A DNA stretch of 64,000 nt from IMG/VR virus record IMGVR_UViG_3300032323_001214, positions 185,607 through 249,606 of that record. The stretch is one strand, 5' to 3'. A program made the position numbers and the translations under genes. A model generated the notes under the pieces. The model was not told where the DNA came from and searched no databases. It saw nothing but the letters and a program-made list of their open reading frames with translations. Of this stretch, positions 1 through 64,000 are shown in pieces (positions within the stretch are counted from its first letter, which is position 1; each line of letters starts with the position of its first letter).

Positions 1-30
1 ATTTGATACAGTAGCAAACTTACTAAAATA

Positions 31-57
31 AAAAAAGCGACTTAGGTCGCTTTTTTT
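31..57. terminator. Bidirectional intrinsic terminator hairpin
   Basis: A-tract, AGCGAC-TTAG-GTCGCT, T-tract; overlaps the stop of the minus-strand NUDIX gene. Confidence 0.8.
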
Positions 58-458
58 GTTAATGTGTTTAATTTATCTTGTACTACATCAAAATTAACTG
101 TACTGAATAATCCCGGATGTAATGGTTTGGGATATTGATTTCCACCCACCCAAGCATACCCGCAATGTTCTTCATTTAGTGTTGGTGTAAATTCTTCTGA
201 TACTTCACAGAAGAAAGTATGGTATGTAAATGTGTGATTTACAAATTTTTGTATGGGAATCAACTTAGCTTTCTTTGGAAAATATCCAATTTCTTCTTCA
301 CATTCTCTAGCAATTCCCTCAAGTAGTGTTTCATCTGATTCTATTTTACCACCTGGAATTCCCCAATTGCCCGGGTTCTTATTATCAGTTCGTAGTAAGT
401 AAAGGTAACGTTCTGTTTTTTTCGAATAAAAGAAAACACCACCGGACGTATTGTTCAT
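42..458 (-). CDS. NUDIX hydrolase
   Basis: Nudix box GGKIESDETLLEGIARECEEEIG (GX5EX7REUXEEXG). Confidence 0.9.
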   Translation of the reverse strand: MNNTSGGVFFYSKKTERYLYLLRTDNKNPGNWGIPGGKIESDETLLEGIARECEEEIGYFPKKAKLIPIQKFVNHTFTYHTFFCEVSEEFTPTLNEEHCGYAWVGGNQYPKPLHPGLFSTVNFDVVQDKLNTLTKKAT

Positions 459-482
459 TTTTAAATTATAACATTTAGTAAA

Positions 483-1847
483 TTAAATTACAATACTATA
501 ATCACCCTGTCCATACCAACCTTCCCAACTCTTCATCCAAATACCTTCAGTATATCGATACTGCACGTTAGTAGATAAATTAGTCACATATTGTATGTCT
601 GATAAATTAAAACTGTCAAATGCCACAGACCACGCACCTGAACTATATTCGATGATATCGTTTGCATTGGCTACCAGATCACCCCATGCAGTAGTAGTAT
701 CACCCGGACTTCCTATACTCTCAACAATCAAATATCTGCGACCGTTAACTGGTCCGGGTAATCCAGCATTGGGACCAGTAACTAACGGGTTTATCACACC
801 GTCAACCGGATCTAATGTATTTTGTGGTAGTGTGTCTGGATCGATAGTGTATATCAATAATCTATCATCAACTGGATCTGGTACAATAGTACCTACAATC
901 TCAGTATCCATATATGGGTTTTGTAACCATATCTGGCTAATACCGGGTCTTAATGTGCCGTACACGTTCAATAAACTGCTCCAATATAAACTTGTATTGG
1001 GGCTTGGTGGCAAATTCAAATCTTCATTATCAGGGTAAAAATCTTGATTAGCTGGTAATAACTGCAACGTGTTACCTAATAACAATAATTTATAACCATA
1101 TGGTGTAATCTTTTGACGAGTACCTAACAATAAATCATCATCTTGTATATCAGTGAGTGCTGTACCTCTGAATATACTTGCAATAATCTTTTGAATGACA
1201 CCAAACTTTTTAAGTTTAGCTGATGTGCTAATCCATATAGGCATGTAGAATTTCCAAGTTAACACATCGATCGGATTACCTGTGCCTTGTGGAATACTGC
1301 GACTACTGAAAGTTAATCCATCTTGATATACCACACTCAAACTAGTCCAATCAATGAAGTTATCAGTGGATTGAATTTCTAATGAAGGATTGAATAATGT
1401 TCCCAATTGTTCAATCAACTCTAATTTCTGATTGTAATTAGTAGTCCAAAAGTCAACAGTAATACGTAATGTATATGGTACTGGCATTAAACGTTCTACA
1501 GTAAATGCTTGTCCTTGTGTTTGTTCATAGCTTTGTGTATCAGCATTGTAAGCCCTCTGTCTAACGTTTATTCTATCAACAAACGTCGGGTCTTGTGTTC
1601 TTTTTTGATCATACTCTAAACCACTTATGTAGAATGTAATCAGAGGAGCACTTGGTAAGTTACTAGCGGTGTTATCAGCAAGGATAGTACTAGCTTGTCT
1701 ACTACTATCACCATACATAACAGGTACACGAACATAGATATCGTTACCTGCAGGGTCTTTGCCTTTAGTTACTTGCCAGTTGCTAAAGATTTTTGCAAAT
1801 TGAATTAAGAATCTGCGTATTTGATTATCGTAGAAAAATTGTGCCAT
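483..1847 (-). CDS. Tail terminator / sheath stabiliser, T4 gp15-like, with C-terminal extension
   Basis: FYDNQIRRFL...VPVMYG and PVPYTL...Q..EQ....FNP pattern of gp15-like proteins; next to neck gene. Confidence 0.7.
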   Translation of the reverse strand: MAQFFYDNQIRRFLIQFAKIFSNWQVTKGKDPAGNDIYVRVPVMYGDSSRQASTILADNTASNLPSAPLITFYISGLEYDQKRTQDPTFVDRINVRQRAYNADTQSYEQTQGQAFTVERLMPVPYTLRITVDFWTTNYNQKLELIEQLGTLFNPSLEIQSTDNFIDWTSLSVVYQDGLTFSSRSIPQGTGNPIDVLTWKFYMPIWISTSAKLKKFGVIQKIIASIFRGTALTDIQDDDLLLGTRQKITPYGYKLLLLGNTLQLLPANQDFYPDNEDLNLPPSPNTSLYWSSLLNVYGTLRPGISQIWLQNPYMDTEIVGTIVPDPVDDRLLIYTIDPDTLPQNTLDPVDGVINPLVTGPNAGLPGPVNGRRYLIVESIGSPGDTTTAWGDLVANANDIIEYSSGAWSVAFDSFNLSDIQYVTNLSTNVQYRYTEGIWMKSWEGWYGQGDYSIVI

Positions 1848-1850
1848 GTG

Positions 1851-3560
1851 TTAAGTTACCGGTGGTATTGGGTCTGGTGCTATTGTTAATATTGAAGACA
1901 ACGGTTGTGCTTGTGTAGTCGTAGTGCCGTCTGTCAATACAGTAACATTACTGTTATTTATGAAGCTAGAAGTCTGTGACAAATCTCCTGACGTAAATCC
2001 AGTCTGCGTTCTTACATTTTCTGATATACGAACCCACAGTCTTCCGTCCCAGCGATATAATATATTAGGAAGATAATCAATCCGTAAGAAGTAATCACCC
2101 ACTTGAGGATTTTGCGGGAACACTATACCTGCCCCTGTAGGTAATCCGTTAGGAGCAGTACCGTCACCATCTAAATATCCCATTGTATAACCGAATGTTC
2201 TAGGTGTACTACGTGCGATAAATTGGTATGCCGGATCACAGTCTGCTCTAAAGTCCATTTGAGTAGAAATAGTTCCAGTGAAACCTGGCAATTCTGGATT
2301 TTGGTCTGCTGTAGCATAAGTATTATCCGCAGTACCATATGGACCAGTTATTGCGCCTAGTGAATTGACAACTAGTACTCTGTCTCCCTCAACAGGGCCC
2401 GAGCCAGTACCTATTCTAGTGGGCGCCAGTTGCATTGTTTCTAAATTTATTGACTGATATGATTGTAGTTCTGGTATCCCAGTATCTGCTGTCATATCCC
2501 AAATGCTCATTGCAACTTCTCTGCTAATTCTAATAGCCGGGCTAGGATTTTTATAGTTTGGATTACGCATCATTACGACCGTGCCCACAGCCGGAATAGG
2601 CGCGCCACTTGAACTAATATTGATATTGATAGGAGGAGCAGGCTGATTGTACTTTCCTGACAACTCAGTATTAGTTTCATATTCTCCGTAAGTAGGTACT
2701 ACATATAAATTAGAACGATCATAACCTGCTTTAGGAACAAGGCGCCTGGCTTCTTCTAGAATTGCATTATTGACTTGTATATTTTTATTATAGGTTGCCA
2801 TAATATCTTTGAGATTCTGATTTGGATCGAGTTCCCAATAAGTATCATCAGGCGGCGCTATACCTATAGGTACTTCAATTTTACTAGTATAGTTTTTATC
2901 ACCATAGCTAATAACATAACCCGGCGGATATGTTTTAGTACTATCCCATAATCCTAAATAATTATCTTGGTTAATGGGTTCTTGTAATATCTGGCTAAAT
3001 TCTTGACTATCAACTAATGGCTCGCATTTAATACGCCACAAGTGTGGATACCATGTTTGACTAAAACCTTCACTTGCATAATTCGAATCAGTAACTTGAT
3101 AAAATCGTTTTAATGCAACCGGAATAGTATCTCTTAATGGATTGTAATCGACCAAGTGAGGTAATTCTAATACATCGCCTACCATTAGTTTACGACCCAT
3201 TATATCAATCATATCATTATAGTGAACCACTATGAAAATAATATCATTATTTAAAAATAATCCAAACTGTGATAAATCAAAATCTAAATTCTGTACATTA
3301 TAATGTCCGCGCAAACGGTAAATATTCGTATCGTATACTCTATCCCTATTTTCTAAAAATAACAAATCTTGAATATTTTCAGGTCGCAATACATCATACT
3401 GCGGTTGAGTATAATCCACTGACGGAGTAGCTGCACTAGGACCTAAATATTTGTGAATATATAAATCCGTCCCACCTACAGTTAATTGCTCCGATATTGT
3501 TCTATCGAAGAAACGATAATCGTTTTGTTTATTTGGACGGTATAAGGATAATCTTGGCAT
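1851..3560 (-). CDS. Neck / head-closure protein, T4 gp14-like, enlarged
   Basis: LSQFGLFL, GDVLELPHL and W..KCE motifs; late promoter upstream; clusters with gp13/gp15-like genes. Confidence 0.65.
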   Translation of the reverse strand: MPRLSLYRPNKQNDYRFFDRTISEQLTVGGTDLYIHKYLGPSAATPSVDYTQPQYDVLRPENIQDLLFLENRDRVYDTNIYRLRGHYNVQNLDFDLSQFGLFLNNDIIFIVVHYNDMIDIMGRKLMVGDVLELPHLVDYNPLRDTIPVALKRFYQVTDSNYASEGFSQTWYPHLWRIKCEPLVDSQEFSQILQEPINQDNYLGLWDSTKTYPPGYVISYGDKNYTSKIEVPIGIAPPDDTYWELDPNQNLKDIMATYNKNIQVNNAILEEARRLVPKAGYDRSNLYVVPTYGEYETNTELSGKYNQPAPPININISSSGAPIPAVGTVVMMRNPNYKNPSPAIRISREVAMSIWDMTADTGIPELQSYQSINLETMQLAPTRIGTGSGPVEGDRVLVVNSLGAITGPYGTADNTYATADQNPELPGFTGTISTQMDFRADCDPAYQFIARSTPRTFGYTMGYLDGDGTAPNGLPTGAGIVFPQNPQVGDYFLRIDYLPNILYRWDGRLWVRISENVRTQTGFTSGDLSQTSSFINNSNVTVLTDGTTTTQAQPLSSILTIAPDPIPPVT

Positions 3561-3565
3561 AATAG

Positions 3566-3573
3566 TATTTATC
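3566..3573 (-). promoter_or_regulatory. Late promoter box GATAAATA
   Basis: TATTTATC on + strand, 5 nt upstream of the neck gene ATG. Confidence 0.7.
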
Positions 3574-3600
3574 GCAATGTACTTTGGTTAAATACCGCGG

Positions 3601-3629
3601 TTGACAATAAATATGGGCTGTGTTATAAT
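3601..3629 (+). promoter_or_regulatory. Sigma70-type early promoter
   Basis: TTGACA-17 nt-TATAAT with TG extended -10. Confidence 0.9.
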
Positions 3630-3656
3630 GACTAAATCATAGTAAAGGAGTGCCTG

Positions 3657-4814
3657 ATGGCAACACGTAAACGCAATTCAGAAGACCACAGTCAAGTTAA
3701 AGCATTGAATCCACGTGATGTGGATGTGCAATATTACGGTGAAGAACCGTTGTTTGTACTACAACCAGACGAAGATAGACGTAGGGTCGCACTAATGCGT
3801 TCGTTCACTTGGTACAATCGTTTCTATGGCAAGAAAGATGCTAAAGAACTTATGTGCCAATTTCTTGATTTGAATGGCAGACCCAATGACGCAAAAATTA
3901 TGCGTAAGATTCACGAAAATGAATTTTTAATGACATTGTGCTGGCTTGCCCGTATGAAATTGCGTGGACTTTCACTAACCGAGCATGAAGAACTAACACT
4001 TGAAAATGAGATCGGACGGTTGTTGAAGATTGTACACAAACCTGAAGAAATTAAGGTGGAGATTGATACACCTGCAAGACCTAATATTCAGGATATTTTG
4101 CGTGATAAAGCAAAAGATGCTGCCGGTGAACTTGAAGGAATGTTTGATGAATTTATTCTCAATGGCAAATCAAGCTTAAAAACAATGGATGTAGTTGCAA
4201 AGTTTAATGTCATGCCACAGCATATCAGTTTGATTACTGATATTTGGAAAAGGAAACAAAGCGAATTTGAAGAATTGCAAAAAGGGCTTGATAAGCAATT
4301 GAATGAAGGCTATAATCATTTGACAAAAATTCAAGTGCGTAATATCATCAAATACATTGAAAATGTATTGGCTGATTTGAATGCATATATTTCAGTTAAG
4401 AAAGCCTCCAAAGCTCCTCGTCAACGTAAAGCAGTACCCGTTGAAAAGATTGTGGCTAAGCTTAAGTATCTGAAAACATTTAAGGATACTATTACTAAAC
4501 TTGATTTGATTAGTATCAGTCCTGTGAAACTACATGGTGCAAGTGAAGCATGGGTTTATGATACTGCAAAACGCAAATTGCATCACTATATTGCCGATGA
4601 CTACAGTAAAGCATTTACTGTTAAAGGTAATACATTGCTAGGATTTGACACAACAAAGTCAGAGATTAAAACATTGCGTAAACCCGCAGAACAATTGAAA
4701 GAAGTAATGGGTAGCAAACCGGCCGCTCGTAAATATTTCAATGATATTAAAGCAGTCGCTACAACACCAAACGGCCGCTTCAATGAAGGTATGATTATTT
4801 TGAAAGCATTTTAA
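3657..4814 (+). CDS. Hypothetical phage protein (early)
   Basis: 385-aa ORF with AAGGAG SD, downstream of a consensus promoter. Confidence 0.75.
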   Translation: MATRKRNSEDHSQVKALNPRDVDVQYYGEEPLFVLQPDEDRRRVALMRSFTWYNRFYGKKDAKELMCQFLDLNGRPNDAKIMRKIHENEFLMTLCWLARMKLRGLSLTEHEELTLENEIGRLLKIVHKPEEIKVEIDTPARPNIQDILRDKAKDAAGELEGMFDEFILNGKSSLKTMDVVAKFNVMPQHISLITDIWKRKQSEFEELQKGLDKQLNEGYNHLTKIQVRNIIKYIENVLADLNAYISVKKASKAPRQRKAVPVEKIVAKLKYLKTFKDTITKLDLISISPVKLHGASEAWVYDTAKRKLHHYIADDYSKAFTVKGNTLLGFDTTKSEIKTLRKPAEQLKEVMGSKPAARKYFNDIKAVATTPNGRFNEGMIILKAF

Positions 4815-5233
4815 TGAGTAATATTGATTTAAACAAATACAAAAATTTTGTAGAAGCTGTAACAAGCAAAGCAAGTAATGACTTGACTACATTTATGAAC
4901 CGTTGTGATGAACTTGACGGTAATGACGGGGGTCCTGATATCAACGTTCCACTATTGCTTACGGCTTGTCTAGGATTAGCGGCTGAAGGTGGCGAGTTTA
5001 TCGAAGTGCCCAAAAAGATGTTTTTTCAGGGTAAACCACTGACAGAAGCTGAGGTCTTTCACTTGAAACGTGAACTCGGTGATGTTATGTGGTATTGGAT
5101 TAATGCTTGTCGTGCATTGAATCTTGATCCTAATGAAGTAATTGATGAGAATGTGCGTAAACTAGAAAGTCGATATCCCGGTGGCAGTTTCGATGCTCAT
5201 TATAGTGAGAATCGAAAAAAAGGTGATATATGA
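4814..5233 (+). CDS. mazG: MazG-like nucleotide pyrophosphohydrolase
   Basis: GLAAEGGEF.E..KK and KRELGDVMWY motifs; NVRKLESRYP. Confidence 0.85.
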   Translation: MSNIDLNKYKNFVEAVTSKASNDLTTFMNRCDELDGNDGGPDINVPLLLTACLGLAAEGGEFIEVPKKMFFQGKPLTEAEVFHLKRELGDVMWYWINACRALNLDPNEVIDENVRKLESRYPGGSFDAHYSENRKKGDI

Positions 5234-6102
5234 AGGGTCAAAAAATAGTTTTTTCATCTTTGGGAAACACTCAGTACCCTCATTTTAACTATGAAGAATA
5301 CGGGGTAAAGGGATTTGGTAAATTGCGATCCCCTATCATTTCTATGGATCAGTATATTGATCATAGTCAAGATACCGAACTACACATTGAATGTTGTAAA
5401 GGACTTGCACTAACAAATGATTATAAGATGGGAATGGTATATGGTGATTTAATACCTGAGGAAGAAGCAAAGCACAATAATCATACTAGCTGGACAAATA
5501 CATTAAATAATCTTGAAAAAATTGACCCAACCGGAATCCATCACAAAGCATTACTCGAAGTCGCTGAAAGAGCGGGACCTGGTAAAGAAATGCAAGCAAT
5601 GTATAAGTATGCTTATTTTGCTTTAGGTTCAGTCATACCTTGGTTTTTTGCCTGCTACTTAAAGCAAGGTGGGTTCAGTGATAAGAGCAAAGGTAATGAA
5701 AACTGGACACCTGCCGCGGCATATTTTCCTAAATTACTTAAATATATCGAAACGTTACCCTTTAAGGAAATAGGAAGAATAATGTTTTTTACAACCTATC
5801 CTAAATCAGGGGTTGCAGTACACAGAGATAGTATAGTTACAGAGCACAAGGATCATAATATAAACTTGTTTTTTGATGGTGGCTGGAGACCTAGTTTTAT
5901 ATGGGACGAAAAAACTAAAGAAAAACATTATCTTGCGTCTGGCTCTCGCAGTTATTTCTTTAATAATAGAGATTATCACGGTGTAGATCCTGAACCAGTT
6001 TTTAGATATACCTTGAGAATTGATGGAACCTTTACTGATGAAATGTGTGAGAAATTGAATCTTGAGGATGGTTATACTTGGAAATGGTCATATGAAGAAT
6101 GA
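5230..6102 (+). CDS. Putative Fe(II)/2-oxoglutarate oxygenase (AspH-like jelly-roll)
   Basis: HRD ... YHGV ... R facial-triad pattern in the C-terminal half. Confidence 0.55.
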   Translation: MKGQKIVFSSLGNTQYPHFNYEEYGVKGFGKLRSPIISMDQYIDHSQDTELHIECCKGLALTNDYKMGMVYGDLIPEEEAKHNNHTSWTNTLNNLEKIDPTGIHHKALLEVAERAGPGKEMQAMYKYAYFALGSVIPWFFACYLKQGGFSDKSKGNENWTPAAAYFPKLLKYIETLPFKEIGRIMFFTTYPKSGVAVHRDSIVTEHKDHNINLFFDGGWRPSFIWDEKTKEKHYLASGSRSYFFNNRDYHGVDPEPVFRYTLRIDGTFTDEMCEKLNLEDGYTWKWSYEE

Positions 6103-6113
6103 TTTTGTTTCCC

Positions 6114-6121
6114 GATAAATA
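6114..6121 (+). promoter_or_regulatory. Late promoter box GATAAATA
   Basis: Recurrent octamer upstream of structural genes, analogous to T4 TATAAATA. Confidence 0.75.
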
Positions 6122-6139
6122 CATTATCAGGAAACTAAT

Positions 6140-6943
6140 ATGACAACAGCGACAAATCAAACAGCAAGTGTTCTTGCAACGCCGTCAGGCCTTACACTAG
6201 ACGAATTAAAACAAGCAATCTTTAACAATGTAAGATTACGTCTAGGTGATGGTATAATTGATTTAGAATTAGACCCTCAACATTATGAGGCAGCATATAA
6301 CTATGCTATCAAAATATATCGTCAAAGAGCACAAAATGCTACCTCGGAATCGTACACCTTATTTACGGTGGAAAAGAACGTAGATACATATACATTACCT
6401 CAAGAGTTTATTAACGTTAGGTGTCTATATAGAAGAACTGTTGGTTTAGAGACCGGTCCTGGCTCAAGTAGTTTCGACCCATTTTCAAGTGCTATTCTTA
6501 ATACATACCTATTAAATTATAATGTAGCCGGAGGATTAGCAACATATGACTTTTATGCAGGTTATGTTGAACTATCAGCTAGAATGTTTGGCGGATACTT
6601 AACCTACACTTTTGATCCTGTTACAAAAGTCATGCGTATCGTAAGAGACTTTAAAGGTAGCGGAGAGAAGGTTTTAATTTGGGCTGATGTACAAAAACCA
6701 GAATCAGTTTTGTTACAAGATCCGGGTTCGGGTGTTTGGATAGGTGATTGGATTTATGCTACTCTAAAAGGTATTATAGGTGAGGCCCGTGAAAAGTTTG
6801 CTACTATTGCAGGACCTGGTGGCGGCACTAGTTTGAACGGTTCAGCTATGAAGGCAGAATCAAAAGCACTTCAAGAAGGACTTATTGAAGAATTAAAACG
6901 ATATATTGATTATTCACAGCCTCTAACTTGGGTTCAGGGATAA
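6140..6943 (+). CDS. Neck protein, T4 gp13-like
   Basis: RLGDGIIDLEL N-terminus and KF..I.GPGGG.SLNG C-terminus typical of gp13. Confidence 0.8.
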   Translation: MTTATNQTASVLATPSGLTLDELKQAIFNNVRLRLGDGIIDLELDPQHYEAAYNYAIKIYRQRAQNATSESYTLFTVEKNVDTYTLPQEFINVRCLYRRTVGLETGPGSSSFDPFSSAILNTYLLNYNVAGGLATYDFYAGYVELSARMFGGYLTYTFDPVTKVMRIVRDFKGSGEKVLIWADVQKPESVLLQDPGSGVWIGDWIYATLKGIIGEAREKFATIAGPGGGTSLNGSAMKAESKALQEGLIEELKRYIDYSQPLTWVQG

Positions 6944-6944
6944 A

Positions 6945-7328
6945 ATGAAGATTAGCGAATTACTAGAATCGTACAGAGATACAACATTACCTTTAGGTAA
7001 GTATAGAGGCCCATACGATCCTAGGACAATGCAACATTATTCTGATGAACATATCGATTCATCCGAGTTAACTGATATTGTCGAAGAACTAATAGACGAC
7101 GGCTACGAGCCAGAAGTTGTGAGAATGGATCCAAAAAATCTCACTGCAACACAAGACTGGTTAAGTGATTATGGTAGTGATGAAGCAATGTTCCCTGAGT
7201 ACACAGACAGACCAGTGGTTCTGAGAGATGGTCAGCATTTCTATATACTAGATGGGCATCATAGAGTAGCATCAGCATTAAAAGCTAACAAACCGGTAAC
7301 TGTCTATCTGTTTAACGAATTAGATTGA
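6945..7328 (+). CDS. ParB/Srx-like domain protein with MKISELLE leader
   Basis: L.ATQ and P.V...G..YILDGHHR motifs. Confidence 0.7.
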   Translation: MKISELLESYRDTTLPLGKYRGPYDPRTMQHYSDEHIDSSELTDIVEELIDDGYEPEVVRMDPKNLTATQDWLSDYGSDEAMFPEYTDRPVVLRDGQHFYILDGHHRVASALKANKPVTVYLFNELD

Positions 7329-7387
7329 ACCTTATAGCTTTTCTTTTTCACACTCCTGTAGTATACTAAGTACTACGGGAGTTTTTT

Positions 7388-8020
7388 ATGATTATAGGAA
7401 TTACGGGACTAATTTCGAGCGGTAAAGATACAATCGCTGATTATCTTTGCACATTTCATGGATTTAAACGATTGAGTTTTGCGGCTAGTCTTAAAGATGC
7501 AGTGTCAAGTGTATTTGGTTGGGATAGAGAATTATTAGAAGGCTCTACTAAAACTAGCAGAGAATGGCGGGAACAAACTGACTCTTGGTGGAGTACACGT
7601 TTGCAAATGGAAATCACACCTAGGCGTGTTCTGCAATACTGGGGTACAGAAGTGTTCAGAAATCACTTTCATACTGATATCTGGGTTGCAAGTGTAGAGA
7701 ACAAACTACGTCAAAGTACCGATAATATTGTCATCACTGATTGTCGTTTTGCCAATGAAGTTAATGCTATTAAACGAGTAGGTGGAATCACTGCAAGAGT
7801 TGAGCGGGGAAATAAACCCGAGTGGTATGATGCGGCAGTTTCGTTTAACAAAGGTGAATTTGGAAATATGACTTGGTCTTTAAGCAAGTCTAAATTAGAT
7901 AAATTGGGTGTTCATGCTAGCGAATACTCAAGTGTGGGCTTGTCCTACGATCATTATATCGACAATAACAAAACTATTGATGACTTACATAAACAAGTTG
8001 AATCAATAATCAACTTGTAA
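7388..8020 (+). CDS. Deoxynucleoside monophosphate kinase (T4 gp1-like)
   Basis: IIGITGLISSGKDT P-loop, SFA..LK, TPR..LQ.WGTE, ITDCRF.NE, H.SE. Confidence 0.9.
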   Translation: MIIGITGLISSGKDTIADYLCTFHGFKRLSFAASLKDAVSSVFGWDRELLEGSTKTSREWREQTDSWWSTRLQMEITPRRVLQYWGTEVFRNHFHTDIWVASVENKLRQSTDNIVITDCRFANEVNAIKRVGGITARVERGNKPEWYDAAVSFNKGEFGNMTWSLSKSKLDKLGVHASEYSSVGLSYDHYIDNNKTIDDLHKQVESIINL

Positions 8021-8350
8021 ATCCCCACGTTTCCAAGTAACTTCTTTCTTTTTAACAACTTCAACACAGTTAAGACATATACTACGTAGGTTAGTCATCT
8101 TACAGTTATCTAGATCACCGTCTATATGATATACTGTAATTTGACTAGACAATGTGCTATGAAATCCACATAAATCACATGTGGATTTTTTTTTGTATCC
8201 CGCAGTTTTCCATCTAGGACTTCTGGGTTTTAGTTTTTTCTTTTTACGACCACATTCATCACACATACTACGATAGTGTGTTACACCTTCACGGATATAA
8301 TTCACTGCACATTGATTTTTTCCACATGTTGAACAGATAGGTCTTGGCAT
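8003..8350 (-). CDS. Small Zn-binding HNH-like protein
   Basis: Multiple CxxC pairs and HIDGDLDNC...NL.SICLNC. Confidence 0.6.
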   Translation of the reverse strand: MPRPICSTCGKNQCAVNYIREGVTHYRSMCDECGRKKKKLKPRSPRWKTAGYKKKSTCDLCGFHSTLSSQITVYHIDGDLDNCKMTNLRSICLNCVEVVKKKEVTWKRGDLQVDY

Positions 8351-8407
8351 CTATTATTTAGTAGGGACCTTCGAAGGTACGCTAAACCAGTCTTTTTTGA
8401 TTTTTTT

Positions 8408-8415
8408 ACTAAATA
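8408..8415 (+). promoter_or_regulatory. Late promoter box variant ACTAAATA
   Basis: Upstream of tail sheath; a divergent copy lies at 8355-8362 on the minus strand. Confidence 0.6.
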
Positions 8416-8471
8416 ATAATATGCATTTTTAGGTGGTAAACCTCATAATTTTACAATAAAGGAAAAATAAA

Positions 8472-11400
8472 ATGGCACTAACATCTCCAGGCGTAGAAGT
8501 AACGATTACAGACCAAAGTCAGTATTTACCCGCGCCTACAAATTCCGTCCCTCTTGTAGTATTAGCAACAGCACAAAATAAAGCCGATGCTAGTGGTACA
8601 GGGGTTGCAGCCGCTACAACAGCAGCGAATGCAAATAAATTATATCAAGTAACAAGTCAACGTGATCTAGTAAACCTGTACGGTACACCATTCTTCTATA
8701 CAACAGCAAATGGTACACCAATTCAAGGATATGAACTAAACGAATATGGACTATTAGCCGCATACAGCTTGTTGGGAGTTACAAATCGTTGTTACGTTTT
8801 ACGTGCTGATATCGATTTAGCAAGTTTAGTGGGTCAAACAGGACGTCCGACTGGATTACCCGCAAATAATACATATTGGTTAGATACTACTACCTCTACA
8901 TGGGGTATCTATGAATTTAACGCAACTACTGGCGACTTTACGTTACAAACACCTATTGTTATAACTGATGCTAATGATTTGTTAAGTGGCGTTCCTTTAG
9001 CAAGTATCGGTAATATTGGTGATTATGCAGTTGATGCGACACAAATTACCACAGACCCTACAGATACTAGTCGAACATATTGGTATAAAAGTTCTAATAA
9101 CGCTTGGATAATTTTAGGTGCAGGAGACTGGAGAAGAGATATACCTACAGTACAAGGTTCAACATCTAATCCTACTTTAACTACAGGCGAGTCATTTACT
9201 ATAAATGTATCAGATGCATGGTCTACCGTTGTTGTTGTACCTTCAGCTCCTAATAATACTGTAGAAGGTATTGCTAGTGTAATTAATACACCTAACTTTT
9301 CAACTATAAGTGCTGAAGTGCGTAATGGAAAATTATGTCTATTTAGTAATCAATTATTGAGCACACCAGCGTCTATCACATTATCAGAAACATCTGGTAC
9401 ACCATTGGCAGATATGGGTATTAGTACAGGTATTTACTACCAACCAGTATTGCAATATGGCACTAGTGCTCAAATGCCATTATGGACATCAAGTCAAACA
9501 TTTCCTAGACCAACAGGATCTGTATGGATTAAAGTTGGTGCAGCTGGTAATGGATTGAATCCAAAAATATCTCGTTTCAATTCAACCACAGCAGCGTGGC
9601 AATTAAAGAACACTACATTGAGTACATCAGACTGGACTATGACAAGTCAGTTAGATTCAAGTGGTGGTCAAGCTATTCCTGCAGGATCAATATATGGTCA
9701 ATATTCCTATGACGGTACAACAAGCAGTTCTCCGTTGTATTTTTGGGAAAGAATTGCAACTGGACCAACTATTATTACTGGCAGCGCTACATCACCTGCA
9801 TTCAATAGTGGTCCATACTATATGAATGTATTTGTCAGTATACCCGGTTCAACTACAGTGAGCAGTGCGTATAATTTCACATTAGCAGATAACACAGATG
9901 CTATTGATTTTGTAACAGCATGGGCAGCAACAGGTATTCCATATACAACGGCAGCAGTTAACTCTGACGGTGCGATTGTGTTGACTCACACTGAAGGCGG
10001 TGAAATTCTTTTAGATGATACTGTAAATTCATCATTTGTTTCAACAGGTGTGTCTAGCGGACTAGTAACTACTGCTGGTTTTAATATTGGTGTTACTACG
10101 GGTGTAAAATTTGGACCTTCAGTAACCGCAACTTTTACTTCTGCACCACAAACCACGACAACTGGAGTTGGTAGTGGGGCAACATTTAATATAATTTCAC
10201 GATTGAACACGTACATTTTGGGTGGGACAGCTAATCGTGGTGTAACCAGTGGTGGTAGTGGATATGTTGTTGGTGACGCCATAGTTATTGCAGGTACTAG
10301 CTTAGGCGGAACAAGCCCAGCAAATAACTTAGAGGTAAGAGTAACAGCAGTTTCATCTGGTGCAGTAACAGCAGTTACTCTAACAGATGTTGATAGTCAA
10401 CCTAATTCAAAATTCATGACTCAATTGAGTAATTGGGTAGAATTCACATACGAATCAAATGAAGGTGAGCCTGCAGTTGAACCAGTTGATAATACAAATT
10501 GGTTCTGGAGCGTTACTAATCAAGTTGACATTATGGTTCAAAAAGGTAACGCATGGATTGGTTATAGAAATACAGCATATGATTCATCTGGTTTCCCTGC
10601 TGCTAGTGGATCAAATACTACTGATCCAAACGGTCCTATAATCTCGGCAACTGCTCCAACAACGCAAAGCGATGGTACTTCATTGACATACGGTGATATT
10701 TGGATTGATACTACCGACCTAGAAAACTACCCAGTTATATATCGCTGGCAGTTGTCAAGTGGTGTAGATCAGTGGGTGTTAATTAACAATACTGATCAAG
10801 TTAGTTCCACAGGTGTACTGTTTGCAGATGCACGTTGGGCTACATCAGGTTCAGTAAACGTTACAGACGATCCTATTCCAACAATCGTGAGTTTATTGTC
10901 AAGTAACTATCTTGACTTAGACGCACCTAGTCCAACTCTATATCCTCAAGGTATGTTACTGTTTAATACACGCCGTTCAGGTTATAACGTTAAACAATTC
11001 CGCACTAACTATTTTAATGCAACAAGTTTCCCCGGTGAGTCATTGCCTAATGAGACAAATGCATGGGTAACAGTAAGTGGTAATCAGTCAGACGGTTCTC
11101 CTTATATGGGCCGCAAAGCACAACGTGCTATGGTAGTACAAGCATTACGTTCATCAATTGACACTAATACTGCAATTCGTGATGAAGATAACTTCTTCAA
11201 CTTGATGGCATCACCTAACTATCCAGAAATGCAACCTAACATGATTGTATTGAATGCTGATCGCGGTGAAACAGCTTACATTATTGGTGATACCCCAATG
11301 GGTCTACCTGATAATGCAACTGACATTCAAGCATGGGCAAATAATGATGCAGGTGCAACAAGCACAGGTGAAGATGGTCTAGTGACACGTAACACTTATT

Positions 11401-12050
11401 TAGGTCTATTCTATCCAAGTGGTATCGCTAATGACTTGTCAGGTAACGAAGTTGCGGTGCCGGCTTCACATATGATGCTACGCACATTCTTACGTAATGA
11501 CACTATCGCTTATCCTTGGTTAGCGGCTGCAGGTACACGTAGAGGTACAATTGACAATGCATTGAACATTGGTTATCTAGATCGTACAACAGGTGAATTC
11601 CAGACAATTAAAACACGTTTAGGTATTCGTGATGTTCTATACGTTAACTTCATTAACCCACTAGTGTTCTTCAGTGGTGTAGGTTTGTTGAACTATGGCA
11701 ACAAGACAAGTTTCAACTCTAGCTCTGCATTAGACAGAACCAACGTTGCACGACTAATTGCTTATATTCGTAGACAGTTAACATTGGCAGCACGTCCGTT
11801 TGTATTCGAACCTAATGATTCGTTAACAAGACAAGAAATTGCTGGTGTTGTTGAAACATTATTAGTTGACCTAGTTGCAAAACGTGGTATCTACGATTAT
11901 CTAGTAGTTTGTGATGATTCAAACAACACACCTGCTAGAATTGATAGAAATGAACTTTGGATTGATGTTGCAGTTGAGCCAGTTAAGGCTGCTGAATTCA
12001 TTTACATCCCCGTTCGTGTTCTAAACACAGGAGAATTATCTGGAGCATAA
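8472..12050 (+). CDS. Contractile tail sheath protein (gp18-like) with large insertions
   Basis: N-terminal LTSPGVEV; C-terminal PWLAAAG..RG, LDR.NV.RL, FEPND, V.CD..NNTP..ID.NE....P.KA.EFIY. Confidence 0.95.
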   Translation: MALTSPGVEVTITDQSQYLPAPTNSVPLVVLATAQNKADASGTGVAAATTAANANKLYQVTSQRDLVNLYGTPFFYTTANGTPIQGYELNEYGLLAAYSLLGVTNRCYVLRADIDLASLVGQTGRPTGLPANNTYWLDTTTSTWGIYEFNATTGDFTLQTPIVITDANDLLSGVPLASIGNIGDYAVDATQITTDPTDTSRTYWYKSSNNAWIILGAGDWRRDIPTVQGSTSNPTLTTGESFTINVSDAWSTVVVVPSAPNNTVEGIASVINTPNFSTISAEVRNGKLCLFSNQLLSTPASITLSETSGTPLADMGISTGIYYQPVLQYGTSAQMPLWTSSQTFPRPTGSVWIKVGAAGNGLNPKISRFNSTTAAWQLKNTTLSTSDWTMTSQLDSSGGQAIPAGSIYGQYSYDGTTSSSPLYFWERIATGPTIITGSATSPAFNSGPYYMNVFVSIPGSTTVSSAYNFTLADNTDAIDFVTAWAATGIPYTTAAVNSDGAIVLTHTEGGEILLDDTVNSSFVSTGVSSGLVTTAGFNIGVTTGVKFGPSVTATFTSAPQTTTTGVGSGATFNIISRLNTYILGGTANRGVTSGGSGYVVGDAIVIAGTSLGGTSPANNLEVRVTAVSSGAVTAVTLTDVDSQPNSKFMTQLSNWVEFTYESNEGEPAVEPVDNTNWFWSVTNQVDIMVQKGNAWIGYRNTAYDSSGFPAASGSNTTDPNGPIISATAPTTQSDGTSLTYGDIWIDTTDLENYPVIYRWQLSSGVDQWVLINNTDQVSSTGVLFADARWATSGSVNVTDDPIPTIVSLLSSNYLDLDAPSPTLYPQGMLLFNTRRSGYNVKQFRTNYFNATSFPGESLPNETNAWVTVSGNQSDGSPYMGRKAQRAMVVQALRSSIDTNTAIRDEDNFFNLMASPNYPEMQPNMIVLNADRGETAYIIGDTPMGLPDNATDIQAWANNDAGATSTGEDGLVTRNTYLGLFYPSGIANDLSGNEVAVPASHMMLRTFLRNDTIAYPWLAAAGTRRGTIDNALNIGYLDRTTGEFQTIKTRLGIRDVLYVNFINPLVFFSGVGLLNYGNKTSFNSSSALDRTNVARLIAYIRRQLTLAARPFVFEPNDSLTRQEIAGVVETLLVDLVAKRGIYDYLVVCDDSNNTPARIDRNELWIDVAVEPVKAAEFIYIPVRVLNTGELSGA

Positions 12051-12051
12051 A

Positions 12052-12075
12052 TTGATACCCCTTCGGGGGTATCAA
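12052..12075 (+). terminator. UUCG-tetraloop hairpin between sheath and tube genes (terminator or stabiliser)
   Basis: TTGATACCCC-TTCG-GGGGTATCAA perfect 10-bp stem; no U-tract. Confidence 0.6.
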
Positions 12076-12081
12076 GCGAAA

Positions 12082-12089
12082 GATAAATA
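12082..12089 (+). promoter_or_regulatory. Late promoter box GATAAATA
   Basis: Upstream of tail tube gene and its AGGAG SD. Confidence 0.75.
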
Positions 12090-12111
12090 AAGATAATAGG
12101 AGAAATATAAA

Positions 12112-12756
12112 ATGGCAACAGCCTCACAATCATTGTTCAACATGACCGTAGCGTCAGATAACGCTGGTGGAAATCAGGGCTTGTTAATGCCCAAACTACA
12201 ATATAGATTTAGAGTTAATTTTTTAAATTTAGGTATTGGTCAAACTATCGAACTTACTAAACAGGTCGTTGACATTTCACGTCCTCAAGTAAGTTTTGGT
12301 GAAATCACATTACCAGTTTACAACTCTACTATGTATTTGGCAGGTCGTCACGAGTGGCAACCATTGACAGTTAACATCAGAGATGATGCAGGTGGACAGG
12401 TTTCAAAACTAGTAGGTCAACAATTGCAGAAGCAATTAGACTTTGTTGAGCAAGCATCAGCGGCTACTGGTCAAGATTATAAGTTCCAAACAAACATCGA
12501 AATTTTAGACGGTGGTAACGGCACTGCTGTTCCTACTGTACTAGAAACATGGGAATGCTACGGATGTTTCATTCAACAAGCAAACTATAATACATTGAAT
12601 TATGGAACAAATGATGTTGTTACAATTTCGTTGACATTACGATATGACAATGCAATTCAATCTCCATTAAGTTCTGGTGTTGGAACATCTGTTGGTCGTG
12701 CATTATCTGGATCAACAGGCTTGACTACAGGTATTGGCTCTAACCAGAACGTATAA
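12112..12756 (+). CDS. Tail tube protein (gp19-like)
   Basis: Directly follows sheath; RFRV.F, YLAGR..W..L, W..YGCF, L.YD pattern. Confidence 0.85.
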   Translation: MATASQSLFNMTVASDNAGGNQGLLMPKLQYRFRVNFLNLGIGQTIELTKQVVDISRPQVSFGEITLPVYNSTMYLAGRHEWQPLTVNIRDDAGGQVSKLVGQQLQKQLDFVEQASAATGQDYKFQTNIEILDGGNGTAVPTVLETWECYGCFIQQANYNTLNYGTNDVVTISLTLRYDNAIQSPLSSGVGTSVGRALSGSTGLTTGIGSNQNV

Positions 12757-12767
12757 GTTATTAACTT

Positions 12768-13967
12768 ATGAGTTTAGGTAACTGGGGAGTAAACCAATTA
12801 CGTGACGCTGCCGGAGCATTCTTCGGCAGCGATTACCTACGTGATTACACACATGCTAGTAAAACGTTTAGACCTAATTCATACCAATATGCACCTAAGT
12901 TTAAGTTTTTATTTCATGTATATTTTGAAATAAATGAAAATGCGTATTCAAAGGGTTTATCTACTGGTGCAAATTTTGGTCTTGCTGTAAAACAAGTAAA
13001 ATTACCTAGTTACACTTTTACTACACATGAAATGAATCAGTACAATAGAAAGCGTATTGTACAAACTAAAATTAAATATGATCCCATTGATATTAATTTC
13101 CACGATGATAACGGAAATTTAATTAGGGATATGTGGTATAACTATTACACATACTATTATAAAGACGCAACTAAGCCTATTACTCTCAATGCCGGAAGAC
13201 AAACATTGTCGGATGAAGAGATTGTTGCAAGAAATAATACAACAAACTATAATGAGCGAAACATATATAAACCATCAATCACTGGTGATGATGATTGGGG
13301 ATATATTGGAGAAACATCAAAAACTGTTCAAACTAATACACAAGCTGCCATAGGCGCTACTAAAGTACCCTTCTTTAAAAATATTACTGTATTTGGCTTT
13401 AATCAACATAATTTTGTAGCATACACATTAATTAATCCTATCATCACCAACTTTAGTCATGATACATACGACTATGCTCAGGGTAATGGTACTATGGAAA
13501 ATCAAATGACGATTGACTATGAAACCGTAAAATATTTTGACGGCGCTATTGATGGTAGAGCACCCGGTAATATTGTCAAAGGATTTGGCAATGAAGCCAA
13601 TTATGATAGAACTCCTAGTCCTATTGCAAGAGCCGGTTCACAAGGTACTATATTAGGTCAAGGCGGTTTAGTTGATAGTGTGGGTGGGTTTGTTAAAGAT
13701 TTAACAGATGGAAATATTTTAAGCGCAATACAAAAGGGTGGTGTTACTTATAACACGTTTAAAAACATTAATTTAAGACAACTTGCTAAATCAGAAGTTA
13801 TTGCGGCTGCAACAAATTCAATACAACAGACACCTAATAGGAATTTAAACTTTCAGTTTCCTGCATTTGGGCAAACAACAAACTTATTTGGTACTGCTGG
13901 TGCACCCAATAGTTCTAAACAGAACCCTACTGTTATCATAAATAATATACCGGGTAATGGAGTATAA
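12768..13967 (+). CDS. Tail-tube-like baseplate protein (gp48/gp54-like)
   Basis: VK.VKLPSY, NQYNRKR, I.FHDD, MTIDYE tube-fold pattern; follows tube gene. Confidence 0.6.
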   Translation: MSLGNWGVNQLRDAAGAFFGSDYLRDYTHASKTFRPNSYQYAPKFKFLFHVYFEINENAYSKGLSTGANFGLAVKQVKLPSYTFTTHEMNQYNRKRIVQTKIKYDPIDINFHDDNGNLIRDMWYNYYTYYYKDATKPITLNAGRQTLSDEEIVARNNTTNYNERNIYKPSITGDDDWGYIGETSKTVQTNTQAAIGATKVPFFKNITVFGFNQHNFVAYTLINPIITNFSHDTYDYAQGNGTMENQMTIDYETVKYFDGAIDGRAPGNIVKGFGNEANYDRTPSPIARAGSQGTILGQGGLVDSVGGFVKDLTDGNILSAIQKGGVTYNTFKNINLRQLAKSEVIAAATNSIQQTPNRNLNFQFPAFGQTTNLFGTAGAPNSSKQNPTVIINNIPGNGV

Positions 13968-13968
13968 C

Positions 13969-14331
13969 ATGGCAATAAGTATAGATAACAATTTAAATTC
14001 ATTAGATCAAACAGTAAGAATCTTTGATAACTTTTATAATTTTAATTTAGTAGTACCCTCTAATCAGTATGATATTGTGCGTTCATATTTTGTTGAAACG
14101 TGTGATACTAAAACAATTGCAGATAATTTTACAACATTCTTTTTTAAAATTGCGCAAGATACAGGTATACCTGCTACCACATTGTTAGAAAGCATTCAAG
14201 GTCAAACTAAACTTGACATGAATAGAACTATCGCTTATTACTTGAATAGTTTTAAATCTAAGTCTGCACTATATGGTATCAGCTTTATACCACAGCCCAA
14301 TCTTCCAGTCGCACGTAACATAGTGCTTTAA
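13969..14331 (+). CDS. Hypothetical virion-associated protein
   Basis: ORF in tail operon; start taken at the ATG after GGAG. Confidence 0.65.
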   Translation: MAISIDNNLNSLDQTVRIFDNFYNFNLVVPSNQYDIVRSYFVETCDTKTIADNFTTFFFKIAQDTGIPATTLLESIQGQTKLDMNRTIAYYLNSFKSKSALYGISFIPQPNLPVARNIVL

Positions 14332-14334
14332 TAT

Positions 14335-14781
14335 ATGGCTAAGTGGGCACAAGGTAATTTCACTCCATCTAACCCACAGAAATATGTAGGTAAGCACACA
14401 CCTAGATATCGTTCAGGCTGGGAGTTGACCTTTATGCAATTTTGTGATAATAACAAACATATTATGTACTGGGCTAGTGAAGCTATAGCTATACCTTATA
14501 AAAACCCCTTTACAGGAAAACCTACTAGATATATACCTGATTTCTTTGTAGTATATCAAAACAAGTACGGTAAACAAATAGCAGAAGTAGTAGAGATTAA
14601 ACCTAAAAAACAAAGTATCATTGAAAGCAAAGTAGCAAACGCCAAAGATAGAATGGTAGTAGCATTAAATCATGCTAAATGGCAGGCTGCAATGGCCTAC
14701 TGTAAAAGTCAAGGATATACTTTTCGTGTGTTGACGGAGGAAGATATTTTTTACAATGGAAAACCAAAGAATAAAAGATAA
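14335..14781 (+). CDS. Head completion nuclease, T4 gp4-like (TnsA-like fold)
   Basis: YRSGWE..FM..CD, W.SE...IPY, Y.PDF, EIKP..Q, N.AKW.AA, F.V.TE. Confidence 0.9.
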   Translation: MAKWAQGNFTPSNPQKYVGKHTPRYRSGWELTFMQFCDNNKHIMYWASEAIAIPYKNPFTGKPTRYIPDFFVVYQNKYGKQIAEVVEIKPKKQSIIESKVANAKDRMVVALNHAKWQAAMAYCKSQGYTFRVLTEEDIFYNGKPKNKR

Positions 14782-14848
14782 ATAAAAGTGTAGTTCGCGG
14801 ACCTGAGAAATCCCAACTACTCTAATGCCGAGGAGGGCACCAGCAATG
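14777..14848 (+). ncRNA. Candidate structured leader RNA, copy A (late box, two stems)
   Basis: GTAGTT/AACTAC stem with CGC/C internal loop and GGA/TCC inner stem, TCTAA linker, TGCC/GGCA hairpin around GAGGAG; homologous to 38711-38780. Confidence 0.6.
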
Positions 14849-15544
14849 ATATTTATCAATAACAAATATACCACGTGGTATAATTCTATAATCAATAAAG
14901 CCAAAGATAGAACAATTAACGGCTACACAGAAAAACATCACATTATACCCAGTTCATTGGGCGGAAGTAATGGCACCGATAATTTGGTAAAATTAACACC
15001 TAGAGAACATTTTGTTTGTCATTTATTATTAACTAAGATGACAACATGTAATGCTAGGTACAAAATGAATTTTGCTCTATATATGTTGGCAAACATTAAA
15101 AACATAGGTGAAGGTAGATATATTCCTAATAGTAGAATGTACGATTTGGCTAGAAGATTATATAAAGAAACATTAGACAATTATTGGACAGATAAAAAAC
15201 GAAAAGAACATGCAGACAAAATAAGACCAACATCTGTGGGTAGAAAACTAAAAGAATCGTCAAAAGAAAAACTTAGGAATAAAGAATGGACAGAAAAAGC
15301 ACTTAAAAATCGCCTCAACAACTGTTTAAAATCAGCAGCAGCCAGAAAAGGTTCTAAATGGTCTGACGACCGCAAGGAACAAAAGTTTGAACAATATATA
15401 GAAAAAAACAAGCATCTATTTCCTCAAGTGTTCTCCTTATCTGACTCAGGTATTAACACACGACAAATATCTATCAAACTACAAATTTCATGGGATAGAG
15501 TAAAATACATTTTGGACAACAGAGACCGAATAAATAACATATGA
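14846..15544 (+). CDS. Free-standing HNH homing endonuclease
   Basis: EKHHIIP.SLGGSN...NLV.LTPREHFVCHLLL motif; basic C-terminal DNA-binding region. Confidence 0.85.
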   Translation: MIFINNKYTTWYNSIINKAKDRTINGYTEKHHIIPSSLGGSNGTDNLVKLTPREHFVCHLLLTKMTTCNARYKMNFALYMLANIKNIGEGRYIPNSRMYDLARRLYKETLDNYWTDKKRKEHADKIRPTSVGRKLKESSKEKLRNKEWTEKALKNRLNNCLKSAAARKGSKWSDDRKEQKFEQYIEKNKHLFPQVFSLSDSGINTRQISIKLQISWDRVKYILDNRDRINNI

Positions 15545-16026
15545 CCAAAAAACTACAAGAACTGTTTGAAATGCCACTATCTGAAGATGAGATGGGGTTG
15601 ACTGTGCCTATTCCTGCTGACGCACAAGAAATAACAACTGATGCATTGACCAATCTAGAAAAGATTGAGAACGCATTACCGCAAGTTCGTGGATTAGAAT
15701 CAGCAGACATTGAGATGGATGGATTAGCTGACTTAGCTACCAACAGTTATAAAGACCTTATGGAATTGGGTATGCAAGTAGATAGTAGATTTAGTAGCGA
15801 AATATTTGGTGTCGCTGGTACTATGCTGGGACATGCTATCACAGCAAAGACTGCTAAATTAAACAAAAAGTTAAAGATGATTGAATTACAACTTAAAAAA
15901 GCTACATTAGATCAAAAAAATATGGCTAAAACAGAAGAAATTGAAGCCACTCCTTTGGGAGAAGGTAAGAGTTTAGACCGTAATGAGTTGCTTAAGATGT
16001 TGGCAGCTAAAACAGATGATAAATGA
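15541..16026 (+). CDS. Hypothetical protein, possibly terminase small subunit-like
   Basis: Helical acidic 161-aa protein after gp4-like gene; function inferred from size and context only. Confidence 0.4.
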   Translation: MTKKLQELFEMPLSEDEMGLTVPIPADAQEITTDALTNLEKIENALPQVRGLESADIEMDGLADLATNSYKDLMELGMQVDSRFSSEIFGVAGTMLGHAITAKTAKLNKKLKMIELQLKKATLDQKNMAKTEEIEATPLGEGKSLDRNELLKMLAAKTDDK

Positions 16027-16051
16027 TAAATACAGAATACAGGAATAAGAA

Positions 16052-16672
16052 ATGAAGAGCCTAAAACAATACATTGCAGAAAGTGTACATACTTACAATT
16101 ACACTATCAAAATTGCTGGTGACGTGGATAAGAACTGGTTGGACATGTTTAAGTATAATCTTAACAAGTTTGATCCTATACGTATCAGTGAGCCTACAAA
16201 AACACCTATTCAAAAAGATCCATATGGATTTCCTAATTTAGCAAATCAGGCTATAACTATCATTAAGGCAGACTTTCGCTATCCAGCTACAGAGCCAATG
16301 ATTCAGCAGATTGCTCAATTACTAGGTTATAATGTAGATATGGTCAGAGTAATCAGTACAAAGTATGATGACAGTATAAACAGCGAAGTCGAAGGCTATG
16401 CTAATCAAATGAAAAATAGTCCAGTTCTTACACATGAAGAAATGGAAGAACAACCAGGAGCTAAAGAAGCTTCTAAAGCATATGGTGATAGTTATTTGAA
16501 TAGTATTAAGGATCAAACTAAAGATAGTAAGATCAATATTCCTTATGAAGCCAAGAAGACTCCGGATGCGTTTGACCCCTTCAAAATCATTCCACAAGAT
16601 CAAGCTGGTGCCAAAAGTCCAATGAGCACTATAATAAGACAGCCTAAGCCTGCAACTGGCGCAAGTAAATAA
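16052..16672 (+). CDS. Putative head internal protein (MKSLKQYIAE leader)
   Basis: N-terminus resembles T4 capsid-targeting sequence MKTYQEFIAE; late box at 16025-16032. Confidence 0.6.
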   Translation: MKSLKQYIAESVHTYNYTIKIAGDVDKNWLDMFKYNLNKFDPIRISEPTKTPIQKDPYGFPNLANQAITIIKADFRYPATEPMIQQIAQLLGYNVDMVRVISTKYDDSINSEVEGYANQMKNSPVLTHEEMEEQPGAKEASKAYGDSYLNSIKDQTKDSKINIPYEAKKTPDAFDPFKIIPQDQAGAKSPMSTIIRQPKPATGASK

Positions 16673-16688
16673 TTAAAAGGAACACAAA

Positions 16689-19298
16689 ATGGATTTCAAA
16701 AGTTTATTATCACAACTAGACCAGTTGAACGAAGCAGAAAGTACAGTACATAAAGGTACGTATGGTACAAGTTATGGCAAAGAAGATGTTCGTGACCAGT
16801 ATGGTCATAAAATCGGCAAACAAGATAAAGGCGCTGAAACGAAAAAAGATGCACCTAAGAAAGGTCGCGGCCGCCCTAAGAAAGGTGCTGATGATTCCGG
16901 TGAAGTTAAGAGTTATGACTTCAGTGCATTTGGTATTAACAAAGGCAAAGATGTTAAATTACCAGCACATGACAAAAAGAAAACTACTAAACATAGTTTG
17001 AAAGAATATCTTGACCAATTAGAAAGTGCATTGAACGAAGCTGAACAGATTCAAATCAAACCAGCAAGTCAAATGCCTAAAAAGCCTGGTCAAACATCAC
17101 AGCCTGGTCAACAACAAGGTCAGCAAGCACAGAACACACACGTTATTTCCCAGGGTGATAAGACATTAGGTACAGTTAATAACCCACAATTAGCACAACA
17201 GATTAAACAATCTATTGGCAAAGGTGAAATGACTTTGATGCCTGACCAACAAATGAAAGAAGGCGCTGGATACGATGGTTCAGAGCCATTGGATCTCAGC
17301 AAGAATCCATCTGTTAAGGATGTGTTCAAACGTGCTTTGTATATCTATGATTTCGAAGGCTACGGCAACAACATGGACTACAGCGAAGATGATGCTATTG
17401 ACCAGTATGTTGCTAAAAACTTTGGTCTAGATGTACTGGATCAATTGACTAATGCAAGAACTCAAAGTTACTTTGGTAGAGCCGACGGCAAAGGACCCGG
17501 CGGTGGTGGCAGAACTAGCAACCTAGGCACATCCAGTGCTCCAGGTGGTAACTTCCGCACAACTAAGGCTGGTGTAATGAACAAGCAAGATGCTAAGACC
17601 ATGAAAAGTCGTGTAGCTGACAGATTAGGACGTCACCCTGAACCAAATTTACCAGAAGGAGATATCGGTAAACATAACAATGCCACTACAGGTTTTGATG
17701 CATTAGTTAAAAAACTAACACCTAAATATGGTGTTGAAGCCGCAAAGCGTATTGCTGGTGCTCAGTTAAAGAAAATACGTGAAGCAGATATGCCACCTAA
17801 TGATAGTTTAGCTAGTCCGTTGTCTTTAGAAGAGGGCAAGAAGACTATTAAGAAAGATGACAAAGCTGAAAAAGCTGGTAAAAAAGTTACTAAAGACTTA
17901 GAATACGATATGAATCATAAAGGTAAAGATGATGCTAAAGCTGAAAAAGCTGGCAAAAAAGTTACTAAAGACATTGAGTATGATGAGAAGAAAAAAGTCA
18001 AAGAAGATAAAAAGCCTGACGCAAACAAAAATGGTATTCCTGACTATGCTGAAGACGGCAAAGGCAAAAACGATTTGAAGAAAAAGAAAGTTAAAGAAGG
18101 TATGGATCATAGACTAAAGGCAGCCCGCCATATGGGTAAAGCACATGCTCTTACTAAAGAAGGCTATAATTGCCGTTACGATGACATGGAAGAATCAAGA
18201 CAATATCATGAAGGCTACAAAGAAGGTCTAGATGAGTGCTATGGTCAAATGCCAGTACAAGGTTATGTTGGTGAAGCAAATCCTCCAGCAACAGTTCCTG
18301 GCATGGCAAATCAAGCTATGCGTGAGCCTGCTATGGAAGACGATATGTACGAAATGGATAAGACCGCGTACATGAAGCAACAAGCAATGAAGACTCCAGG
18401 TGACACATTTAAGGCATTTGGTCAAACTTTCAAAGATAAAGAAGTATTAGAAAGTCCATTCGCTTTTGAAGCATTAGAGCAACAACTAAATGCATTACTA
18501 GAAAGTAAAGAAGAAGTTGCTGAAGGCATGACTGTTTCTATCAGTAAAGGTCAACAAGGTTCACCTGATTCAGTAACTGTATCAGCACAAGACAGTGAAG
18601 CCGATCAGTTGTTATCAGTAATCAAGCAAGCCGGTTTAGGCTTGTTTGGTGGCGAAGAAACAAATGGTTATGGTGCCACACAAGGTGATGCCCCACAACA
18701 TGGTGGTTTAGATGTTGTTGGTGACCATGACGGTATGATGGCATTGATTAAGAAAGTTACAGGCGGCGAAGCAGGTAACGGCGACTACGCTGACGAAGAA
18801 GGTCATGACGACCATGATCATAATGAGCCATGTGAAACATGCGGTTCTAGTGATTGCGGATGCGATGATAAAGAAATGGTTGGTGAAGTAGAATCAGAAG
18901 ACCAAATGGAATATGAAGTCGCTGAAGAAATCGATCCTAATAACAGCGACGAAGCGAATGAAGTCAACAGTGACGCTGTTCGTGATGCTGCTCTTGCAAC
19001 TGCTGCCAGCACAAACGAAGAAGAAATTCATGAAGACGAGGCTGAAGCTGAAGCAGAAAATGCTGAAGTTGATTTGAATGAGTGGGCTAATGACGCCGGT
19101 AAAAACGGCACAGACACATCATTTGAACAAGATATTGACTTTATGACTAAAGTTATTTCTGGTGGATTGAACAAGCAGAAGTCTACAGGACAATCTACGA
19201 TCCCAGTAGTATCAACTCAATTAAATCGTTTAGGCAATCCTATGCAAGAATCAGTTGATTTGCTTCACGATTGGAAGAAACTAAGCGGTATTAAGTAA
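16689..19298 (+). CDS. Large acidic modular protein, putative prohead core / internal polyprotein
   Basis: Many [ILVM]xE sites (LNE, LKE, VKE, VAE, LEE); duplicated KDD.KAEKAGKKVTKD.EYD; low-complexity linkers. Confidence 0.55.
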   Translation: MDFKSLLSQLDQLNEAESTVHKGTYGTSYGKEDVRDQYGHKIGKQDKGAETKKDAPKKGRGRPKKGADDSGEVKSYDFSAFGINKGKDVKLPAHDKKKTTKHSLKEYLDQLESALNEAEQIQIKPASQMPKKPGQTSQPGQQQGQQAQNTHVISQGDKTLGTVNNPQLAQQIKQSIGKGEMTLMPDQQMKEGAGYDGSEPLDLSKNPSVKDVFKRALYIYDFEGYGNNMDYSEDDAIDQYVAKNFGLDVLDQLTNARTQSYFGRADGKGPGGGGRTSNLGTSSAPGGNFRTTKAGVMNKQDAKTMKSRVADRLGRHPEPNLPEGDIGKHNNATTGFDALVKKLTPKYGVEAAKRIAGAQLKKIREADMPPNDSLASPLSLEEGKKTIKKDDKAEKAGKKVTKDLEYDMNHKGKDDAKAEKAGKKVTKDIEYDEKKKVKEDKKPDANKNGIPDYAEDGKGKNDLKKKKVKEGMDHRLKAARHMGKAHALTKEGYNCRYDDMEESRQYHEGYKEGLDECYGQMPVQGYVGEANPPATVPGMANQAMREPAMEDDMYEMDKTAYMKQQAMKTPGDTFKAFGQTFKDKEVLESPFAFEALEQQLNALLESKEEVAEGMTVSISKGQQGSPDSVTVSAQDSEADQLLSVIKQAGLGLFGGEETNGYGATQGDAPQHGGLDVVGDHDGMMALIKKVTGGEAGNGDYADEEGHDDHDHNEPCETCGSSDCGCDDKEMVGEVESEDQMEYEVAEEIDPNNSDEANEVNSDAVRDAALATAASTNEEEIHEDEAEAEAENAEVDLNEWANDAGKNGTDTSFEQDIDFMTKVISGGLNKQKSTGQSTIPVVSTQLNRLGNPMQESVDLLHDWKKLSGIK

Positions 19299-19311
19299 TA
19301 TTATACTGTAT

Positions 19312-19340
19312 AAAATACCCGACTAGTCGGGTATTTTTTT
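19312..19340 (+). terminator. Intrinsic terminator
   Basis: AAAATACCCGA-CTAG-TCGGGTATTTTTTT. Confidence 0.85.
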
Positions 19341-19390
19341 GGCTATCGCCTTTGTAAAAAGAACGATAAATACTAGATAAGGTGATTTTT

Positions 19391-19954
19391 ATGTTTTATG
19401 TATATGCGTATTTGAGAGAAGATGGTAGTCCTTATTACATAGGAAAAGGAAAGAACAATCGTGCTTGGAAAAAAGGGAAGGGAGAAATCTCCCCACCTAA
19501 AGATATTTCTATGATAGTTATCATGGAAACTGGTTTGTCTGAATTGGGCGCACTAGCTATAGAAAGAAGAATGATTAAGTGGTATGGTAGAAAAGATTTA
19601 GGAACAGGAATTCTTCATAATAAGACAGAAGGCGGTGACGGAGTTTCAGGTGCTCGACAAACAAAAGAACATATACAAAAGCGTATAATTTCAAGTAAAG
19701 GAAAACCGATGGGCATGACGGGCAAGAAACATACAGCAGAATCCAATCACAAAAGAAGTGTTGCTATGTTAGGAAAAAATATCGGGCCACAATCAGCAGA
19801 ACACCGCCTTGCTAGTGGGTTAGCTAAAAGGGGAATGAAATATAAACCACAAGAAATTCTACAATGTTCTTATTGTAATAAATTAGGTGGCGCCGCAAAT
19901 ATGAAAAGATATCATATGGAAAATTGTAAATTAATAAAAGAGGAATATGTATGA
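19391..19954 (+). CDS. GIY-YIG homing endonuclease with NUMOD3-like repeats
   Basis: [20 protein letters not shown]..., N.T.GGDG; GKKHT.E motif; late box at 19365-19372. Confidence 0.85.
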
Positions 19955-22923
19955 GCCAACAAAATATTGACTTTGGTACATTTCCTGATGATCCTGATGC
20001 CGATGCTATAAGAACAGCGTTTCAAAAAGTACAGAATAATTTCAGTGAATTATACACAGTTACATCGGATTCATCAGTAACGTCAGTAAACAGATCCTCA
20101 GGTTCTGGAATAACAGTTAACGCTCCTACGGGAAATGTAGTAGTTAGTGCAAACGTGTATAGGGTAGAAGTTTCTACATCTACACTAAGTATAGGTATAG
20201 GTGCAAACAATTTGCCATCCCCTGCACTATATACGTCCGGTTCACAAACACTAGTTATTGACTTACCGGCTAATATTACAACAAATAATCTTACAACTAT
20301 AGGTAATGCAAATATCGGTGGATATGCAAATGTGTTAGGTAATGTCACTGGTGGTAATTTAAACACAAGTGGTGTAGTGTCTGCTACAGGTAACATAACT
20401 GGTGGTAATTTAAACACAAGTGGTGTCGTGTCTGCTATTGGTAATATTACTGGCGGAAACCTAACAACCGTCGGGGCATTAAGTGTGACCGGTAACGCTA
20501 ACGTAGGAAACATAGGTGCTACTACTGGTGTATTTACAGGAAATATAACTTCTCTTAATGCAAATTTGGGCAATTCTGTATCAGCAAACTATTTTGTAGG
20601 TGATGGTAGTTTATTAACAAACGTCATCCCTACTGCAGGCCCTGTAATTTCAAATGGTACAAGTTATGTTAATGTGGCAACATCCGGTGGCAATATTGTA
20701 TCTAATGTTGCAGGAGCTACAATTTTAACGTTATCTGCATCTGGTTCAAATTTAACAGGCTATTCCAATGTAACAGGTAATATATCTGCATCCAATGCAA
20801 GCTTGGGTAATTCAGTAACTGCAAATTATTTTTTAGGAAATCTTTATGGTGCAGCCAACACTGCGGCAACGGTAACGTCGGCTACACAATCTAATATAAC
20901 AAGCGTTGGTACATTAACATCATTAGGTGTTAATGGAACTATTACTGCTGTTGCCGTCACTGCTAATACAGGTATATTTACTGGTAATGGTAGTGGATTG
21001 AGTGCAATAGCAGGTGCTAATGTTTTGGGGTTTGTTTCAAACGCTAATGTTGCTAATACTGCATATGCTGTAGCAGGTGCTAACGTTAGTGGTCAAGTAG
21101 GCTTTGCCGCAACAGCGAATGCTGTAGCAGGAGCCAATGTAAGTGGTGAAGTAAGCTTTGCCGCAACAGCGAATGCTGTAGCAGGAGCCAATGTAAGTGG
21201 TACTGTTGCTAATGCATCCCATTCAGCTACTGCAAACACTGTAACAACTGCGGCACAACCCAACATCACTAGTACAGGCACATTAATAAGTCTAGATGTT
21301 ACCGGAAACGTAACTGCGGGTAATATATATGCTAACGCAGGTACTATTGGTGCTAATCTGTTAACAGGTACATTAACAACTAATATCCAACCAAACATTA
21401 CACAAGTAGGAACACTAGTAGCACTAAACGTTACCGGTAATGCTGTAGTAGGAAATGTATATGCAAATAGTGGTACTATACAAGCAAACAATTTTGTAGG
21501 TAATGGTGCTGGACTAACAAATATATCAGTGAGTGCGGGAAGTTATATTGAAAACGGCAGTAGCAATATTTCTATTTCTGCGAATAGTAATGCATCATTT
21601 AATATTGCAGGTAACGCAAATGTTATGGTAGTTACTGATACTGGTGCAAACATTAATGGTTATGCTAATGTGTCAGGGAATATTACCGCAGGTAATGTAA
21701 CTGCTACTGGATTAACAGGCGCACTAATAACATCAACTCAATCTAATGTAACATCACTGGGCACACTAACTGGTTTAACAGTAAATGGTATAAGTAATCT
21801 AGGTCCTAATAGCAACGTCACCATTACAGGTGGCGTAGCAAATGCATTCTTGAAAACCAATGGTAGTGGAAGTTTGTCATGGGATACTGCTACATTAGTA
21901 CCGGCTCAAGGGTCCAATACACAAGTTATATTCAATGATGGTGGTTCTACATATGCTGGAAATGCAAATCTAGCATTCAATAAGACAACTGGTGCATTAA
22001 CAGTAGGTGGAAACGTAAACGCAGGAAATGTATCAGGCGGAAATACGGTTACCGCAAACTTTTTACAAGGTGTAATAACCACTGCTTCACAACCCAATAT
22101 AACTGAAGTAGGTTCATTGGGTTATTTAATTGTGTCAGGTAACTTAAATGCAGGCAATATAGTTGGTAATGGTAGTAATCTAACTGAATTGAATGCAAAT
22201 AATATATCAAGTGGTACCTTAGCACAAGCAAGACTTGCAAATAGTTCTCTTACTATTAATGGTTCTAGTATATCATTGGGTGGTTCCGGTACTGTAACCG
22301 CTAACACTACTCAAACATTGACTCTAGGTTCATTCTTAACTGGGACAAGTTTCAACGGTGGCACCGCAGTAACAGCCGCTGTAGATGCTACATCGGCAAA
22401 TACAGCAAGTAAAGTTGTTGCACGTGATTCAAGTGGTAACTTTAGTGCAGGTACAATTACAGCAACATTAAGTGGTGCGGCAACAAGTGCTACTACGGCG
22501 GGTACTGTAACAACAGCAGCACAACCTAACATTACTAGTGTTGGCACTCTATCAAGTTTAGCAGTAACCGGTAACGTTACAATGGCTAATAGTGTTGCAT
22601 CAACATTTACCATAACAGGTGTTACTACAGGTATTACTGCGGCTGGCACTGTTCAAGCAAACGCAACTGCCTTGACTAGAGCAATGAACGTTGTATCAAC
22701 TGTACCATCAGGTACTGGTGTAATATTACCTACAGCAGTTGCAGGTATGGTGGTCTACATTACAAATACTAATGCAAACAGTGTATTCGTTTACCCAGGA
22801 TCAGGTGCACAAATCAATTTGTTAGGAACTAACAATGCGTTCTCTCTTACTTCAAACGCAACAATAACATTTATAGCGCCTACAACAACTCAATGGTACA
22901 CACCAAGTGCCACATATGTATAA
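19951..22923 (+). CDS. Tail fibre / baseplate-associated fibrous protein
   Basis: IDFGT.PDD..D.IR.AF.K...NF.ELY N-terminus; G/N/T/A-rich repeats; repeated [11 protein letters not shown] motif. Confidence 0.75.
20350..20451 (+). repeat. 51-nt in-frame tandem repeat ([17 protein letters not shown])
   Basis: Two near-identical copies. Confidence 0.85.
21101..21201 (+). repeat. 54-nt period in-frame tandem repeat ([15 protein letters not shown])
   Basis: Identical 47-nt blocks at 21101-21147 and 21155-21201; degenerate copies upstream. Confidence 0.9.
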
Positions 22924-22932
22924 GGAAATCAA

Positions 22933-23556
22933 ATGGTAACTATAGAATTATTAACAGCAATATGCCCAAAGACAAAACGCTCTATCTTAGAGGGTTATAT
23001 TGAGCCACTAAACACAGTAGCAGAATACTATGAGATGTTTGAGAATCCACGTAGAGTCGCAGGTTTCTTAGCACAGATTGCACACGAAAGCGGTGGCTTT
23101 ACTGCTGTAGTTGAAAATTTAAACTACAGTGCTAAAGGATTACTGGGAACATTTAAAAAATACTTTCCTACAGAAGAACTAGCAAAACAATATGAACGCA
23201 AACCAGAAATGATTGCAAATCGTGTTTATGCCAATCGTATGAAGAATGGTGATGAGAATAGTGGTGATGGATTTAGATTTAGAGGCCGTGGATTAATTCA
23301 ATTGACCGGTCGTGATAACTATACACGTTTTGCAGAAGCATTAGATATGAGTATTGAAGATACTGTAAAATATCTAGAAACACCAAATGGTGCTGTTGCT
23401 AGTGCTGGTTGGTTCTGGGACAACAATAAACTAAATCAGTTCTGTGATAAGGATGATTTTATTACATTAACAAAACGTATTAATGGCGGTACAATTGGTT
23501 TAGCAGATAGACAACATCATTATCACTTGGCATTACAACAATTAGGCGCACACTAA
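22933..23556 (+). CDS. Glycoside hydrolase family 19 lysin
   Basis: FLAQIAHESGG, ENLNYS, GDG.RFRGRGLIQLTGRDNY, TKRINGG. Confidence 0.9.
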   Translation: MVTIELLTAICPKTKRSILEGYIEPLNTVAEYYEMFENPRRVAGFLAQIAHESGGFTAVVENLNYSAKGLLGTFKKYFPTEELAKQYERKPEMIANRVYANRMKNGDENSGDGFRFRGRGLIQLTGRDNYTRFAEALDMSIEDTVKYLETPNGAVASAGWFWDNNKLNQFCDKDDFITLTKRINGGTIGLADRQHHYHLALQQLGAH

Positions 23557-23557
23557 T

Positions 23558-26050
23558 ATGGCACAACCGATTTGGAACACCTCAGCAGGAAGTTTAGGTT
23601 CGTATCCTAGTCAAATAGCAATGGCTATTCAATTATCTGCTTCTGCGGTATTACCGGCAACATCGGTGCAATATGCTTTGTTAAGCGGTACACTTCCTTC
23701 TGGTATATCAATTGATTCTGAAGGACTTATATACGGAACGCCAACGTTAGTAACACAAGACACAGTAACAACATTCACTGTGCGAGTTACTGATAATCTA
23801 TCTAACATACGTGATAGAACATTTTCTATTAATGTGTCCGGAACTGCTATTCCCCAATTTGTGACCCCAGAAGGCAATATATTAACAACACAGGATAGCA
23901 TCTGGATAGATTTACCTATTGCATACTCGAATCCAGAATCATCGAACCCAGTTATAATTGAAGTTCGTGAAGGAACATTACCACCGGGTTTAGAAATTAA
24001 TGAAGAGGGTATAATTAGGGGTTATGCACAGCCACCTTTAGTTAACATTACATTAAGCCCGGTTACAACAAATGCAACATTAACTCAGAGTGGAACTAAT
24101 TTAATTACATGTACTAGTACTAATTCTTTTACAGTAGGTAGACCTGTTGTATTTTCAGGTGCCACTTTTGGTGATATTGCAGAAGGAACTACCTACTATA
24201 TTAAAACAATAAACAGTACAACTACATTTACTATTACAACAACTCAAAATGGTTCAGTATTTCCTTTAGTGAATGCATCAGGATCTATGGGTGTAACATT
24301 ACCTGCAATATCTCAAGGTGCCCCTACTATCAGAACATATTCATTTACACTGAGACTATTCAGTCCGTTGGGTAGCGATATTGCATCATATTCAATGACT
24401 GTAGTAAATCAAAACACACCGGTGGGTCAAGGCGGCCCGGGCAAGTTACAAAATACTAGAATACCTACTATTTTAAATACAAGACCATTGACTTATAATC
24501 TCAATGATACTGATCCATACTATGGATATTATATTTTACCACCAGTGAGTCCTACAGTTAGCGCACCATTAGGGACATTCATAAGTGGTGATTATTTTGC
24601 ATTTAAAGTAATCGGTTATGACTTTGATGGTAATGTCTTATCTTATTCTTTTTCAGGCTTACCAAGTGAACTTACAGGTGATATTAATACTGGCTGGATT
24701 ACCGGCACTCCCACATTGACTACTCCTGGCATTAGCAATTATAGTTTTAGAGTTACTGTTTGGAAAGCAAGTAACCCTACTATTACTACACAGAATTTTA
24801 ATTTCACTTTTAATCTAAGCAAAGAAATAACAGGTAATATTATTTGGAACACCTTATCTGACTTGGGAACTATATTTAACGGTACTATTAGTACATTAGG
24901 TGTGAGTGCCACGTCCGATGTTCCTTTATCGTATAGAATCACTAGTGGGGCGTTGCCTCCTAATCTTACATTACTAGAAAATGGTCAAGTAACAGGACGT
25001 GTTGCAGACCAACCCACATCAACATTTTTAGAACAAAATGACTCTACTGAATTTACTTTTACTATACAAGCGTATTCGAATGAATATCCAATAGTGGAAT
25101 CTAGTAAAACATTTACACTAACTGTGTTGCAGGAATATAGTCAGCCTACGGATACATTATATATTAAAGCGACACCTAGTATATCTGATAGACAGTTACT
25201 AGAAACATTGTTATTGAACAACACAATCATTCCGGAAAATTATTTGTTCAGACCAAATGATGTGTATTTTGGAAAAGCTACAAGTGTTGTATATGAACAT
25301 GCATACGGTATATATTCTAATTCAATACAAGAATATCTATTAGCAGTTACACAAAATCACTATTGGAGAAATATCACATTAGGTGAAATTAAAACTGCTG
25401 TAGCAAAAAACAGTGCTGGAGAAATTGTGTACGAAGTAGTATACAGTGAAGTTATAGACAATTTAGTTAATCCTGCAGGTACAAGTGTGAGTCAAGAGAT
25501 TGTCTGGCCGCGTGATATTGATTTAAATTTAGGTCCATGGTATACAAGTATAACTGACATTTATACAAGTTATGCGAATGTATTAGGACAAGAGTACTAT
25601 ACTAGTTTGAGTTCAGGTACCGCTAGATATCTATACCCAAACAGTTTATTCAATATGCGTAATCGGGTAGCACAAGTATTGGGTCAAGAGTTTGACAGCA
25701 GATTATTACCATTGTGGATGACAAGCCAGCAAAGTAATGGTAGCACATTGGGTTACACACAAGCTTGGGTAATTGCATATACAAAACCAGGATATGCTGA
25801 AACTATTAAGAACAATATTAATACACTTTGGGTAGACCAATTTGGTAATAATTATAGACTAAATCAAATTAATTTCAACATCGATAGATTTACTGTAGAC
25901 AAGAGTGCAACATATAACTATGATACAAACACTCAACCAGCATCTTGGACTGGATTACCTAGCGGTACACCTGTCCCCTCTCCATTGGATAGTAAAGATT
26001 TCTATGTGTTATTCCCGAGACAAACAATTTTACCCGACGAGTCTCAGTAA
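23558..26050 (+). CDS. Structural protein with putative Ig-like (He_PIG) repeats, baseplate-associated
   Basis: Repeated SG.LPPGL.....G.I.G.P modules. Confidence 0.65.
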   Translation: MAQPIWNTSAGSLGSYPSQIAMAIQLSASAVLPATSVQYALLSGTLPSGISIDSEGLIYGTPTLVTQDTVTTFTVRVTDNLSNIRDRTFSINVSGTAIPQFVTPEGNILTTQDSIWIDLPIAYSNPESSNPVIIEVREGTLPPGLEINEEGIIRGYAQPPLVNITLSPVTTNATLTQSGTNLITCTSTNSFTVGRPVVFSGATFGDIAEGTTYYIKTINSTTTFTITTTQNGSVFPLVNASGSMGVTLPAISQGAPTIRTYSFTLRLFSPLGSDIASYSMTVVNQNTPVGQGGPGKLQNTRIPTILNTRPLTYNLNDTDPYYGYYILPPVSPTVSAPLGTFISGDYFAFKVIGYDFDGNVLSYSFSGLPSELTGDINTGWITGTPTLTTPGISNYSFRVTVWKASNPTITTQNFNFTFNLSKEITGNIIWNTLSDLGTIFNGTISTLGVSATSDVPLSYRITSGALPPNLTLLENGQVTGRVADQPTSTFLEQNDSTEFTFTIQAYSNEYPIVESSKTFTLTVLQEYSQPTDTLYIKATPSISDRQLLETLLLNNTIIPENYLFRPNDVYFGKATSVVYEHAYGIYSNSIQEYLLAVTQNHYWRNITLGEIKTAVAKNSAGEIVYEVVYSEVIDNLVNPAGTSVSQEIVWPRDIDLNLGPWYTSITDIYTSYANVLGQEYYTSLSSGTARYLYPNSLFNMRNRVAQVLGQEFDSRLLPLWMTSQQSNGSTLGYTQAWVIAYTKPGYAETIKNNINTLWVDQFGNNYRLNQINFNIDRFTVDKSATYNYDTNTQPASWTGLPSGTPVPSPLDSKDFYVLFPRQTILPDESQ

Positions 26051-26079
26051 TACTAAATATATGACGGAACATTAAAAAT

Positions 26080-28533
26080 ATGACAAGCGCAATAAACACA
26101 AACGGAATTAATGTAAACTATCCAGTACCCGGAGTTAATAATAACTCACAGGGTTTTAGAGATAATTTTACTGCCATCAGAACTAACTTAAACACTACTG
26201 CTACTGAGATAACAGACTTGCAAAATAAAGTTGTCGTCAAGCAAGCACTAGATGGTACTGTGATTAATAATGATATGGCTAATGCAGTCATTAGCAACGC
26301 AGTAACACGCAGTTTTAGGGCAAGTACTTATAATTTGGGTAACGCACTAAGTGGTACCGTATTAGTAGATGTATCATTGGGTGATGTACAATACGGAACT
26401 ATTGCTGGTAATACGATATTATCATTCGGTGGCTGGGCACCTAGTGGCACACAAAGTTCACTTGAACTAGTATTAGGATTTTCCAATGCACAAGCAGTAG
26501 TTAGTTTCCCCACTACCGTAATAAACAACGCAGATTATGGTTCTACTACTATCGAGAATTATAGTTCTGGTGGAAGCTTTTTAACAGTAACTGTACCATA
26601 CGGAGTCACACAACTAGGTTTTGATTTGTCCACTCTTGATTGCGGTAATTCAATTTATATTGCACCAACAAATCGTCCTAGACAATCAACACAGATATTC
26701 AATCGCACACCTCCGCCAACAGGCCAGCAAGGTGATGTTCAAGGTGCGTTCGCTATTGATCCATTACAAACAGCACAACCAACAACTTGTACTGCGACTG
26801 AAGGTACGTTTGAAATAATTACATGTAATAGTACCGCAGGTTTCTACTTAGATATGCCTATTGTATTTACTGGAAACGTGTTCGGTGGTATTACTGCTGG
26901 TACAACATATTATGTTAGAGTTATACCTTCAAGTACTACGTTTACTATATCTGCGTCTCCGGGTACTGTTTCAGGACCTAGTGCCGCAGTAAATTTAAGC
27001 ACCGCATCAGGTACAATGATTGCATCGCCGGTGCAATATCTATATGCTTCTACAGGTAATTACAATGGTAACATTGTTAGTAAGACAGCAACTAGTACTA
27101 CAGCTTCTTCAAATACACAAGCTGTAACATCAGTTGCGTCAACTGGTAATTTAATAACAGTTACTAGTACAGCAAATTATGCATTGAATGATCCTATTGT
27201 ATTTTCTGGCACAACGGGCGCACAGAATTCATTCATAACTTTCAACTTAGCAAACACTATTCAAATTAGTAGTGTCGCTGACTTTACAGTAGGTATGCCT
27301 GTCACATTTTTAGGCACTATTTGGGAAGGAAACTTAAATCAGGGAAATACTTTCTATGTGAATACTGTTCAACCTACAGTAACTGCAGGATTGATACAAA
27401 TACAAGGTCAATACACAATTGCAACGGCTGGAACAACTAACTTCACATTATTGGGAGCCGCAAACAATAACGTAGGTACTTCGTTCACTGCTACCGCAAA
27501 CGGATTATACACGTCAGGTAATTTTGTTATAGGACAACCATATACTATTGCTACTTCGGGTACTACTAACTTTGTAGCGTTAGGGTCAGCAAGTAATACT
27601 GCAGGCACCACATTTACGGCTACAGGTACAGGTTTAGTTAGCTCTGGTAGTTTTGTGGTAGGTGCAAGCTATACTATTGTTACTCCCGGCACAACAGATT
27701 TTACGTTATTAGGAGCCTCAAATAGTTTAGCAAATACAACATTTACGGCTACTGGAAACGGATTAATAACTGCAGGTAGTTTTGTGACTACAAAATCATA
27801 TACTATTGTTAGTGCAGGGTCAACTAACTTCACATTAATTGGAGCTGCTAATAACAATCCAGGCACTACTTTTGTTGCAACAGGGGCAGGTACTGGTACT
27901 GGAACTGCTAATCAAGGAAATGGTACAGCGGCACAAGGAACTGGAACTGCTGTACAAGGAACTGGCACAGCAGTGGCATCTGGTCAATTCACTGTAGCAA
28001 GTACTTACGGTGGTGCAAATATTGATTTAGCAGGCAATGTTAGTGGTACGCCAATGGTAGTTAGATATGGCGGCGTAATGTCAACTTATGCTAATGGTAA
28101 TATTACTAGTAATATTATATCAGGTACTACTTACTATGTTCAAAGCATTGCGTCAGGTACTACACTCACTATCTCTGCTACACCAGATGGTGCACCAATT
28201 CAATTGTTTAATGCTACTGGTCCAGCGTCAGGTCCTCAGTCTATGAATGCCACTGTGACAACAAATTTTACCATTACTGTCAACAATACTAATTCGTTAG
28301 TAGTGAATGATGCTATCATCTTTACTGGAAACGTATTTGGTAATATAACTGCAAATGTTCCATACTATATAAGTAGCATTGACACTGGAAATTCACAAAT
28401 AACGATATCAAGTACACGTTACAATGGTATTGCTGGACAAATTAAACCTTTAACTACAGCTAGTGGTTCTATGACTGCAAACAGCATTCAGGGAACTAAT
28501 ATTTGGAAAAGATTACCACTCAACAGTTGGTAA
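26080..28533 (+). CDS. Tail fibre / appendage protein
   Basis: YPVPG.NN.SQGFRDNF N-terminus, beta-rich repeats, W.R..L..W C-terminus; late box at 26052-26059. Confidence 0.7.
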   Translation: MTSAINTNGINVNYPVPGVNNNSQGFRDNFTAIRTNLNTTATEITDLQNKVVVKQALDGTVINNDMANAVISNAVTRSFRASTYNLGNALSGTVLVDVSLGDVQYGTIAGNTILSFGGWAPSGTQSSLELVLGFSNAQAVVSFPTTVINNADYGSTTIENYSSGGSFLTVTVPYGVTQLGFDLSTLDCGNSIYIAPTNRPRQSTQIFNRTPPPTGQQGDVQGAFAIDPLQTAQPTTCTATEGTFEIITCNSTAGFYLDMPIVFTGNVFGGITAGTTYYVRVIPSSTTFTISASPGTVSGPSAAVNLSTASGTMIASPVQYLYASTGNYNGNIVSKTATSTTASSNTQAVTSVASTGNLITVTSTANYALNDPIVFSGTTGAQNSFITFNLANTIQISSVADFTVGMPVTFLGTIWEGNLNQGNTFYVNTVQPTVTAGLIQIQGQYTIATAGTTNFTLLGAANNNVGTSFTATANGLYTSGNFVIGQPYTIATSGTTNFVALGSASNTAGTTFTATGTGLVSSGSFVVGASYTIVTPGTTDFTLLGASNSLANTTFTATGNGLITAGSFVTTKSYTIVSAGSTNFTLIGAANNNPGTTFVATGAGTGTGTANQGNGTAAQGTGTAVQGTGTAVASGQFTVASTYGGANIDLAGNVSGTPMVVRYGGVMSTYANGNITSNIISGTTYYVQSIASGTTLTISATPDGAPIQLFNATGPASGPQSMNATVTTNFTITVNNTNSLVVNDAIIFTGNVFGNITANVPYYISSIDTGNSQITISSTRYNGIAGQIKPLTTASGSMTANSIQGTNIWKRLPLNSW
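27385..27900 (+). repeat. Four ~43-aa tandem repeats (YTIxTxGTTxFxLLGAxxNxxGTTFTATG)
   Basis: Visible in the translation of 26080-28533. Confidence 0.8.
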
Positions 28534-28546
28534 ATAAATACATTGG

Positions 28547-28777
28547 ATGGAACATCCTTTTATTAACGATTTATCTGATAAGTCACTTGAAGATTTGCAA
28601 AATGCTATCAGTGACTTAATGGGTAAACTCAACTTTGCACATAGAACCGGCAACGGAGCACTCATTCATCAACTCTATATGGTTATTGATAGCTATAAGA
28701 AAGAGTATAACAAAAAGATGGATGAGTTAATTGCCAAACAAAATATGAGCAACAAAATTAACATTCAAAAAGACTAA
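28547..28777 (+). CDS. Hypothetical protein
   Basis: 76-aa helical ORF after AATAAATA box. Confidence 0.7.
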   Translation: MEHPFINDLSDKSLEDLQNAISDLMGKLNFAHRTGNGALIHQLYMVIDSYKKEYNKKMDELIAKQNMSNKINIQKD

Positions 28778-28778
28778 C

Positions 28779-29378
28779 ATGGCAACTAGAATCCAACGTG
28801 ACTTCACATTCCAAGCAGGCGTATATTTTCAAGAACAATTTTATATGAACGTATATGACATGACATTATCAATGTCAGTTGAAACAGATAATTTATATGA
28901 ACAAAATATTGCTATTAATAGAATCAAATGTTTTTTGGCTGAATGTTTAGAGAACAGCATATTTGTACAAGATAGTGAGAAAAAGGTCATTGACAAATAT
29001 CGTGCGGCCGATCTGAAAGTATCATCACTACCAGAAGAACCATATGATCAAATTATATGTTTGGCATTGATATGCAAATTAAATGCAATTCTTGAAGGTA
29101 GATTAGTTGTCGATGAAATTGAATTTGGATCAGAATTAAGTGACGAAGTTAGATTCACACACTATATTGATGACTCAATTGGACCTTTTGAAAAAGAAGG
29201 CTGGTGGCGTGATTCAGGTACATCTATAAATGACTTCAACAAACTTAATAAAAAAGACAAAATTGTTAAGCTAGTAAAGAATGGGAATAGTGATTGGGCC
29301 GAATTTGGTTTATTGTGGAAAGATAAATCAAAAAAGGACACACCCGAAATTATCTTTACCACAGATATTGACAAGTAA
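28779..29378 (+). CDS. Hypothetical protein
   Basis: 199-aa ORF, tightly packed in operon. Confidence 0.7.
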   Translation: MATRIQRDFTFQAGVYFQEQFYMNVYDMTLSMSVETDNLYEQNIAINRIKCFLAECLENSIFVQDSEKKVIDKYRAADLKVSSLPEEPYDQIICLALICKLNAILEGRLVVDEIEFGSELSDEVRFTHYIDDSIGPFEKEGWWRDSGTSINDFNKLNKKDKIVKLVKNGNSDWAEFGLLWKDKSKKDTPEIIFTTDIDK

Positions 29379-29396
29379 CAATTTACATGTCATAAT
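29368..29396 (+). promoter_or_regulatory. Sigma70-type promoter
   Basis: TTGACA-17 nt-CATAAT with TG extension. Confidence 0.75.
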
Positions 29397-29402
29397 GTAC
29401 AA

Positions 29403-29912
29403 ATGAAGACTGATTTGTACGGGCAACTTATTTTCACAGAACAAGACCTATGTGATTTATATATGTGCGATCCCACACGCACAATGAAGAATACCCTTGT
29501 GGAAACAGCAATAGAATTCAACGGATTCTTATCACTAGAAAACCTACCCGAACTTAAAACATACCAATCACCTAACTTGTCTATTGAGGACTTTGACCAA
29601 ATCAATCAAGACAAATGGTTAATGCCCAAAGAATATTATGACTTAGATATTGCTAAATGGGTACTAGATCAATGCCAGGGTGAAGCTGAACTACAACGTG
29701 CAGGTGATGAACTATTAAAATTTCATGATCGGGGAATATTTACTTTATTAAAGTATCTAAAATATCTAGTAGATACTATGCGCAAACATAATATAGTTTG
29801 GGGAGTAGGAAGAGGATCAAGCGTAGCAAGTTTTGTATTGTTTTTGATCGGTATTCATCGTATAAATAGTTTGTACTATGGTCTTTCCATAGATGAATTT
29901 TTAAAGGATTAA
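29403..29912 (+). CDS. Stand-alone fragment of DNA polymerase III alpha (DnaE)
   Basis: R..EL......YL.YLVD.MR..N.VWGVGRGSSVASFVLFLIGIH matches the DnaE GxGRGS region. Confidence 0.75.
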   Translation: MKTDLYGQLIFTEQDLCDLYMCDPTRTMKNTLVETAIEFNGFLSLENLPELKTYQSPNLSIEDFDQINQDKWLMPKEYYDLDIAKWVLDQCQGEAELQRAGDELLKFHDRGIFTLLKYLKYLVDTMRKHNIVWGVGRGSSVASFVLFLIGIHRINSLYYGLSIDEFLKD

Positions 29913-29915
29913 ATA

Positions 29916-30275
29916 ATGGCTAAATTTAGAACAGCAATGGGAAAAGTAGTTGACATGGCTGCATTGCAGTCACGTAATGAAAAAGTAAGAGCAGTTGGTA
30001 ACATGAAAGTAAACGCCCGCGGTGATACAATCGATGGTTACGGGAGAGTTATCAAACCTGTTACTACCAAAGTAAACGAAGCATATGCTAACACAGTAGG
30101 CAACAGATCATCCCACCAACTCAGATCAAAAAATAAACCAGAACCGGATAAGCCTAAAATTGATATCAGTGAATTGACCGAAATAGAAAAAGAATTAGAA
30201 GCATCATTTGAAGAAGATGCCGAAATCGAAGAAATCAAAGCACAAGAAACCAAAACAAAATCTACAAAAAAATAA
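29916..30275 (+). CDS. Hypothetical protein
   Basis: 119-aa ORF with SD. Confidence 0.7.
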   Translation: MAKFRTAMGKVVDMAALQSRNEKVRAVGNMKVNARGDTIDGYGRVIKPVTTKVNEAYANTVGNRSSHQLRSKNKPEPDKPKIDISELTEIEKELEASFEEDAEIEEIKAQETKTKSTKK

Positions 30276-30643
30276 TGAGCAAACCAGCATTTTCACCAAC
30301 AAAAGTTAATAAATTAACATATTTTAAGGATCATATCATTGTAAGTGATATGAAGTTTGAGGAACGTATCACTCAAGGTGGTATTATCTTAATGGACGAT
30401 GACAAGAAAAGTTCTGGCATCCGTCCCCGTTGGGCAAAGATATATGGACTAGGTCCTGATGTAAAAGATCCTGACTTACAAATCGGTAAGTATATTCTTA
30501 TCAGTCATGGACGTTGGACACGCGGTATTACAGTTGAAACGCCAGTGGGTAAAGTCACGTTGCGCAAAGTAGATCCTAATGATATACTACTTGTATCGGA
30601 CGAACCGATGGAAGATGAAACAATGAGTGATAAGGTATATTAA
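30275..30643 (+). CDS. groES: GroES-like co-chaperonin
   Basis: D.IIV...EERITQGGIIL mobile loop, GLGP, IG..IL, DILLV. Confidence 0.75.
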   Translation: MSKPAFSPTKVNKLTYFKDHIIVSDMKFEERITQGGIILMDDDKKSSGIRPRWAKIYGLGPDVKDPDLQIGKYILISHGRWTRGITVETPVGKVTLRKVDPNDILLVSDEPMEDETMSDKVY

Positions 30644-30957
30644 TGAAATGGTTTTATAGATGGTTGGATAATAAAATTCAAAATTCTCGATATGAGGAAG
30701 ATGATGGACCTGCAACACTGAACAGTGTTCGCCCTAAAAGTCGTAGAGGAATAACAACAGTAAGAGAAAGTGATGACTTTGCAAGCGAGCCAATACAATT
30801 TAGAATGTATAAGGCAGCAGGTGGCTGGGCAATTGAGTTTAGACAATATGATAACAGAAATGATAGAATAGATACATCATTATATGTTGTCAGTGATGAA
30901 GAAGAACTTGGTAAACATATTTCACAAATTATTACTATGGAAGCGTTAAGGCGATGA
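30643..30957 (+). CDS. Hypothetical protein
   Basis: 104-aa ORF coupled to neighbours. Confidence 0.65.
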   Translation: MKWFYRWLDNKIQNSRYEEDDGPATLNSVRPKSRRGITTVRESDDFASEPIQFRMYKAAGGWAIEFRQYDNRNDRIDTSLYVVSDEEELGKHISQIITMEALRR

Positions 30958-31883
30958 AGAATCAACTCTGGGTAGAAAAGTATCGTCCAGAAACAGTAGC
31001 AGACTATGTGTTTGTTGACGATAGGCAAAAGCAACAAGTAGAGGGTTGGATTAAGGATGAGTCTATCCCACACTTGCTATTATCAGGTGATCCGGGTACT
31101 GGTAAAACAACTCTTGCAAAAATACTAATTCATGAACTTGGTGTTGAAGAATATGATGTGCTAGAAATCAATGCTTCACGTGAGAATAGCGTTGACGTTG
31201 TTCGTAACAAGATTGTTAACTTTGTACAAACAATGCCCTTTGGTAACTTCAAAATTGTATTACTTGACGAAGCTGATTACTTGACACCAGCAGGTCAGGC
31301 TGCATTGCGTAATGATATGGAAGCATATCACATGACTGCACGATTCATCTTAACTTGTAACTATCAGCATAGAATCATTCCTGCATTGAAGTCACGATGC
31401 CATGAATTTCATATTACAAAAACAGATAAAACAGAGTTCACTGCGAGAGCGGCAACTGTGTTGGTAAATCAAAATGTTGATTTTGATTTAGATGTATTGG
31501 ATAATTATGTACGTGCTACATATCCAGACTTGCGTAAGTGTTTGAATCAATTGCAAGTTAATAGTAGCACTGGTAAACTTCTTGCACCACAAAGTGTGGG
31601 TTCTGGCGAAGATGAGATATTAGTTGAAGCGGTAAACTTATTCAAGAATGGTAAAATCCTTGAAGGAAGACAACAGTTAATGCAATATCTTGCACTTTAT
31701 CCTACACGCTTAGAAGATACCTATCGCTGGATGTATGAGAACTTAGATTTATGGGGAAGTACTCCTGAAAAGAGAGATGCTAGTATTATTATCATTCGTA
31801 ACGGAATGGCTAATCTAAGTCTTGTGGGAATTCCTGAGATTAGTTTGGCAGCAACTTTAGTAGAATTGACAAGTGAATTATGA
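30954..31883 (+). CDS. Clamp loader AAA+ subunit (gp44 / RFC-small-like)
   Basis: LWVEKYRP, GDPGTGKTT, EINAS, LLDEAD, ALKSRC. Confidence 0.95.
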   Translation: MKNQLWVEKYRPETVADYVFVDDRQKQQVEGWIKDESIPHLLLSGDPGTGKTTLAKILIHELGVEEYDVLEINASRENSVDVVRNKIVNFVQTMPFGNFKIVLLDEADYLTPAGQAALRNDMEAYHMTARFILTCNYQHRIIPALKSRCHEFHITKTDKTEFTARAATVLVNQNVDFDLDVLDNYVRATYPDLRKCLNQLQVNSSTGKLLAPQSVGSGEDEILVEAVNLFKNGKILEGRQQLMQYLALYPTRLEDTYRWMYENLDLWGSTPEKRDASIIIIRNGMANLSLVGIPEISLAATLVELTSEL

Positions 31884-32152
31884 GATATTTATTAATTACT
31901 TTTATGAGAAAGCCCGGGGGGCAGATTGATGAACAAGTTACTATTAGTAAACGTGTTAAAACCAGTGATTTACAAACAGTAAACGTGATCATAGACTACG
32001 CCAAAAAAACAGTTGACAAATGTGTCATTGAAGGTAAGGTAGTTGACACTGATTTTGATAGAATGAATGATTACTATAAAAAGATTTATCCTAATCTTAT
32101 TCAGCAATTAGAAAAAAATTCAACAATCGAAGCCAAAGCAAATGGGGCCTAA
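31880..32152 (+). CDS. Hypothetical protein
   Basis: 90-aa ORF, ATGA overlap. Confidence 0.65.
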   Translation: MRYLLITFMRKPGGQIDEQVTISKRVKTSDLQTVNVIIDYAKKTVDKCVIEGKVVDTDFDRMNDYYKKIYPNLIQQLEKNSTIEAKANGA

Positions 32153-32164
32153 GCCCCATTTTTT
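32141..32164. terminator. Bidirectional terminator between convergent genes
   Basis: AATGGGGC-CTAA-GCCCCATT-TTTT. Confidence 0.8.
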
Positions 32165-32975
32165 ATGCGTATAACTTAAGCACATGCTCAATGATTTTAT
32201 GTCGTTGAACATCTTTCAGTTCAAAGTAGCATAATTGCAACCCTGGGATCACCCCCTTCCTCAATCGATTTTGCAAGTCTAGTAGCCCATTGTCGGCTGT
32301 TTTTCTATCGGTTTGTTCAATGTCACCGGTAATTACAATCTTACTGTTGACTCCGATCCTAGTCATAATCATTTTGAGTTGACCGGGTGTTGCATTTTGT
32401 GCCTCATCTAATACTATCCAACTATTCTTAAAGTTTCTACCTCTACAGAATGCTAGGGGGGCAATTTCTACTATCTGTTCTTCTAGCATATGGGTAATCT
32501 CTGCTGTTGTATAATATTCACGTAGTACGTCCAGCAACGGTCTCGTCCATGGTTCCATTTTTTGATTAATGTCTCCTGGTAAGAATCCATGCTTTTCATC
32601 ATCCACTCCTACAGCAGGTCTAGTCAATATGATTCTATCACACTCCCCTGATCTCATAGCTTTAATTGCAGCCTGCATTGCTAGATAAGTTTTACCCGTA
32701 CCTGCAGGACCAGTGATTACCACAATATCAGTGGAATCATCAAGTAAGGCCATGATATATTTTTCTTGATTTAGGGATTTTGGAACAAGTTCAACAGGTC
32801 TTTTGTTTACCTTATGTTCCCGATGTGCTGAAAAATCTATTGTTTTTGACTCATGTGTGTAAAAAGTTTGTTCAGATTGTCTTTTTGTGTGTGAAAAACG
32901 TGTGTCTGGTGTACGTAATGCGCTAGTTTTTCTTTTGCTCAAGTTAATTCTCCTTTGTAGAGCGTGAGTGCTCAT
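32163..32975 (-). CDS. phoH: PhoH-family ATPase
   Basis: GPAGTGKTYLA, LTRPAV, GFLPGD, RGRNF, LDEAQN, TRIG..SK.VITGD..Q.D. Confidence 0.95.
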   Translation of the reverse strand: MSTHALQRRINLSKRKTSALRTPDTRFSHTKRQSEQTFYTHESKTIDFSAHREHKVNKRPVELVPKSLNQEKYIMALLDDSTDIVVITGPAGTGKTYLAMQAAIKAMRSGECDRIILTRPAVGVDDEKHGFLPGDINQKMEPWTRPLLDVLREYYTTAEITHMLEEQIVEIAPLAFCRGRNFKNSWIVLDEAQNATPGQLKMIMTRIGVNSKIVITGDIEQTDRKTADNGLLDLQNRLRKGVIPGLQLCYFELKDVQRHKIIEHVLKLYA

Positions 32976-33113
32976 AACACTCAGAGATATTTAAGGTGAA
33001 ATATACCCTATATAGTAGTAGAGTTATTATGTAATGTTTGTGCATAAATATTAGGCTCTGCTTATTATTTTTACAAACTACACAATCGTTTGTAAAATGA
33101 TAAATACTTTATC

Positions 33114-33719
33114 ATGGATATAAAAACAGCAGACAAATTTTTTCAAGACGTAGACTACGTTAGCATCATTGATACCGTTAAGGGTATTATGACTAGCGAT
33201 GGTTCTATGGCTACTTTACTTGATTACGAGCGTGTCCTAGACGAAGCAGATGTATATGCTTATAAGAACTGGGAATTAGGCGAACTCGTACAAGGACCAG
33301 ACGTAAAGAGATATACCGTATCATGTATCTTTATGTGGCCTTACAAACTAATGCCCGACCCTAGAGCTTGTAAAAGATTAGCTTCTATAGGATGCAAAAT
33401 TAAGTTTAAAAAAACTCACATCAAAGTACCAGTGGAAGTATTAGATTATGAAGATTTTGTTCCGGGCACACGTTATCCTAAGATGGCAAAAAGACACATA
33501 TGGCTTGTATACATTGAAATGCCTAAGGAATTAATGGATGAAATTCGTGAAGGTTCAATTGATTTAGCCGACCAAACTATTGACTTAGAAGAATTAAGTG
33601 ACTCATATGAAGAAGACTTAGATCAAGAAGATATCAAAGATGATGAATCTGCGGGAACAGATAATTCATCTGGTACAGGGTTAGGAGCCCCGGCATTAGG
33701 CACAACACCGGTAGCATAA
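33114..33719 (+). CDS. Hypothetical late protein
   Basis: 201-aa ORF 7 nt after GATAAATA (33099-33106). Confidence 0.7.
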   Translation: MDIKTADKFFQDVDYVSIIDTVKGIMTSDGSMATLLDYERVLDEADVYAYKNWELGELVQGPDVKRYTVSCIFMWPYKLMPDPRACKRLASIGCKIKFKKTHIKVPVEVLDYEDFVPGTRYPKMAKRHIWLVYIEMPKELMDEIREGSIDLADQTIDLEELSDSYEEDLDQEDIKDDESAGTDNSSGTGLGAPALGTTPVA

Positions 33720-33720
33720 T

Positions 33721-34263
33721 ATGACAAAGATACTTAATGAAGGTTTAGACTATCACGACTTAGAAGGACAAGTTGATCCAACTGTAACTGTGGATGAGTA
33801 TGCCGCGCACATGGGCAAAGATAGTGAAATTGTAACGTTGGCCTTTGTAACTCACAGTGAAGCTGCAGGTAATGATTTGGCTGATTGGTTCGAGCGTGGT
33901 TATGATTATGTACTTGATGCTGAAGTAAGCGACGGTGAAGTTAGCCCGGGAAAATATTTAGTATTTGTAGAAATGAATCGTAGAAGCACTGTACCTGAAA
34001 GAATTATTGAGCTTATTACTGATTTAGAAACGTTAACCGATTTACCACTCAAAGATTGGACAATCACTATTGATGATGAAGAATACGAAACCGATGAATC
34101 TATTCTAAAACAAAAAATCACTATAAGTCCGCACGAATATCGTAAAGACAAAGAAAAAGAAGAAGAATTAAATGAGATGCGAGAAATCGCAGGCTTATCA
34201 ACCAAACCTATTCATCAACAAGATGAGTATATAAGAAAAATAAAATCAATGGCAGGATTATAA
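33721..34263 (+). CDS. Hypothetical protein, possible head-associated (MTKILNEG leader)
   Basis: Acidic; N-terminal LNE; C-terminal I..MAGL. Confidence 0.65.
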   Translation: MTKILNEGLDYHDLEGQVDPTVTVDEYAAHMGKDSEIVTLAFVTHSEAAGNDLADWFERGYDYVLDAEVSDGEVSPGKYLVFVEMNRRSTVPERIIELITDLETLTDLPLKDWTITIDDEEYETDESILKQKITISPHEYRKDKEKEEELNEMREIAGLSTKPIHQQDEYIRKIKSMAGL

Positions 34264-34265
34264 GC

Positions 34266-34886
34266 ATGGCAACTATATTACCTAAGAAAGCTGGTTTCGA
34301 ACAACCAATGGCACTAGATGACGATCATCATGCGGTTTTAGCCGCAGACCCGTCGATACAACAATTCCCTCAGGGTAGTAATTATGGGAGTAACAATGGT
34401 TTCAACTCACCATCAAGCGGGTCTTCAGCATTTGGCTCATCTTCAGCAGGAGGATTCGGTTCATCCAGTTCATTTGGTTCATCAGGATCGTTCTCAAGTC
34501 CAAACTTCAATCAACAATCAAGTTCAGGATTTGGCAGCACACAAAACGTTAATCAATCAAGTGGAAGTCAACCAGTTCTCACAGGAGCAGCACCAACAAA
34601 TGCCGCAAGTGGGGCAGATGTATTAGTAGCCAATGACAACACAGATTGGATAAACAAAAAATGGCGTCCTGCAATGGGCTGGTTGTACATGATAACCTGC
34701 TTCTTTGATTTTGTAGTATTTCCTATTCTTTGGTCACTATTACAGGCAATGAGCAAAGGTACTGTCACAAGTCAATGGCAACCACTAACATTACAAGGTG
34801 CTGGTCTTTACCACATAGCTATGGGTGCAGTTCTTGGTATCGCCGCATATGGTCGTACTAAAGAAAAGATTGAGGGTAAGTCATAA
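34266..34886 (+). CDS. Holin-like membrane protein with Ser/Gly-rich N-terminus
   Basis: WRPAMGWLYM...DFVVFP and GAVLGIAAYGRT.EK, pattern of 3TM GTA-type holins. Confidence 0.6.
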   Translation: MATILPKKAGFEQPMALDDDHHAVLAADPSIQQFPQGSNYGSNNGFNSPSSGSSAFGSSSAGGFGSSSSFGSSGSFSSPNFNQQSSSGFGSTQNVNQSSGSQPVLTGAAPTNAASGADVLVANDNTDWINKKWRPAMGWLYMITCFFDFVVFPILWSLLQAMSKGTVTSQWQPLTLQGAGLYHIAMGAVLGIAAYGRTKEKIEGKS

Positions 34887-34887
34887 T

Positions 34888-34916
34888 TTGACAACTAACA
34901 CACAAAGTGTTATAAT
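34888..34916 (+). promoter_or_regulatory. Sigma70-type promoter
   Basis: TTGACA-17 nt-TATAAT with TG extension. Confidence 0.9.
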
Positions 34917-34922
34917 CATTGC

Positions 34923-35711
34923 ATGAACCATTATCAGACATTGGGGGTAGCTAAAAATGCTACCCCTGATGAAATCAAAAAAGCATATCGCAAATTAGCA
35001 AGTCAACATCACCCTGATAAAGGTGGAGACACCTCGACATTTCAAAAAATAGAAGAAGCATATCGTATTCTTTCTGACCCAAATCAACGTCAACAATACG
35101 ACAACCCTCAATCACAATTTCAAGGGTTCGGTGGTGATCCAAACTTTAACGGAGTTAATCTAGGGGACTTGTTCGCACAGATGTTTGGTCATGCAGGGCA
35201 TCCTCAACACAGGCCACAGCAACCCCATGTGTTTAGAACAGTGATACACATAACATTAGAACAAGCTTTTAATGGAGATACCCAAAATGTAAGACTACAA
35301 ACTCCAATGGGTACTCATGCAATAAATGTCAGTGTTCCCAAAGGTATACAGGATGGTGGACAAGTTCGGTATGAAAAGGTCATTGATGGAGCATCATTGA
35401 TGGTTGAATTCAGGATTCAACCGCATTTGAAATATGATAGAAAGCTTAATGATTTATATGCCAATCATTCTATTTCGGTATTGGATTTGATTGTAGGTAC
35501 TACTTTCGAATTTACTACATTATCTGGAAAAACCCTAGAGGTAAAAGTACCACCAAAAACGCAACCATTTATGCAATTAAAAATAGCAGGTCAAGGAATG
35601 CCTATTAATGGTACTACACAGTATGGAGACCAAATAATATTGCTAAAACCCTTCGTACCTGATATTATCAATACTGAAATAACTGAAAGCATTTTGCGTT
35701 CTAAACTATAA
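34923..35711 (+). CDS. dnaJ: DnaJ-class co-chaperone (J domain plus C-terminal domain, no Zn finger)
   Basis: Y.TLGV...A...EIKKAYRKLA..HHPDKGG; G/F region; G.GMP. Confidence 0.9.
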   Translation: MNHYQTLGVAKNATPDEIKKAYRKLASQHHPDKGGDTSTFQKIEEAYRILSDPNQRQQYDNPQSQFQGFGGDPNFNGVNLGDLFAQMFGHAGHPQHRPQQPHVFRTVIHITLEQAFNGDTQNVRLQTPMGTHAINVSVPKGIQDGGQVRYEKVIDGASLMVEFRIQPHLKYDRKLNDLYANHSISVLDLIVGTTFEFTTLSGKTLEVKVPPKTQPFMQLKIAGQGMPINGTTQYGDQIILLKPFVPDIINTEITESILRSKL

Positions 35712-35738
35712 TAAATATTTTTTTTACAAGGAAACAGC

Positions 35739-38006
35739 GTGAACAATTCACCCGAAATCGAAAGCATCATTGAAGAAGCCATTATTCAGGCAAAAGAGCG
35801 CAGACACCAGTATGTAACTATAGAGCATCTGTTACTGTCATTAATTACACATACTCCTTTCAAAAAATGTTTGGATGGTTTTGGTGCAGATACTGAAAAT
35901 TTAATTAAAGAAGTTGGTGCTTACCTAGATAGTCTACATGCAATTGTAGACAAAACATCTGAGGAAGTTCAACCAAGAAAAACTAATTCACTTGAGCGCA
36001 CAATGAATCGTAGCGTTACTCAGGTGTTGTTTACTGGGCGTAGACAAGTTACTACTATAGACCTGTATCTAAGTATTTCAAGCGAAGGTAATAGCCACGC
36101 ACATTACTATTTGCTAAAATATGGAATTAACAAATCTGAATTTGTTCAGCATTGGCAAAGACATTATAAGGGTGCAGAATTCACTGCTAAGTTATCTGAT
36201 AGCCAAGCTGACGAAATCCTCGAAGAATATACAACAAACTTAACACAACTTGCACGACAGGGCAAACTAGAACCGTTGATCGGTCGTAGTGTTGAAATTG
36301 ATGACATTGTTAATGTATTGGCTAAACGATTTAAGAGTAACGTATTGATGGTTGGTGATCCGGGCGTTGGTAAAACTGCTATTGCAGAAGGTATCGCACA
36401 AAAGATTGTCAATGCAGATGTACCTGAATTCTTAAATGACCATGAAGTCTATAGTCTTGAAGTAGGTGCTCTACTTGCAGGATCAAAATATCGCGGCGAC
36501 TTTGAAGAAAAAGTAAAACAAGTCATTGATGCATTGAATACCAAGAAGAAAGCTATCCTATTCATTGATGAAGCTCACACTATGCAGGGTGCAGGCTCTA
36601 GTAATACTGGTGGACCTGACTTTGCAAATATGATTAAGCCTGCAATTACTAAAGGTACATTGAAAGTTATCGCAAGTACAACTTGGGAAGAATTCTATGA
36701 GTCTTTTGAAAAGGATCGTGCATTGATGCGTAGATTCTATAAAATCTCTATTGATGAACCATCAAATGAAACTACTCAAAGAATCCTTAAAGGCTTGAGC
36801 ACACGTTTAAATGACTTCCATGACGTTAACATCACTGACGAAGCTATTGCATCTGCTGTAGAAAACGCTGCCCGTTACATTCACGATAGAAAGAATCCTG
36901 ATAAGAGTATTGATTTACTTGATGCAGCTTGTGCAAAGCAACGTGTTGCTGGTAATAAAGGAATAGACATTACTAAAGATTTGATCCATGAACAAGTAGA
37001 AAGATACACTGGTGTACCTGCTGACAAACTCAATGGTGATAATTTTTCTCGCATTAATGACCTTGAGTTGAACATCAAGGGGAAATTATATGGTCAAGAT
37101 GAAACAATTGAACAAGTTCTTGAAAGAGTATATGTAAGTTTTGCTGGGATTGGCAATGATAATAAGCCAACTGCTAGCTTTATCTTCTTGGGCCCAACAG
37201 GTACAGGTAAAACAGAATTGGCTAAGTTGTTGAGTAAGAACCTTGACATGCCATTGCTCAAGTACGACATGTCAGAATACGGTGAAAAGCATTCGGTGTC
37301 TAGCTTGATCGGTCCACCCCCTGGTTATGTTGGCTTCGGAGACAGTCAAGTTGGCGGTGGTAGATTGATTAGCGATTTGAGCAAGAATCCTCACAGTATC
37401 TTGTTGTTTGACGAAGTTGAAAAAGCACACCCTGATATCTTTAACATCTTCTTGCAAATGCTTGATGAAGGTCGCATTACAGGATCTAACGGAAAAGAAG
37501 TTAACTGTAAAAATACTATCATTATTATGACTAGTAATTTAGGTTCCAGTGATAGCGAAAGAAACAATATTGGTTTTGGTAATCAAGAAAAAACAGGTGA
37601 AGATGATAAAGCAATTAAAGAATTCTTCAAACCTGAATTCAGAAACCGTGTTGATTTAATTTGTAAATTCAAGAAACTTGATTTGTTGGCTATTAAAAAG
37701 ATTGTAGTCAAGTTCACTGAGGAACTTAAGAAAACACTGATGGACAAACATAATATTAGTTTGAACCTTACTGAGCCGGTAATAGAATACCTAGCTGAGA
37801 ATGGTTATGATAATAAAATGGGAGCACGTCCACTTGCTCGTAAAATTGATGAAATGATTCGAGTTCCTATCTCAAAGAAGATTCTTTTCGAACGCATAAA
37901 AAATGCAACTATCAATGTTACATTAGTAGACGATAAAATCGAGTTTAATTCGGTGCAAAAGCAAACAGCGAGAGTAGGCGAAGATGGGATTATTGAAATC
38001 AGTTGA
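35739..38006 (+). CDS. clpA: ClpA-like Clp ATPase (two AAA+ domains)
   Basis: GDPGVGKT, FIDEAH, GPTGTGKTE, DMSEY, PPGYVG, FDEVEKAH, IGF ClpP-docking loop, MGARP. Confidence 0.9.
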   Translation: MNNSPEIESIIEEAIIQAKERRHQYVTIEHLLLSLITHTPFKKCLDGFGADTENLIKEVGAYLDSLHAIVDKTSEEVQPRKTNSLERTMNRSVTQVLFTGRRQVTTIDLYLSISSEGNSHAHYYLLKYGINKSEFVQHWQRHYKGAEFTAKLSDSQADEILEEYTTNLTQLARQGKLEPLIGRSVEIDDIVNVLAKRFKSNVLMVGDPGVGKTAIAEGIAQKIVNADVPEFLNDHEVYSLEVGALLAGSKYRGDFEEKVKQVIDALNTKKKAILFIDEAHTMQGAGSSNTGGPDFANMIKPAITKGTLKVIASTTWEEFYESFEKDRALMRRFYKISIDEPSNETTQRILKGLSTRLNDFHDVNITDEAIASAVENAARYIHDRKNPDKSIDLLDAACAKQRVAGNKGIDITKDLIHEQVERYTGVPADKLNGDNFSRINDLELNIKGKLYGQDETIEQVLERVYVSFAGIGNDNKPTASFIFLGPTGTGKTELAKLLSKNLDMPLLKYDMSEYGEKHSVSSLIGPPPGYVGFGDSQVGGGRLISDLSKNPHSILLFDEVEKAHPDIFNIFLQMLDEGRITGSNGKEVNCKNTIIIMTSNLGSSDSERNNIGFGNQEKTGEDDKAIKEFFKPEFRNRVDLICKFKKLDLLAIKKIVVKFTEELKKTLMDKHNISLNLTEPVIEYLAENGYDNKMGARPLARKIDEMIRVPISKKILFERIKNATINVTLVDDKIEFNSVQKQTARVGEDGIIEIS

Positions 38007-38697
38007 TAATGTTCCCGGTATTGATTACTATGAATATCGGGACGAAGATTATTATAACAAGTACACTTTCAGAGTTCGTTTTACACTACCGGGAGCACGA
38101 TACACCTGGTATTGTAAAACCCCTGAAGACCTTGATAAACGTATTTCTTATTCTAATATTCGTCCTCAGGATAGAAATGTTGTGCTTACTAAACAGCAAA
38201 TCATCAAAAATTTTATTGCATGGAGAAACTTAAGGCGTAGGGAAAAAACTGCTACTATTCGTGTAGAACATAATACAGTAGCTGTTTTCAGCAATGATTT
38301 GCAAATGCTTAAGGATCTTGAAAAAATTGATCCTACATTAGAGTATGATTATACTCAGGTTCAGAAAGCAGAATATTCTGGTACAAAACATTTTGTCAAT
38401 GAACCTAAATATAAGTTTAGAATTTATTTGAAATCTAGGCGAGTAACTACTGATTTTGCTAAAGATTTATTGGATTTAATTAACAGAACTCCTGCATTAT
38501 ATCCTAGTGATGCTCTTAAAATTTGGTTGAAGGCAGCATCTAAACAAGGAAGTCAATCCAATTGGCGGTATCGTTACTGTAGTTCTAGTTATTCTATCAA
38601 CTATAATGACGAGTCTACTCTGAGTTATCTAGCATTAATGCATGGTGATATGCTTGGAAAACGTTATAAATTAGAAAAGCGTCCCGATCCTATCTAA
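37984..38697 (+). CDS. Hypothetical protein
   Basis: 237-aa ORF overlapping the clpA end. Confidence 0.7.
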   Translation: MGLLKSVDNVPGIDYYEYRDEDYYNKYTFRVRFTLPGARYTWYCKTPEDLDKRISYSNIRPQDRNVVLTKQQIIKNFIAWRNLRRREKTATIRVEHNTVAVFSNDLQMLKDLEKIDPTLEYDYTQVQKAEYSGTKHFVNEPKYKFRIYLKSRRVTTDFAKDLLDLINRTPALYPSDALKIWLKAASKQGSQSNWRYRYCSSSYSINYNDESTLSYLALMHGDMLGKRYKLEKRPDPI

Positions 38698-38710
38698 AAT
38701 GATAAATGCT

Positions 38711-38780
38711 GATAAATAAGTGTGAGTCGCGGCGCTACCAACGCCCACTCACTCTAATGCTACAAGGAGCAATCAGCATG
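38711..38780 (+). ncRNA. Candidate structured leader RNA, copy B
   Basis: GTGAGT/ACTCAC stem, CGC/C loop, GGCG/CGCC inner stem, TCTAA, TGCT/AGCA hairpin over the SD; covaries with 14777-14848. Confidence 0.6.
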
Positions 38781-39311
38781 AATATTTATAACAAATCTAA
38801 TCCTCCCTCAGGATTCTACGTATATGCCTACATAAGAGAAGATGGTACACCATACTATATCGGTAAAGGTATAGGTGATAGAGCATGGTATAAGTCGCCC
38901 ACTGAAATAGGCAAGCCTGCGGACCACAGCCGAATTATAATTATTGAGCAAAATCTTACTGAGTTAGGGTCATTAGCCATAGAACGCCAATTAATACGAT
39001 GGTATGGACGTAAAGATTTGGATACAGGAATACTACGAAATCTAACTGACGGTGGTGATGGAACTAGTGGGAACAAAAGAAGTGTTGAAACAATAGAAAA
39101 AATGAGAAGATCAATGCTTGGAAAAAATACCGGACCCCAATCATTGGAACATAAAACTAATGCCGCAAATGCCAGACGAGGTGTAAAACAAAGCCAAAAA
39201 CACATCCAAGCGAGGGTCAATGCTTGTAAAGGTAAACCCAGATCAGATGAAGTAAAGCTAAAAATTAGTATGAGTAAGACCGGTGTAAAAAGAAGCCAAA
39301 CTATGAAATAA
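38778..39311 (+). CDS. GIY-YIG homing endonuclease (paralogue of 19391-19954)
   Basis: FYVYAYIREDGTPYYIGKG ... WYGRKDL.TGIL.N.TDGGDG; NUMOD3-like repeats. Confidence 0.85.
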   Translation: MNIYNKSNPPSGFYVYAYIREDGTPYYIGKGIGDRAWYKSPTEIGKPADHSRIIIIEQNLTELGSLAIERQLIRWYGRKDLDTGILRNLTDGGDGTSGNKRSVETIEKMRRSMLGKNTGPQSLEHKTNAANARRGVKQSQKHIQARVNACKGKPRSDEVKLKISMSKTGVKRSQTMK

Positions 39312-39341
39312 TTAGATAAATACATTATCTAAGGAAATAAA

Positions 39342-39506
39342 ATGGCTAAAATCATTTCAGAAAATATAGTAATAACATTCAGTAAAATCGTCAAAGATAG
39401 CGAAGAAGGTAGTTCTGTCGCTTCCGCCGACGTTCAGGCAGCTTTAGAACAAGTAGCACAAGAATTAGTAGGTGATACAGTAGTTGTTGAGGTTGTTAAA
39501 GCATGA
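39342..39506 (+). CDS. 54-aa hypothetical protein (not in ORF track)
   Basis: AAGGA SD, late box 39315-39322, MAKIISENIVITFSKIVK...VEVVKA; ATGA overlap with next gene. Confidence 0.75.
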   Translation: MAKIISENIVITFSKIVKDSEEGSSVASADVQAALEQVAQELVGDTVVVEVVKA

Positions 39507-39889
39507 GCCAAACTACAACATTAATACTATTGCCACAGACCACATATGATGGTGGTTCAAACAGTAATGTATATACAGTTACTGGTAATAGTCAGCCGGC
39601 TGCCGCATATTACTTAGGTAATAAAGGTTTGCAAACTGTTAATATTAATTTAACAGAAGTTACTGGTAACATTGAGATTGAAGCAAGTTTAGCAACTACG
39701 CCTAGCAATAGTGATTGGTTTAAGGTATATGAATTAGTAGCCAATGTAAATGCTCCTGCAAACTCTGCTCCTTTGATTGCAAGCAATGCAAGTATATATA
39801 CCAATATAGAAGGCAATTTTGTTTATATAAGAGCAAAAGTTAAAGATTTTGGTCATGGTATTGTTAATTTTGTAAAGTTAAGTTATTAA
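39503..39889 (+). CDS. Beta-rich structural protein (hypothetical)
   Basis: G.I.IEASL...P...DWF and GNFVYIRA jelly-roll-like pattern. Confidence 0.6.
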   Translation: MSQTTTLILLPQTTYDGGSNSNVYTVTGNSQPAAAYYLGNKGLQTVNINLTEVTGNIEIEASLATTPSNSDWFKVYELVANVNAPANSAPLIASNASIYTNIEGNFVYIRAKVKDFGHGIVNFVKLSY

Positions 39890-39901
39890 GAGGAAAATAA
39901 A

Positions 39902-40423
39902 ATGAGTCCGGATCTTTTTAGAAAATATATAGATATTATAAATGAAAATGCAGTAGACATTACTCAAATTGCTAGTCAGTTAAAATTCTTACCAACAAAA
40001 AAGCAACCAAAGCAATATAAATTTGTTAAAGATGGGGTTCCTGGTAAAATGCCAGCAATGACTTATACTGTTTCAGCACAAGAACAACCTGTAGTTACTA
40101 TTACTAGTGATGGTAAAGAAACACAGAACGTTGCGGCTACAAACGATATTATTATGTCAGGGCCTAGTAGAGAAAATTATGTAGTTAAGGGTGCTAAATT
40201 TCCTAAACTATATGATGGTAATATGGGTGGTGTAGTCATTCCGGAACAAAGTCCTCGACTGGTAGCATTGTATACGGGTCAACAACCTATTACGTTTACT
40301 GCTCCTTGGGGAGAAAGTATGATAATGAAGCCAGGTGATTATTTAGTTAAAGACGGGGATGCTGGTTATTATCGTGTAGCAAAAGCTGAATACGAACAAA
40401 CCTACAATCCTCCGGGAAAATAA
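39902..40423 (+). CDS. PGDYG-like protein with IINE leader
   Basis: T..G.E, APWGE.M..KPGDYLV, F/Y..TY motifs. Confidence 0.6.
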   Translation: MSPDLFRKYIDIINENAVDITQIASQLKFLPTKKQPKQYKFVKDGVPGKMPAMTYTVSAQEQPVVTITSDGKETQNVAATNDIIMSGPSRENYVVKGAKFPKLYDGNMGGVVIPEQSPRLVALYTGQQPITFTAPWGESMIMKPGDYLVKDGDAGYYRVAKAEYEQTYNPPGK

Positions 40424-40424
40424 A

Positions 40425-41549
40425 ATGAAAAAGATTGTCATTATGCCGGGAGGCTTTCATCCTTTTCATGCAGGACATATGGCATTATACAATTCTGCTA
40501 AAAAAGCATTTCCTGATGCGGATGTGTATGTTGCTGCCTCTGATTATCAAAAAGATCGTCCATTCCCCTTTGCACTAAAAGAAAAATTAGCAAGGATCGC
40601 TGGGGTAGACGCTGGTCATTTTGTGCAAGTTAAAAGTCCATTTGAAGCAAGTGAAATAACTAGTAAATATGACCCTGATAATACTGTATTGATTTTTGTA
40701 AAAAGTCAAAAGAATGCTAAGAATGGTCCTGATCCTGAAGGTCCGTTTCCCGCAGAAGTTGATCCTACTACGGGTAAATTACCGCTAGTTACTAGAGGTC
40801 CTAGGAAAGGACAACCGGTAAGTAATAGATTGCAGTATTACAAAGGTAATGAAGATAACTTGCAGCCTATGAGTAAACACTCATATTTGGCTTATCTGCC
40901 TACAGTTGAGTTTGGACCTGGAATTACCAGTGCTAGTCAGATTCGTAAAGCATGGCCTACATTAAATGACAAACGCAAGACAGCAATGGTCATGAGTTTA
41001 TATCCAGCTGCTCAAAAGAATCAAAAACTTGCCGCTAACATCGTTGCTATGCTAGATCAGGTAATGGGTGTACAGCAAGATGTGGACGAGGCTAAGAAAA
41101 AGAGAAAGAAAAAATCTTCAAGATCAATGGGGGGCTATTTCTTCCCCGGCTATGCCTATTACGGTGGTAGCGGTGAATACGGAGATGGCGGAGGCGGTGG
41201 AGAAAGTGTGGAAGAAGGCTCTCAGTCAAAGGATGAGCTAATATGGACATTGAACAATTTTGACTATTACACTGACAACGGTAGTATTTATGTAAATGAT
41301 AACGGTGATAAGATTGCTCGTATCGGTTCTAATTGGAAACATCAAAGTGGTAAGATGGGTAGTGGAGCAGAAGAATTGAGTGCTTTTTTGAGTTCACTGC
41401 AAGAGGTGAACGAAGGCTTTGGAATCAACTATCCAGGCACATACGAACAAGAAAACAATATGTTCAAAGGTCAAGGCCAAAGACGTGTCGGAGACTTGAC
41501 TAATGAAACTAGTTTGTCCGAAAGCTTGGATTATCTAGAAGAAAAATAA
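40425..41549 (+). CDS. HIGH-family nucleotidyltransferase domain fused to small modules
   Basis: PGGFHPFHAGH and SASQIR; C-terminal modules bounded by VDE, VEE, VNE. Confidence 0.7.
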   Translation: MKKIVIMPGGFHPFHAGHMALYNSAKKAFPDADVYVAASDYQKDRPFPFALKEKLARIAGVDAGHFVQVKSPFEASEITSKYDPDNTVLIFVKSQKNAKNGPDPEGPFPAEVDPTTGKLPLVTRGPRKGQPVSNRLQYYKGNEDNLQPMSKHSYLAYLPTVEFGPGITSASQIRKAWPTLNDKRKTAMVMSLYPAAQKNQKLAANIVAMLDQVMGVQQDVDEAKKKRKKKSSRSMGGYFFPGYAYYGGSGEYGDGGGGGESVEEGSQSKDELIWTLNNFDYYTDNGSIYVNDNGDKIARIGSNWKHQSGKMGSGAEELSAFLSSLQEVNEGFGINYPGTYEQENNMFKGQGQRRVGDLTNETSLSESLDYLEEK

Positions 41550-41599
41550 TTTGACCCCTCTTAATTAGTGTAAATATTTACATCATTTAAGAGGACCAA

Positions 41600-42523
41600 A
41601 TGGCAACTAAAAAAACAACCACTAAAGCAACTAAAGCTACTACAGAAAAAACAGTACCAGTAGAAAAGGTACAGGAGATTGCGCAACAGGCAGCACAAAA
41701 TACACCTGAAGCACCTGCTGCAGGAACAGTTCAAGTTAATGTAGATTTTTTGCGCACTACTAAAGTACACATAGCAATGCCATGTTATGGCGGTATGCTA
41801 ACAGAATCAACATTCATGAGTTTCATCAAGTGGGCAAACACAGCCCGTCAGCTTGGTATCGATTGGACGTTAGAAACAATGGTCAATGAGTCATTGATTA
41901 GTCGTGCTCGTAACACACTAACTGCAAAGTTCTTGGACATGAAAGACGCAACTCACTTGTTCTTTGTTGACGCAGACATTGGATGGGAGCCATGGCACTT
42001 GTTAGTATTATTGAATCGTGATGTTGATGTTATCGGTGGACTATACCCAATGAAAACTATGCCCATCAAGTGGGTAGTTAACGGCTTTGAAGGTGCAGAA
42101 GAAGGACCAGATGGTCTACAAGAAGTATCTAAAGCAGGTACAGGTTTCTTGTTGATGAAGAAGCATGTATTTGAAAAGATGAATAGTCATCCTGCAGTTA
42201 AGCAGTATAAGAACGACATTGGATTAGATCCAAAGTATGACCAACACTTGAAGACTTACTTTGATACAGCAGTTCGCCAGAATCGTTACTACAGTGAAGA
42301 TTGGACATTCTGTGAAAACTGGCGTGACATGGGCGGTAAGATTTGGGTTGATAAACGTGTATTGTTGCGTCACTCAGGATCATATGTATTCTGCCAAGAA
42401 AATCAGCAGTACTTGATTGACAACATTGGACCAATGTATGTTAGAGAACAAGAAGCTAAGGCAGCGGCCGCTGCTCAAATCACACCCGGACCAGACGGTA
42501 ATGTGACATTGAAAGTCTCTTAA
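41600..42523 (+). CDS. GT-A fold glycosyltransferase
   Basis: IAMPCYGG, ESLISRARN, FFVDADIGW (DxD), GTGFLL, SEDW.FC. Confidence 0.75.
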   Translation: MATKKTTTKATKATTEKTVPVEKVQEIAQQAAQNTPEAPAAGTVQVNVDFLRTTKVHIAMPCYGGMLTESTFMSFIKWANTARQLGIDWTLETMVNESLISRARNTLTAKFLDMKDATHLFFVDADIGWEPWHLLVLLNRDVDVIGGLYPMKTMPIKWVVNGFEGAEEGPDGLQEVSKAGTGFLLMKKHVFEKMNSHPAVKQYKNDIGLDPKYDQHLKTYFDTAVRQNRYYSEDWTFCENWRDMGGKIWVDKRVLLRHSGSYVFCQENQQYLIDNIGPMYVREQEAKAAAAAQITPGPDGNVTLKVS

Positions 42524-42528
42524 AAACA

Positions 42529-42550
42529 AGGCCCCGAAAGGGGCTTTTTT
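42529..42550 (+). terminator. Intrinsic terminator
   Basis: GCCCC-GAAA-GGGGC followed by TTTTTT. Confidence 0.9.
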
Positions 42551-42586
42551 AATGGCTATACTAAATACACTAAAGGGAGATCAACT

Positions 42587-42679
42587 ATGTCCTGGTTCAA
42601 GCACAAGCCCCCAAAATATCCTCCATACAGAGAACCCGTCAAAGAACAAATTCCACAAAACAATCAGCCTAGTAAGTAA
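42587..42679 (+). CDS. 30-aa Pro-rich peptide (not in ORF track)
   Basis: Own ACTAAATA box (42560-42567) and AGGGAG SD; MSWFKHKPPKYPPYREPVKEQIPQNNQPSK. Confidence 0.5.
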   Translation: MSWFKHKPPKYPPYREPVKEQIPQNNQPSK

Positions 42680-42696
42680 GTATTGATAAATACTTA

Positions 42697-44427
42697 ATGA
42701 ACCTAAAAGAGCTAAATTCCTTCAAAATATCCGACGCCGTCACTTTCCATGACAAACTCAACCACAAGTTGTGGAATGGTACTAAGTTACGCCCAGAAGT
42801 CAAACAACAACTAGAAGCAATTGCAGATGATTTTCTGCAAGAGATGGGAATCCATGAGTTAGATGTGAGAGATATTACTATTTCAGGAAGTAATGCTGCA
42901 TATAGTTATACCGATCATAGTGATTTGGATTTGCATATATTAGTGAATGTAAATGATTTGCCTAGTAGTGATGTATATAAAGAATTGTTTCAAGCAAAAA
43001 AGACAATATATAATGATACACACAACATAACCATACGCAAAGTTCCGGTTGAATTATATGTACAAGACGCAAGTGAACCAGTTGTAAGTTTGGGGGAGTA
43101 CAGCATAAAAAATGATAGCTGGATTAAGATTCCTACAAAGCGTAGAAGCAACTTTGATCAAAATGCCACCAAAGCAAAATATAATAAGTTATTAGATATT
43201 GTTGAACGAGCAATAGAATCAAACAATTTAAACAAAATTCAAAAAGTATTAAAGAAGATTAAACAATATCGTCAAGCTGGTTTAGATAAAGGTGGCGAAT
43301 TTGGTCCTGAGAATCTAGCATATAAAGCACTACGTAGTCAGGGCTATATTACTAAACTGTACGATTTGCGTGATAAACTACACAGCAATCGTTTAAGCAT
43401 TGAAGGTATGTATTCTAATATGGATGAAGATTATGATCCCAATGGTCCTCCTCCTGGCCCTGAGTTCAAGCCTACAATGCCAGCTGGTACTGTCAAAGTA
43501 GATGTAAGTGATGTATATGACTGGTACAAGTTAGGTCAACATATTAGTAATATGAAAGGTCTAGGCAAACACGATTTTGGTAGTGGACCCCCTAGTACTA
43601 TATTGTCATTTGGTGACGAAGATACTGAACACAAATATATTGACGCATTACAGAAAACGGGCTTAACAACTACTGATATTGATCCAGTCGATCCTAAACA
43701 ACCTAAAGGTATGAAGCGCCAGAAAGTTGACCCTACATACAATGTTAACGAAACATTTAATAAACCTTATTCAATAACATGGGAAAAAAGTGAGTACGGC
43801 GATTACGATGCTCTGGCCACACTAGAAGATGGCACACACCTAAGCATAATGTTTGAGCACACTACTCCCTACGAAGTTGCTGTTTCTTTTTGGAGAAACA
43901 ACAGTCAAGAAGTCACAGGCGAAGGTGATGCACAACGAGTATTTGCTACAGTATTGTCTGCTATTCAACAGTTTTTAAAACAAGAGCAGCCGGCAAATAT
44001 AACTTTCTCAGCAGTGAAAGCAGATGATCCATCGGGCAGCAGATCCAAGCTTTACGACAAACTAGTTCAGCGTTATGCTAGCGCATGGGGATATCAGTCT
44101 CGCAGTTTTGACCATGATGACAAAGTAGAATTTGAATTATCTAAAATAAACAAGAATGTAAAAGAAGATGAAACAATGCAATATGCGGCTGAAAAAACAC
44201 CGCCAACAAATACATACGGTGGTTTAAGAGATAACCAATATCGAGGCAGTATCTCAGAAGCCTCAGGATACATTCCTAGCGAAAAAGAGAAAAATGACCC
44301 GCGTTTTAAGACGGCATTAACAGTAGATGTTAAGCCAGATAGTATAAAAAAGAACGCAAAAGCTTTTAGCTGGCTCACAGATAGAGCGGGCATTCCACCA
44401 ACATTAAAAGCTAGCGGCAAATTCTGA
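42697..44427 (+). CDS. Pol-beta-superfamily nucleotidyltransferase fused to several small modules
   Basis: ISGSNA.Y.Y...SDLDLH (GS..DxD) and VELYVQD; downstream modules bounded by MDE, VNE, VKE, ISE. Confidence 0.75.
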   Translation: MNLKELNSFKISDAVTFHDKLNHKLWNGTKLRPEVKQQLEAIADDFLQEMGIHELDVRDITISGSNAAYSYTDHSDLDLHILVNVNDLPSSDVYKELFQAKKTIYNDTHNITIRKVPVELYVQDASEPVVSLGEYSIKNDSWIKIPTKRRSNFDQNATKAKYNKLLDIVERAIESNNLNKIQKVLKKIKQYRQAGLDKGGEFGPENLAYKALRSQGYITKLYDLRDKLHSNRLSIEGMYSNMDEDYDPNGPPPGPEFKPTMPAGTVKVDVSDVYDWYKLGQHISNMKGLGKHDFGSGPPSTILSFGDEDTEHKYIDALQKTGLTTTDIDPVDPKQPKGMKRQKVDPTYNVNETFNKPYSITWEKSEYGDYDALATLEDGTHLSIMFEHTTPYEVAVSFWRNNSQEVTGEGDAQRVFATVLSAIQQFLKQEQPANITFSAVKADDPSGSRSKLYDKLVQRYASAWGYQSRSFDHDDKVEFELSKINKNVKEDETMQYAAEKTPPTNTYGGLRDNQYRGSISEASGYIPSEKEKNDPRFKTALTVDVKPDSIKKNAKAFSWLTDRAGIPPTLKASGKF

Positions 44428-44470
44428 TTGAGTAGTATTTTGATAAATACTATATCAAACGGAATTCATT

Positions 44471-45754
44471 ATGAAAATCACACAAATCATCAGCGAAACT
44501 ACTGCGGGCTGTGTTGCTACAGTAGCAATGCCAATGGGCGAAACACAAAAGCGTCCTAAAGTTTCAGGACTAGAGCCAGCGGACAAAGTAATGTTCGGTA
44601 AGTCAAAGAAAAAAGGACCCTATGGAAACAGCCTTAGCGAGGGCAAAATGAAAGACTTGTCTATGGATTTACGAGCAAGCAAAGATGGTTTATCTGATAT
44701 CGACTTTAAAAAGAAGTATGGAAAGACCAAAGAAGAAATGCGTAAATTAATGCAAGATGCACGTAAAGAACAAAAAGTTAATGAAGATGAACTAAGCGAA
44801 CAGGATCTAATACTAGTTCCCGGTCAAGGTCGTAAAATGAAAACTGGTTTCGTGCCACATGGTAAAAGTCGTCTTGACCATGAAGTTGAGATGGCTCGTA
44901 GTGATTTATTCAGTGCCGCACAAAATGCTCAAAAAGTCTATTCGATGATTAAACACACAAGTGAGGAAGAGGGTCTTGAAGGCTGGGTACAAGAAAAGAT
45001 TATCAAAGCCAATGATTACTTAAACACTATCCGTGAATACTTAGAAGGTAAGCAAGTGCAAGGTATGGCGGAAGACATGACACGCAGAGGATTCTTGCGC
45101 GGTCTCGGAGCCGCAGCAGCAGGGGCAGCTGGTATTGGTGCTGCCGGTAATGCTCAAGGTAAAGTGACCTTTGATAAAGACGGTAATCCAATAAAACCAC
45201 CAGACTGGAAGAACTTTCAGGGTTCAGCACCGGCTCAGGGTGCAAAGCCACTACCTGCAGATAATACTGCATCATCAACTGGTTCTGCTTCAGCCTCTTC
45301 TCAGACAGCTAGCGCAGGAAGCTCTCCTAGTTCTGCATCAAGAGCAGCCGCTAATCAAGCCAGTGCCGCGGCAGAAAAGATTAGATATACCAATCCTAAA
45401 TTTAATCAAGAATACGAGCGAATTGAAAAATTCTATCAACAAACTAAATCAAGCATATTGAATAACAAAAGATACAGTCCTAACCCTGATATTGCTAAAC
45501 GACAACACGCTGAATTTGTGAAAATGTTGATAGCAGCAGATACTGAATTTGCTCAAAAGACCAATGAGTTGATGAAAGAATACAGCCGCCTAAAAGAACA
45601 CGGCGTGGCGGAAGGTGCCAAAGTAGATAGAATGATTAAGCACATTACTAAATCTGAAAAGAAATTAGGCAAGAGTAAAGATGAAGCTGAGAACATAGCC
45701 TGGGCGACTGCTAATAAACGTGGCATGTTAGACAACAAGAACAAGAAAGCGTGA
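44471..45754 (+). CDS. Modular putative head polyprotein (MKITQIISE leader)
   Basis: Late box 44442-44449; modules separated by LSE, VNE, GMAE, GVAE. Confidence 0.7.
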   Translation: MKITQIISETTAGCVATVAMPMGETQKRPKVSGLEPADKVMFGKSKKKGPYGNSLSEGKMKDLSMDLRASKDGLSDIDFKKKYGKTKEEMRKLMQDARKEQKVNEDELSEQDLILVPGQGRKMKTGFVPHGKSRLDHEVEMARSDLFSAAQNAQKVYSMIKHTSEEEGLEGWVQEKIIKANDYLNTIREYLEGKQVQGMAEDMTRRGFLRGLGAAAAGAAGIGAAGNAQGKVTFDKDGNPIKPPDWKNFQGSAPAQGAKPLPADNTASSTGSASASSQTASAGSSPSSASRAAANQASAAAEKIRYTNPKFNQEYERIEKFYQQTKSSILNNKRYSPNPDIAKRQHAEFVKMLIAADTEFAQKTNELMKEYSRLKEHGVAEGAKVDRMIKHITKSEKKLGKSKDEAENIAWATANKRGMLDNKNKKA

Positions 45755-47443
45755 TATGAGCAATATTCTAAAAGGTTTAAATGAAAGGTATTTTAGTCGT
45801 GATGATCAAGACCAACAGAATGCCATGGATACACGCCGTAGAAGCGATTTGAGTGGCGAACGAAATGCTGGTCTTAATGAACCAGATGAATTACCTACTA
45901 TACCTCAACAAAGTCGCAATGGCGTTTATGAATACGATGTACCTACTGGTCAAGAAAAAATAGCACAAGAATTAGGATTACAACTGCATAAAGGTCATTG
46001 GTTCTCTCGTGTCCCGGTTCAAAAAGCAAATTTTCAATTTGGTCGTCCTCAATTTCATGAGATTCCAGCAAAAAATGTATATGAAGCAGAACAGGATTAC
46101 GGTCCTGAGTATCAAGATAAAGTAAAGCGTCTAGGTCAGATGGCTAAACAAGGTGAGCGTAAAACTGTTTGGGATCCTGTCAAGCGTGTGTACAAGACTG
46201 TTCCAGTAAATCCAGCTAAACAGCAAGGTGTGGCGGAAGAACAATTAGATGAAAAGTGCTGGGACACTCACAAGCAAGTTGGAATGAAAAACAAGGGCGG
46301 CAGAATGGTGCCTAACTGTGTTCCAAAAGAAAGCGTTGGGGAAGAGCAAGATATTACTGAAGAAAAATGTCCACACTGCGGTGGACCAATGTTCAGTGAA
46401 ATGATTATGAACGAGAAGAAAGATGCTTGCTACTACAAAGTTAAGAGCCGTTATAAAGTATGGCCAAGTGCTTATGCCAGTGGTGCATTAGTTAAGTGTC
46501 GTAAGAGTGGAGCAGACAGTTGGGGCGATGGTGGCAAGAAGAATGAAAGTTCTATACTAGAAGGTATTGAACAAGTAGATGAGAACTTACACAAGTGGTT
46601 CAAAGAGAAGTGGGTTCGTTTTGGTCCCGATGGTAAGATTCGTGGTGACTGTGCTAGAGGTGATGATAGTGAAGGTAAGCCAAAGTGTTTGCCACAAAGT
46701 AAAGCACACAGTCTAGGTAAGAAGGGTCGTGCAAGTGCTGCCTCACGTAAGCGCAGAGAAGATCCTAATCCAGAACGCCACGGTAAAGCAATCAATGTTA
46801 ACACTAAGAAAAAGTCAAATGAAGGTGTGGCGGAAGGCTCTACTTTTCCTGGCTCACTGAGTGGTCGTGAATGGTCAAAAGTTGGTAGACAAATAAAGTC
46901 ATCTCAGGGTCGTGATAGCAGTGTTACAAGTCCACATCAACGAAAAGATTGGTACAATCCAAAAGATCCAAGAAGTAGCAAACAGCAAAAATTGGACTAT
47001 TTAAAATCTATGAAGGCAAAGCAAGGTGTGGCGGAAGACCAACTTGATGAGATTAGTTCTACCACTGCAAAAAATGTATACAACAAGAGAGAACAAGAAC
47101 ACAAAGACCTAATGAACAAGACTTATGGCAATGCTCAAGATCCACAAGTTCGACAAGCTCAACAAAAACTTGCAAAAGCCGCAAAGTCCTATTTCAATCG
47201 TGGTGCCAAAAAAGGCGTAGAGGAAAGTTATGATTTGGACGCCTTCTCCGGGGTCAAGTTTCTTAATCCAGAGACAGGTAAAATGGGATCATTCTACTAT
47301 TGGTCTTCAATGGAAGGTAAGAACGAGGCGTACTCTATGATTACTAATAAAAAATTGGTGCCGGCCCACAATGACGGGACACCAATGACTTGGGATGAAT
47401 ACAAACAGGCTCTAGATGGTGGTAATCAAAGTGTGGCGGAAGA
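45059..47443 (+). repeat. Dispersed in-frame junction repeat, consensus CAAGGTGTGGCGGAAG
   Basis: [GA]TGGCGGAAG at 45065, 45605, 46230, 46827, 47028, 47433; degenerate copies near 41076, 41202, 41400, 46329, 47211. Confidence 0.85.
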
Positions 47444-47576
47444 ACAACTAGACGAAAAGTGGTCAACGAAATATAAAGACAGTATCAACTGTAGTAATCC
47501 TAAAGGATTTAGCCAAAAAGCACATTGTGCTGGTAAACAGAAAAATGAAAGTGCTGTTATGAAAGGTCTTAAATAA
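45756..47576 (+). CDS. Modular putative head polyprotein (MSNILKGLNE leader)
   Basis: About ten short modules (CW...PNCV, CPHCGG, KKDACY...WPSAYASG, LHKWFKEKW, KWS.KYK.SINC) separated by VAE/LDE/VDE. Confidence 0.7.
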   Translation: MSNILKGLNERYFSRDDQDQQNAMDTRRRSDLSGERNAGLNEPDELPTIPQQSRNGVYEYDVPTGQEKIAQELGLQLHKGHWFSRVPVQKANFQFGRPQFHEIPAKNVYEAEQDYGPEYQDKVKRLGQMAKQGERKTVWDPVKRVYKTVPVNPAKQQGVAEEQLDEKCWDTHKQVGMKNKGGRMVPNCVPKESVGEEQDITEEKCPHCGGPMFSEMIMNEKKDACYYKVKSRYKVWPSAYASGALVKCRKSGADSWGDGGKKNESSILEGIEQVDENLHKWFKEKWVRFGPDGKIRGDCARGDDSEGKPKCLPQSKAHSLGKKGRASAASRKRREDPNPERHGKAINVNTKKKSNEGVAEGSTFPGSLSGREWSKVGRQIKSSQGRDSSVTSPHQRKDWYNPKDPRSSKQQKLDYLKSMKAKQGVAEDQLDEISSTTAKNVYNKREQEHKDLMNKTYGNAQDPQVRQAQQKLAKAAKSYFNRGAKKGVEESYDLDAFSGVKFLNPETGKMGSFYYWSSMEGKNEAYSMITNKKLVPAHNDGTPMTWDEYKQALDGGNQSVAEEQLDEKWSTKYKDSINCSNPKGFSQKAHCAGKQKNESAVMKGLK

Positions 47577-47619
47577 TGAGAGACTATGATTTTTATTGGA
47601 ACTTAAAAGGATACCCCAG

Positions 47620-48066
47620 ATGATATTAGCAGACGCATTGAAAACATTACTAGCTACTAGTTATGCATTCGTAATTAAAACTCAAAACTTTCATTGGAAT
47701 GTTGAAGGGCCAGACTTCCCTCAGTACCATGAATTCTTAGGTAATTTATACGAAGAAGTATATGGTAATGCTATTGACCAAACAGCAGAATTGATTCGTC
47801 AATTAGATAGTTATACACCCGGATCTATTAGTAGATTTGCAGAGTTAAGCCAGATACCAGATCAGATTAAAATTCCACGTGCTGAACTAATGATGGCAGA
47901 ATTGTATGATGATAATCAAAAGATTTTACAAATGTGGAAAGAATCATTTCATATAGCAGAACAAGCTGATGAACAAGGTATAGCTGATTTTATAGCAAGC
48001 CGCATTGACGCACATGGCAAACATGGATGGATGTTGCGTAGTATTTTGAAGAAAGCTCGGGCATAA
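47620..48066 (+). CDS. dps: Dps / ferritin-like DNA protection protein
   Basis: NFHWNVEGPDF..YHEF...LYEE....D..AE.IR; H.KH.WML. Confidence 0.9.
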   Translation: MILADALKTLLATSYAFVIKTQNFHWNVEGPDFPQYHEFLGNLYEEVYGNAIDQTAELIRQLDSYTPGSISRFAELSQIPDQIKIPRAELMMAELYDDNQKILQMWKESFHIAEQADEQGIADFIASRIDAHGKHGWMLRSILKKARA

Positions 48067-48082
48067 ATTTAGAGCAAACCGA

Positions 48083-48190
48083 ACCCACCTTAGGGCCGGT
48101 GTCGCTATCGGTTAGAGCGCAAGCTCAGGCGTCAAAGGGGAGGCTGCTGCCCCATATATGAGTTACGCCAGACTCTATATAAAGTGAGCA
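48083..48190 (+). ncRNA. Candidate orphan structured RNA (multi-stem, pseudoknot)
   Basis: GC-rich intergenic island with four hairpins, a GNRA loop and complementarity between single-stranded segments and loops. Confidence 0.5.
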
Positions 48191-48206
48191 TTTATTTTAG
48201 AACATT

Positions 48207-48641
48207 ATGAAAAAAATTATAACAACAATTATGTTAGCACTCGCAACTACTGCATATGCACAAAAGGCTCCTCAGGGTGTAACATATGACGCAAATATAT
48301 TGAGAGTTAGTGATGGTGACACAATTGTAATCGCAGCTCCATTCTTACCACAACCTTTGAAACCAGAACTAGCTATTCGTATATACGGGGTTGATACTCC
48401 TGAAAAAGGATTTAGAGCAAAATGTCCTGCTGAAGATGCTAAAGGACAAGCTGCAAGTAAATTCACAAAAGATGCAGTAGCAGCCGCACAAAAACGCCAA
48501 GTAATACTATATGCATGGGATAAGTTTGGTGGGCGAGTATTAGGTGATATATTATTAAATGGACAAAGCCTTCGCACTATGTTGATTCAAAATGGATTTG
48601 CACGTGAATATTTTGGTGATGCAAAACAAAGTTGGTGCTAA
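48207..48641 (+). CDS. Thermonuclease (SNase-like) with signal peptide
   Basis: V.DGDT, IRIYGVDTPE, DKFGGRVLG, L..G.AR; N-terminal signal ending AYA. Confidence 0.9.
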   Translation: MKKIITTIMLALATTAYAQKAPQGVTYDANILRVSDGDTIVIAAPFLPQPLKPELAIRIYGVDTPEKGFRAKCPAEDAKGQAASKFTKDAVAAAQKRQVILYAWDKFGGRVLGDILLNGQSLRTMLIQNGFAREYFGDAKQSWC

Positions 48642-48676
48642 AAGATAAATATAGTATAAAAGCAACTTTTAATTAA

Positions 48677-49252
48677 ATGAGATTTAACGAAATACTATCA
48701 GAATCAGCAGTAAAACAACTAGCAAAAAAATTGCCTAGTTTAGAAAAACACGACTATAATACCATTGATAAACTAATGAAAACAGTAGCTAAACAACATA
48801 GTATCACTGGTAAAGCACTGCATGACCTTTTTGTTAAAAAATATAATAAAACTCCCGACGACTGGATTAAAAATAAATTAGATGAGAGCAACGTTGATAC
48901 AGAATTACAACAGGAAGTTGATAAATTCTGTAAATGGGCATGTAACAAACTATCTATTAAAGACGAACCCCATATTGAGTTGAGTATGGATACTGAAGAA
49001 GCGCAAACTAATCATCATACCGGCGGACACATAATGGGTGATGATAAGATTTGGGTGTATGCTAAAAATCGTAATTTAGTAGATATATTACGCACAGTAT
49101 TTCACGAATTGGTTCATGTTCGTCAGGGCGAACTAGATATGATTAATCCGGGTGATAGTTATCCGGGCAGTCCAATTGAGGTGATGGCTGACGCCTTGGC
49201 TGGTAAATATATCAAAATTTATGGTGAAAAGAACCATCATATCTTTCAATAA
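48677..49252 (+). CDS. Zincin-like metallopeptidase domain protein (MRFNEILSE leader)
   Basis: RTVFHELVHVRQ (HExxH) plus downstream E..A; late box 48644-48651. Confidence 0.7.
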   Translation: MRFNEILSESAVKQLAKKLPSLEKHDYNTIDKLMKTVAKQHSITGKALHDLFVKKYNKTPDDWIKNKLDESNVDTELQQEVDKFCKWACNKLSIKDEPHIELSMDTEEAQTNHHTGGHIMGDDKIWVYAKNRNLVDILRTVFHELVHVRQGELDMINPGDSYPGSPIEVMADALAGKYIKIYGEKNHHIFQ

Positions 49253-49278
49253 TAAACGATCTATGCTATAATGCATAG

Positions 49279-49875
49279 ATGATTAAACTCACTGTTCCCC
49301 TACCCAAACAAATCACAGTCGCATGTAGCGGTGGCGTAGATAGTATGGCAGTCGTTGACTTTCTTAAACGAAAGCACGAAGTAACGATTGCATATTTTAA
49401 TCATAGAACAGAACATGGTGAAAAAGCTGCCGAGTTTGTTTCTAGGTATTGCAGTGACAATAATATTGTTATGTTATATGGGTCACCTCGAAGAATGCGT
49501 GGTTCAAAAGAATCAATAGAAGAATACTGGCGTAGAGAACGCTATACTTTCCTTGAGGAATTGGGCCCAGTCATTACATGTCATCACTTAGACGATTGTG
49601 TTGAAACATATATTTGGTCAAGTTTACATGGCACACCCAAAGTTATTCCATTAACTCGCAACAACATATTACGCCCATTTTTAACTACTCGCAAAAGTGA
49701 ATTTATTCGTTGGTGTGAGCAACATAATGTTCCCTGGATCGAAGATGATTCAAACAAGAACACCAAATACACAAGAAATTATATTCGCAATGAAATGATG
49801 CCACATGTACTGAAAGTAAATCCGGGCATTCATACTTTGGTCAAAAAGATTGTAGAAGGTAAACAAAATACTTGA
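49279..49875 (+). CDS. tilS: TilS-like PP-loop ATPase (tRNA lysidine synthetase N-terminal domain only)
   Basis: ACSGGVDSM, R..RY, HHLDD..ET, RPFL, W.ED.SN....Y.RN.IR. Confidence 0.75.
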   Translation: MIKLTVPLPKQITVACSGGVDSMAVVDFLKRKHEVTIAYFNHRTEHGEKAAEFVSRYCSDNNIVMLYGSPRRMRGSKESIEEYWRRERYTFLEELGPVITCHHLDDCVETYIWSSLHGTPKVIPLTRNNILRPFLTTRKSEFIRWCEQHNVPWIEDDSNKNTKYTRNYIRNEMMPHVLKVNPGIHTLVKKIVEGKQNT

Positions 49876-49900
49876 CTTTTCTACGCAGTACAAGTACACT
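49872..49900 (+). promoter_or_regulatory. Sigma70-type promoter
   Basis: TTGACT-17 nt-TACACT upstream of the replication genes. Confidence 0.65.
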
Positions 49901-49923
49901 AACTAATTATTTAAGGAGAACCT

Positions 49924-50190
49924 ATGTCAGATTACAACAGAACCTTTAATGGTGACGCAAAAATTAAACTAACACAATTAGTCAATGAGGGTATGACAAT
50001 CCTACATGAGATTGACACATTAAATGGTGGATTAAACGATACTATTAAAGCGGTTGCAGAAGAACTTGAAATCAAGGCTTCTACACTAAAGAAAGCAATT
50101 AAGATTGCACATAAAGCAAGTTTGGGTCAAACTAACAAAGACCACGATGAACTCAACACTATCTTGGAAACAGTCGGCAAAACTCTATGA
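49924..50190 (+). CDS. Small helical DNA-binding protein (DsbA/GapR-like, tentative)
   Basis: 88-aa all-helical pattern L.D.IKAVAEEL.I....LKKAI; immediately before the polymerase. Confidence 0.5.
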   Translation: MSDYNRTFNGDAKIKLTQLVNEGMTILHEIDTLNGGLNDTIKAVAEELEIKASTLKKAIKIAHKASLGQTNKDHDELNTILETVGKTL

Positions 50191-52904
50191 GTTATGTTGA
50201 TGCTATTCACAGTAGGGATGAAGACCGTATCTACGTTGTAGAACGGGACACTAACGGCAAGCGTCAATACAAAGAATATCCTACTAACTACGTATTATAC
50301 TACCCTGACCCTAAGGGTAAACATCGTAGCATCTATGGTGAACCAGTTAGTCGTTTCAGTACACGCAAACGACAAGAGTTTGAAAAAGAAAAGCGTATTC
50401 ATTCTGGCAAGAAATTGTATGAGAGTGATATCAACGTAGTCTTTCGTTGCCTAAGCGAAAACTATCTTAAAGTCGATGCACCTAAACTTCACACTTGTTT
50501 CTTTGACATTGAAGTAGACTTTGATCCTGATAAAGGATTCAGTCCTACTAGCGATCCGTTCAATCCTGTTACAGCTATCAGTTGTTATTTAGATTGGCTT
50601 GATCAGTGTGTTACTCTAGTCATTGCTCCCAAGCATATGACACCAGAGACTGCCAATGAGATTGTAAATGAATTTGAAAACACAATGCTTTTCAAAACTG
50701 AGAAGGAAATGTTTGACGTTTTCTTTCAACTCATTGAAGATGCTGATGTATTGACTGGCTGGAACTCAGAGGGCTATGATATTCCCTATATGGTCAATCG
50801 TGTTACTAGAGTAATGAGTAAGGATGACACACGCAAGTTCTGCTTGATGGGTCAACTACCTAAAGCTAGAGAATACGAACGATTTGGTAAGAGTGAAACA
50901 ACTTATGACTTAGTAGGTCGTATTCACTTGGACTATCTACAATTGTACAAAAAGTATAACTATGAATCACGCCACAGTTATAAACTAGATTCTATCGGCG
51001 AGATGGAAGTTGGTGAAAACAAAACACAATATGAAGGTACTCTTGACCAGTTGTATAACAAAGACTTTAAAAAGTTCATTGAATACAACAGACAAGATAC
51101 TATGTTGTTGGTAAAGATTCATAACAAACTTAAGTTTTTAGAATTAGCTAATCAACTTGCACATGAGAACACAGTACTGCTCCCAACAGTTATGGGTTCA
51201 GTGGCAATGATTGAGATGGCAATTTTTAATGAGGCTCACGAACGTGGGTTAGTTGTTCCAGATAAAAAACGAAAGGTTGAAAATGAAGAAGAAGTCCAGC
51301 AGGCAGCAGGTGCCTTCGTTGCTACTCCGAAACGCGGTATGCACGAATGGGTCGGTGCAGTTGACATCAACTCGCTCTATCCCTCGGTTATTCGTGCCCT
51401 CAACATGGGAGGAGAAACAATCGTTGCACAAGTTAGACAGACCCTCACAGACCAGTACATGAAAGACAAAGGCTTACGCCTTGCTATGGAAAAGAAACGC
51501 TACAAAGATGGCGATGACGATGTTACTGGTGCTATCTTATGGGAAGGTTTGTTTAGTTGTTTAGAATACACAGCAATCATGTCACAAGAACGTGGCACAA
51601 TACTATGGGTAGACTATGAAGATGGTCGCAGTGTAGAAATGAGTGCGGCAGAAATATGGAAGATGATCTTTGATAGTCATAAGCCTTATATGCTAAGTGC
51701 TAATGGCACAATCTTTACTTATGAAAAAGAAGGTGTTGTTCCCGGTCTACTAACTCGTTGGTATACAGAACGTAAAAGTATTCAGAAACAAGCAAAAGAA
51801 GCGTATGGTACTGATATGTATGAGTACTATGATAAACGACAACTTGTTCGTAAGATTTTATTGAACTCTGCATATGGCGCACTGTTGAACGAACATTGTC
51901 GTTTCTATGATAAGCGTATAGGTCAAAGTGTTACATTGAGTGGTCGTCAGATTGTTAAACATATGATGAGTCAAATCAATCAAACTGTTGCAGGTGAGTA
52001 CACCCATGAAGGCGAAGCTATCGTATATGGGGACACTGACTCCTGTTATTTCTCTGCATATACTACACTAAAGCCGCAAATCGATAAGGGTGAATTACAC
52101 TGGGATAAAGATTTGTGCATTGGTTTATACGATAGTATTGCTGACGAAGCTAATAACAGTTTTCCACAATTCATGGAGAAGGCATTTCATGCTCCTCGCA
52201 AGAACGGTGAGATCATCAAAGCTGGTAGAGAACTGATCGGTGATCGTGCCATCTTTATCACTAAAAAGCGTTACGCTATTAACATTTTTGATAAAGAAGG
52301 TAAACGTAAGGACAAAGAAGGACAGCTAGGTGATATCAAAGCTATGGGTCTTGACTTGAAACGTGCAGATACACCTAAATATGTACAAGAGTTTTTATTG
52401 AATGTATTGAGCATGGTCATTCAGCAAGGTAAGGGTCGTGACGAAGTTATCGAGGCAATTAAAGACTTTAAACGTATCTTAACAGCACAAGACAGCTGGA
52501 CTAAAGGTTCTCCTAAGGGTGTAAACAAACTCACATACTATGGTGACTTAGAATCTAAGAGTGCAACAGGTCGTGCTAACATGCCCGGTCACGTTCGTGC
52601 GGCATTGAACTATAATTACTTGCGCAGAGTAAATGGAGATCAATATAGTCAAAAGATTATTGATGGTATGAAGGTTATTGTTTGTAAACTTAAATCTAAC
52701 GCATTGGGTTTTACAAGCATTGCTTATCCCGTTGATGAACTTAGATTACCAAAATGGTTTATAGAGTTACCATTCGATGATGCTGAAATGGAAAAGACAT
52801 TGGTCGATGAAAAAATTGATAACTTGTTGGGTGTACTAGGATGGGATATTCGTAGTAGTACAGATACTAACAGTACGTTTGATGATTTATTTAGTTTCGG
52901 TTAA
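50187..52904 (+). CDS. Family B DNA polymerase with 3'-5' exonuclease (gp43-like)
   Basis: FDIEVD, WNS.GYD, YN..D exonuclease motifs; DINSLYPS, K..LNS.YG, YGDTDS, KKRY. Confidence 0.97.
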   Translation: MSYVDAIHSRDEDRIYVVERDTNGKRQYKEYPTNYVLYYPDPKGKHRSIYGEPVSRFSTRKRQEFEKEKRIHSGKKLYESDINVVFRCLSENYLKVDAPKLHTCFFDIEVDFDPDKGFSPTSDPFNPVTAISCYLDWLDQCVTLVIAPKHMTPETANEIVNEFENTMLFKTEKEMFDVFFQLIEDADVLTGWNSEGYDIPYMVNRVTRVMSKDDTRKFCLMGQLPKAREYERFGKSETTYDLVGRIHLDYLQLYKKYNYESRHSYKLDSIGEMEVGENKTQYEGTLDQLYNKDFKKFIEYNRQDTMLLVKIHNKLKFLELANQLAHENTVLLPTVMGSVAMIEMAIFNEAHERGLVVPDKKRKVENEEEVQQAAGAFVATPKRGMHEWVGAVDINSLYPSVIRALNMGGETIVAQVRQTLTDQYMKDKGLRLAMEKKRYKDGDDDVTGAILWEGLFSCLEYTAIMSQERGTILWVDYEDGRSVEMSAAEIWKMIFDSHKPYMLSANGTIFTYEKEGVVPGLLTRWYTERKSIQKQAKEAYGTDMYEYYDKRQLVRKILLNSAYGALLNEHCRFYDKRIGQSVTLSGRQIVKHMMSQINQTVAGEYTHEGEAIVYGDTDSCYFSAYTTLKPQIDKGELHWDKDLCIGLYDSIADEANNSFPQFMEKAFHAPRKNGEIIKAGRELIGDRAIFITKKRYAINIFDKEGKRKDKEGQLGDIKAMGLDLKRADTPKYVQEFLLNVLSMVIQQGKGRDEVIEAIKDFKRILTAQDSWTKGSPKGVNKLTYYGDLESKSATGRANMPGHVRAALNYNYLRRVNGDQYSQKIIDGMKVIVCKLKSNALGFTSIAYPVDELRLPKWFIELPFDDAEMEKTLVDEKIDNLLGVLGWDIRSSTDTNSTFDDLFSFG

Positions 52905-52911
52905 ATTGATA

Positions 52912-52940
52912 TTGACATACGCAATAAACCCCATTATAAT
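52912..52940 (+). promoter_or_regulatory. Sigma70-type promoter
   Basis: TTGACA-17 nt-TATAAT. Confidence 0.9.
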
Positions 52941-52981
52941 ACACACTATAACTACCTAAATAGTTCTAACAAAGGAAAAAC

Positions 52982-53713
52982 ATGAAAGATTATTTACAAG
53001 ATTTAATTCAACACACACAGGGTCTAGGTAATGTAGACTTGATTAAAGTCACTGGCACTGACCAAGAAACACAAATCAATGCAATCGCAGACGACAAATC
53101 TGTTATTGTAAGCGGTATTCTTGCGAGTCCTATCTCTGACTTCATTGGAGTATTTGGTATGCCTAACCTAGGCAAATTAAAAACTATTATAGGATTTGAT
53201 GATTACGACAAGGATGCTAAGATTAGCGTTGCTACTTCTAACAGAGATGGGGTAGATGTTCCTACTACGATTCACTTTGAAACTAAAGACGGTTCATTTG
53301 TTAATGACTATCGACTAATGAGCAAAGCAATTGTTGAAGAAAAAGTCAAAACCGTTACTTTCAAGGGAACAACATGGAATGTTGAATTTGAACCTACTAT
53401 TGCAGGCATTCAACGACTAAAGAAGCAAGCAAGTGCTAACAGTGAACAAGATCATTTTACAATGACTACTGTTAACGGTGACTTGAAGATTAACTTTGGT
53501 GACCCAAGTACTCACAGTGGTAACTTTGTATTTCACCCAACCGTCACTGGTTCGTTGAGTAAAACATGGAACTGGCCCGTTAAAGTATTCCTAGCTATTA
53601 TGGATCTGCCAGGTGATAAAACTGTGCGTGTTGCTGATGCAGGTGCAACTGAAATTACAGTTAACAGTGGTCTAGCAACATATCGTTATTTGCTTCCGGC
53701 TAATTCAAAATGA
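52982..53713 (+). CDS. Sliding clamp (gp45 / PCNA-like)
   Basis: 243 aa alternating beta/alpha pattern, C-terminal YLLPA, adjacent to PolB; clamp loader present in window. Confidence 0.6.
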   Translation: MKDYLQDLIQHTQGLGNVDLIKVTGTDQETQINAIADDKSVIVSGILASPISDFIGVFGMPNLGKLKTIIGFDDYDKDAKISVATSNRDGVDVPTTIHFETKDGSFVNDYRLMSKAIVEEKVKTVTFKGTTWNVEFEPTIAGIQRLKKQASANSEQDHFTMTTVNGDLKINFGDPSTHSGNFVFHPTVTGSLSKTWNWPVKVFLAIMDLPGDKTVRVADAGATEITVNSGLATYRYLLPANSK

Positions 53714-54078
53714 TTGATTATATCGTTGGTGGTGAGTACCTAAATGTTACTAGTAACAAAGGTGCTCAACCTTATATCAATATGTCTAGCAATCAGCCTA
53801 TGGTAGGAGCATTAAGTTATGATCCTAGTATTGGGCAGATGAAGGTCTACGATGGTAACAGCTGGATGAGTCTTGGAGGTGGTAGTGCTACTGTCAATAT
53901 GAGTCCAAACGCTATCACTATTCTCAAGTGGGCTGAAAAGAAAATGCTAGAAGAAGCTGAACGTGAACGATTAGCAGAAACTAATCCTACTATCAGAGAC
54001 TTAATGGATCAGATTAAGCAAAAAGAAGAACAAATCAAAATTGTTCAAACATTAATAAAAGAAGAAGAAAAAGTTTAA
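53710..54078 (+). CDS. Hypothetical protein
   Basis: 122-aa ORF coupled to neighbours. Confidence 0.7.
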   Translation: MIDYIVGGEYLNVTSNKGAQPYINMSSNQPMVGALSYDPSIGQMKVYDGNSWMSLGGGSATVNMSPNAITILKWAEKKMLEEAERERLAETNPTIRDLMDQIKQKEEQIKIVQTLIKEEEKV

Positions 54079-55670
54079 TGGAACAAGTAAATCTATCAGC
54101 AAGTCACAATGACGATTGGGCATTGTTCTTACCAGCAGTCAGTAGTTTTTATATCTCCGGCTTAGGTAAGCAACGTAAAGGCGAACAATATTTTGATCCT
54201 GCACGTATTCCTGCAAAGTTTAATGGTGATGTAGAGAAACTAAACTTTCTTAATAGTAAGGAAGGTCTCTACTATTACAAGTGGGGATTGTACAGTGCTG
54301 GTCATGCTAACTTAGATACAACAGTTAATGATCCTAGTGAGAGTATCATTAGAGAACGTGAAGCTGGCACATTTATGTTGGGTGACAGTGGTGGATTTCA
54401 GATTCTTAAAGGTCAATGGCCAGCTGATTGGAAAGATCCTAACTGCCCACGTGCTATGGTAAAACGTAAAGCGGTGTTAAACTGGATGGACACATACATG
54501 GATTATGGTATGTGTTTAGATATCCCATCACAATCATTGAGTACGTTTCATATGAAGGATCCTAAAACCATAGAAAAGGATTCAGAGGGTAAACCAATAC
54601 CCGGCACTGGTAAAAGTCTTCATGGCATCAGTACGATTGAAGAAGCTATTGCCGCTACACATATTAATAACGAATACTTTATTAAGAACCGTAATGGCAA
54701 ATGCAAGTTCTTAAATGTGTTGCAAGGTCGTAATCACACACAAAGTGATGACTGGTATGAAGAAATGAAGAAGTATTGTGATCCAAATATCTACCCAGAT
54801 AATCATTTTAATGGTTGGGCATTCGGTGGACAAAACAAGATTGACGTACACTTGATGTTGCGTAGACTTGTTGACATTATCCACGACGGATTGTTAGTTG
54901 AAGGCAAGCATGATTTGGTTCACTGTTTGGGTGTATCTATCTTAGAGTATGCTGTACTCTTCACCGACATTCAAAAAGCTATTCGCAAATATCATAACCC
55001 AAAACTTAAAATCACATTTGACTGTGCAAGCCCATTCTTTAGTGCGGCTAAAGGTCTAGCATACTTTAACAACAGTATTGAACACGATAAGAAATGGTCA
55101 TACAGTATGGAAAAGACTGCTGAGAAAAAGAGTTATGCCAACGATAATCGTAAGTACAGTGATGGGGTATTAGCTGATGGTATACACAAAATATTTACCG
55201 ATAGTCCTGTAACTGACCTTATGACCATGAAGGACCTTTGCTATCGCGGTCAAGGATTCATCGGTCAACATGGTAAAGAAACAAAGACTAGTTGGGATAC
55301 ATTAAGTTATACACTAGTACAAAGTCACAATGTTTACACTCACTTAAGTGCTGTACAAGAAGCCAATCGTAAATATGAACAAGGTATCATGCCAAAAATG
55401 GTTATGAATCAGTTTGATGACGAACATTTCGGTGAAATTGTAGATAAGATATTTGCACAAAAAGATAGACAAAAGAGTATATCTATGATAGAATCTCATA
55501 GTAGCTTCTGGATGCAAATGAAATCAGGTAGTCAAGGTTTCAGTGGTAAAAAAGCAATGAATGCTATGACTATGTTTGACCAATTATTTGATATAAACAC
55601 AGATGAATCGGAAGTTGATGAAATCATTGAAGATAGTGACGATGAGATTTCCAAAGTACTAGGAGAATAA
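54078..55670 (+). CDS. TGT-fold transglycosylase, DpdA-like (7-deazaguanine insertion)
   Basis: LGDSGGFQ, MCLDIP, VLQG, GWAFGG, HCLG, TFDCASP, HN motifs of the TGT/DpdA superfamily; folE and queD nearby. Confidence 0.75.
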   Translation: MEQVNLSASHNDDWALFLPAVSSFYISGLGKQRKGEQYFDPARIPAKFNGDVEKLNFLNSKEGLYYYKWGLYSAGHANLDTTVNDPSESIIREREAGTFMLGDSGGFQILKGQWPADWKDPNCPRAMVKRKAVLNWMDTYMDYGMCLDIPSQSLSTFHMKDPKTIEKDSEGKPIPGTGKSLHGISTIEEAIAATHINNEYFIKNRNGKCKFLNVLQGRNHTQSDDWYEEMKKYCDPNIYPDNHFNGWAFGGQNKIDVHLMLRRLVDIIHDGLLVEGKHDLVHCLGVSILEYAVLFTDIQKAIRKYHNPKLKITFDCASPFFSAAKGLAYFNNSIEHDKKWSYSMEKTAEKKSYANDNRKYSDGVLADGIHKIFTDSPVTDLMTMKDLCYRGQGFIGQHGKETKTSWDTLSYTLVQSHNVYTHLSAVQEANRKYEQGIMPKMVMNQFDDEHFGEIVDKIFAQKDRQKSISMIESHSSFWMQMKSGSQGFSGKKAMNAMTMFDQLFDINTDESEVDEIIEDSDDEISKVLGE

Positions 55671-55671
55671 T

Positions 55672-55884
55672 ATGCCATATGAACAACGTATAAAGATATT
55701 AGAAGAATCGCATAGACTAGTTGATAATCAATTGTTCCAATTAGAGAAGTCAGGTAGCAAAGATTCTGCTAAAATAAAATCTCTACAAGAAATAAAAGAA
55801 AAGTACCTAAGCGAACTACGTGTCTTGCGTAGGGCGCAATGGGATCATGACCACGAAACAGTTAACTTTGATGACGACCGATGA
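55672..55884 (+). CDS. Small coiled-coil protein
   Basis: 70 aa; L.E.H..VD..L..LE pattern; AGGAG SD. Confidence 0.65.
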   Translation: MPYEQRIKILEESHRLVDNQLFQLEKSGSKDSAKIKSLQEIKEKYLSELRVLRRAQWDHDHETVNFDDDR

Positions 55885-56336
55885 ACGAACAACACAATCA
55901 AGCAATTACGGAAAAACGAGTACGCATTAAGCATCATGCCAAGCGTATGATTTTTGTTACATTTCAAAAAGAGGGTATTCATATGTACCCAGCAGCGGCA
56001 ACAGATCCAGCACTTGCAACGGGTGATGAATATGATGTTAGCTTTTTAGGAACTCCACATCGCCATATCTTTCACTTTAACGTGGCGATTGAAGTATTTC
56101 ACAACGACAGGGATATTGAATTCATTCAATTTAAACGCTGGTTAGAGAATCTCTATAAAGGCGGTACACTTGAATTGAATTACAAGAGTTGTGAAATGAT
56201 TAGTGATGACCTCTATGAAGTTATTGCTACTCGCTATCCCGATCGTAACATTGAAATCACTGTCTCAGAAGATAATGAGAACGGTGCAACGATTTATTAC
56301 AACACAACCAAACCTTATCAACAACTAGCTATTTAA
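55881..56336 (+). CDS. QueD-like T-fold protein (second copy, divergent)
   Basis: EGIH.YP, HRHIFHF, DRDIEF, SCEMI, V.ED.ENG: His/His/Glu layout of the PTPS/QueD fold. Confidence 0.55.
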   Translation: MNEQHNQAITEKRVRIKHHAKRMIFVTFQKEGIHMYPAAATDPALATGDEYDVSFLGTPHRHIFHFNVAIEVFHNDRDIEFIQFKRWLENLYKGGTLELNYKSCEMISDDLYEVIATRYPDRNIEITVSEDNENGATIYYNTTKPYQQLAI

Positions 56337-56348
56337 AGGATTATTAAA

Positions 56349-56558
56349 ATGGCAAAACAACAATTTCAACCTAACCCACGCCTCCGTCAAATTTTTGAAG
56401 ACTTGGAAAAGTATCTTGCATTCTGTCAAGACTTTGGTTATAAATTTGACGAAGCAGAAATGTACAACATGCGTAGTTACGTGTATCGTCAATATAATAA
56501 ATTTGCAACTGGCAAGGGTGCAAAAGATCAATGGGCAGAACTACTTGCACGACCATGA
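56349..56558 (+). CDS. Hypothetical protein
   Basis: 69-aa ORF with AAGGA SD. Confidence 0.7.
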   Translation: MAKQQFQPNPRLRQIFEDLEKYLAFCQDFGYKFDEAEMYNMRSYVYRQYNKFATGKGAKDQWAELLARP

Positions 56559-57742
56559 GAAAATTATATTACATGGGTCTTGAACCCTACAAAGCAAGAT
56601 ATACTCTACAACTGCAAGAGTGGAATGTAGAAGTTTTCAAGCGTAGGAAAATCAAGTATGTAGTTGTACCCGGTGAGACACTAAGTAACGATCAAGCGAT
56701 TGTTACTGGGCAAGTATTAGATGCACATGGTCGTTCATATTTCGGTATGAGTCAAATGATGAATCTAGTTAAGATGATGAAAGCAGGGGAAGTTACCAGT
56801 GAAGATGTTATCTATTTTGAAGACATGTTTCAACCGGGCTTTGAAAGTTTGCCTTATATTCTTAATCAAGTTAGTGAAACACATCGCCCTAAAATATATG
56901 TCCGCTGTCTTGCGCAGTCAATCGATCCTGATGACTTTGTTCACGTTTGGGGGATGGCCAAGTGGATGGGTTCCTACGAGAAGATGGTCTGCGAAGCTGT
57001 TAGCCAGAGTGGTGGTGCGATCCTCGCGACTAATGAAGAAATGGTCATGAACATGAAGATTGCAGGTTGGGATGTACCAATCTACAATATCAGTGGTTTA
57101 GCATTTGGTAAGAGCGAAGTAATGAATAGAGTAAATAAAATTATTCCATTCCATGATCGCAAAAACCGAGTGGTATTTTCAGCACGATGGGATCAAGAAA
57201 AACAACCAGACTTCTATATGGATGTTATTGAGGGCTGGAATAAACGGCACCCAAACAACAATGTAGAATTTTGTATTTGCAGTGGTGCTAAACTACGTAG
57301 CAATAACGACAGTTACATGAAACGCACACATAATCTAGTTGAACGTGATCTATTGCGTATCTATGAGGATCTAGAAAAAGATGACTATTATGATATTGTC
57401 AATAATAGCCGTGTTGTGTTTAACTGTGCTTTACAAGATTGGGTGTCAAACACAGTATCAGAAGCAGATGCTCTTGGATGTAATGTATTGTATCCGGCGT
57501 ATCGTAGCTTCCCTGAAACGTTTGCTAACGATCCGGAAAGATTATACATTCCATGGTCTGTAACAGATGCATTGGATAAACTTGAAAAGTTATTGAAGAA
57601 ACCCCATACTGATATCGGAAAAATAAGTGATTACAACAACGGTACAATTGATCGTATTGTTGATATCCTTCAAGGCAATGGACAGAGTATGTTGAGAATG
57701 TCCACTGACTATAGAAAACATACTCGCAATTCTAAATTTTAA
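56555..57742 (+). CDS. GT-B fold glycosyltransferase
   Basis: ARWDQEKQP and QDWVSNTVSEA.ALGC..L.P...SFPE (GT4-like C-terminal motif). Confidence 0.75.
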   Translation: MRKLYYMGLEPYKARYTLQLQEWNVEVFKRRKIKYVVVPGETLSNDQAIVTGQVLDAHGRSYFGMSQMMNLVKMMKAGEVTSEDVIYFEDMFQPGFESLPYILNQVSETHRPKIYVRCLAQSIDPDDFVHVWGMAKWMGSYEKMVCEAVSQSGGAILATNEEMVMNMKIAGWDVPIYNISGLAFGKSEVMNRVNKIIPFHDRKNRVVFSARWDQEKQPDFYMDVIEGWNKRHPNNNVEFCICSGAKLRSNNDSYMKRTHNLVERDLLRIYEDLEKDDYYDIVNNSRVVFNCALQDWVSNTVSEADALGCNVLYPAYRSFPETFANDPERLYIPWSVTDALDKLEKLLKKPHTDIGKISDYNNGTIDRIVDILQGNGQSMLRMSTDYRKHTRNSKF

Positions 57743-57751
57743 GGAGAAAAT

Positions 57752-57946
57752 ATGAGCGCACATAATGATATTGAAACAAGTTTGGCAACATACAATGCTG
57801 AGAATGATAAGTTTAACAAAGGTAATGCGGCAGCAGGTACACGTGCCCGTAAAGCATTAGCAGAACTAGCAAAAGCAGTTAAAGCACGCCGTAATGAAAT
57901 TACAGCAGAAAAAGCCGCACGTGCAGAAGCAAAAACTAAGGCTTAA
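57752..57946 (+). CDS. Histone H1-like Hc1-type nucleoid protein
   Basis: KGNAAAGTRARKAL.EL....K..R.EI. Confidence 0.7.
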   Translation: MSAHNDIETSLATYNAENDKFNKGNAAAGTRARKALAELAKAVKARRNEITAEKAARAEAKTKA

Positions 57947-57948
57947 TC

Positions 57949-58191
57949 ATGGCTCGCAAGAAGATTCAACTTGGAGAAGTGATCTCATTGCCTACATCAA
58001 TAGAAAAGGGTAGTCACTTAACTGTGACTACCTTTCCTGATGGTCGCACTGAATTAAAATGGGATGATGAAGCACTGCTTAGTGAAGTAAGAAATGCTAT
58101 ACTAAAAGCAGAAAGTGTTATGCCCGTGACGAATGAAGTCAAGCCTGCAGTTAAGGCTAAATCAAAAAAATCAGTTACTAAATCAAAGTGA
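57949..58191 (+). CDS. Hypothetical protein
   Basis: 80-aa ORF in operon. Confidence 0.6.
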   Translation: MARKKIQLGEVISLPTSIEKGSHLTVTTFPDGRTELKWDDEALLSEVRNAILKAESVMPVTNEVKPAVKAKSKKSVTKSK

Positions 58192-58256
58192 TAAATACTT
58201 GTGCTACACAACGGTAGCACAATGTCAAAACAAAACCATCACAAAGGAAGGTTATC
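58190..58256 (+). promoter_or_regulatory. Late box plus hairpin leader of folE
   Basis: GATAAATA then GTGCTAC-ACAACG-GTAGCAC stem-loop. Confidence 0.5.
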
Positions 58257-58943
58257 ATGAGTTATAATAAAACAAAAACAGACCCAGAGTTGGGCAAACA
58301 AGTTCACTTACATTTATTGAACATGGGTGTAGAAACACCTATCGATGACACAATTTATTTGGGTGATCGCAAAGAAAGAATTGAAAAGATTGAAGGTCAT
58401 TTCAAAGCCATCATGGAAACAATGGGTCTTGATTTGTCCGATGATAGTCTAATTGAGACACCTAAACGTGTTGCTAAGATGTATATCAATGAAATCTTTT
58501 GGGGGCTTGACTATGAAGCGTTCCCTAAATGTACAACAGTTGACAACAAGATGCAATACAATGAAATGGTTGTAGAGCGTAATGTTAATGTTCAATCTAA
58601 CTGCGAACATCATTTTGTAGTCATTGACGGATTGGCTACTGTAGCTTATGTCCCTAAACAAAAAGTTTTAGGGCTTAGTAAGATTAACCGTATTGTAGAA
58701 TATTTCAGTAAGAGACCTCAAATTCAGGAACGCTTAACAGAGCAAATATTTCACACCTTACAGTTCATCCTTGATACAGAAGATGTTGCAGTTATGATTG
58801 ATGCACAACACTATTGTGTTAAGAGTCGTGGTGTAGAAGATACGGGTAGTAGCACAGTTACTTGTCGCTTAGGTGGCGGATTCAAAACAGATCCTGCGGC
58901 ACGTGCAGAGTTCTTGCAGATTGCCAACAAAGGCTGCAAATGA
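58257..58943 (+). CDS. folE: GTP cyclohydrolase I
   Basis: ETPKRVAKMY, SNCEHHF, GLSKINR, RPQIQERLT, HYCV.SRG. Confidence 0.97.
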   Translation: MSYNKTKTDPELGKQVHLHLLNMGVETPIDDTIYLGDRKERIEKIEGHFKAIMETMGLDLSDDSLIETPKRVAKMYINEIFWGLDYEAFPKCTTVDNKMQYNEMVVERNVNVQSNCEHHFVVIDGLATVAYVPKQKVLGLSKINRIVEYFSKRPQIQERLTEQIFHTLQFILDTEDVAVMIDAQHYCVKSRGVEDTGSSTVTCRLGGGFKTDPAARAEFLQIANKGCK

Positions 58944-59071
58944 GTACTATACTTATTCTAGTTATAGTAGCTGTTATTGTGATTAGACTTAATCGTTTAC
59001 TTCCAAAGAGTAGTTGTACAGGTGATTGTAATCAAGGACGCAACTGTGACTGCAAATACAAACAACCTTAA
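58940..59071 (+). CDS. 43-aa membrane-anchored Cys-rich peptide
   Basis: Hydrophobic N-terminus then CTGDCNQGRNCDC; ATGA overlap with folE stop. Confidence 0.6.
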   Translation: MSTILILVIVAVIVIRLNRLLPKSSCTGDCNQGRNCDCKYKQP

Positions 59072-59072
59072 C

Positions 59073-59312
59073 ATGACAGCCAACGAGGCTAGGGCATTCA
59101 TTCGTAAAGTAATGGGCCCTACTCGAAGAATATTAGAAGGTAATGAGCGTGAACATATGCTTACTGTGTTCAGTTTAGTAGAGCCTATTAATGTTAGCAA
59201 CAACCAAAGGTCATTCACTGAAGAATATGAACATGCAGGTAAGAAATATGATGTTCATTATTTTGAAGACGAGACAATAGTAGAGGAAATATTGCCAGAT
59301 GATTTTCAATAG
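59073..59312 (+). CDS. Hypothetical protein
   Basis: MTANEARAFIRK start right after the previous stop. Confidence 0.6.
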   Translation: MTANEARAFIRKVMGPTRRILEGNEREHMLTVFSLVEPINVSNNQRSFTEEYEHAGKKYDVHYFEDETIVEEILPDDFQ

Positions 59313-59766
59313 GATTAAAGAATTAAAACATCAAGGGCTAAGAATAGGTATAACTTTTAGTCAATTTGATTTATTACACGCAGGACATGTCGCAATGCTT
59401 AGTGAAGCTAAGAATCATTGCGACTATCTCATTTGTGGATTACAAAACAATGCTAGTTGGGATCGTCCTGAAAAGAATGCACCTATTCAAAGTATTGTAG
59501 AAAGACAAATTAGTTTATCTGCCGTTCGATTTGTAGATGAAATCATTATATACAACACAGAGAAGGATCTAGAAGATATTCTACTTACACTTCCAGTTGA
59601 TGTTCGTATACTAGGGGTAGAGTATATGGAAAAAGATTTTACGGGTCGTGCTATCTGTGAGAAGCGAGGTGTTGAATTAGTATTCAACGGACGTGACCAC
59701 AGTTTTAGTAGTTCAAGTCTACGCAAACGTGTAGCAGAAGCTGAACAAAATAAAAGGATACAGTGA
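59299..59766 (+). CDS. Cytidylyltransferase (TagD-like)
   Basis: FDLLHAGH, ER...L.A.RFVDE, R.H.FSSS.LR. Confidence 0.85.
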   Translation: MIFNRIKELKHQGLRIGITFSQFDLLHAGHVAMLSEAKNHCDYLICGLQNNASWDRPEKNAPIQSIVERQISLSAVRFVDEIIIYNTEKDLEDILLTLPVDVRILGVEYMEKDFTGRAICEKRGVELVFNGRDHSFSSSSLRKRVAEAEQNKRIQ

Positions 59767-60065
59767 TGAACAGCTATGATGACTTTCTGAATAGGTTTAG
59801 AGTTCGAAACGTACAAGTATCACGAGACTATGATTACAAAAATTTCAACTATAATTATAATCAGACTGCAAGTTATTACGCTGACCGTGAAGAACTTATC
59901 GATATGCAACTTTCACGAGATGGGTTTGAACAATTGGTCAATGTAGACCGTGAGTATGATTTACTAACCCAAAACCAGCGTGATGAAGCATGGATGCGTA
60001 GACAATACCCGGCGATCAAAGAAGCGTATGAAAAATATTTAATGTTATTGGAGTTATACAGATGA
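59763..60065 (+). CDS. Hypothetical protein
   Basis: 100-aa ORF, coupled. Confidence 0.65.
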   Translation: MMNSYDDFLNRFRVRNVQVSRDYDYKNFNYNYNQTASYYADREELIDMQLSRDGFEQLVNVDREYDLLTQNQRDEAWMRRQYPAIKEAYEKYLMLLELYR

Positions 60066-60853
60066 AACGAATTTTAATTATGGGCTTGCCGGGTGCAGGC
60101 AAAACTTATCTAGCACAACATGTACTAGAACATTTACAAAACGAAAAGAAAAAAGTGGGTTGGCTCAATGCCGATGATGTTCGTAAAAAATACAACGACT
60201 GGGATTTTACTGAAGCAGGACGCATACGTCAAAGTTTACGTATGCGTGAACTAGCAGATGCAATGACCGAGTATGATTATGTTATCTGTGACTTTGTTGC
60301 ACCATTAGTTGAAATGCGTAATAACTTCAAGGCAGATTGGACTGTATGGGTTGACACTATCGACAAAGGTCGATACGAAGATACCAACAAAGCCTTTATT
60401 CCACCAGAAGTCTATGATTTCAGAATCACAGAACAACACGGTGAAAAGTGGGGAGAGTTTATTGCTGCACACATTTTAGATGATAGACGCAGACCAGTAT
60501 TTGATTGGAAAAAAGAAACTGTTCAAATGCTAGGTCGTTGGCAACCATGGCATCAAGGACATCGTAAGTTGTTTGAACGTGCTATTGCTAAAACTGGGCA
60601 AGTTGTTATTCAAATCCGTGACTGTCAAGGATGGCAAGGAAGTAATCCATTTGCTATAGAACAAGTAAAGAATTTTATCAAACGTGATTTAGATATGTTA
60701 TATCAAGGTCAGTATGAGATTCAAATTGTTCCAAATATAGTAAATATTACATATGGACGTGATGTTGGATACAAGATTGAACAAGAAGTGTTTGATGATG
60801 CTACACATAGTATTAGTGCTACCAAAATTCGAAAACAACTGGGGATGCAATGA
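60062..60853 (+). CDS. Adenylylsulfate-kinase-like domain fused to HIGH-family nucleotidyltransferase
   Basis: GLPGAGKT, LNADDVR...DF...GR.RQ..R (CysC-like); GRWQPWHQGH and SISATKIR. Confidence 0.7.
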   Translation: MKRILIMGLPGAGKTYLAQHVLEHLQNEKKKVGWLNADDVRKKYNDWDFTEAGRIRQSLRMRELADAMTEYDYVICDFVAPLVEMRNNFKADWTVWVDTIDKGRYEDTNKAFIPPEVYDFRITEQHGEKWGEFIAAHILDDRRRPVFDWKKETVQMLGRWQPWHQGHRKLFERAIAKTGQVVIQIRDCQGWQGSNPFAIEQVKNFIKRDLDMLYQGQYEIQIVPNIVNITYGRDVGYKIEQEVFDDATHSISATKIRKQLGMQ

Positions 60854-61608
60854 TTGCTCATAGAATCTGTATTATTTGTTTACCTAGAACAGGTAGTCAG
60901 TTATGTGAACAATTAGCTAGTGAGGTAACCTCAGGAATTCAATTGGGTGAGTATTTTGAAAATTGGAATCGTAGCGAATACGTTATACATAATGATAATA
61001 TAAAATTAAAAAATTTTGTGAGTATAGCGTCAAGATTTAAATTGTTTGAAAATTTTCAGGAAAGACTTGATTTATTAAAAAACACAGATATAAATCAGCC
61101 ACTAACTCTGAGAATATTTTTAATGGATCATTATGATAAAACTACATTATCTAATATAATAATAGAACTAAAAAATATAGGTTTTGAATTTATCACATTG
61201 ACAAGAGATATAAAAGAACAATTACTAAGTTACATGATTGCCCGCACATATGAACAAAATATGCAAAATGTGTTTGATATTAATAGCGAAATAAATAAAC
61301 CTGTACATATTAATCTTAATCATTTGAATAGCGTGTTAAATCAAATTTATGTTAGTCATCTGTTATGGGAAAAAAATCTGTCTATACTATTACAAAATAT
61401 TGAATACCAAAAAGTAAAATATGAATCTATCTATTCGGACATGGAAAAAATCTATAATACAAAATTCAAATATTTGGGAGAAAAATCTATAAAAACTGAT
61501 CCATTTGATTTAATTACCAATAAAGAAGAAGTTATGCGTTTTTTATCAAATAAAATAAGCGGTCTTGGCGTCATTCCCGCTTTACAAACTCTGCCGCCTG
61601 TGCTATAA
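60850..61608 (+). CDS. Sulfotransferase-like protein
   Basis: LPRTGS 5'-PSB-like loop, E.F, I.LTR....Q.LS, V.YE; very AT-rich. Confidence 0.55.
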   Translation: MIAHRICIICLPRTGSQLCEQLASEVTSGIQLGEYFENWNRSEYVIHNDNIKLKNFVSIASRFKLFENFQERLDLLKNTDINQPLTLRIFLMDHYDKTTLSNIIIELKNIGFEFITLTRDIKEQLLSYMIARTYEQNMQNVFDINSEINKPVHINLNHLNSVLNQIYVSHLLWEKNLSILLQNIEYQKVKYESIYSDMEKIYNTKFKYLGEKSIKTDPFDLITNKEEVMRFLSNKISGLGVIPALQTLPPVL

Positions 61609-61620
61609 TTAACATAGGAG
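61557..61620 (+). ncRNA. Candidate preQ1-I-like riboswitch / structured leader of queD
   Basis: AAGCGG/CCGCTT stem, 14-nt loop, A-rich linker, loop GGCG complementary to downstream CGCC, CCTGTG/CATAGG hairpin over the SD. Confidence 0.45.
61581..61609 (+). promoter_or_regulatory. Possible sigma70-type promoter overlapping the queD leader
   Basis: TTTACA-17 nt-TATAAT with TG extension. Confidence 0.55.
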
Positions 61621-61626
61621 AAAAAC

Positions 61627-62154
61627 ATGGCAAAATATCTTTCAACAAAAACTTACGGTAACGACAGGGGTCTGAGTTGCTGTTTTAGACAATGGCGAAG
61701 TACACATAGTCATTGCAGTTTGTTACATGGATACTCAATTGGTATCAAACTAATCTTTGAATCAGAAACACTAGACGACCGCAACTGGGTTATGGACTTT
61801 GGTGGACTCAAAGCATTTAAAGAATGGGCTGATTGGCAATTCGATCACACAATGGTCATCGCTAAAGATGATCCTGAGCGTGGTACGTTTATAGAACTAA
61901 ACAAAATACAAGGCGGCTTCAAAAACATGGGAATTATTGATCTACGTATTGTAGATGGCGTAGGATGTGAAAAATTTGCAGAACTAGTTTACAAAACTAT
62001 GAATGAAATCTTGGGTGCATACCAAGCAGGTATAGGTTGGATACATCCAGATGGTAGAATCTTTGAAGCACGTTATCCAGTGGGACAAGGTGTTCACCTA
62101 CGTTCAGCAGAAGTGTTTGAACATGCTGGTAACTCAGCAGTTTACGAAGGATAA
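61627..62154 (+). CDS. queD: 6-carboxytetrahydropterin synthase
   Basis: SHCSLLHGYS, WVMDFGGLK, FDH, CE.FAE, V.EH..NSA.Y. Confidence 0.9.
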   Translation: MAKYLSTKTYGNDRGLSCCFRQWRSTHSHCSLLHGYSIGIKLIFESETLDDRNWVMDFGGLKAFKEWADWQFDHTMVIAKDDPERGTFIELNKIQGGFKNMGIIDLRIVDGVGCEKFAELVYKTMNEILGAYQAGIGWIHPDGRIFEARYPVGQGVHLRSAEVFEHAGNSAVYEG

Positions 62155-62155
62155 T

Positions 62156-62812
62156 ATGTTAGAAACAATTTGCGACACACTAGTTGAAGCATACAGACGC
62201 AACTGGATAACCAGTCGTGATGGCAATGTAAGTATTCGTCATCACGACCGTGATCACTTTTATATCACACCTAGTGGCGTCCGTAAGCAAACTATGCAAC
62301 CTGATCAGTTCAAGAAGATCAGCATTGACAAAAGTATACACAGTGGCTTTGGTTCTGCCGCTTTTAACTATAGCTGGCAAGACTTGCCGTATACCGATAT
62401 CAGTGCTAATCTAAAGCCTAGTGGAGAGATTCCATTGCATTTTGGACTTCAGCGTGAAATGGGTCAACATAAAAACGATGTTCGTGTAGTGGTACACTTG
62501 CATCCTACTTACTGTGTTGCCGCTATGCATCGCGGTATTGAATTGAGCAGTCTTGCCAATGACTTTCCTGAACTTAGTCGCTACACAAAAGTAGCGCCTA
62601 ACGTAGGAGATGTACCACCTATAAGTCAAGAACTTGCCGATCGGTGTCATGAAAATCTACAGTTAGATGATTGCGGTAATGTTAAATATGATATTGTCGG
62701 TATCAAGGGTCACGGAGTAGTTGCTATTGATACTAGTCCATGGCGAGCCTTTGAACATATTGAACGATTAGAACATATTTGTCAAATTGTATTGGCATCA
62801 GGAAAATATTAA
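62156..62812 (+). CDS. Class II aldolase / adducin family protein
   Basis: DGNVSIR, ITPSG, PSGE..LH, VVHLHP, GHGVVA. Confidence 0.9.
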   Translation: MLETICDTLVEAYRRNWITSRDGNVSIRHHDRDHFYITPSGVRKQTMQPDQFKKISIDKSIHSGFGSAAFNYSWQDLPYTDISANLKPSGEIPLHFGLQREMGQHKNDVRVVVHLHPTYCVAAMHRGIELSSLANDFPELSRYTKVAPNVGDVPPISQELADRCHENLQLDDCGNVKYDIVGIKGHGVVAIDTSPWRAFEHIERLEHICQIVLASGKY

Positions 62813-62822
62813 GGAGAAAATT

Positions 62823-63512
62823 ATGATTGAAACAACTTATGAAAATGGAACGTCATATCGTTCTGCTAGTGAACTTAATTCAGCAATGGGTCGTGTCTAC
62901 GGGCATATGAGCCTTGCTGTTATTGTATCAATGTTTGTCAGTTACTTTGTGGGAACTAGCCCAGAGTTGCTGGCATTCTTTTTTACAGGCGTTATGAAGT
63001 GGATTGTGATATTTGCACCACTAGCGGCGATCTTTGGTGTTAGCTATGTACTAGGCAATAATCCCAGTAAGAGTGTAGCACAGTTATGCCTGCATGGATT
63101 TGCAGCATTGATGGGATTGAGTTTTGCTACAATATTTGCCATATTCAATATGGGCAGTATAGTTAGTGCATTTATGGGTGCTGCTATCTTGTTTGCTATA
63201 ATGAGTGTATATGGATACTTTACTAAACAAAGTTTAGACAGTGTTGGCAAGTTTATGTTTGTAGGATTAATTGCTATCATTATTGCCAGTATTGTTAACA
63301 TCTTTATTGGTAGTACTGTAATGCAAATGGTCATTAGTGCATTAGCTATTATTATCTTCCTTGGACTAACAGCTTATGATACGCAAAAGATTCGAGAAGA
63401 ACTCAGTGTAGAAGCCAGTGATGTTGCTGAAGTCCGTGGCGCACTAACATTGTATATGGACTTTATCAACTTGTTCATTAACCTGTTACAACTTTTTGGC
63501 GATAGAAAATAA
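62823..63512 (+). CDS. Bax inhibitor-1 / YccA family membrane protein
   Basis: Seven hydrophobic segments; LTAYDTQKI and AL.LY.DFINLF..LL. Confidence 0.9.
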   Translation: MIETTYENGTSYRSASELNSAMGRVYGHMSLAVIVSMFVSYFVGTSPELLAFFFTGVMKWIVIFAPLAAIFGVSYVLGNNPSKSVAQLCLHGFAALMGLSFATIFAIFNMGSIVSAFMGAAILFAIMSVYGYFTKQSLDSVGKFMFVGLIAIIIASIVNIFIGSTVMQMVISALAIIIFLGLTAYDTQKIREELSVEASDVAEVRGALTLYMDFINLFINLLQLFGDRK

Positions 63513-64000
63513 TGAGTTTTTTAGTAGCAAATTTACCACCAGTAAAATGCTTTGTTCGTAGAGAATTTTTGTATGACTTTGAAAAAGGTCACGGCGAACT
63601 TGAACCTTGCTGGTGGATATCAATAAAATCTCAACGTAGCCAAGCATTTCGTATTGAATCGTATTTAAATCAATATGGTGCATTATATGACAAACTGCCA
63701 TTACACGCATATTGTTGGAAACCCATAGAAGGTGATCCGTATCCTCTAGACTTTTTACAACTATGGAACAGTATGTCTTATGATATCACTGTAATTAAAA
63801 AAGCAATGATTGCTAACATGAGATGTAAAATTAAAATGAAGGATGGATCTTGGTTAGAAGGTGAATATCTTTTTACTGTTGATTCTGCACATCCAGATTT
63901 TAATACAATAGATTGCGGTCATAGTGAAGACGTCGAGGATCACAAAAGTTTTAACTTTATCAAATGTGACAATGGGCAATTTGCCGCACAACCAAATAAC
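63512..64000 (+). CDS. Hypothetical phage protein, truncated by window end
   Basis: Open frame MSFLVANLPPVKCFVRREFL...GQFAAQPNN to the window end. Confidence 0.7.
   Translation, partial: MSFLVANLPPVKCFVRREFLYDFEKGHGELEPCWWISIKSQRSQAFRIESYLNQYGALYDKLPLHAYCWKPIEGDPYPLDFLQLWNSMSYDITVIKKAMIANMRCKIKMKDGSWLEGEYLFTVDSAHPDFNTIDCGHSEDVEDHKSFNFIKCDNGQFAAQPNN

What the first reader, a model, noticed from the sequence alone, without database searches (positions are those of the whole stretch)
44471..47576. Cassette-like polyproteins whose modules are joined by a conserved DNA repeat encoding a protease site
Seen: two adjacent late genes are strings of unrelated short modules (about 20-175 aa). Six junctions carry the 9-mer TGGCGGAAG (GTGGCGGAAG at 45605, 46230, 46827, 47028, 47433; ATGGCGGAAG at 45065), consensus CAAGGTGTGGCGGAAG. 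It is always in frame as [QEH]-[GS]-[VM]-A-E, with within-gene spacings of 540, 597, 201 and 405 nt; three copies continue into a shared xQLDE. The VAE codons I checked elsewhere in this AT-rich window are GTT/GTC/GTA-GCT/GCA-GAA (e.g. near 18516, 18918, 59731), so the GTG-GCG choice points to nucleotide-level constraint. Established: T4 prohead protease gp21 cleaves after Glu in [IL]xE motifs of packaged proteins. Inference: one element serves both as a microhomology or recombination site for inserting and swapping modules and as the cleavage site that frees each module in the capsid. This would be a modular, integron-like system for varying injected effector cargo.
Basis: partly seen in the sequence, partly recalled or inferred. 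Interest (0 to 1): 0.9.

Follow-up and report, generated by a model that had tools for sequence, protein, structure and literature searches.

The report
Shuffled phage polyproteins with conserved joints
Two late genes of an uncultured freshwater jumbo phage encode strings of small unrelated protein modules joined by one 15-base sequence that encodes a likely head-protease cut site, and comparison with relatives shows that modules are gained, lost and swapped exactly at that sequence.

Summary
TGGCGGAAG occurs six times in the window (0.16 expected), always in frame as [QEH][GS][VM]AE. A codon-resampling null gives 0.11 copies for the two genes.

The window lies in a 250-kb IMG/VR jumbo-phage record from lake water. 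The phage has a T4-type head (Gp23 capsid protein, gp21/S77 prohead protease) and a PA5oct-like terminase.

More than 7,900 metagenomic protein clusters share these modules. Twenty proteins with gene 2's N-terminal module have twenty different architectures.

In relatives the joint is the 15-mer AAGGTGTGGCGGAAG. GTG is used 83-88% of the time (background 19%) and GCG 82-85% (background 7%). The flanking residues vary only as NAA and GNN codons.

Homology between relatives stops at the last base of the repeat. Contigs from sister samples show deletions and reorderings whose crossover lies inside it.

A virion-protein orthologue family has 0-5 modules inserted at the same joint.

Cleavage is inferred, not shown. 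The joint has a hydrophobic P3 and Glu P1, lies in low-confidence linkers, and sits in late-promoter-like genes; gene 1 has a T4 CTS-like leader.

No integrase was found, so "integron-like" is only an analogy. The closest known case is the T4 internal-protein CTS. I rate it a new variant of a known kind.

The parts
44471..45754 (+). Polyprotein gene 1 (427 aa). It has three modules: a conserved N-terminal module with a CTS-like leader MKITQIISE, a TAT-signal-like plus low-complexity module, and a small basic C-terminal module.
   Evidence: ORF; joints at aa 197-201 and 377-381; orthologues in syntenic loci with different middle modules; leader
45756..47576 (+). Polyprotein gene 2 (606 aa), start codon 1 nt after the stop of gene 1. 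It has about 8 modules, including a CW...PNCV mini-module, a Zn-ribbon/DUF5872 module, a WFKEKW module and a C-terminal WSxKYK...CxNPKGFSQ module.
   Evidence: AF2 pTM 0.29 with folded islands separated by pLDDT<50 linkers
45059..45074 (+). Joint 1, CAAGGTATGGCGGAAG = QGMAE|D
45599..45614 (+). Joint 2, CACGGCGTGGCGGAAG = HGVAE|G. Homology with L003 begins here, at GAAGGT.
46224..46239 (+). Joint 3, CAAGGTGTGGCGGAAG = QGVAE|E. Identity with L003 ends at base 46239. Loose contig ends stack here in samples X2 and X3.
46821..46836 (+). Joint 4, GAAGGTGTGGCGGAAG = EGVAE|G. The source-sample assembly graph breaks here. It is one side of the 606-nt deletion joint seen in X3.
47022..47037 (+). Joint 5, CAAGGTGTGGCGGAAG = QGVAE|D. 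Loose contig ends stack at 47037 (X4).
47427..47442 (+). Joint 6, CAAAGTGTGGCGGAAG = QSVAE|E. It is the other side of the X3 and X2 deletion joints.
46074..46085 (+). Decayed joint NVYE. Relatives have QGVAE at the homologous place (P0010, P0011).
46332..46343 (+). Decayed joint SVGE. Relatives have GVAE or ESIEE before the Zn-ribbon module.
45075..45170 (+). Twin-arginine (TAT) signal-like start of module 2 of gene 1 (DMTRRGFLRGLGAAAAGAAG...), directly after joint 1.
   Evidence: Pfam TAT_signal 18.6 bits, below the cut-off. The same arrangement occurs in L160 and in P0047, there with a TonB_C domain.
44442..44449 (+). GATAAATA, a T4-late-promoter-like motif 22 nt upstream of gene 1
   Evidence: 14 in the window against 5.2 expected. 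Genome-wide most copies lie 15-35 nt upstream of starts, including virion genes.
42697..44427 (+). Neighbouring gene: N-terminal nucleotidyltransferase plus a variable C-terminal part. It has the same promoter-like motif at 42685-42692.
48677..49252 (+). 191-aa protein. It has a CTS-like leader MRFNEILSES, an N-terminal module that also occurs inside polyproteins (P0025), and a C-terminal HExxH domain resembling M78/IrrE peptidases. It is the alternative candidate protease.
   Evidence: GATAAATA at 48644

Best explanation
The two genes are a hypervariable cargo locus of a freshwater jumbo phage with a T4-type head. Each gene encodes a string of small, independently folding modules. The modules are joined by a linker with consensus K-K-x-[QE]-G-[VM]-A-E followed by G, E, D or A.

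Shown:
- The linker is encoded by an almost invariant 15-mer, AAGGTGTGGCGGAAG. Its conservation lies at the DNA level: synonymous sites are fixed, and the flanking residues vary only within NAA and GNN codons.
- Module gain, loss, replacement and reordering between relatives break exactly at this 15-mer.
- Joints with the consensus sequence have more varied neighbouring modules than decayed joints.

Inferred:
- The short identity serves as the crossover point for homologous or short-homology recombination between linker copies. This could happen within a genome (deletion, duplication) or between co-infecting relatives (replacement). It would use the phage's general recombination system (UvsX) and no dedicated integrase. 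New joints are therefore born with the consensus and later decay to [VIM]-x-E.
- The peptide is a maturation site (hydrophobic P3, Glu P1) cut by the phage's gp21-type prohead protease inside the prohead, freeing the modules.
- Gene 1 enters the prohead through an N-terminal leader like the T4 capsid-targeting sequence.
- The freed modules are delivered with the DNA. Some then act in the host; modules that begin with a TAT signal would be exported to the periplasm.
For: Repeat and codon bias.

DNA-level conservation in relatives:
- 59 distinct junctions in L003-L038: GTG 52/59, GCG 50/59, GGT 49/55.
- 114 non-ascertaining junctions: GTG 85/102, GCG 93/114.
- The -1 codon ends in AA in 98/113 (Q/E/K) and the +1 codon starts with G in 104/113.
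- Four-fold sites in the adjacent homologous module are near saturation.
- A second conserved peptide in the same ORFs, ES[SA][IV][LM][KE]G[LI], shows no codon conservation.
- The exact 15-mer was found in at least 120 IMG/VR stretches, in frame in 118.

Shuffling and breakpoints:
- Orthologue sequences and 20 of 20 distinct architectures.
- HSP ends lie at joints in 37/129 cases against 6.4% expected, p=6.5e-15.
- Base-exact breakpoints against L003.
- Contig joints 46824>47431 with 12 shared letters, 46839>47431 and 46837>46224. Loose ends at 46239 and 47037. Module 47037-47430 is absent from the sister samples.
- Insertion of 0-5 modules at KEKEQGVAE| in orthologues of a virion protein.
- Consensus joints have more diverse partners than decayed ones.

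Cleavage and packaging:
- S77 protease at 97.7 bits, next to the portal, scaffold and Gp23.
- Degenerate joints keep [VIM]-x-E.
- All 4 joints and both decayed ones lie in pLDDT<50 segments.
- T4-lineage and phiKZ-lineage prohead proteases cut after Glu (PMC10052503).
- T4 ipII and ipIII share 47 identical nt that end at the IAE|A site.
- CTS-like leader on gene 1 and three other proteins.
- Late-promoter-like motif shared with virion genes.
- The PA5oct homologue of the 786-aa protein is a virion protein by ESI-MS/MS.
- TAT-signal modules directly after joints.
Against: - No direct evidence of cleavage, of presence in virions or of injection.
- VAE sites in this phage's scaffold and acidic core proteins are not conserved in two relatives. 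The conserved candidate sites in the capsid-protein propeptide are L-L-E|G and I-L-E|N, not V-A-E.
- Gene 2 has no CTS-like leader.
- Two large related records with polyproteins showed no Gp23, S77 or portal, though they are probably fragments.
- Recombination at the 15-mer is inferred from its outcomes. Breakpoints at joints could partly reflect selection that only tolerates in-frame, between-module events.
- GTG and GCG are rare codons and AGGTG is Shine-Dalgarno-like, so a translational role for the nucleotides is not excluded.
- An M78-like peptidase gene lies 1.1 kb downstream.
- No function could be assigned to the modules of the two window genes.
Confidence: 0.6

Rival explanations
1. 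Protein-only reading. The linker is a protease site or spacer. The identical nucleotides are kept for translation (a rare GTG-GCG pair or the SD-like AGGTG pausing the ribosome between modules), or are left over from recent duplication. They are not a recombination substrate.
For: GTG (11.6%) and GCG (7.3%) are rare codons here. AGGTG is complementary to the anti-SD (own knowledge). Modules fold independently.
Against: GGT, GAA and CAA in the same unit are the common codons yet are equally fixed. The flanking residues Q/E/K and G/A/D/E share only NAA and GNN. Breakpoints are base-exact at the repeat. Consensus joints have more varied partners than decayed ones. Module-internal four-fold sites are saturated, so recent descent cannot explain the identity.
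Confidence: 0.12
2. The linker is not cut. The products are beads-on-a-string multidomain proteins, and the conserved peptide is a spacer or a repeated binding or targeting tag. Recombination at the joints still shuffles the modules.
For: No cleavage data exist. Decayed joints that lack the motif are tolerated. Polyvalent proteins such as the N4 virion RNA polymerase are packaged uncut (PMC5512222).
Against: Degenerate joints keep exactly the hydrophobic-x-Glu pattern needed by gp21-type enzymes. TAT-signal modules sit internally, right after joints, which makes sense only if a new N-terminus is made. In the virion-protein family the simplest form is a single QGVAE| before a conserved 55-aa C-terminal peptide, which looks like a propeptide site.
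Confidence: 0.15
3. The linkers are cut, but by another enzyme and outside the capsid. Candidates are the neighbouring M78/IrrE-like zinc peptidase or a host protease. The modules would then be ordinary late or early cytoplasmic proteins made economically from one ORF.
For: An HExxH M78-like gene is syntenic with the locus in several relatives. The same domain occurs as a module of other viral multidomain proteins. Embedded metallopeptidases are the proposed processors of polyvalent proteins. The [QE]|G dipeptide in the motif would also suit a 3C-like Gln/Glu-specific enzyme (own knowledge).
Against: The M78 gene is missing from many syntenic loci that have polyproteins. Known M78 enzymes do not cut after Glu (own knowledge). 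No 3C-like protease was seen. The 191-aa protein itself carries a CTS-like leader, which suggests it is cargo.
Confidence: 0.12
4. GTG or ATG in the joint is an internal start codon, so nested C-terminal products are made.
For: The position holds only V or M in the window, and mostly GTG or ATG in relatives. It has an A-rich upstream context.
Against: 15% of joints use GTA, GTT or GTC. The idea does not explain the fixed GGT, GCG and GAA-G. Nested products would not separate the modules.
Confidence: 0.03
5. Assembly artefact: the repeats cause chimeric metagenome contigs that mimic shuffling.
For: The source-sample assembly graph breaks at 46836.
Against: The shared stretch is 12-16 nt, shorter than assembler k-mers. 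The same architecture logic is seen in thousands of proteins from independent projects and sources. ORFs stay open across all joints.
Confidence: 0.01

Closest known systems
T4 internal proteins IPI/II/III and their capsid-targeting sequence (CTS), cut by prohead protease gp21
   Same: Both are diverse, unrelated packaged proteins preceded by a short conserved element that ends in a hydrophobic-x-Glu protease site. In T4 itself, ipII and ipIII share 47 identical nt (RBS plus MKTYQEFIAE) that stop right at the site. Internal proteins are a diverse defence set sharing only the CTS (PMC3012670). The genome here has a gp21-family protease, and gene 1 has a similar leader.
   Different: In T4 each cargo is its own gene with one N-terminal site. 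Here many cargos are fused in frame in one ORF with the site repeated between them. The conserved DNA unit is only 15 nt, with no promoter or RBS.
Polyvalent proteins of phages and conjugative elements (Iyer et al. 2017, PMC5512222)
   Same: Both are many unrelated domains in one phage polypeptide, predicted to be packaged, processed and delivered with the DNA, with extensive mosaicism. Homologues here carry GNAT, ParB_N, sigma-70 r4 and cytidylyltransferase domains.
   Different: That work proposes embedded metallopeptidase domains for processing. It describes neither a regular conserved inter-domain site nor a conserved DNA joint. The modules here are mostly tiny (35-140 aa) and of unknown function.
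phiKZ/SPN3US head ejection proteins processed by the prohead protease
   Same: Jumbo-phage heads hold many internal proteins. The gp21-related protease cuts after Glu (A-x-E), sometimes at several sites in one protein (PMC10052503).
   Different: Those cuts remove propeptides from single proteins. No module arrays or nucleotide-conserved sites are reported.
Motif-mediated modular shuffling in T4-type phages (PeSL cassettes, PMC2839356; gp38 adhesin glycine-rich motifs, PMC3157838)
   Same: Short conserved sequences flank variable units and are the crossover points for insertion, deletion and replacement between close relatives.
   Different: PeSLs are intergenic promoter plus stem-loop units around whole genes. 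Here the joint is in-frame coding sequence that probably has a second role as a protease site.
Junction motifs of polymorphic toxins (Rhs PxxxxDPxGL, CdiA VENN); own knowledge, not tested here
   Same: One conserved peptide marks the border of a variable domain. In Rhs it is also a self-cleavage site. Its coding DNA gives the homology by which orphan modules are swapped in.
   Different: Those systems have one variable tip per protein, paired with immunity genes, in bacterial genomes. They do not have serial arrays of many modules.
Integrons
   Same: Both are an open-ended array of exchangeable units bounded by a repeated site.
   Different: No integrase, no attC hairpins, and no separate ORFs; the units are pieces of one reading frame.

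Membership tests
T4-type packaged internal proteins (gp21 substrates) | The phage encodes a gp21/S77 prohead protease in a T4-type head module | tested here: met
   PF03420 at 97.7 bits at G000:56966-57601, beside the portal, scaffold-like protein and Gp23
T4-type packaged internal proteins (gp21 substrates) | A site with hydrophobic P3 and Glu P1 | tested here: met
   G-[VM]-A-E in all six joints; 297 sites in homologues; degenerate joints keep [VIM]-x-E. This tests the sequence pattern only.
T4-type packaged internal proteins (gp21 substrates) | An N-terminal capsid-targeting leader ending in a protease site | tested here: inconclusive
   Gene 1 starts MKITQIISE, against T4 MKTYQEFIAE. Four G000 proteins share the leader, and 0 of 1489 internal Met positions match it. 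The pattern was defined post hoc, and gene 2 lacks it.
T4-type packaged internal proteins (gp21 substrates) | Protein found in virions and cut during maturation | not testable with these tools
   Uncultured phage. The only indirect link is through the PA5oct ESI-MS/MS structural protein homologue that carries the same joints.
Polyvalent proteins (Iyer et al. 2017) | Several unrelated domains in one phage-encoded polypeptide with mosaic architectures | tested here: met
Polyvalent proteins (Iyer et al. 2017) | Domains drawn from the conflict repertoire (peptidase, ART, ParB, nucleases and others) | tested here: inconclusive
   None is recognised in the two window genes. Homologues have GNAT, ParB_N, sigma-70 r4, TonB_C and cytidylyltransferase domains.
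Polyvalent proteins (Iyer et al. 2017) | An embedded peptidase domain for self-processing | tested here: not met
   No peptidase domain in either gene. An M78-like domain is present only in a separate gene 1.1 kb downstream.
Integron | An adjacent tyrosine-recombinase integrase | tested here: not met
   PF00589 is absent from the 249.6-kb record, while the controls ring in 14 of 14 genomes. The record is 67% complete.
Integron | attC-type imperfect palindromes bounding promoterless ORF cassettes | tested here: not met
   The joint is a non-palindromic 15-mer read in frame inside one ORF.
Motif-mediated modular shuffling (T4 PeSL type) | Indel and replacement breakpoints between close relatives lie in the repeated motif | tested here: met
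Motif-mediated modular shuffling (T4 PeSL type) | The motif is an intergenic early promoter plus a terminator stem-loop | tested here: not met
   The motif is coding and in frame, with no stem-loop.

The most novel reading that the evidence does not exclude
A 15-nt sequence acts at two levels at once. As DNA it is the crossover point that lets any module be inserted, deleted or exchanged in frame. As peptide it is the prohead-protease site that frees each module. Together these give jumbo phages an open-ended, self-renewing 'protein cassette array' for their packaged cargo. The system is spread over thousands of freshwater phage genomes and over several genes per genome, including extensions of true virion proteins.
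Probability: 0.45. Interest if true: 0.9.

Novelty: new variant of a known kind. Interest (0 to 1): 0.8.

Why it matters
It would show how large phages diversify the proteins they carry into the cell without risking frame or fold. One short element guarantees both a legal recombination point and later release of each piece.

It opens a very large, almost wholly unannotated pool of small modules. There are at least 160 families in 120 proteins, and more than 7,900 related protein clusters. These may include anti-defence and host-takeover factors.

It also suggests a practical design rule: portable cleavable joints and leaders for loading foreign proteins into phage heads.

Finally, it makes an old idea directly testable, namely that conserved targeting and cleavage sequences of T4 internal proteins double as recombination linkers.

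Tried and rejected
- Close relatives in GenBank phages: none at DNA level. Gene 1 has no tblastn match. Gene 2 matches only through two or three modules shared with cyanomyovirus proteins, which lack GVAE joints.
- Function of modules: Pfam and PHROGs give only DUF5872 and a sub-threshold TAT signal. Foldseek of the AF2 model against PDB found nothing at E<=0.001.
- Independent support for VAE as a protease site from head proteins: VAE in the scaffold and acidic core proteins is not conserved in G002 or G007, so the apparent enrichment was dropped.
- Co-occurrence of joints with the S77 protease across large contigs: 3 records have both Gp23 and S77. Others lack the portal, capsid protein and protease together, so they are fragments. 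The test is inconclusive.
- Codon-rarity test in high-GC loci: those loci mostly carry single copies that may be chance hits, so it is uninformative.
- Literature: no paper holds QGVAE or GVAEG in a phage context. Nothing was found on polyproteins of jumbo phages of this kind.
- Integron reading rejected: no integrase.
- Assembly-chimera reading rejected: the repeat is shorter than assembler k-mers, and the pattern recurs across independent projects.


Full report
**What is there.**
The 9-mer TGGCGGAAG occurs six times in the window, all on the + strand and all inside two adjacent ORFs. Chance expectation is 0.16. The ORFs are 44471-45754 (427 aa) and 45756-47576 (606 aa).

Every copy is in frame as [QEH][GS][VM]AE, and the spacings are multiples of three. 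In this genome GTG is 11.6% of Val codons and GCG 7.3% of Ala codons, so five VAE all spelled GTG-GCG-GAA has probability 1.5e-11. Resampling synonymous codons gives 0.11 copies in the two genes against 6 observed.

**Whose genome.**
- The window is the last 64 kb of a 249,606-bp IMG/VR virus record with 37% G+C, estimated 67% complete.
- It comes from lake or freshwater metagenomes.
- The terminase is about 50% identical to that of Pseudomonas jumbo phage PA5oct.
- The head module is T4-type. It holds a portal, a gp21/S77 prohead protease (PF03420, 97.7 bits), a coiled-coil scaffold-like protein and a Gp23 capsid protein.
- A UvsX recombinase is present. No tyrosine recombinase was found.
- The window also holds tail sheath, tail tube and adaptor genes.
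- The motif GATAAATA resembles the T4 late promoter TATAAATA (own knowledge). It occurs 14 times in the window against 5.2 expected.
- Genome-wide it lies mostly 15-35 nt upstream of gene starts, including virion genes. It precedes gene 1, the nucleotidyltransferase gene before it, and the 191-aa gene after the locus. Calling these 'late genes' is therefore reasonable, though it rests on a motif only.

**The locus in relatives.**
- Gene 2 has more than 7,900 metagenomic homologues. They match in pieces at 80-95% identity over 15-45% of its length.
- Their sequences show the same first and last modules with quite different modules between. Almost every junction reads [KEQ]QGVAE[GAE].
- Splitting 120 homologues at the motif gives 490 segments in 160 families. 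The 20 proteins that share gene 2's N-terminal module have 20 different architectures, with modules in different orders.
- In 36 IMG/VR loci the genes lie in a conserved neighbourhood: ClpB ... glycosyltransferase-like 307-aa gene, nucleotidyltransferase, gene 1, gene 2, Dps, nuclease, 191-aa protein, PP-loop ATPase, PolB. The gene 2 ORF ranges from about 370 to about 1,200 aa.

**DNA-level conservation.**

| Junction set | GTG | GCG | GGT |
|---|---|---|---|
| 59 distinct junctions in the 36 IMG/VR loci | 52/59 | 50/59 | 49/55 |
| 114 junctions in loci found by the exact 15-mer, ascertaining copy removed | 85/102 | 93/114 | 105/114 |
| Background in the same ORFs | 19% | 7% | 43-45% |

- The codon before the motif ends in AA in 98/113 junctions and encodes Q, E or K. 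The codon after it starts with G in 104/113 and encodes G, A, D, E or V.
- Information content falls to background on both sides. The conserved unit is thus the 15-mer AAGGTGTGGCGGAAG rather than a peptide.
- Four-fold sites inside the adjoining homologous module are close to saturation.
- A second conserved peptide of the same ORFs, ES[SA][IV][LM][KE]G[LI], shows ordinary codon variation.

**Breakpoints.**
- Against L003 (PolB 86% nt identity), one block of 88% identity runs from inside joint 2 to the last base of joint 3, at 46239. The sequences are unrelated from the next base on.
- Over all loci, 37 of 129 HSP ends lie at joints against 6.4% expected (p=6.5e-15).
- Contigs were examined from the source sample and three sister samples. 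One joins 46824 to 47431 with 12 shared letters, which is a deletion of two modules with the crossover inside the repeat.
- Another joins 46839 to 47431, and a third goes back from 46837 to 46224. Loose ends stack at 46239 and 47037.
- Module 47037-47430 is absent from the sister samples, while 46249-46839 is abundant in them.
- Several other listed joints have short sides and were not relied on.

**A virion protein with the same joints.**
- Outside the window, the 786-aa ORF after the terminase carries QGMTE, QGMAE, QGVAE and QGMAE in its C-terminal third.
- Its N-terminal part is homologous to a PA5oct protein annotated as structural by ESI-MS/MS.
- Its orthologues share the core and then the sequence KEKEQGVAE. 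After that come 0 to 5 unrelated modules, followed by a conserved C-terminal peptide (EFAGDYATGEAGQW...RLLGK).
- One of the inserted modules also occurs in a gene 2 orthologue, P0014.
- This pattern is cassette insertion at the joint. It ties the joints to a virion component.

**Is the joint a protease site?**
This is inferred. The points in favour:
- Degenerate joints in front of the same modules (ESIEE, DVNEE, DIAEE, GVTEE, SMAEE and others) keep an aliphatic residue at P3 and Glu at P1. This is the known requirement of gp21-type enzymes. T4 ipII and ipIII are cut after IAE. The SPN3US protease cuts after A-x-E.
- In the AF2 model (pTM 0.29) all four joints and both decayed ones fall in pLDDT<50 stretches between folded islands.
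- TAT-signal-like sequences begin a few residues after a joint in gene 1, in a related record and in P0047, where a TonB_C domain follows. That arrangement suits a newly made N-terminus.
- Gene 1 and three other proteins of the genome start with a leader of the form MK-x-x-Q/E-I-I-x-E, resembling the T4 CTS.

The points against:
- VAE sites in the scaffold proteins are not conserved in relatives, and the capsid protein keeps L-L-E|G instead.
- An M78/IrrE-like peptidase gene lies nearby.

**How it most likely works.**
Identity of 12-16 nt between joints gives the phage's recombination system a place to cross over that is always in frame and always between folded units. An event within one genome deletes or duplicates modules. 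An event between co-infecting relatives, together with a second crossover in another joint or in the conserved flanks, replaces them.

Joints made this way carry the consensus and later decay. In line with this, consensus joints have more varied upstream partners than decayed joints; the probability of sharing the same partner family is 0.02-0.09 against 0.09-0.54.

After late expression, the polyproteins enter the prohead and are cut at the joints. The modules leave with the DNA.

**Comparison with known systems.**
- The nearest known case is the T4 internal-protein system. The T4 record itself shows ipII and ipIII sharing 47 identical nt (RBS plus CTS) that end at the cleavage site.
- Polyvalent proteins share the multi-domain packaged-cargo idea, but not the regular site or the DNA joint.
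- PeSL cassettes share motif-mediated shuffling, but they are intergenic.
- No paper in the library mentions this motif in phages.

I file the finding as a new variant of known kinds, not as an integron.

Noticed in passing
window 45759-45779, 46551-46565, 47550-47570: A second recurrent peptide, ES[SA][IV][LM][KE]G[LI], is seen as SNILKGL, SILEG and SAVMKGL. It sits at the very N-terminus, inside, and at the very C-terminus of polyproteins here and in relatives. Gene starts and stops appear to fall inside it. Its codons are not conserved.
   Followed up: partly
window 42685-42692, 44442-44449, 48644-48651 and 11 more; genome-wide 36 copies: GATAAATA lies mostly 15-35 nt upstream of gene starts on the coding strand, including before the head-tail adaptor and virion structural genes. 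It is probably this lineage's late promoter, one base off the T4 TATAAATA.
   Followed up: partly
window 44471-44500, 48677-48706, 6945-6974; G000:131403: Four proteins begin with a leader of the form M[KR]-x-x-[QE]-[IL]-[ILT]-x-E-[ST], like the T4 capsid-targeting sequence MKTYQEFIAE. They may mark further packaged proteins.
   Followed up: partly
window 45075-45170: A twin-arginine export signal lies in the middle of a phage polyprotein, right after a joint. Related polyproteins carry TAT signal plus a TonB C-terminal domain, which hints at cargo aimed at the host periplasm.
   Followed up: partly
window 40425-41549 and 42697-44427: The cytidylyltransferase-like and nucleotidyltransferase genes upstream have conserved enzyme N-termini and variable C-terminal parts with joint-like remnants (ESVEEG, LSIEG). 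Homology with L003 stops at LSIEG. They look like further, older module carriers.
   Followed up: partly
window 48677-49252: This 191-aa protein combines a module also found inside polyproteins (P0025) with an HExxH domain resembling M78/IrrE peptidases. ESM Atlas neighbours show the same domain fused to cytidylyltransferase, NTP_transf_2, NT5C and superoxide dismutase domains in other viral proteins.
   Followed up: partly
window 35739-38006, 47596-48066, 48207-48641: The phage encodes a full ClpB/ClpA-type double AAA+ chaperone, a Dps/ferritin-like protein and a signal-peptide-bearing staphylococcal-nuclease homologue beside the cargo locus. All are syntenic in relatives.
   Followed up: no
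G000:82835-102097 (outside the window): A single ORF of 6,420 aa.
   Followed up: no
G000:56343-56969 (outside the window): A homing-endonuclease-like gene (phrog_314) is inserted between the prohead protease and scaffold genes. Another lies at G000:158892-159554.
   Followed up: no
window 42527-42552: A GC-rich hairpin followed by a T-run (GGCCCCGAAAGGGGCTTTTTT), like an intrinsic terminator. It lies just before the promoter-like motif of the nucleotidyltransferase gene.
   Followed up: no
L164:1171-2454 and L165:2201-3016 (cyanomyoviruses RN05-S, P-SSM2): The WFKEKW, DUF5872 and CW...PNCV modules also occur in one cyanomyovirus protein. It lies in the structural gene cluster, between gp15 and gp16, and some records annotate it as a structural protein. 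It has no GVAE joints. The modules are therefore older and wider than the joint system.
   Followed up: partly

What the first reader, a model, noticed from the sequence alone, without database searches (positions are those of the whole stretch)
48083..48190. Orphan compact multi-stem RNA with probable pseudoknots between dps and the nuclease gene
Seen: a GC-rich intergenic island with hairpins GGCCGGT/ATCGGTT (48094-48113), GAGC-GCAA-GCTC (48115-26, GNRA loop), GGGG/CCCC (48137-53) and ATATA.GAGTT/GACTC.TATAT (48154-80). The last loop ACGCC (48165-69) is complementary to single-stranded GGCGT (48128-32). The 3' GTG-AGCA (48184-90) can pair with CAC (48086-88) and loop TGCT (48145-48). It is not a tRNA or a simple terminator. 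Inference: a ribozyme-like or regulatory ncRNA; I cannot assign it to a family.
Basis: partly seen in the sequence, partly recalled or inferred. Interest (0 to 1): 0.72.

Follow-up and report, generated by a model that had tools for sequence, protein, structure and literature searches.

The report
Phage pseudoknot RNA complementary to 23S rRNA
The GC-rich island is one copy of a large, uncatalogued family of small pseudoknotted RNAs that freshwater jumbo phages carry once per genome, and its conserved loops are reverse complements of one of the most conserved stretches of bacterial 23S ribosomal RNA, so it may act on the host ribosome.

Summary
The single-sequence folding energy is not better than chance (z -0.5). 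Comparative evidence is strong: at least 181 distinct homologues in viral contigs and at least 120 more metagenome contigs, with 93-95% of cells paired and compensatory changes in 12-13 pairs.

The RNA is not an orphan and is not tied to dps or the nuclease gene. It is single-copy in five of six 250-350 kb jumbo-phage records (a second, weaker match in one or two), co-oriented with varied flanking genes, and absent from Rfam 15 and from cultured phages.

The ACGCC/GGCGU pairing is invariant, so it stays untested.

New finding: the conserved loops are exact reverse complements of 23S rRNA domain IV.
- L1 matches 1920-1931 (12/12).
- The commonest P4 loop matches 1929-1937.
- The window's own subtype matches 1971-1978 and 1827-1835, the two strands of helix 67.

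Best explanation (about 0.4): a phage antisense RNA aimed at the 23S H67-H70 junction. Rivals are a protein-binding or stabilising element with relic similarity, a ribozyme, or a cis translation element. No expression data were available.

The parts
48078..48190 (+). Whole RNA element (type A subtype of the family). It lies between the dps-like stop codon (48064-48066) and the SNase-like start codon (48207).
   Evidence: The covariance-model hit covers window 48077-48192 (54.7 bits, E 2e-10) and is the only hit in the 249.6 kb record. Alignments.
48081..48084 (+). 5' GAAC motif. In most family members it sits next to, or overlaps, the stop codon of the upstream gene.
   Evidence: Read directly from the family sequences. 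Its role is unknown.
48087..48098 (+). L1, ACCUUAGGGCCG. It is the reverse complement of 23S rRNA 1920-1931, with 11 Watson-Crick pairs and one G.U. The family consensus ACCUUAGGACCG matches 12 of 12.
   Evidence: 0 of 500 shuffled rRNAs give a match this long. CUUAGG is invariant in the 98 sequences of alignment A1, but those were pre-selected for a [C/A]TTAGG motif. Members found without that filter carry CCCUAGG instead.
48096..48111 (+). P2 hairpin: CCGGUG / UAUCGG with loop UCGC.
   Evidence: helix 1: 96.9% paired. Pair 24/33 is U-A in 9 sequences and G.U in 6.
48115..48126 (+). GNRA-capped hairpin GAGC-GCAA-GCUC. It is specific to type A.
   Evidence: helices 2-3. The loops are GCAA, GUAA or GAAA in 9 of the 12 relatives that have the hairpin. 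A GNRA loop exists only on the + strand reading.
48126..48134 (+). Junction CAGGCGUCA. It is the reverse complement of 23S 1827-1835 (5' strand of helix 67). Its GGCGU (48128-48132) is complementary to the P4 loop.
   Evidence: 22 of 500 shuffles. helix 4: 16 of 16 paired, never varies.
48137..48153 (+). P3 hairpin with the 7-nt loop GGCUGCU (48142-48148).
   Evidence: GC55/AU22/CG11/GU9, GC66/CG32, CG57/GC41; 99.4% paired, all 4 pairs compensatory.
48154..48181 (+). P4 hairpin with U48159 bulged and loop ACGCCA (48165-48170). UUACGCCA (48163-48170) is the reverse complement of 23S 1971-1978 (3' strand of helix 67).
   Evidence: helix 6: 8 of 10 pairs compensatory. for the rRNA match.
48183..48189 (+). 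3' tail AGUGAGC, which pairs with the P3 loop (48143-48148) to form an H-type pseudoknot. G48186 is bulged.
   Evidence: Loop and tail change together in the family: GGGUGCU with GUGACC, GGCUACU with AGUAGC, CCCCCA with UGGGGG, CCUACA with UGUAGG.

Best explanation
The island is a gene, or a 3'-UTR module, for a small structured RNA of about 110 nt. It belongs to a previously uncatalogued family of 79-120 nt RNAs that a clade of freshwater jumbo phages (DNA polymerase nearest the RaK2 / Atu_ph07 group) carries once, occasionally twice, per genome.

Shown:
- The fold. A 5' hairpin or single strand presents CYUAGGRCCG (L1), followed by optional small hairpins. A P3 hairpin has a 7-nt loop that pairs with the 3' tail (H-type pseudoknot). 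A long P4 hairpin lies between P3 and the tail and carries a conserved apical loop.
- The + strand is the folded strand.
- The conserved exposed segments are reverse complements of neighbouring, universally conserved strands of the 23S rRNA domain IV junction. L1 matches 1920-1931. The commonest P4 loop matches 1929-1937. Other subtypes match 1966-1976. In the window's own subtype the matches are 1971-1978 and 1827-1835, the two strands of helix 67.

Inferred: the RNA is transcribed with the upstream gene and acts in trans as an antisense RNA. The pseudoknotted scaffold holds the loops ready to pair with the H67-H70 junction of 23S rRNA while that region is still unfolded or mobile (nascent rRNA, late 50S precursors, free 50S). 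This would interfere with, or take control of, large-subunit maturation or subunit joining during infection.

The direction of the effect (inhibition, tethering, or guiding a nuclease or another enzyme) is not known.
For: Real, selected structure:
- 93.5% (main family, 77 distinct sequences) and 95.2% (type A, 16 sequences) of cells are paired.
- 12 of 17 and 13 of 30 pairs show compensatory changes, against 26-48% paired when partners are slid.
- The pseudoknot is supported by covariation.

Strand:
- G.U outnumbers A.C by 42 to 4 and by 65 to 17.
- GNRA loops exist only on the + strand.
- 87 of 95 upstream ORFs and 79 of 97 downstream ORFs are co-oriented with the RNA.

Importance:
- One copy in the window's 249.6 kb record.
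- One hit each in three of five other 260-353 kb records; G001 has a second, weaker hit at 33 bits, and G003 a second, insignificant one (15 bits, E 0.34); one record's only hit is weak at 20 bits.
- At least 181 distinct sequences in viral contigs.

rRNA complementarity, checked against the real E. coli rrn operon:
- L1: 12 of 12, with 0 of 500 shuffled rRNAs as good.
- L1 plus P2 in L071: 23 of 24, to 23S 1910-1933.
- L4a: 9 of 9.
- L4d: 11 nt, 7 of 500 shuffles.
- Junction segment: 9 nt, 22 of 500 shuffles.
- All best matches are antisense and fall within 23S 1827-1978, about 150 of 4,566 nt.
- Two of them are the two strands of one rRNA helix, H67.
- Most target nucleotides are junction single strands in the Rfam LSU consensus structure.
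- The 20-nt target is invariant in all 52 Bacteroidota genomes that gave a hit.
- The main variable L1 position (A 77, G 18, U 3) faces U1923, so 95 of 98 sequences still pair with it.
Against: - No expression, binding or phenotype data exist. No RNA-seq run could be listed, and no cultured phage carries the RNA.
- A third apparent rRNA match (P3 loop against 16S 518-527, 10 of 10, 4 of 500 shuffles) proved to be explained by the internal pseudoknot, and it is not kept in half of the family. A 10-nt match alone can therefore mislead.
- L1 and the P4 loop are partly base-paired inside the RNA. The flanking Cs of L1 sit in P1. In the P4 loop, U100-A106 and G98-C108 are paired.
- In the window's subtype the two helix-67 antisense segments pair with each other, so they are not free.
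- L1 and L4a overlap by 3 nt on the target, and they lie in permuted order relative to a simple antisense.
- Two P4-loop subtypes (GAGUCGUGC, CCGGGAAU) have no significant rRNA match.
- Four members carry CCCUAGG, which adds a mismatch.
- The target is buried or paired in mature 50S subunits.
Confidence: 0.4

Rival explanations
1. A structured RNA whose conserved loops serve internal tertiary contacts or bind a phage or host protein. Examples would be a pseudoknotted 3'-end module that stabilises or marks the upstream transcript, or a small RNA-protein particle. On this view the similarity to antisense 23S rRNA reflects descent from a captured, inverted rDNA fragment, or partial coincidence, and rRNA is not the target.
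For: - The element starts within about 15 nt of the upstream stop codon in most loci.
- It is often followed by a promoter-like sequence for the next gene (T4-late-like ATAAATACT, or TTGACA..TATAAT types; sequences). That places it at the end of a transcription unit.
- The 3' end is tucked into a pseudoknot.
- Parts of L1 and L4 are paired internally.
- L1 UAGGA and L4a UC(G)CUA could kiss each other (read from the sequence).
- The P3-loop match to 16S shows that coincidental rRNA matches occur.
Against: - A relic would decay. Instead L1 is nearly invariant over hundreds of divergent phages.
- Different subtypes carry different antisense segments of the same rRNA junction: 1929-37, 1966-76, and 1971-78 with 1827-35. 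That points to continuing selection for complementarity.
- A proposed L1-L4 kiss shows no covariation: L4 variants AUCCGCUAC and ACUCGCUAC occur with unchanged L1.
- There is only one copy per genome, which is odd for a general mRNA stabiliser.
Confidence: 0.28
2. A new class of small self-cleaving (or otherwise catalytic) RNA that processes the polycistronic transcript between two genes. The many invariant loop nucleotides and the pseudoknot would form the active site.
For: - Its size, pseudoknot, roughly 30 near-invariant nucleotides, intergenic position and phage context resemble twister-sister, pistol and hatchet RNAs (my own knowledge).
- Its position at gene boundaries.
Against: - No Rfam ribozyme model matches, even at E<=10.
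- The hammerhead core is absent in 181 of 181 sequences.
- The P4 loop, one of the most conserved parts, is replaced wholesale between subtypes. That is unusual for a catalytic core.
- The rRNA complementarity would be left unexplained.
Confidence: 0.1
3. A cis-acting translation element. After termination at the upstream stop codon, the loops would hold ribosomal subunits through rRNA pairing to favour initiation on the next gene, in the manner of calicivirus TURBS or plant-virus 3' enhancers. Alternatively, it is a riboswitch-like leader of the downstream gene.
For: - Tight spacing to the upstream stop codon, and 0-35 nt to the next start codon in many loci.
- Same strand as both neighbours.
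- Complementarity to rRNA.
Against: - Downstream genes are unrelated to one another; the largest cluster holds 15 of 97.
- Many loci have a promoter-like sequence between the RNA and the next gene, so the RNA would not be on that gene's own transcript.
- The complementarity is to the large-subunit rRNA, which is not the subunit that selects start codons.
- There is one copy per genome.
Confidence: 0.12
4. A DNA-level element, such as a replication origin, a recombination or packaging site, or a mobile mini-element, whose hairpins form in single-stranded DNA.
For: - Single copy per genome.
- Patchy position among otherwise syntenic relatives.
Against: - The strand-asymmetric G.U pattern and the GNRA tetraloops are RNA features.
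- Orientation is consistently the same as the flanking genes.
- There are no terminal inverted or direct repeats and no target duplications.
- It is not multi-copy, unlike MITE or REP elements.
Confidence: 0.04

Closest known systems
Plasmid and phage antisense RNAs that use hairpin loops for target recognition (CopA/CopT, RNA I/RNA II)
   Same: A small, highly structured RNA presents short complementary sequences in hairpin loops. This arrangement is suited to fast loop-initiated pairing with a structured target.
   Different: Those RNAs are transcribed opposite their own target gene. This one is encoded in a phage, and its complementarity is to the host's 23S rRNA. It carries several short segments rather than one long one, held on a pseudoknotted scaffold. 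Pairing has not been shown.
Viral cis elements with rRNA complementarity (calicivirus TURBS motif 1; plant-virus 3' cap-independent enhancers and tRNA-shaped ribosome-binding structures)
   Same: A viral RNA structure whose conserved loop is complementary to a conserved rRNA sequence. It lies between or after ORFs.
   Different: Those elements are eukaryotic, target small-subunit rRNA or whole ribosomes, and act in cis on a defined downstream ORF. Here the host is bacterial, the complementarity is to large-subunit domain IV, the neighbouring genes vary, and there is one copy per genome.
Archaeal and eukaryotic box C/D and H/ACA guide RNAs
   Same: Antisense elements of 9-12 nt directed at universally conserved, naturally modified regions of rRNA. 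The regions here lie near psi1911-1917, m5U1939 and m5C1962 (modification sites from my own knowledge).
   Different: No C box is present in 181 of 181 sequences, and there is no H/ACA architecture. No partner proteins have been identified. Bacteria and their phages are not known to use guide RNAs for rRNA modification.
Small pseudoknotted self-cleaving ribozymes found near phage genes (twister-sister, pistol, hatchet)
   Same: Similar size, a pseudoknot, many invariant nucleotides, and intergenic positions in phage-like DNA.
   Different: No model matches. The most conserved hairpin loop is exchangeable between subtypes. No cleavage data exist.
Jumbo-phage ribosome-targeting protein PhiKZ014 (PMC10914614)
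   Same: A jumbo-phage factor proposed to act on the host large ribosomal subunit early in infection.
   Different: That factor is a protein with experimental evidence. This one is an RNA, and the link to the ribosome rests on sequence complementarity only.

Membership tests
Any Rfam 15 family (4,227 models) | Covariance-model score at or above the family's gathering score | tested here: not met
   No hit in the whole window at gathering score. At E<=10 over 47950-48350 there were only three weak, unrelated matches, all far below threshold.
tRNA / tmRNA | Cloverleaf with acceptor stem, anticodon loop and T-loop | tested here: not met
   ARAGORN found no gene in the window. The family has no terminal acceptor-like helix.
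Intrinsic terminator | G+C-rich hairpin followed directly by a U tract | tested here: not met
   The scan found no + strand terminator-like site in 47300-48900. Nine conserved non-U nucleotides separate P4 from any U-rich run.
Riboswitch / cis-regulatory leader | Lies in the 5' UTR of a functionally coherent set of genes | tested here: not met
   Downstream proteins fall into many unrelated clusters; the largest holds 15 of 97. Promoter-like sequences often lie between the RNA and the next gene.
H-type pseudoknot RNA | A hairpin loop pairs with a downstream single strand, and covariation supports it | tested here: met
   Six pairs, 91% of cells paired. Exchanges seen: G-C to C-G (9), G-C to C-G or A-U (5), G.U to A-U (11). 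Whole-loop swaps with matching tails appear.
Trans-acting antisense RNA against rRNA (proposed kind) | Significant complementarity of exposed, conserved segments to rRNA | tested here: met
   L1 matches 12 of 12 (0 of 500 shuffles). Further segments of 8-11 nt are all antisense and all fall within 23S 1827-1978.
Trans-acting antisense RNA against rRNA (proposed kind) | Discrete transcript and physical pairing with rRNA or the ribosome | not testable with these tools
   No RNA run could be listed. The complex predictor needs a protein chain.
Box C/D guide RNA | C box RUGAUGA and D box CUGA flanking the guide | tested here: not met
   The C box is absent in 181 of 181 sequences.
Hammerhead and other known self-cleaving ribozymes | Conserved catalytic core or a model match; self-cleavage | tested here: inconclusive
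   No Rfam ribozyme model matches. CUGAUGA plus GAAA is absent in 181 of 181 sequences. Self-cleavage itself cannot be tested here, so a new class is not excluded.
Repeated intergenic elements (REP, MITE, T4-type PeSL cassettes) | Many copies per genome | tested here: not met
   BLAST and the covariance model each find a single copy in the 249.6 kb record. Five other jumbo-phage records have 1-2.

The most novel reading that the evidence does not exclude
Freshwater jumbo phages encode a dedicated small RNA that base-pairs with the universally conserved H67-H70 junction of host 23S rRNA. It would be a natural anti-ribosomal antisense or guide RNA. With it the phage would block, redirect or mark large-subunit maturation or subunit joining, possibly by recruiting a nuclease or a modifying enzyme. 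No RNA of this kind is known in bacteria or their viruses.
Probability: 0.35. Interest if true: 0.93.

Novelty: categorically new. Interest (0 to 1): 0.8.

Why it matters
If the rRNA reading is right, this would be the first natural RNA from a bacterial virus that targets ribosomal RNA by base pairing. That would be a new route of host takeover. It would also be a ready-made, host-independent antisense scaffold against one of the most conserved sequences in biology. And it would give a handle on when domain IV of 23S rRNA is accessible in cells.

Even if that reading fails, the finding still defines a large, abundant and strongly constrained RNA class, with hundreds of members and essentially one per genome, in a group of uncultured freshwater jumbo phages. 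A covariation-proven pseudoknotted fold is now available, so the class can be added to RNA family databases and tested directly.

Tried and rejected
- Rfam at gathering score and at E<=10 gave no credible match; tRNA/tmRNA search gave nothing.
- Single-sequence folding energy: z -0.5 on the + strand and -0.9 on the - strand, uninformative.
- Repeat search in the window and genome: the element is not repeated.
- BLAST against 50,697 phage records with the window region and with a main-type member: no cultured phage carries it.
- The covariance model found nothing in RaK2, Atu_ph07, XaC1, Phosso or Vibrio phage 2.275.O.
- Bacterial and archaeal genomes: 5 pattern hits. Three were chance matches. 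Two were true members on MAG contigs (Lishizhenia, Haliscomenobacter) that are probably phage DNA.
- Idea that the element is a leader of the nuclease gene: rejected. Most nuclease homologues lack it, and it sits next to many other genes.
- Idea that the P3 loop targets the 16S 530 loop (10 of 10 match): rejected. The loop changes freely together with the 3' tail.
- Idea that the A/G polymorphism in L1 tracks a C/U polymorphism at 23S 1923: not supported. All 52 sampled Bacteroidota genomes with a hit have U.
- My automatic P3-loop finder picked wrong hairpins and was dropped in favour of the model-based alignment.
- Long-range duplex-energy scans against rRNA were uninformative.
- MAFFT alignments could not put P1 in one register, so P1 is supported only by examples (ACAC/GUGU, CUCG/CGAG, UUUGG/CCAGA, ACCCU/AGGGU) and by a weak self-versus-cross statistic.
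- RNA-seq run search listed none.
- Literature searches for the motifs, and for phage RNAs pairing with rRNA, found nothing relevant except protein-based ribosome targeting by PhiKZ.

Full report
**Setting.** The window is the last 64 kb of a 249.6 kb IMG/VR virus record that is about 67% complete. Its family-B DNA polymerase is closest, at 42-49% identity, to those of the RaK2 / CBB / Atu_ph07 / XaC1 jumbo phages. DNA runs that hold the region are freshwater metagenomes. The finding lies between a ferritin/Dps-like ORF (47596-48066) and a staphylococcal-nuclease-like ORF with a signal-peptide-like N-terminus (48207-48641). A PP-loop ATPase and the DNA polymerase lie further downstream.

**Checking the observation.**
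- The thermodynamic fold of the single sequence is unremarkable (z -0.51).
- There is no Rfam match and no tRNA.
- Taken alone, therefore, the sequence would not prove anything. The evidence comes from relatives.

**Relatives.** A search for relatives of the nuclease gene gave 80 loci.
- Only some of them carry the element directly upstream of the nuclease, and others carry a related element elsewhere.
- Three short invariant blocks stood out. It gave 98 distinct sequences that also carried the third block, CCTTAGG.
From the contig names these look mostly like lake samples, plus one Tara Oceans contig.
- In total I hold 181 distinct sequences of 79-120 nt.
- A covariance model built from the first set finds exactly one copy in the window's record. 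Three of five other 260-353 kb records have a single hit; G001 has a second, weaker hit (33 bits), and G003 a second, insignificant one (15 bits, E 0.34).
- The model finds none in five cultured relatives.
- In 185,579 bacterial and archaeal genomes only two true members appeared, both on MAG contigs.

**Context.**
- The RNA is on the same strand as the upstream ORF in 87 of 95 loci and as the downstream ORF in 79 of 97.
- It usually begins within about 15 nt of the upstream stop codon.
- The neighbouring proteins are unrelated from locus to locus.
- In many loci a T4-late-like ATAAATACT, or a TTGACA/TATAAT-type promoter-like sequence, lies between the RNA and the next start codon (sequences).
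- It is therefore a self-contained module at the end of a transcription unit. It is not a leader of the nuclease gene.

**Structure.**
- For the window's own subtype (16 sequences, alignment A4) the four hairpins are 95.2% paired with 13 compensatory pairs. Slid controls give 26-48%.
- For the main family (77 distinct sequences, model-based alignment A5), P3, outer and inner P4, and the pseudoknot are 93.5% paired with 12 of 17 pairs compensatory. Slid controls give 29-43%.
- The second scan gave the decisive result. Where the P3 loop differs, the 3' tail differs in step: GGGUGCU with GUGACC, GGCUACU with AGUAGC, GCCCCCA with UGGGGG, GCCUACA with UGUAGG, GCCCUCG with UGAGGG.
- P1 exists in nearly all members but in shifting registers, so I can only give examples of compensatory variants.
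- The folded strand is the + strand. G.U pairs far outnumber A.C (42 to 4 and 65 to 17), and most type A tetraloops (9 of 12) are GNRA only on this strand.

**rRNA complementarity.** The invariant loops looked familiar, so I fetched the E. coli rrnH operon and compared.
- L1 ACCUUAGGACCG is the exact reverse complement of 23S 1920-1931.
- With the adjoining P2 it reaches 23 of 24 against 1910-1933 in one member and 15 of 15 in another.
- The commonest P4 loop, UUCGCUACC, is the reverse complement of 1929-1937, which directly overlaps L1's target.
- Another subtype's loop, ACGCCAUUCGU, matches 1966-1976.
- In the window's subtype, UUACGCCA matches 1971-1978 and CAGGCGUCA matches 1827-1835.
- Against 500 shuffled rRNAs the L1 match was never reached. 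The others were reached 7-113 times anywhere in 4.5 kb. In the real rRNA, however, all of them fall in one 150-nt stretch and all in antisense orientation.
- The two window segments are the two strands of helix 67 (RNAfold; Rfam LSU consensus structure).
- In that consensus, 1925-1934 and 1963-1971 are junction single strands and almost every nucleotide is upper-case, meaning highly conserved.
- The 20-mer AACGGUCCUAAGGUAGCGAA is identical in all 52 sampled Bacteroidota genomes that gave a hit.
- From my own knowledge, this stretch includes helix 69 and the domain IV junction at the subunit interface. It carries several natural modifications, is the I-CeuI homing site, and is among the last parts of the 50S subunit to fold.

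**A caution I tested.** The P3 loop plus closing pairs, CGGCUGCUGG, is also a perfect reverse complement of the 16S 530 loop (4 of 500 shuffles). That loop varies freely so long as it pairs with the tail, so the match is coincidental or at most dispensable.
- This lowers my confidence that every match is functional. I do not count it as evidence.
- Two P4-loop subtypes have no rRNA match.
- Parts of L1 and L4 are paired inside the RNA.
- In type A the two helix-67 antisense segments pair with each other, an invariant pairing that is a mirror image of helix 67 itself.

**Interpretation.**
- Shown: a large, strongly constrained, essentially single-copy, + strand, pseudoknotted RNA family whose conserved exposed segments are antisense to the 23S domain IV junction.
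- Inferred: it acts by pairing with that junction when the junction is accessible.
- Different subtypes keep different antisense pieces of the same junction. To me that argues for continuing selection on complementarity rather than a decaying relic.
- I put this mechanism at about 0.4.
- The rivals are: a protein-binding or 3'-end-stabilising module with relic similarity (0.28), a cis translation element (0.12), a new ribozyme (0.1), and a DNA-level site (0.04).
- None of these could be tested further here.

**Comparison with what is known.**
- It belongs to no Rfam family.
- It is not a tRNA, terminator, riboswitch, C/D guide or repeat element (see the membership table).
- In proposed working it is nearest to loop-presenting antisense RNAs and to viral elements with rRNA complementarity, but it differs from both in target, host and genetic arrangement.
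- Searches of the paper library found no description of such an RNA. The nearest functional parallel is the PhiKZ protein that binds the 50S subunit (PMC10914614).

**Verdict.** I rate the feature as categorically new with interest 0.8, on the understanding that its function rests on sequence inference.

Noticed in passing
window 19382-19954 and 38706-39311 (+): Two ORFs share a 56-nt repeat that encodes ..[17 protein letters not shown], a GIY-YIG-like motif. The second ORF has a NUMOD3 motif (E 1.6e-4). They are probably free-standing homing endonuclease genes.
   Followed up: partly
window 20337-22591 and 27411-27971: Several in-frame tandem and dispersed repeats of 51, 54, 99, 129 and 21 nt units. 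They look like repeat-rich fibre or adhesin-like genes.
   Followed up: no
window 45756-47576 (+): A 606-aa ORF (weak DUF5872 match, phrog_727) holds three copies of a 35-nt repeat encoding QGVAEEQLDEK-like segments, at 46224, 47022 and 47427.
   Followed up: no
window 47596-48066 and 48207-48641 (+): The phage encodes a ferritin/Dps-like protein and a staphylococcal-nuclease-like protein. The nuclease's N-terminus (MKKIITTIMLALATTAYA) looks like a signal peptide, which suggests an exported nuclease.
   Followed up: no
L019, L106, L224, L225, L243, L272, L293 (element regions): This subtype carries an internal CCUAAGG(CGUC) that is perfectly complementary to L1's CCUUAGG. In these members L1 is masked by a copy of its own presumed target sequence.
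   Followed up: partly
L210 (record G001, 76940-77018) and L012:3928-4033: L210 is a second, divergent copy in one complete 353 kb genome. It keeps the P3 loop, the tail and the P4 loop but has a different 5' hairpin without L1. L012 is a half-degenerate type A copy downstream of a nuclease gene.
   Followed up: partly
L006:2224-2322: A member in which both the P3 loop (GGGAACCC) and the tail (GGGUUC) are replaced by a different complementary pair. This was the first hint of the pseudoknot.
   Followed up: yes
downstream of the element in many loci (e.g. L084, L005, L089, L088, L147, L160): Two kinds of promoter-like sequence recur just 3' of the RNA. One is ATAAATACT a few bases before the ATG (T4-late-like, giving nearly leaderless genes). 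The other is TTGCAA/TTGACA-N17-TATAAT. This suggests the RNA marks a boundary between transcription units.
   Followed up: no
window 48142-48151: CGGCUGCUGG-type P3 loops are a perfect reverse complement of 16S rRNA 518-527 (the 515F/519R primer site). Because the loop covaries with the tail, I treat this as coincidence.
   Followed up: yes
L219 and L221 (genome contigs): The only true members in prokaryote genome assemblies lie on contigs binned to Bacteroidota MAGs (Lishizhenia, 14.6 kb; Haliscomenobacter, 183 kb). This could be a host hint or mis-binned phage DNA.
   Followed up: no

Follow-up and report, generated by a model that had tools for sequence, protein, structure and literature searches.

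Phages and bacteria exchange guanine in DNA for 7-deazaguanine derivatives. In the DpdA1/DpdA2/bDpdA preQ0 systems, an enzyme of the tRNA-guanine transglycosylase (TGT) superfamily exchanges guanine in DNA for a 7-deazaguanine made from GTP through FolE, QueD and QueE (Hutinet et al. 2019, PMC6884629; PMC10164549). These systems need QueC (preQ0), and their DpdA proteins are recognised as TGT homologues. Cellulophaga phage phiST instead encodes DpdA3, DpdL, FolE, QueD and QueE without QueC, and its DNA contains 2'-deoxy-7-deazaguanosine (dDG) (Cui et al. 2023, PMC10516641). Here, DpdL is the proposed decarboxylase of 7-carboxy-7-deazaguanine (CDG), an activity that has been proposed but not demonstrated. 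Neither PMC6884629 nor PMC10516641 mentions a glycosyltransferase.

Sugars on phage DNA are described on pyrimidines, where phage GT-B enzymes modify a base after replication, as with the T4 alpha- and beta-glucosyltransferases (AGT and BGT) on 5-hmC and with glycosylated 5-hydroxycytosine (PMC13326640), and where sugar-nucleotide genes diversify between relatives. A sugar is not known for any purine in DNA. In actinomycete secondary metabolism, however, huimycin/dapiramicin biosynthesis uses a clustered glycosyltransferase, HuiG, to put GlcNAc on the 2-amino group of a FolE/QueD/QueE-derived 7-deazaguanine base (PMC7439116). That pathway goes through QueC/preQ0 and O-methylation, and has no transglycosylase or DNA target. 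Here, we describe a giant freshwater phage that carries, beside its DNA polymerase, a predicted 7-deazaguanine DNA-modification module linked to a glycosyltransferase.

Results

We first asked which genes make up the locus. The analysed window is a 64,000-nucleotide stretch (positions 185,607 to 249,606) of the 249.6-kb virus record IMGVR_UViG_3300032323_001214. The original prediction listed, next to polymerase and clamp genes, a long TGT/DpdA-like gene, a divergent T-fold protein, a GT-B glycosyltransferase, folE, a cytidylyltransferase, queD and a class II aldolase, and all seven genes are present where it placed them, so its observation is confirmed (Table 1). It had missed an APS-kinase-like/nucleotidyltransferase fusion, a probable sulfotransferase and an Hc1 histone-like gene. 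The aldolase most likely starts at 62156 rather than at 62051, because the longer open reading frame overlaps queD by about 100 nt, and relatives and gene calls give 218 aa.

Table 1. Features of the module and its left flank (window positions), with supporting evidence.
Position	Strand	Length (aa)	Assignment	Evidence
50187..52904	+		Family B DNA polymerase (PolB); context only, conserved left neighbour of the module	PF00136 and PF03104; upstream in 73 of 80 related loci
52982..53713	+	243	Sliding clamp (PCNA/gp45-like)	No Pfam hit; phrog_12062; ESM Atlas neighbours are PCNA/gp45 clamp clusters, structural TM about 0.75; in 79 of 80 loci
53710..54078	+	122	Conserved small protein of unknown function	No family hit; homologue at the same position in 35 of 80 loci
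54078..55670	+	530	DpdA-like transglycosylase, divergent predicted TGT fold; proposed DNA guanine/7-deazaguanine exchange enzyme	No Pfam, PHROG, NCBIfam or PDB sequence hit; GDSGGFQ motif; structural evidence in text
55672..55884	+	70	Small protein of unknown function	Sub-threshold Pfam hit only; homologue at the same position in 17 of 80 loci
55881..56336	+		DpdL homologue, QueD-like T-fold protein; proposed CDG decarboxylase	phrog_17812, E 1e-34; 34% identical to phiST DpdL CGPG_00067 over its whole length, E 3e-16; LxxxHRHxF signature; 63-83% identical across 32 loci
56531..57742	+	395 from 56555	GT1, GT-B (GT4-like, retaining type) glycosyltransferase; the gene caller starts it at 56555, after a 69-aa ORF at 56349-56558	Pfam Glycos_transf_1 below cut-off (22.2 vs 26.4 bits); AlphaFold2 pLDDT 87; R219, K224 and E311 invariant
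57752..57946	+	64	Hc1 histone H1-like DNA-binding protein, inside the cluster	PF07432, E 1.9e-12; same position in the close relatives L012, L013 and L016
58257..58943	+		FolE, GTP cyclohydrolase I	PF01227, E 1e-61; NF006824 320 bits and TIGR00063 243 bits, both above cut-off
59299..59766	+		Small cytidylyltransferase-fold enzyme (glycerol-3-phosphate / ethanolamine-phosphate cytidylyltransferase-like)	PF01467; PDB matches 3elb and 1coz, E 1e-11; in close relatives but in only 2 of 80 distant loci
59763..60065	+	100	Small protein of unknown function	No family hit; homologues in L012 and L013
60062..60853	+	263	Fusion of APS-kinase-like P-loop kinase (N-terminal) and NMNAT-like nucleotidyltransferase (C-terminal)	PF01583, E 4e-11, residues 4-91; CTP_transf_like/NMNAT models at residues 153-241; phrog_10255 'kinase' over the full length
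60850..61608	+	252	Probable PAPS-type sulfotransferase (weak evidence)	No Pfam hit for the protein itself; nearest Atlas clusters Stf0/Sulfotransfer_3, score 0.97, 202 shared features; Sulfotransfer_3 the commonest weak hit among homologues (7 of 27); invariant N-terminal P-R-x-G-S loop
61627..62154	+	175	QueD-like 6-carboxytetrahydropterin synthase	PF01242, 49 bits, above cut-off; phrog_2389 QueD-like, E 2e-32; 36% identical to phiST QueD; CxxxHGY instead of CxxxHGH
62156..62812	+	218	Class II aldolase/epimerase-family protein	PF00596, E 2.6e-29, 103 bits; no specific equivalog model reaches its cut-off; 218-aa gene call on the identical contig

To identify the 530-aa protein, which gives no PF01702 match, we predicted its structure with AlphaFold2 (pLDDT 88.5). 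The top 50 Foldseek matches of the model are all TGT/QTRT1/ArcTGT enzymes (E about 1e-7), and VIA-align gave Z 19-20 over about 300 residues. The family keeps the DSGGxQ and FDxASP motifs, and D103, S104, G106, Q108, D148, H282, G285 and D315 are invariant. DSGGxQ, D148 and the FDxASP Asp line up with the TGT motifs in a weak QTRT1 profile alignment, although the equivalence to the catalytic Asp residues D102/D280 of TGT rests on motif alignment rather than on a residue-level superposition. Its relationship to phiST DpdA3, a 259-aa protein, is only marginal (hhalign probability 33%). Hence, the long protein is a TGT/DpdA-type enzyme by fold, belonging to a divergent DpdA-like subfamily.

Because the closest solved structures are all tRNA enzymes, and the genome encodes a TilS-like tRNA-modification domain, we considered whether this protein might act on tRNA. 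A protein target, resembling the deazaguanylation of Cap10 in type IV CBASS, is also conceivable, as a TGT-family enzyme that modifies a protein is described (bioRxiv 10.1101/2025.04.06.647259). However, the phage TGT relatives studied so far all act on DNA (PMC6884629, PMC10516641). We found no conserved Cys cluster for the zinc site in this family and detected no PUA-type tRNA-binding domain, the position within the replication module is conserved, and restriction data for the related phage PA5oct point to DNA. A tRNA or protein target is therefore very unlikely.

We next asked how the deazaguanine precursor would be made. The T-fold protein, which the original prediction treated as a divergent extra, is a homologue of phiST DpdL and carries its published signature motif. 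Neither queE nor queC was found in the window or in the 249.6-kb record. The original prediction had suggested that both might lie outside the window or be supplied by the host, and for queE the first of these holds. A 348-kb contig that is 100% identical to the window over the 13,151-nt overlap encodes QueE 2.4 kb past the window end, next to a phage MetK, together with a second glycosyltransferase (GT2) and a GalE-like epimerase. In contrast, QueC is absent from the phage's own record, from 31 loci with at least 9 kb of flank, and from five complete phage genomes that carry the same module. QueC is thus not merely out of view, and the pathway branches at CDG rather than going through preQ0.

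To test whether the linkage of these genes is conserved, we compared gene neighbourhoods across related loci. In 46 of 46 diverse metagenomic loci with at least 3.5 kb of downstream sequence, the DpdA-like gene comes with both DpdL and GT1. The order PolB, clamp, DpdA-like, DpdL, GT, FolE, (PRT), QueE is kept in loci whose DpdA-like proteins are only 32-42% identical to this one. Much of this co-occurrence lies within one broad lineage with conserved synteny, so shared descent inflates it. Nevertheless, the link also holds in the cultured phages PA5oct, Phosso, ACP17, Xanthomonas X1 and BUCT-ZZ01. DpdL-GT adjacency persists in Phosso, where the DpdA-like gene has moved, and in other phage families, namely ACP17, X1/BUDD, BCSR5 and cyanophage BUCT-ZZ01, whose GT1 is 62.5% identical. 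In ACP17, the GT gene sits between dpdA and dpdL. A relative that has a QueC-like gene lacks both DpdL and GT. The cytidylyltransferase, the APS-kinase-like fusion, the sulfotransferase-like protein and the aldolase are, in contrast, lineage-specific accessories outside the conserved core, and the accessory sugar genes vary between close relatives.

The Pseudomonas jumbo phages of the PA5oct/MIJ3 group (Wroclawvirus) offer a close comparison. They share the gene order PolB, clamp, DpdA-like (33% identical), GT (family-level homologue), DpdL (59-62% identical) and QueE, and they also encode TilS. PA5oct DNA behaves as G-modified. PA5oct has a PRT gene and a truncated epimerase in the module, and lacks the cytidylyltransferase, the kinase fusion, the sulfotransferase-like gene and the aldolase. 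In the papers we could read, its DpdA-like, GT and DpdL genes are annotated as hypothetical, and no DpdA was named for it.

The PRT gene raised the possibility that the deazaguanine enters DNA before replication, with a phosphoribosyltransferase making a nucleotide that is reduced, phosphorylated and used by the phage polymerase, leaving the TGT-fold protein a secondary role. A small Pribosyltran/XGPRT-like gene lies in the module in PA5oct, in BUCT-ZZ01 and in 21 of 80 loci, and the module always sits beside the polymerase. However, no such gene was found in this phage's 249.6-kb record, PRT could equally salvage the guanine released by base exchange, and the TGT-fold enzyme is universal in the module while PRT is not. 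We consider this route very unlikely.

Compared with phiST, the locus follows the same biosynthetic logic, with FolE, QueD, QueE and a DpdL homologue, no QueC, and a TGT-superfamily protein beside the replication genes. It differs in its 530-aa transglycosylase and in the GT4 glycosyltransferase, an obligate neighbour here that is absent from the phiST locus. The MazG-like gene beside phiST dpdL is not seen in this window.

Finally, we examined the glycosyltransferase. Although its Pfam match is below the curated threshold, as is support for the sulfotransferase assignment, the GT1 model matches retaining GT4 enzymes in Foldseek, including MshA, BshA, PimA, glycogen synthase, SenB and LmbT. 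T4 AGT and BGT are not among its top 50 structural matches. The invariant R219, K224 and E311 are catalytic-type residues, and GT1 therefore looks active by sequence and predicted structure. A structure-based test for a GT-DpdL complex gave no answer. The enzymes with small-molecule acceptors that dominate these matches (MshA, BshA, LmbT and SenB, with the tetrahydrobiopterin glucosyltransferase at rank 50) could suggest that the genes make a soluble glycosylated 7-deazapurine or pterin, perhaps a huimycin/dapiramicin-like or biopterin-glucoside-like inhibitor or cofactor. HuiG glycosylates a free 7-deazaguanine base, and FolE plus a PTPS-family enzyme also start pterin pathways. Yet a conserved TGT-fold base-exchange enzyme heads the module, the module sits between the polymerase/clamp and the primase/helicase across lineages, PA5oct DNA behaves as G-modified, and QueE, which commits the pathway to deazapurines, is conserved. 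A soluble product is thus improbable.

Discussion

Taken together, the locus is likely a phage DNA-modification module of the DpdA/DpdL kind that replaces guanine with a 7-deazaguanine derivative made by the QueC-less, CDG-branch route. Three steps are supported by homology: FolE converts GTP to dihydroneopterin triphosphate, QueD converts that to 6-carboxytetrahydropterin, and QueE converts that to CDG. Two further steps are inferred, in which the DpdL homologue would process CDG, with decarboxylation to 7-deazaguanine proposed, and the 530-aa TGT-fold enzyme would exchange guanine in duplex DNA for the product after replication. The DpdA/DpdL kind of system is already known; this one has a divergent DpdA subfamily and an integrated glycosylation arm that the papers we searched do not describe.

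The original prediction, which inferred a further-decorated deazaguanine, for example a glycosylated one, or a different pterin-derived base, is partly supported: the TGT-type fold, the conserved linkage and the external queE hold, whereas its readings of the T-fold protein, of QueC and of the accessory genes need correction. Glycosylation of the DNA base is a tentative inference from gene linkage, made without nucleoside chemistry from any phage with this module, and we judge it slightly less likely than not. In this view, GT1, together with GT2 and the GalE-like epimerase just past the window, would add sugar to the deazaguanine, either on the free base or in DNA. Plain 7-deazaguanine has no obvious O or N handle at C7, so the acceptor site is a guess. 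The exocyclic N2 is one candidate, with huimycin as a chemical precedent.

Alternatively, the module may make plain dDG exactly as in phiST, with the glycosyltransferases and sugar/sulfate genes serving another purpose, such as glycosylating a different DNA base, virion proteins or the host envelope, or with GT1 in a non-catalytic or chaperone role in the DpdL step. phiST contains dDG without a GT of this family, and several DpdL-bearing phages gave no hit to this GT, so it is not needed for dDG as such. Vibriophage VP1 carries fully substituted 7-deazaguanine (bioRxiv 10.1101/2025.10.29.685425), and the lack of an obvious acceptor and the variable sugar genes also fit this reading. Against it stand the DpdL-GT adjacency kept across phage families and after rearrangements, the retained GT1 residues, and the failure to reconstitute dDG without the GT for ACP17. 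In addition, no hydroxymethylase that would provide a pyrimidine acceptor was found in the record, which is incomplete; its only thymidylate-synthase-family hit is a canonical ThyA (354 bits). We regard this alternative as unlikely, though it remains the strongest competitor.

If the glycosylation inference is correct, the final base would be a glycosyl-7-deazaguanine rather than plain dDG, and the lineage-specific cytidylyltransferase, APS-kinase-like fusion, sulfotransferase-like protein and aldolase may tailor the donor or the glycan. The likely benefit to the phage is protection from restriction enzymes and from defences that recognise plain 7-deazaguanine.

Gene content and boundaries of the proposed modification locus

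We first asked which genes make up the locus and where it ends. The window is the last 64 kb of a 249,606-nt IMG/VR virus record that CheckV rates 67% complete, and the modification locus is therefore cut off by the contig end, 1.2 kb after the aldolase gene. All ORFs are on the + strand and tightly packed. Family searches confirmed the family B polymerase, FolE, the cytidylyltransferase-fold protein, the QueD/PTPS-family protein and the class II aldolase-family protein, and the gene set listed in the original prediction was indeed present. The aldolase start was moved to 62156, because the longer ORF overlaps queD, while relatives and an independent gene call give 218 aa. The 243-aa protein that follows the polymerase has no Pfam hit, but groups with PCNA/gp45 clamps in the ESM Atlas.

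Three genes had been missed: an APS-kinase-like/nucleotidyltransferase fusion, a 252-aa probable sulfotransferase and an Hc1 histone-like gene. The nearest Atlas neighbors of the 252-aa protein are Stf0/Sulfotransfer_3 clusters (score 0.97), Sulfotransfer_3 is the commonest weak Pfam hit among its homologues, and its N-terminus carries an invariant P-R-x-G-S loop. A profile of this family searched against PDB gave no sulfotransferase hit, and the assignment therefore remains a lead. We also considered whether this protein could be a divergent QueE, but there was no meaningful similarity, and this reading was rejected. The kinase fusion is directly followed by the sulfotransferase-like gene, suggesting phage-encoded PAPS supply plus sulfation, although the close relative L016 (a related locus) keeps the fusion and lacks the sulfotransferase-like gene. 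A megablast search of the locus against 50,697 phage records returned no match.

Features of the window, of its own record, of the identical contig (L183) and of related loci
Feature	Coordinates	Size	Evidence and remarks
TilS-like protein	window 49279-49875	198 aa	Matches only the N-terminal PP-loop domain of TilS (tRNA lysidine synthetase), TIGR02432 125 bits; a phage TilS was noted as unusual in PA5oct-group phage MIJ3 (PMC6892783)
Family B polymerase	window 50187-52904		Intact in the window
Hc1 histone H1-like protein	window 57752-57946	64 aa	PF07432; embedded in the modification cluster, same position in close relatives
FolE	window 58257-58943		TIGR00063, 243 bits
Small cytidylyltransferase-fold protein	window 59299-59766
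APS-kinase-like P-loop domain fused to an NMNAT-like nucleotidyltransferase	window 60062-60853
Probable sulfotransferase	window 60850-61608	252 aa
QueD/PTPS-family protein	window 61627-62154		PF01242, 49.2 bits against a cut-off of 22.4; phrog_2389 'QueD-like'
Class II aldolase-family protein	window 62156 (start)	218 aa
Bax1-I/YccA-family membrane protein	window 62787-63512		PF01027, E 1e-51; in relatives directly after GT1 instead, so it moves around within the cluster
phrog_3704 protein labelled 'ferredoxin'	window 63512-64000 (cut by the contig end); L183:12663-13295	210 aa in full	92-99% identical across more than 80 contigs while its neighbors differ, so far more conserved than the surrounding genes
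D-amino-acid-dehydrogenase-like flavoprotein, radical SAM/SPASM protein and phage MetK flanking queE	L183:13288-17511	SPASM protein 362 aa	SPASM enzyme found in none of the other loci fetched
QueE	L183:15547-16395	282 aa
Tandem radical SAM array	own record G000:C1:108666-123518	393-539 aa each	About 11 paralogous genes, all on one strand, none QueE-sized
Rieske protein, PP-loop protein and fatty-acid desaturase (locus L001)	own record G000:C1:7410-9934	PP-loop protein 306 aa	Near the start of the record; weak QueC hit at 8775-8963
PolB of PA5oct	L010:2605-7831		Split by a Hef-like homing endonuclease gene
PolB of the 33%-identical relative L098	L098:2265-5592		Split by a nucleoside 2-deoxyribosyltransferase-family gene
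Genes following the DpdA-like gene of L098	L098:8452-10845	QueC-like protein 301 aa	Myo-inositol-1-phosphate synthase, a small 111-aa protein and the QueC-like protein
GT1 compared with cyanophage BUCT-ZZ01	L180:9001-10167		62.5% identity to its counterpart

A divergent protein with a predicted TGT fold

We next examined the 530-aa protein, which has no hit in Pfam, PHROGs, NCBIfam or PDB sequences. A six-frame scan of the record with the tRNA-guanine transglycosylase (TGT) model PF01702 was empty at E up to 10. Its family is nevertheless very large, with more than 6,900 proteins at E up to 0.001 among the 8,000 candidates scored in the metagenome search and 836 representatives at 50% identity clustering. 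An AlphaFold2 model built on 46 diverse homologues is confident (pLDDT 88.5, pTM 0.86), with the C-terminal 47 residues disordered. The top 50 Foldseek matches in PDB are all bacterial, archaeal or eukaryotic TGTs (TGT/QTRT1/ArcTGT, probability 1.00), and VIA-align gives Z 19-20 over about 300 aligned residues. The predicted fold is thus a TGT-type (beta/alpha)8 barrel, in a family that standard HMM annotation does not see.

To locate potential functional residues, we aligned the family in two sets of 46 and 16 sequences. D103-S-G-G-x-Q108, D148 and D315, the last within an FDxASP motif, are invariant in both, and H282 and G285 are invariant across the family. In a marginal profile hit to QTRT1 in PDB (E 1.6), the first two motifs align with DSGGFQ and the LD motif. 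The catalytic and substrate-binding aspartates of Z. mobilis TGT are D102 in DSGGFQ, D156 and the nucleophile D280, and we read D315 as the counterpart of the nucleophile by motif resemblance rather than by residue-level superposition. No invariant or nearly invariant Cys cluster is found in either alignment, and none is visible after D315 in the sequence, suggesting that the structural zinc site of TGT (CxCxxC...H) has been lost.

Among the described DpdA subfamilies (bDpdA, DpdA1-4), the direct comparison covered phiST DpdA3, against which the family profile scores only 33% probability with hhalign. The profile relates at 96% to the ACP17 protein gp123 and at 92% to a 416-aa protein of BUCT-ZZ01, members of a group of 416-424-aa proteins that sit in the same kind of locus. 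ACP17 is a phage for which Cui et al. (PMC10516641) mention a dpdA. We therefore treat the 530-aa family as a divergent, long DpdA-like subfamily, whatever its relation to the published DpdA3 set. Consistent with a DpdA-type context, FolE, QueD and QueE lie in the same block in this phage.

A DpdL homologue and a proposed pathway without QueC

The 151-aa T-fold protein is phrog_17812 and is a homologue of phiST CGPG_00067, with 34% identity over its whole length (BLASTP, 123 columns, E 3e-16). Cui et al. named that protein DpdL and proposed it as the decarboxylase that converts 7-carboxy-7-deazaguanine (CDG) into 7-deazaguanine. The protein here has exactly their diagnostic LxxxHRHxF motif (L-G-T-P-H-R-H-I-F) in place of the CxxxHGH of QueD, and H60, R61, H62 and F64 are invariant in 32 homologues. 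It is the most conserved gene of the module, at 63-83% identity across loci whose DpdA-like proteins are only 32-42% identical. In the QueD-like protein, TIGR03367 (QueD) scores 37 bits, below its cut-off of 89, and the motif reads C-S-L-L-H-G-Y, so that the last His is Tyr.

Neither queE nor queC is in the window or the record. Searches of the record for QueE with PF04055, the PA5oct QueE and the QueE of a close relative recovered only the unrelated tandem radical SAM array. However, an ENA contig of 348,244 nt (L183; ERZ28594331 scaffold_7) is identical to the window over 13,151 nt with no mismatch and continues past its end. In order, it carries the full form of the gene cut by the window end, the flavoprotein, the radical SAM/SPASM protein, QueE, MetK (480 bits), a second glycosyltransferase (GT2, 442 aa) and a GalE-like epimerase. 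The five best NCBIfam hits of this QueE are all QueE models (E 1e-14 to 1e-9), but all are below the curated cut-offs; it is 78% identical to the QueE of a relative and 33% identical to the annotated PA5oct QueE. Hence, QueE lies 2.4 kb beyond the window, one of the places where the original prediction had supposed it might be.

QueC is a different matter. None was found in 31 related loci with at least 9 kb of flank, and none scored above cut-off in the complete genomes of PA5oct, Phosso, BUCT-ZZ01, ACP17 and X1. The weak QueC hit in the record covers only the PP-loop N-terminus of the 306-aa protein beside the desaturase and the Rieske protein, and it has no similarity to the QueC-like protein of L098; it is not a QueC. 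The pathway is therefore inferred to stop at CDG and to continue through DpdL, the pattern that Cui et al. associated with 2'-deoxy-7-deazaguanosine (dDG).

Conserved linkage of DpdL and a glycosyltransferase

To determine how the module is organized in related phages, we fetched 80 IMG/VR loci whose DpdA-like proteins are 32-42% identical to this one. The order PolB, clamp, (p122), DpdA-like, (p70), DpdL, GT, FolE, (PRT), QueE recurs, where p122 and p70 are small proteins of 122 and 70 aa and PRT is a small phosphoribosyltransferase. Of 46 loci with at least 3.5 kb downstream, all 46 have DpdL and all 46 have the glycosyltransferase (GT); of 31 loci with at least 9 kb downstream, 27 have QueE, 23 have FolE and 17 have the PRT. 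PA5oct-group jumbo phages have the same arrangement. These loci share ancestry, so the count overstates independence.

The DpdL-GT pair nevertheless survives rearrangement and transfer. In Sinorhizobium phage Phosso the DpdA-like gene sits 170 kb away, yet DpdL, GT, FolE and QueE remain together beside a polymerase and clamp. The order is DpdA, GT, DpdL, QueE in Acidovorax phage ACP17 and GT, 'queuine tRNA-ribosyltransferase', DpdL, QueE in Xanthomonas phage X1, and Burkholderia phage BCSR5 has GT and DpdL within about 3 kb of each other. The T4-like cyanophage BUCT-ZZ01, a cultured member of the Kyanoviridae, has QueE, PRT, QueD, FolE, GT2, DpdA-like, DpdL, GT1. Its GT2 is 38% identical to that of this phage. 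Its GT1 is 62.5% identical to that of this phage, while the DpdA-like proteins of the two phages are related only at profile level, which suggests recent exchange of parts of the module between unrelated freshwater phages.

The 33%-identical relative L098 has FolE, QueE, a QueC-like gene and an inositol-1-phosphate synthase next to its DpdA-like gene and lacks both DpdL and GT, a different and also undescribed variant of the module. The Cellulophaga phiST group has DpdL without this GT, and several other DpdL-bearing phages gave no GT hit. Such phages bear on the main rival explanation, in which the module makes plain dDG and the GT does something else; we consider this rival possible but unlikely.

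A predicted GT4-like glycosyltransferase

GT1 scores below the Pfam gathering cut-offs (Glycos_transf_1, 22.2 bits against 26.4; Glyco_trans_1_2, 21.7 against 25), but its AlphaFold2 model (pLDDT 87) has a two-Rossmann-domain GT-B fold closest to retaining GT4-type enzymes. Foldseek matches include MshA, BshA, PimA, glycogen synthase and TarM (E 1e-12 to 1e-9, TM up to 0.67), as well as SenB and LmbT, with the tetrahydrobiopterin glucosyltransferase at rank 50. Many of these act on small-molecule acceptors. R219, K224 and E311 are invariant across 38 sequences from two GT1 subfamilies that are only about 20% identical, and the consensus of the PA5oct-like subfamily shows E-x7-E. By inference, these residues are the phosphate-binding Arg/Lys and the Glu of the EX7E region, and on this sequence evidence the enzyme is very likely active. 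A structure-based prediction of a GT1-DpdL complex gave no answer and is not evidence either way. The only hints to donor and acceptor are GT2 and the GalE-like epimerase on the identical contig, and a GalE-like epimerase or another SDR sugar enzyme also sits next to GT1 or GT2 in several distant loci. We considered 5-hmC or 5-hmU as the acceptor of GT1 and rejected this reading, since the only thymidylate-synthase-family gene found in the incomplete record is a canonical ThyA (354 bits).

Interpretation in light of published work

The only indirect evidence for exchange of guanine in duplex DNA for a 7-deazaguanine base comes from a published observation on PA5oct. PA5oct virion DNA resists five restriction enzymes, from which the authors inferred a modified G; they noted QueE and PTPS homologues, but named no DpdA and reported no mass spectrometry for it (PMC12191111). 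Cui et al. expressed dpdL plus dpdA from phiST and from ACP17 in E. coli, found no dDG, and suggested that other enzymes may be needed; in ACP17 the GT gene lies between those two genes. A chemical precedent exists in huimycin, where the clustered glycosyltransferase HuiG attaches GlcNAc to the 2-amino group of a 7-deazaguanine base (PMC7439116). Defenses that recognize modified guanine, namely END nucleases and Dag glycosylases (bioRxiv 10.1101/2025.10.29.685425), give a plausible selective reason to decorate the base further. Our searches found no paper describing a glycosylated deazaguanine in DNA or a glycosyltransferase in dpd loci.

Taken together, the core reading is a QueC-less 7-deazaguanine DNA-modification module of the DpdA/DpdL kind, which is well supported by predicted fold, motifs, homology and context and which we consider likely. 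The gene content, the motifs, the DpdL homology, the position of QueE and the linkage of DpdL with GT come directly from the sequence comparisons, whereas guanine exchange in duplex DNA by the 530-aa protein, CDG decarboxylation by the DpdL homologue, the roles of the invariant residues, and the donor, acceptor and product of GT1 are inferred. The extension, that GT1, and in this lineage GT2 with its accessory sugar and sulfate enzymes, acts on the deazaguanine so that the DNA base is glycosylated, rests on conserved linkage, an apparently active enzyme, a failed reconstitution without it and a natural-product precedent. We hold it tentatively, as somewhat less likely than not. The interpretation in the original prediction is partly supported. 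A soluble metabolite, a tRNA or protein target, and a pre-replicative nucleotide route remain as minor rivals. Compared with what is published, the QueC-less DpdA/DpdL logic is already known, while the long, divergent DpdA-like family and the integrated glycosyltransferase are what differ.

In the furthest reading, which is possible but again less likely than not, these phages, including cultured PA5oct, ACP17, Phosso, Xanthomonas X1 and cyanophage BUCT-ZZ01, would carry a glycosylated 7-deazaguanine in their DNA, with CDG processed by DpdL, sugar added by GT4 enzymes, and insertion by a new long DpdA subfamily; in this lineage the base may be further tailored, for example sulfated. This would be the first sugar-bearing purine in any natural DNA, and would name the missing enzyme in the failed dDG reconstitution of Cui et al., offering a concrete reason why dpdA plus dpdL alone did not suffice. 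Every glycosylated DNA base described in the papers we searched is a pyrimidine, no glycosylated purine base in DNA is known to us, and the 7-deazaguanine modifications described so far carry only small groups: cyano, amido, aminomethyl, methyl, formyl, carboxy or none. The module is very common, and occurs in large freshwater phages and in therapy-relevant Pseudomonas jumbo phages. The idea bears on how phages escape defenses that recognize modified guanine, and a conserved glycosyltransferase built into the deazaguanine module points to an undescribed class of purine hypermodification.
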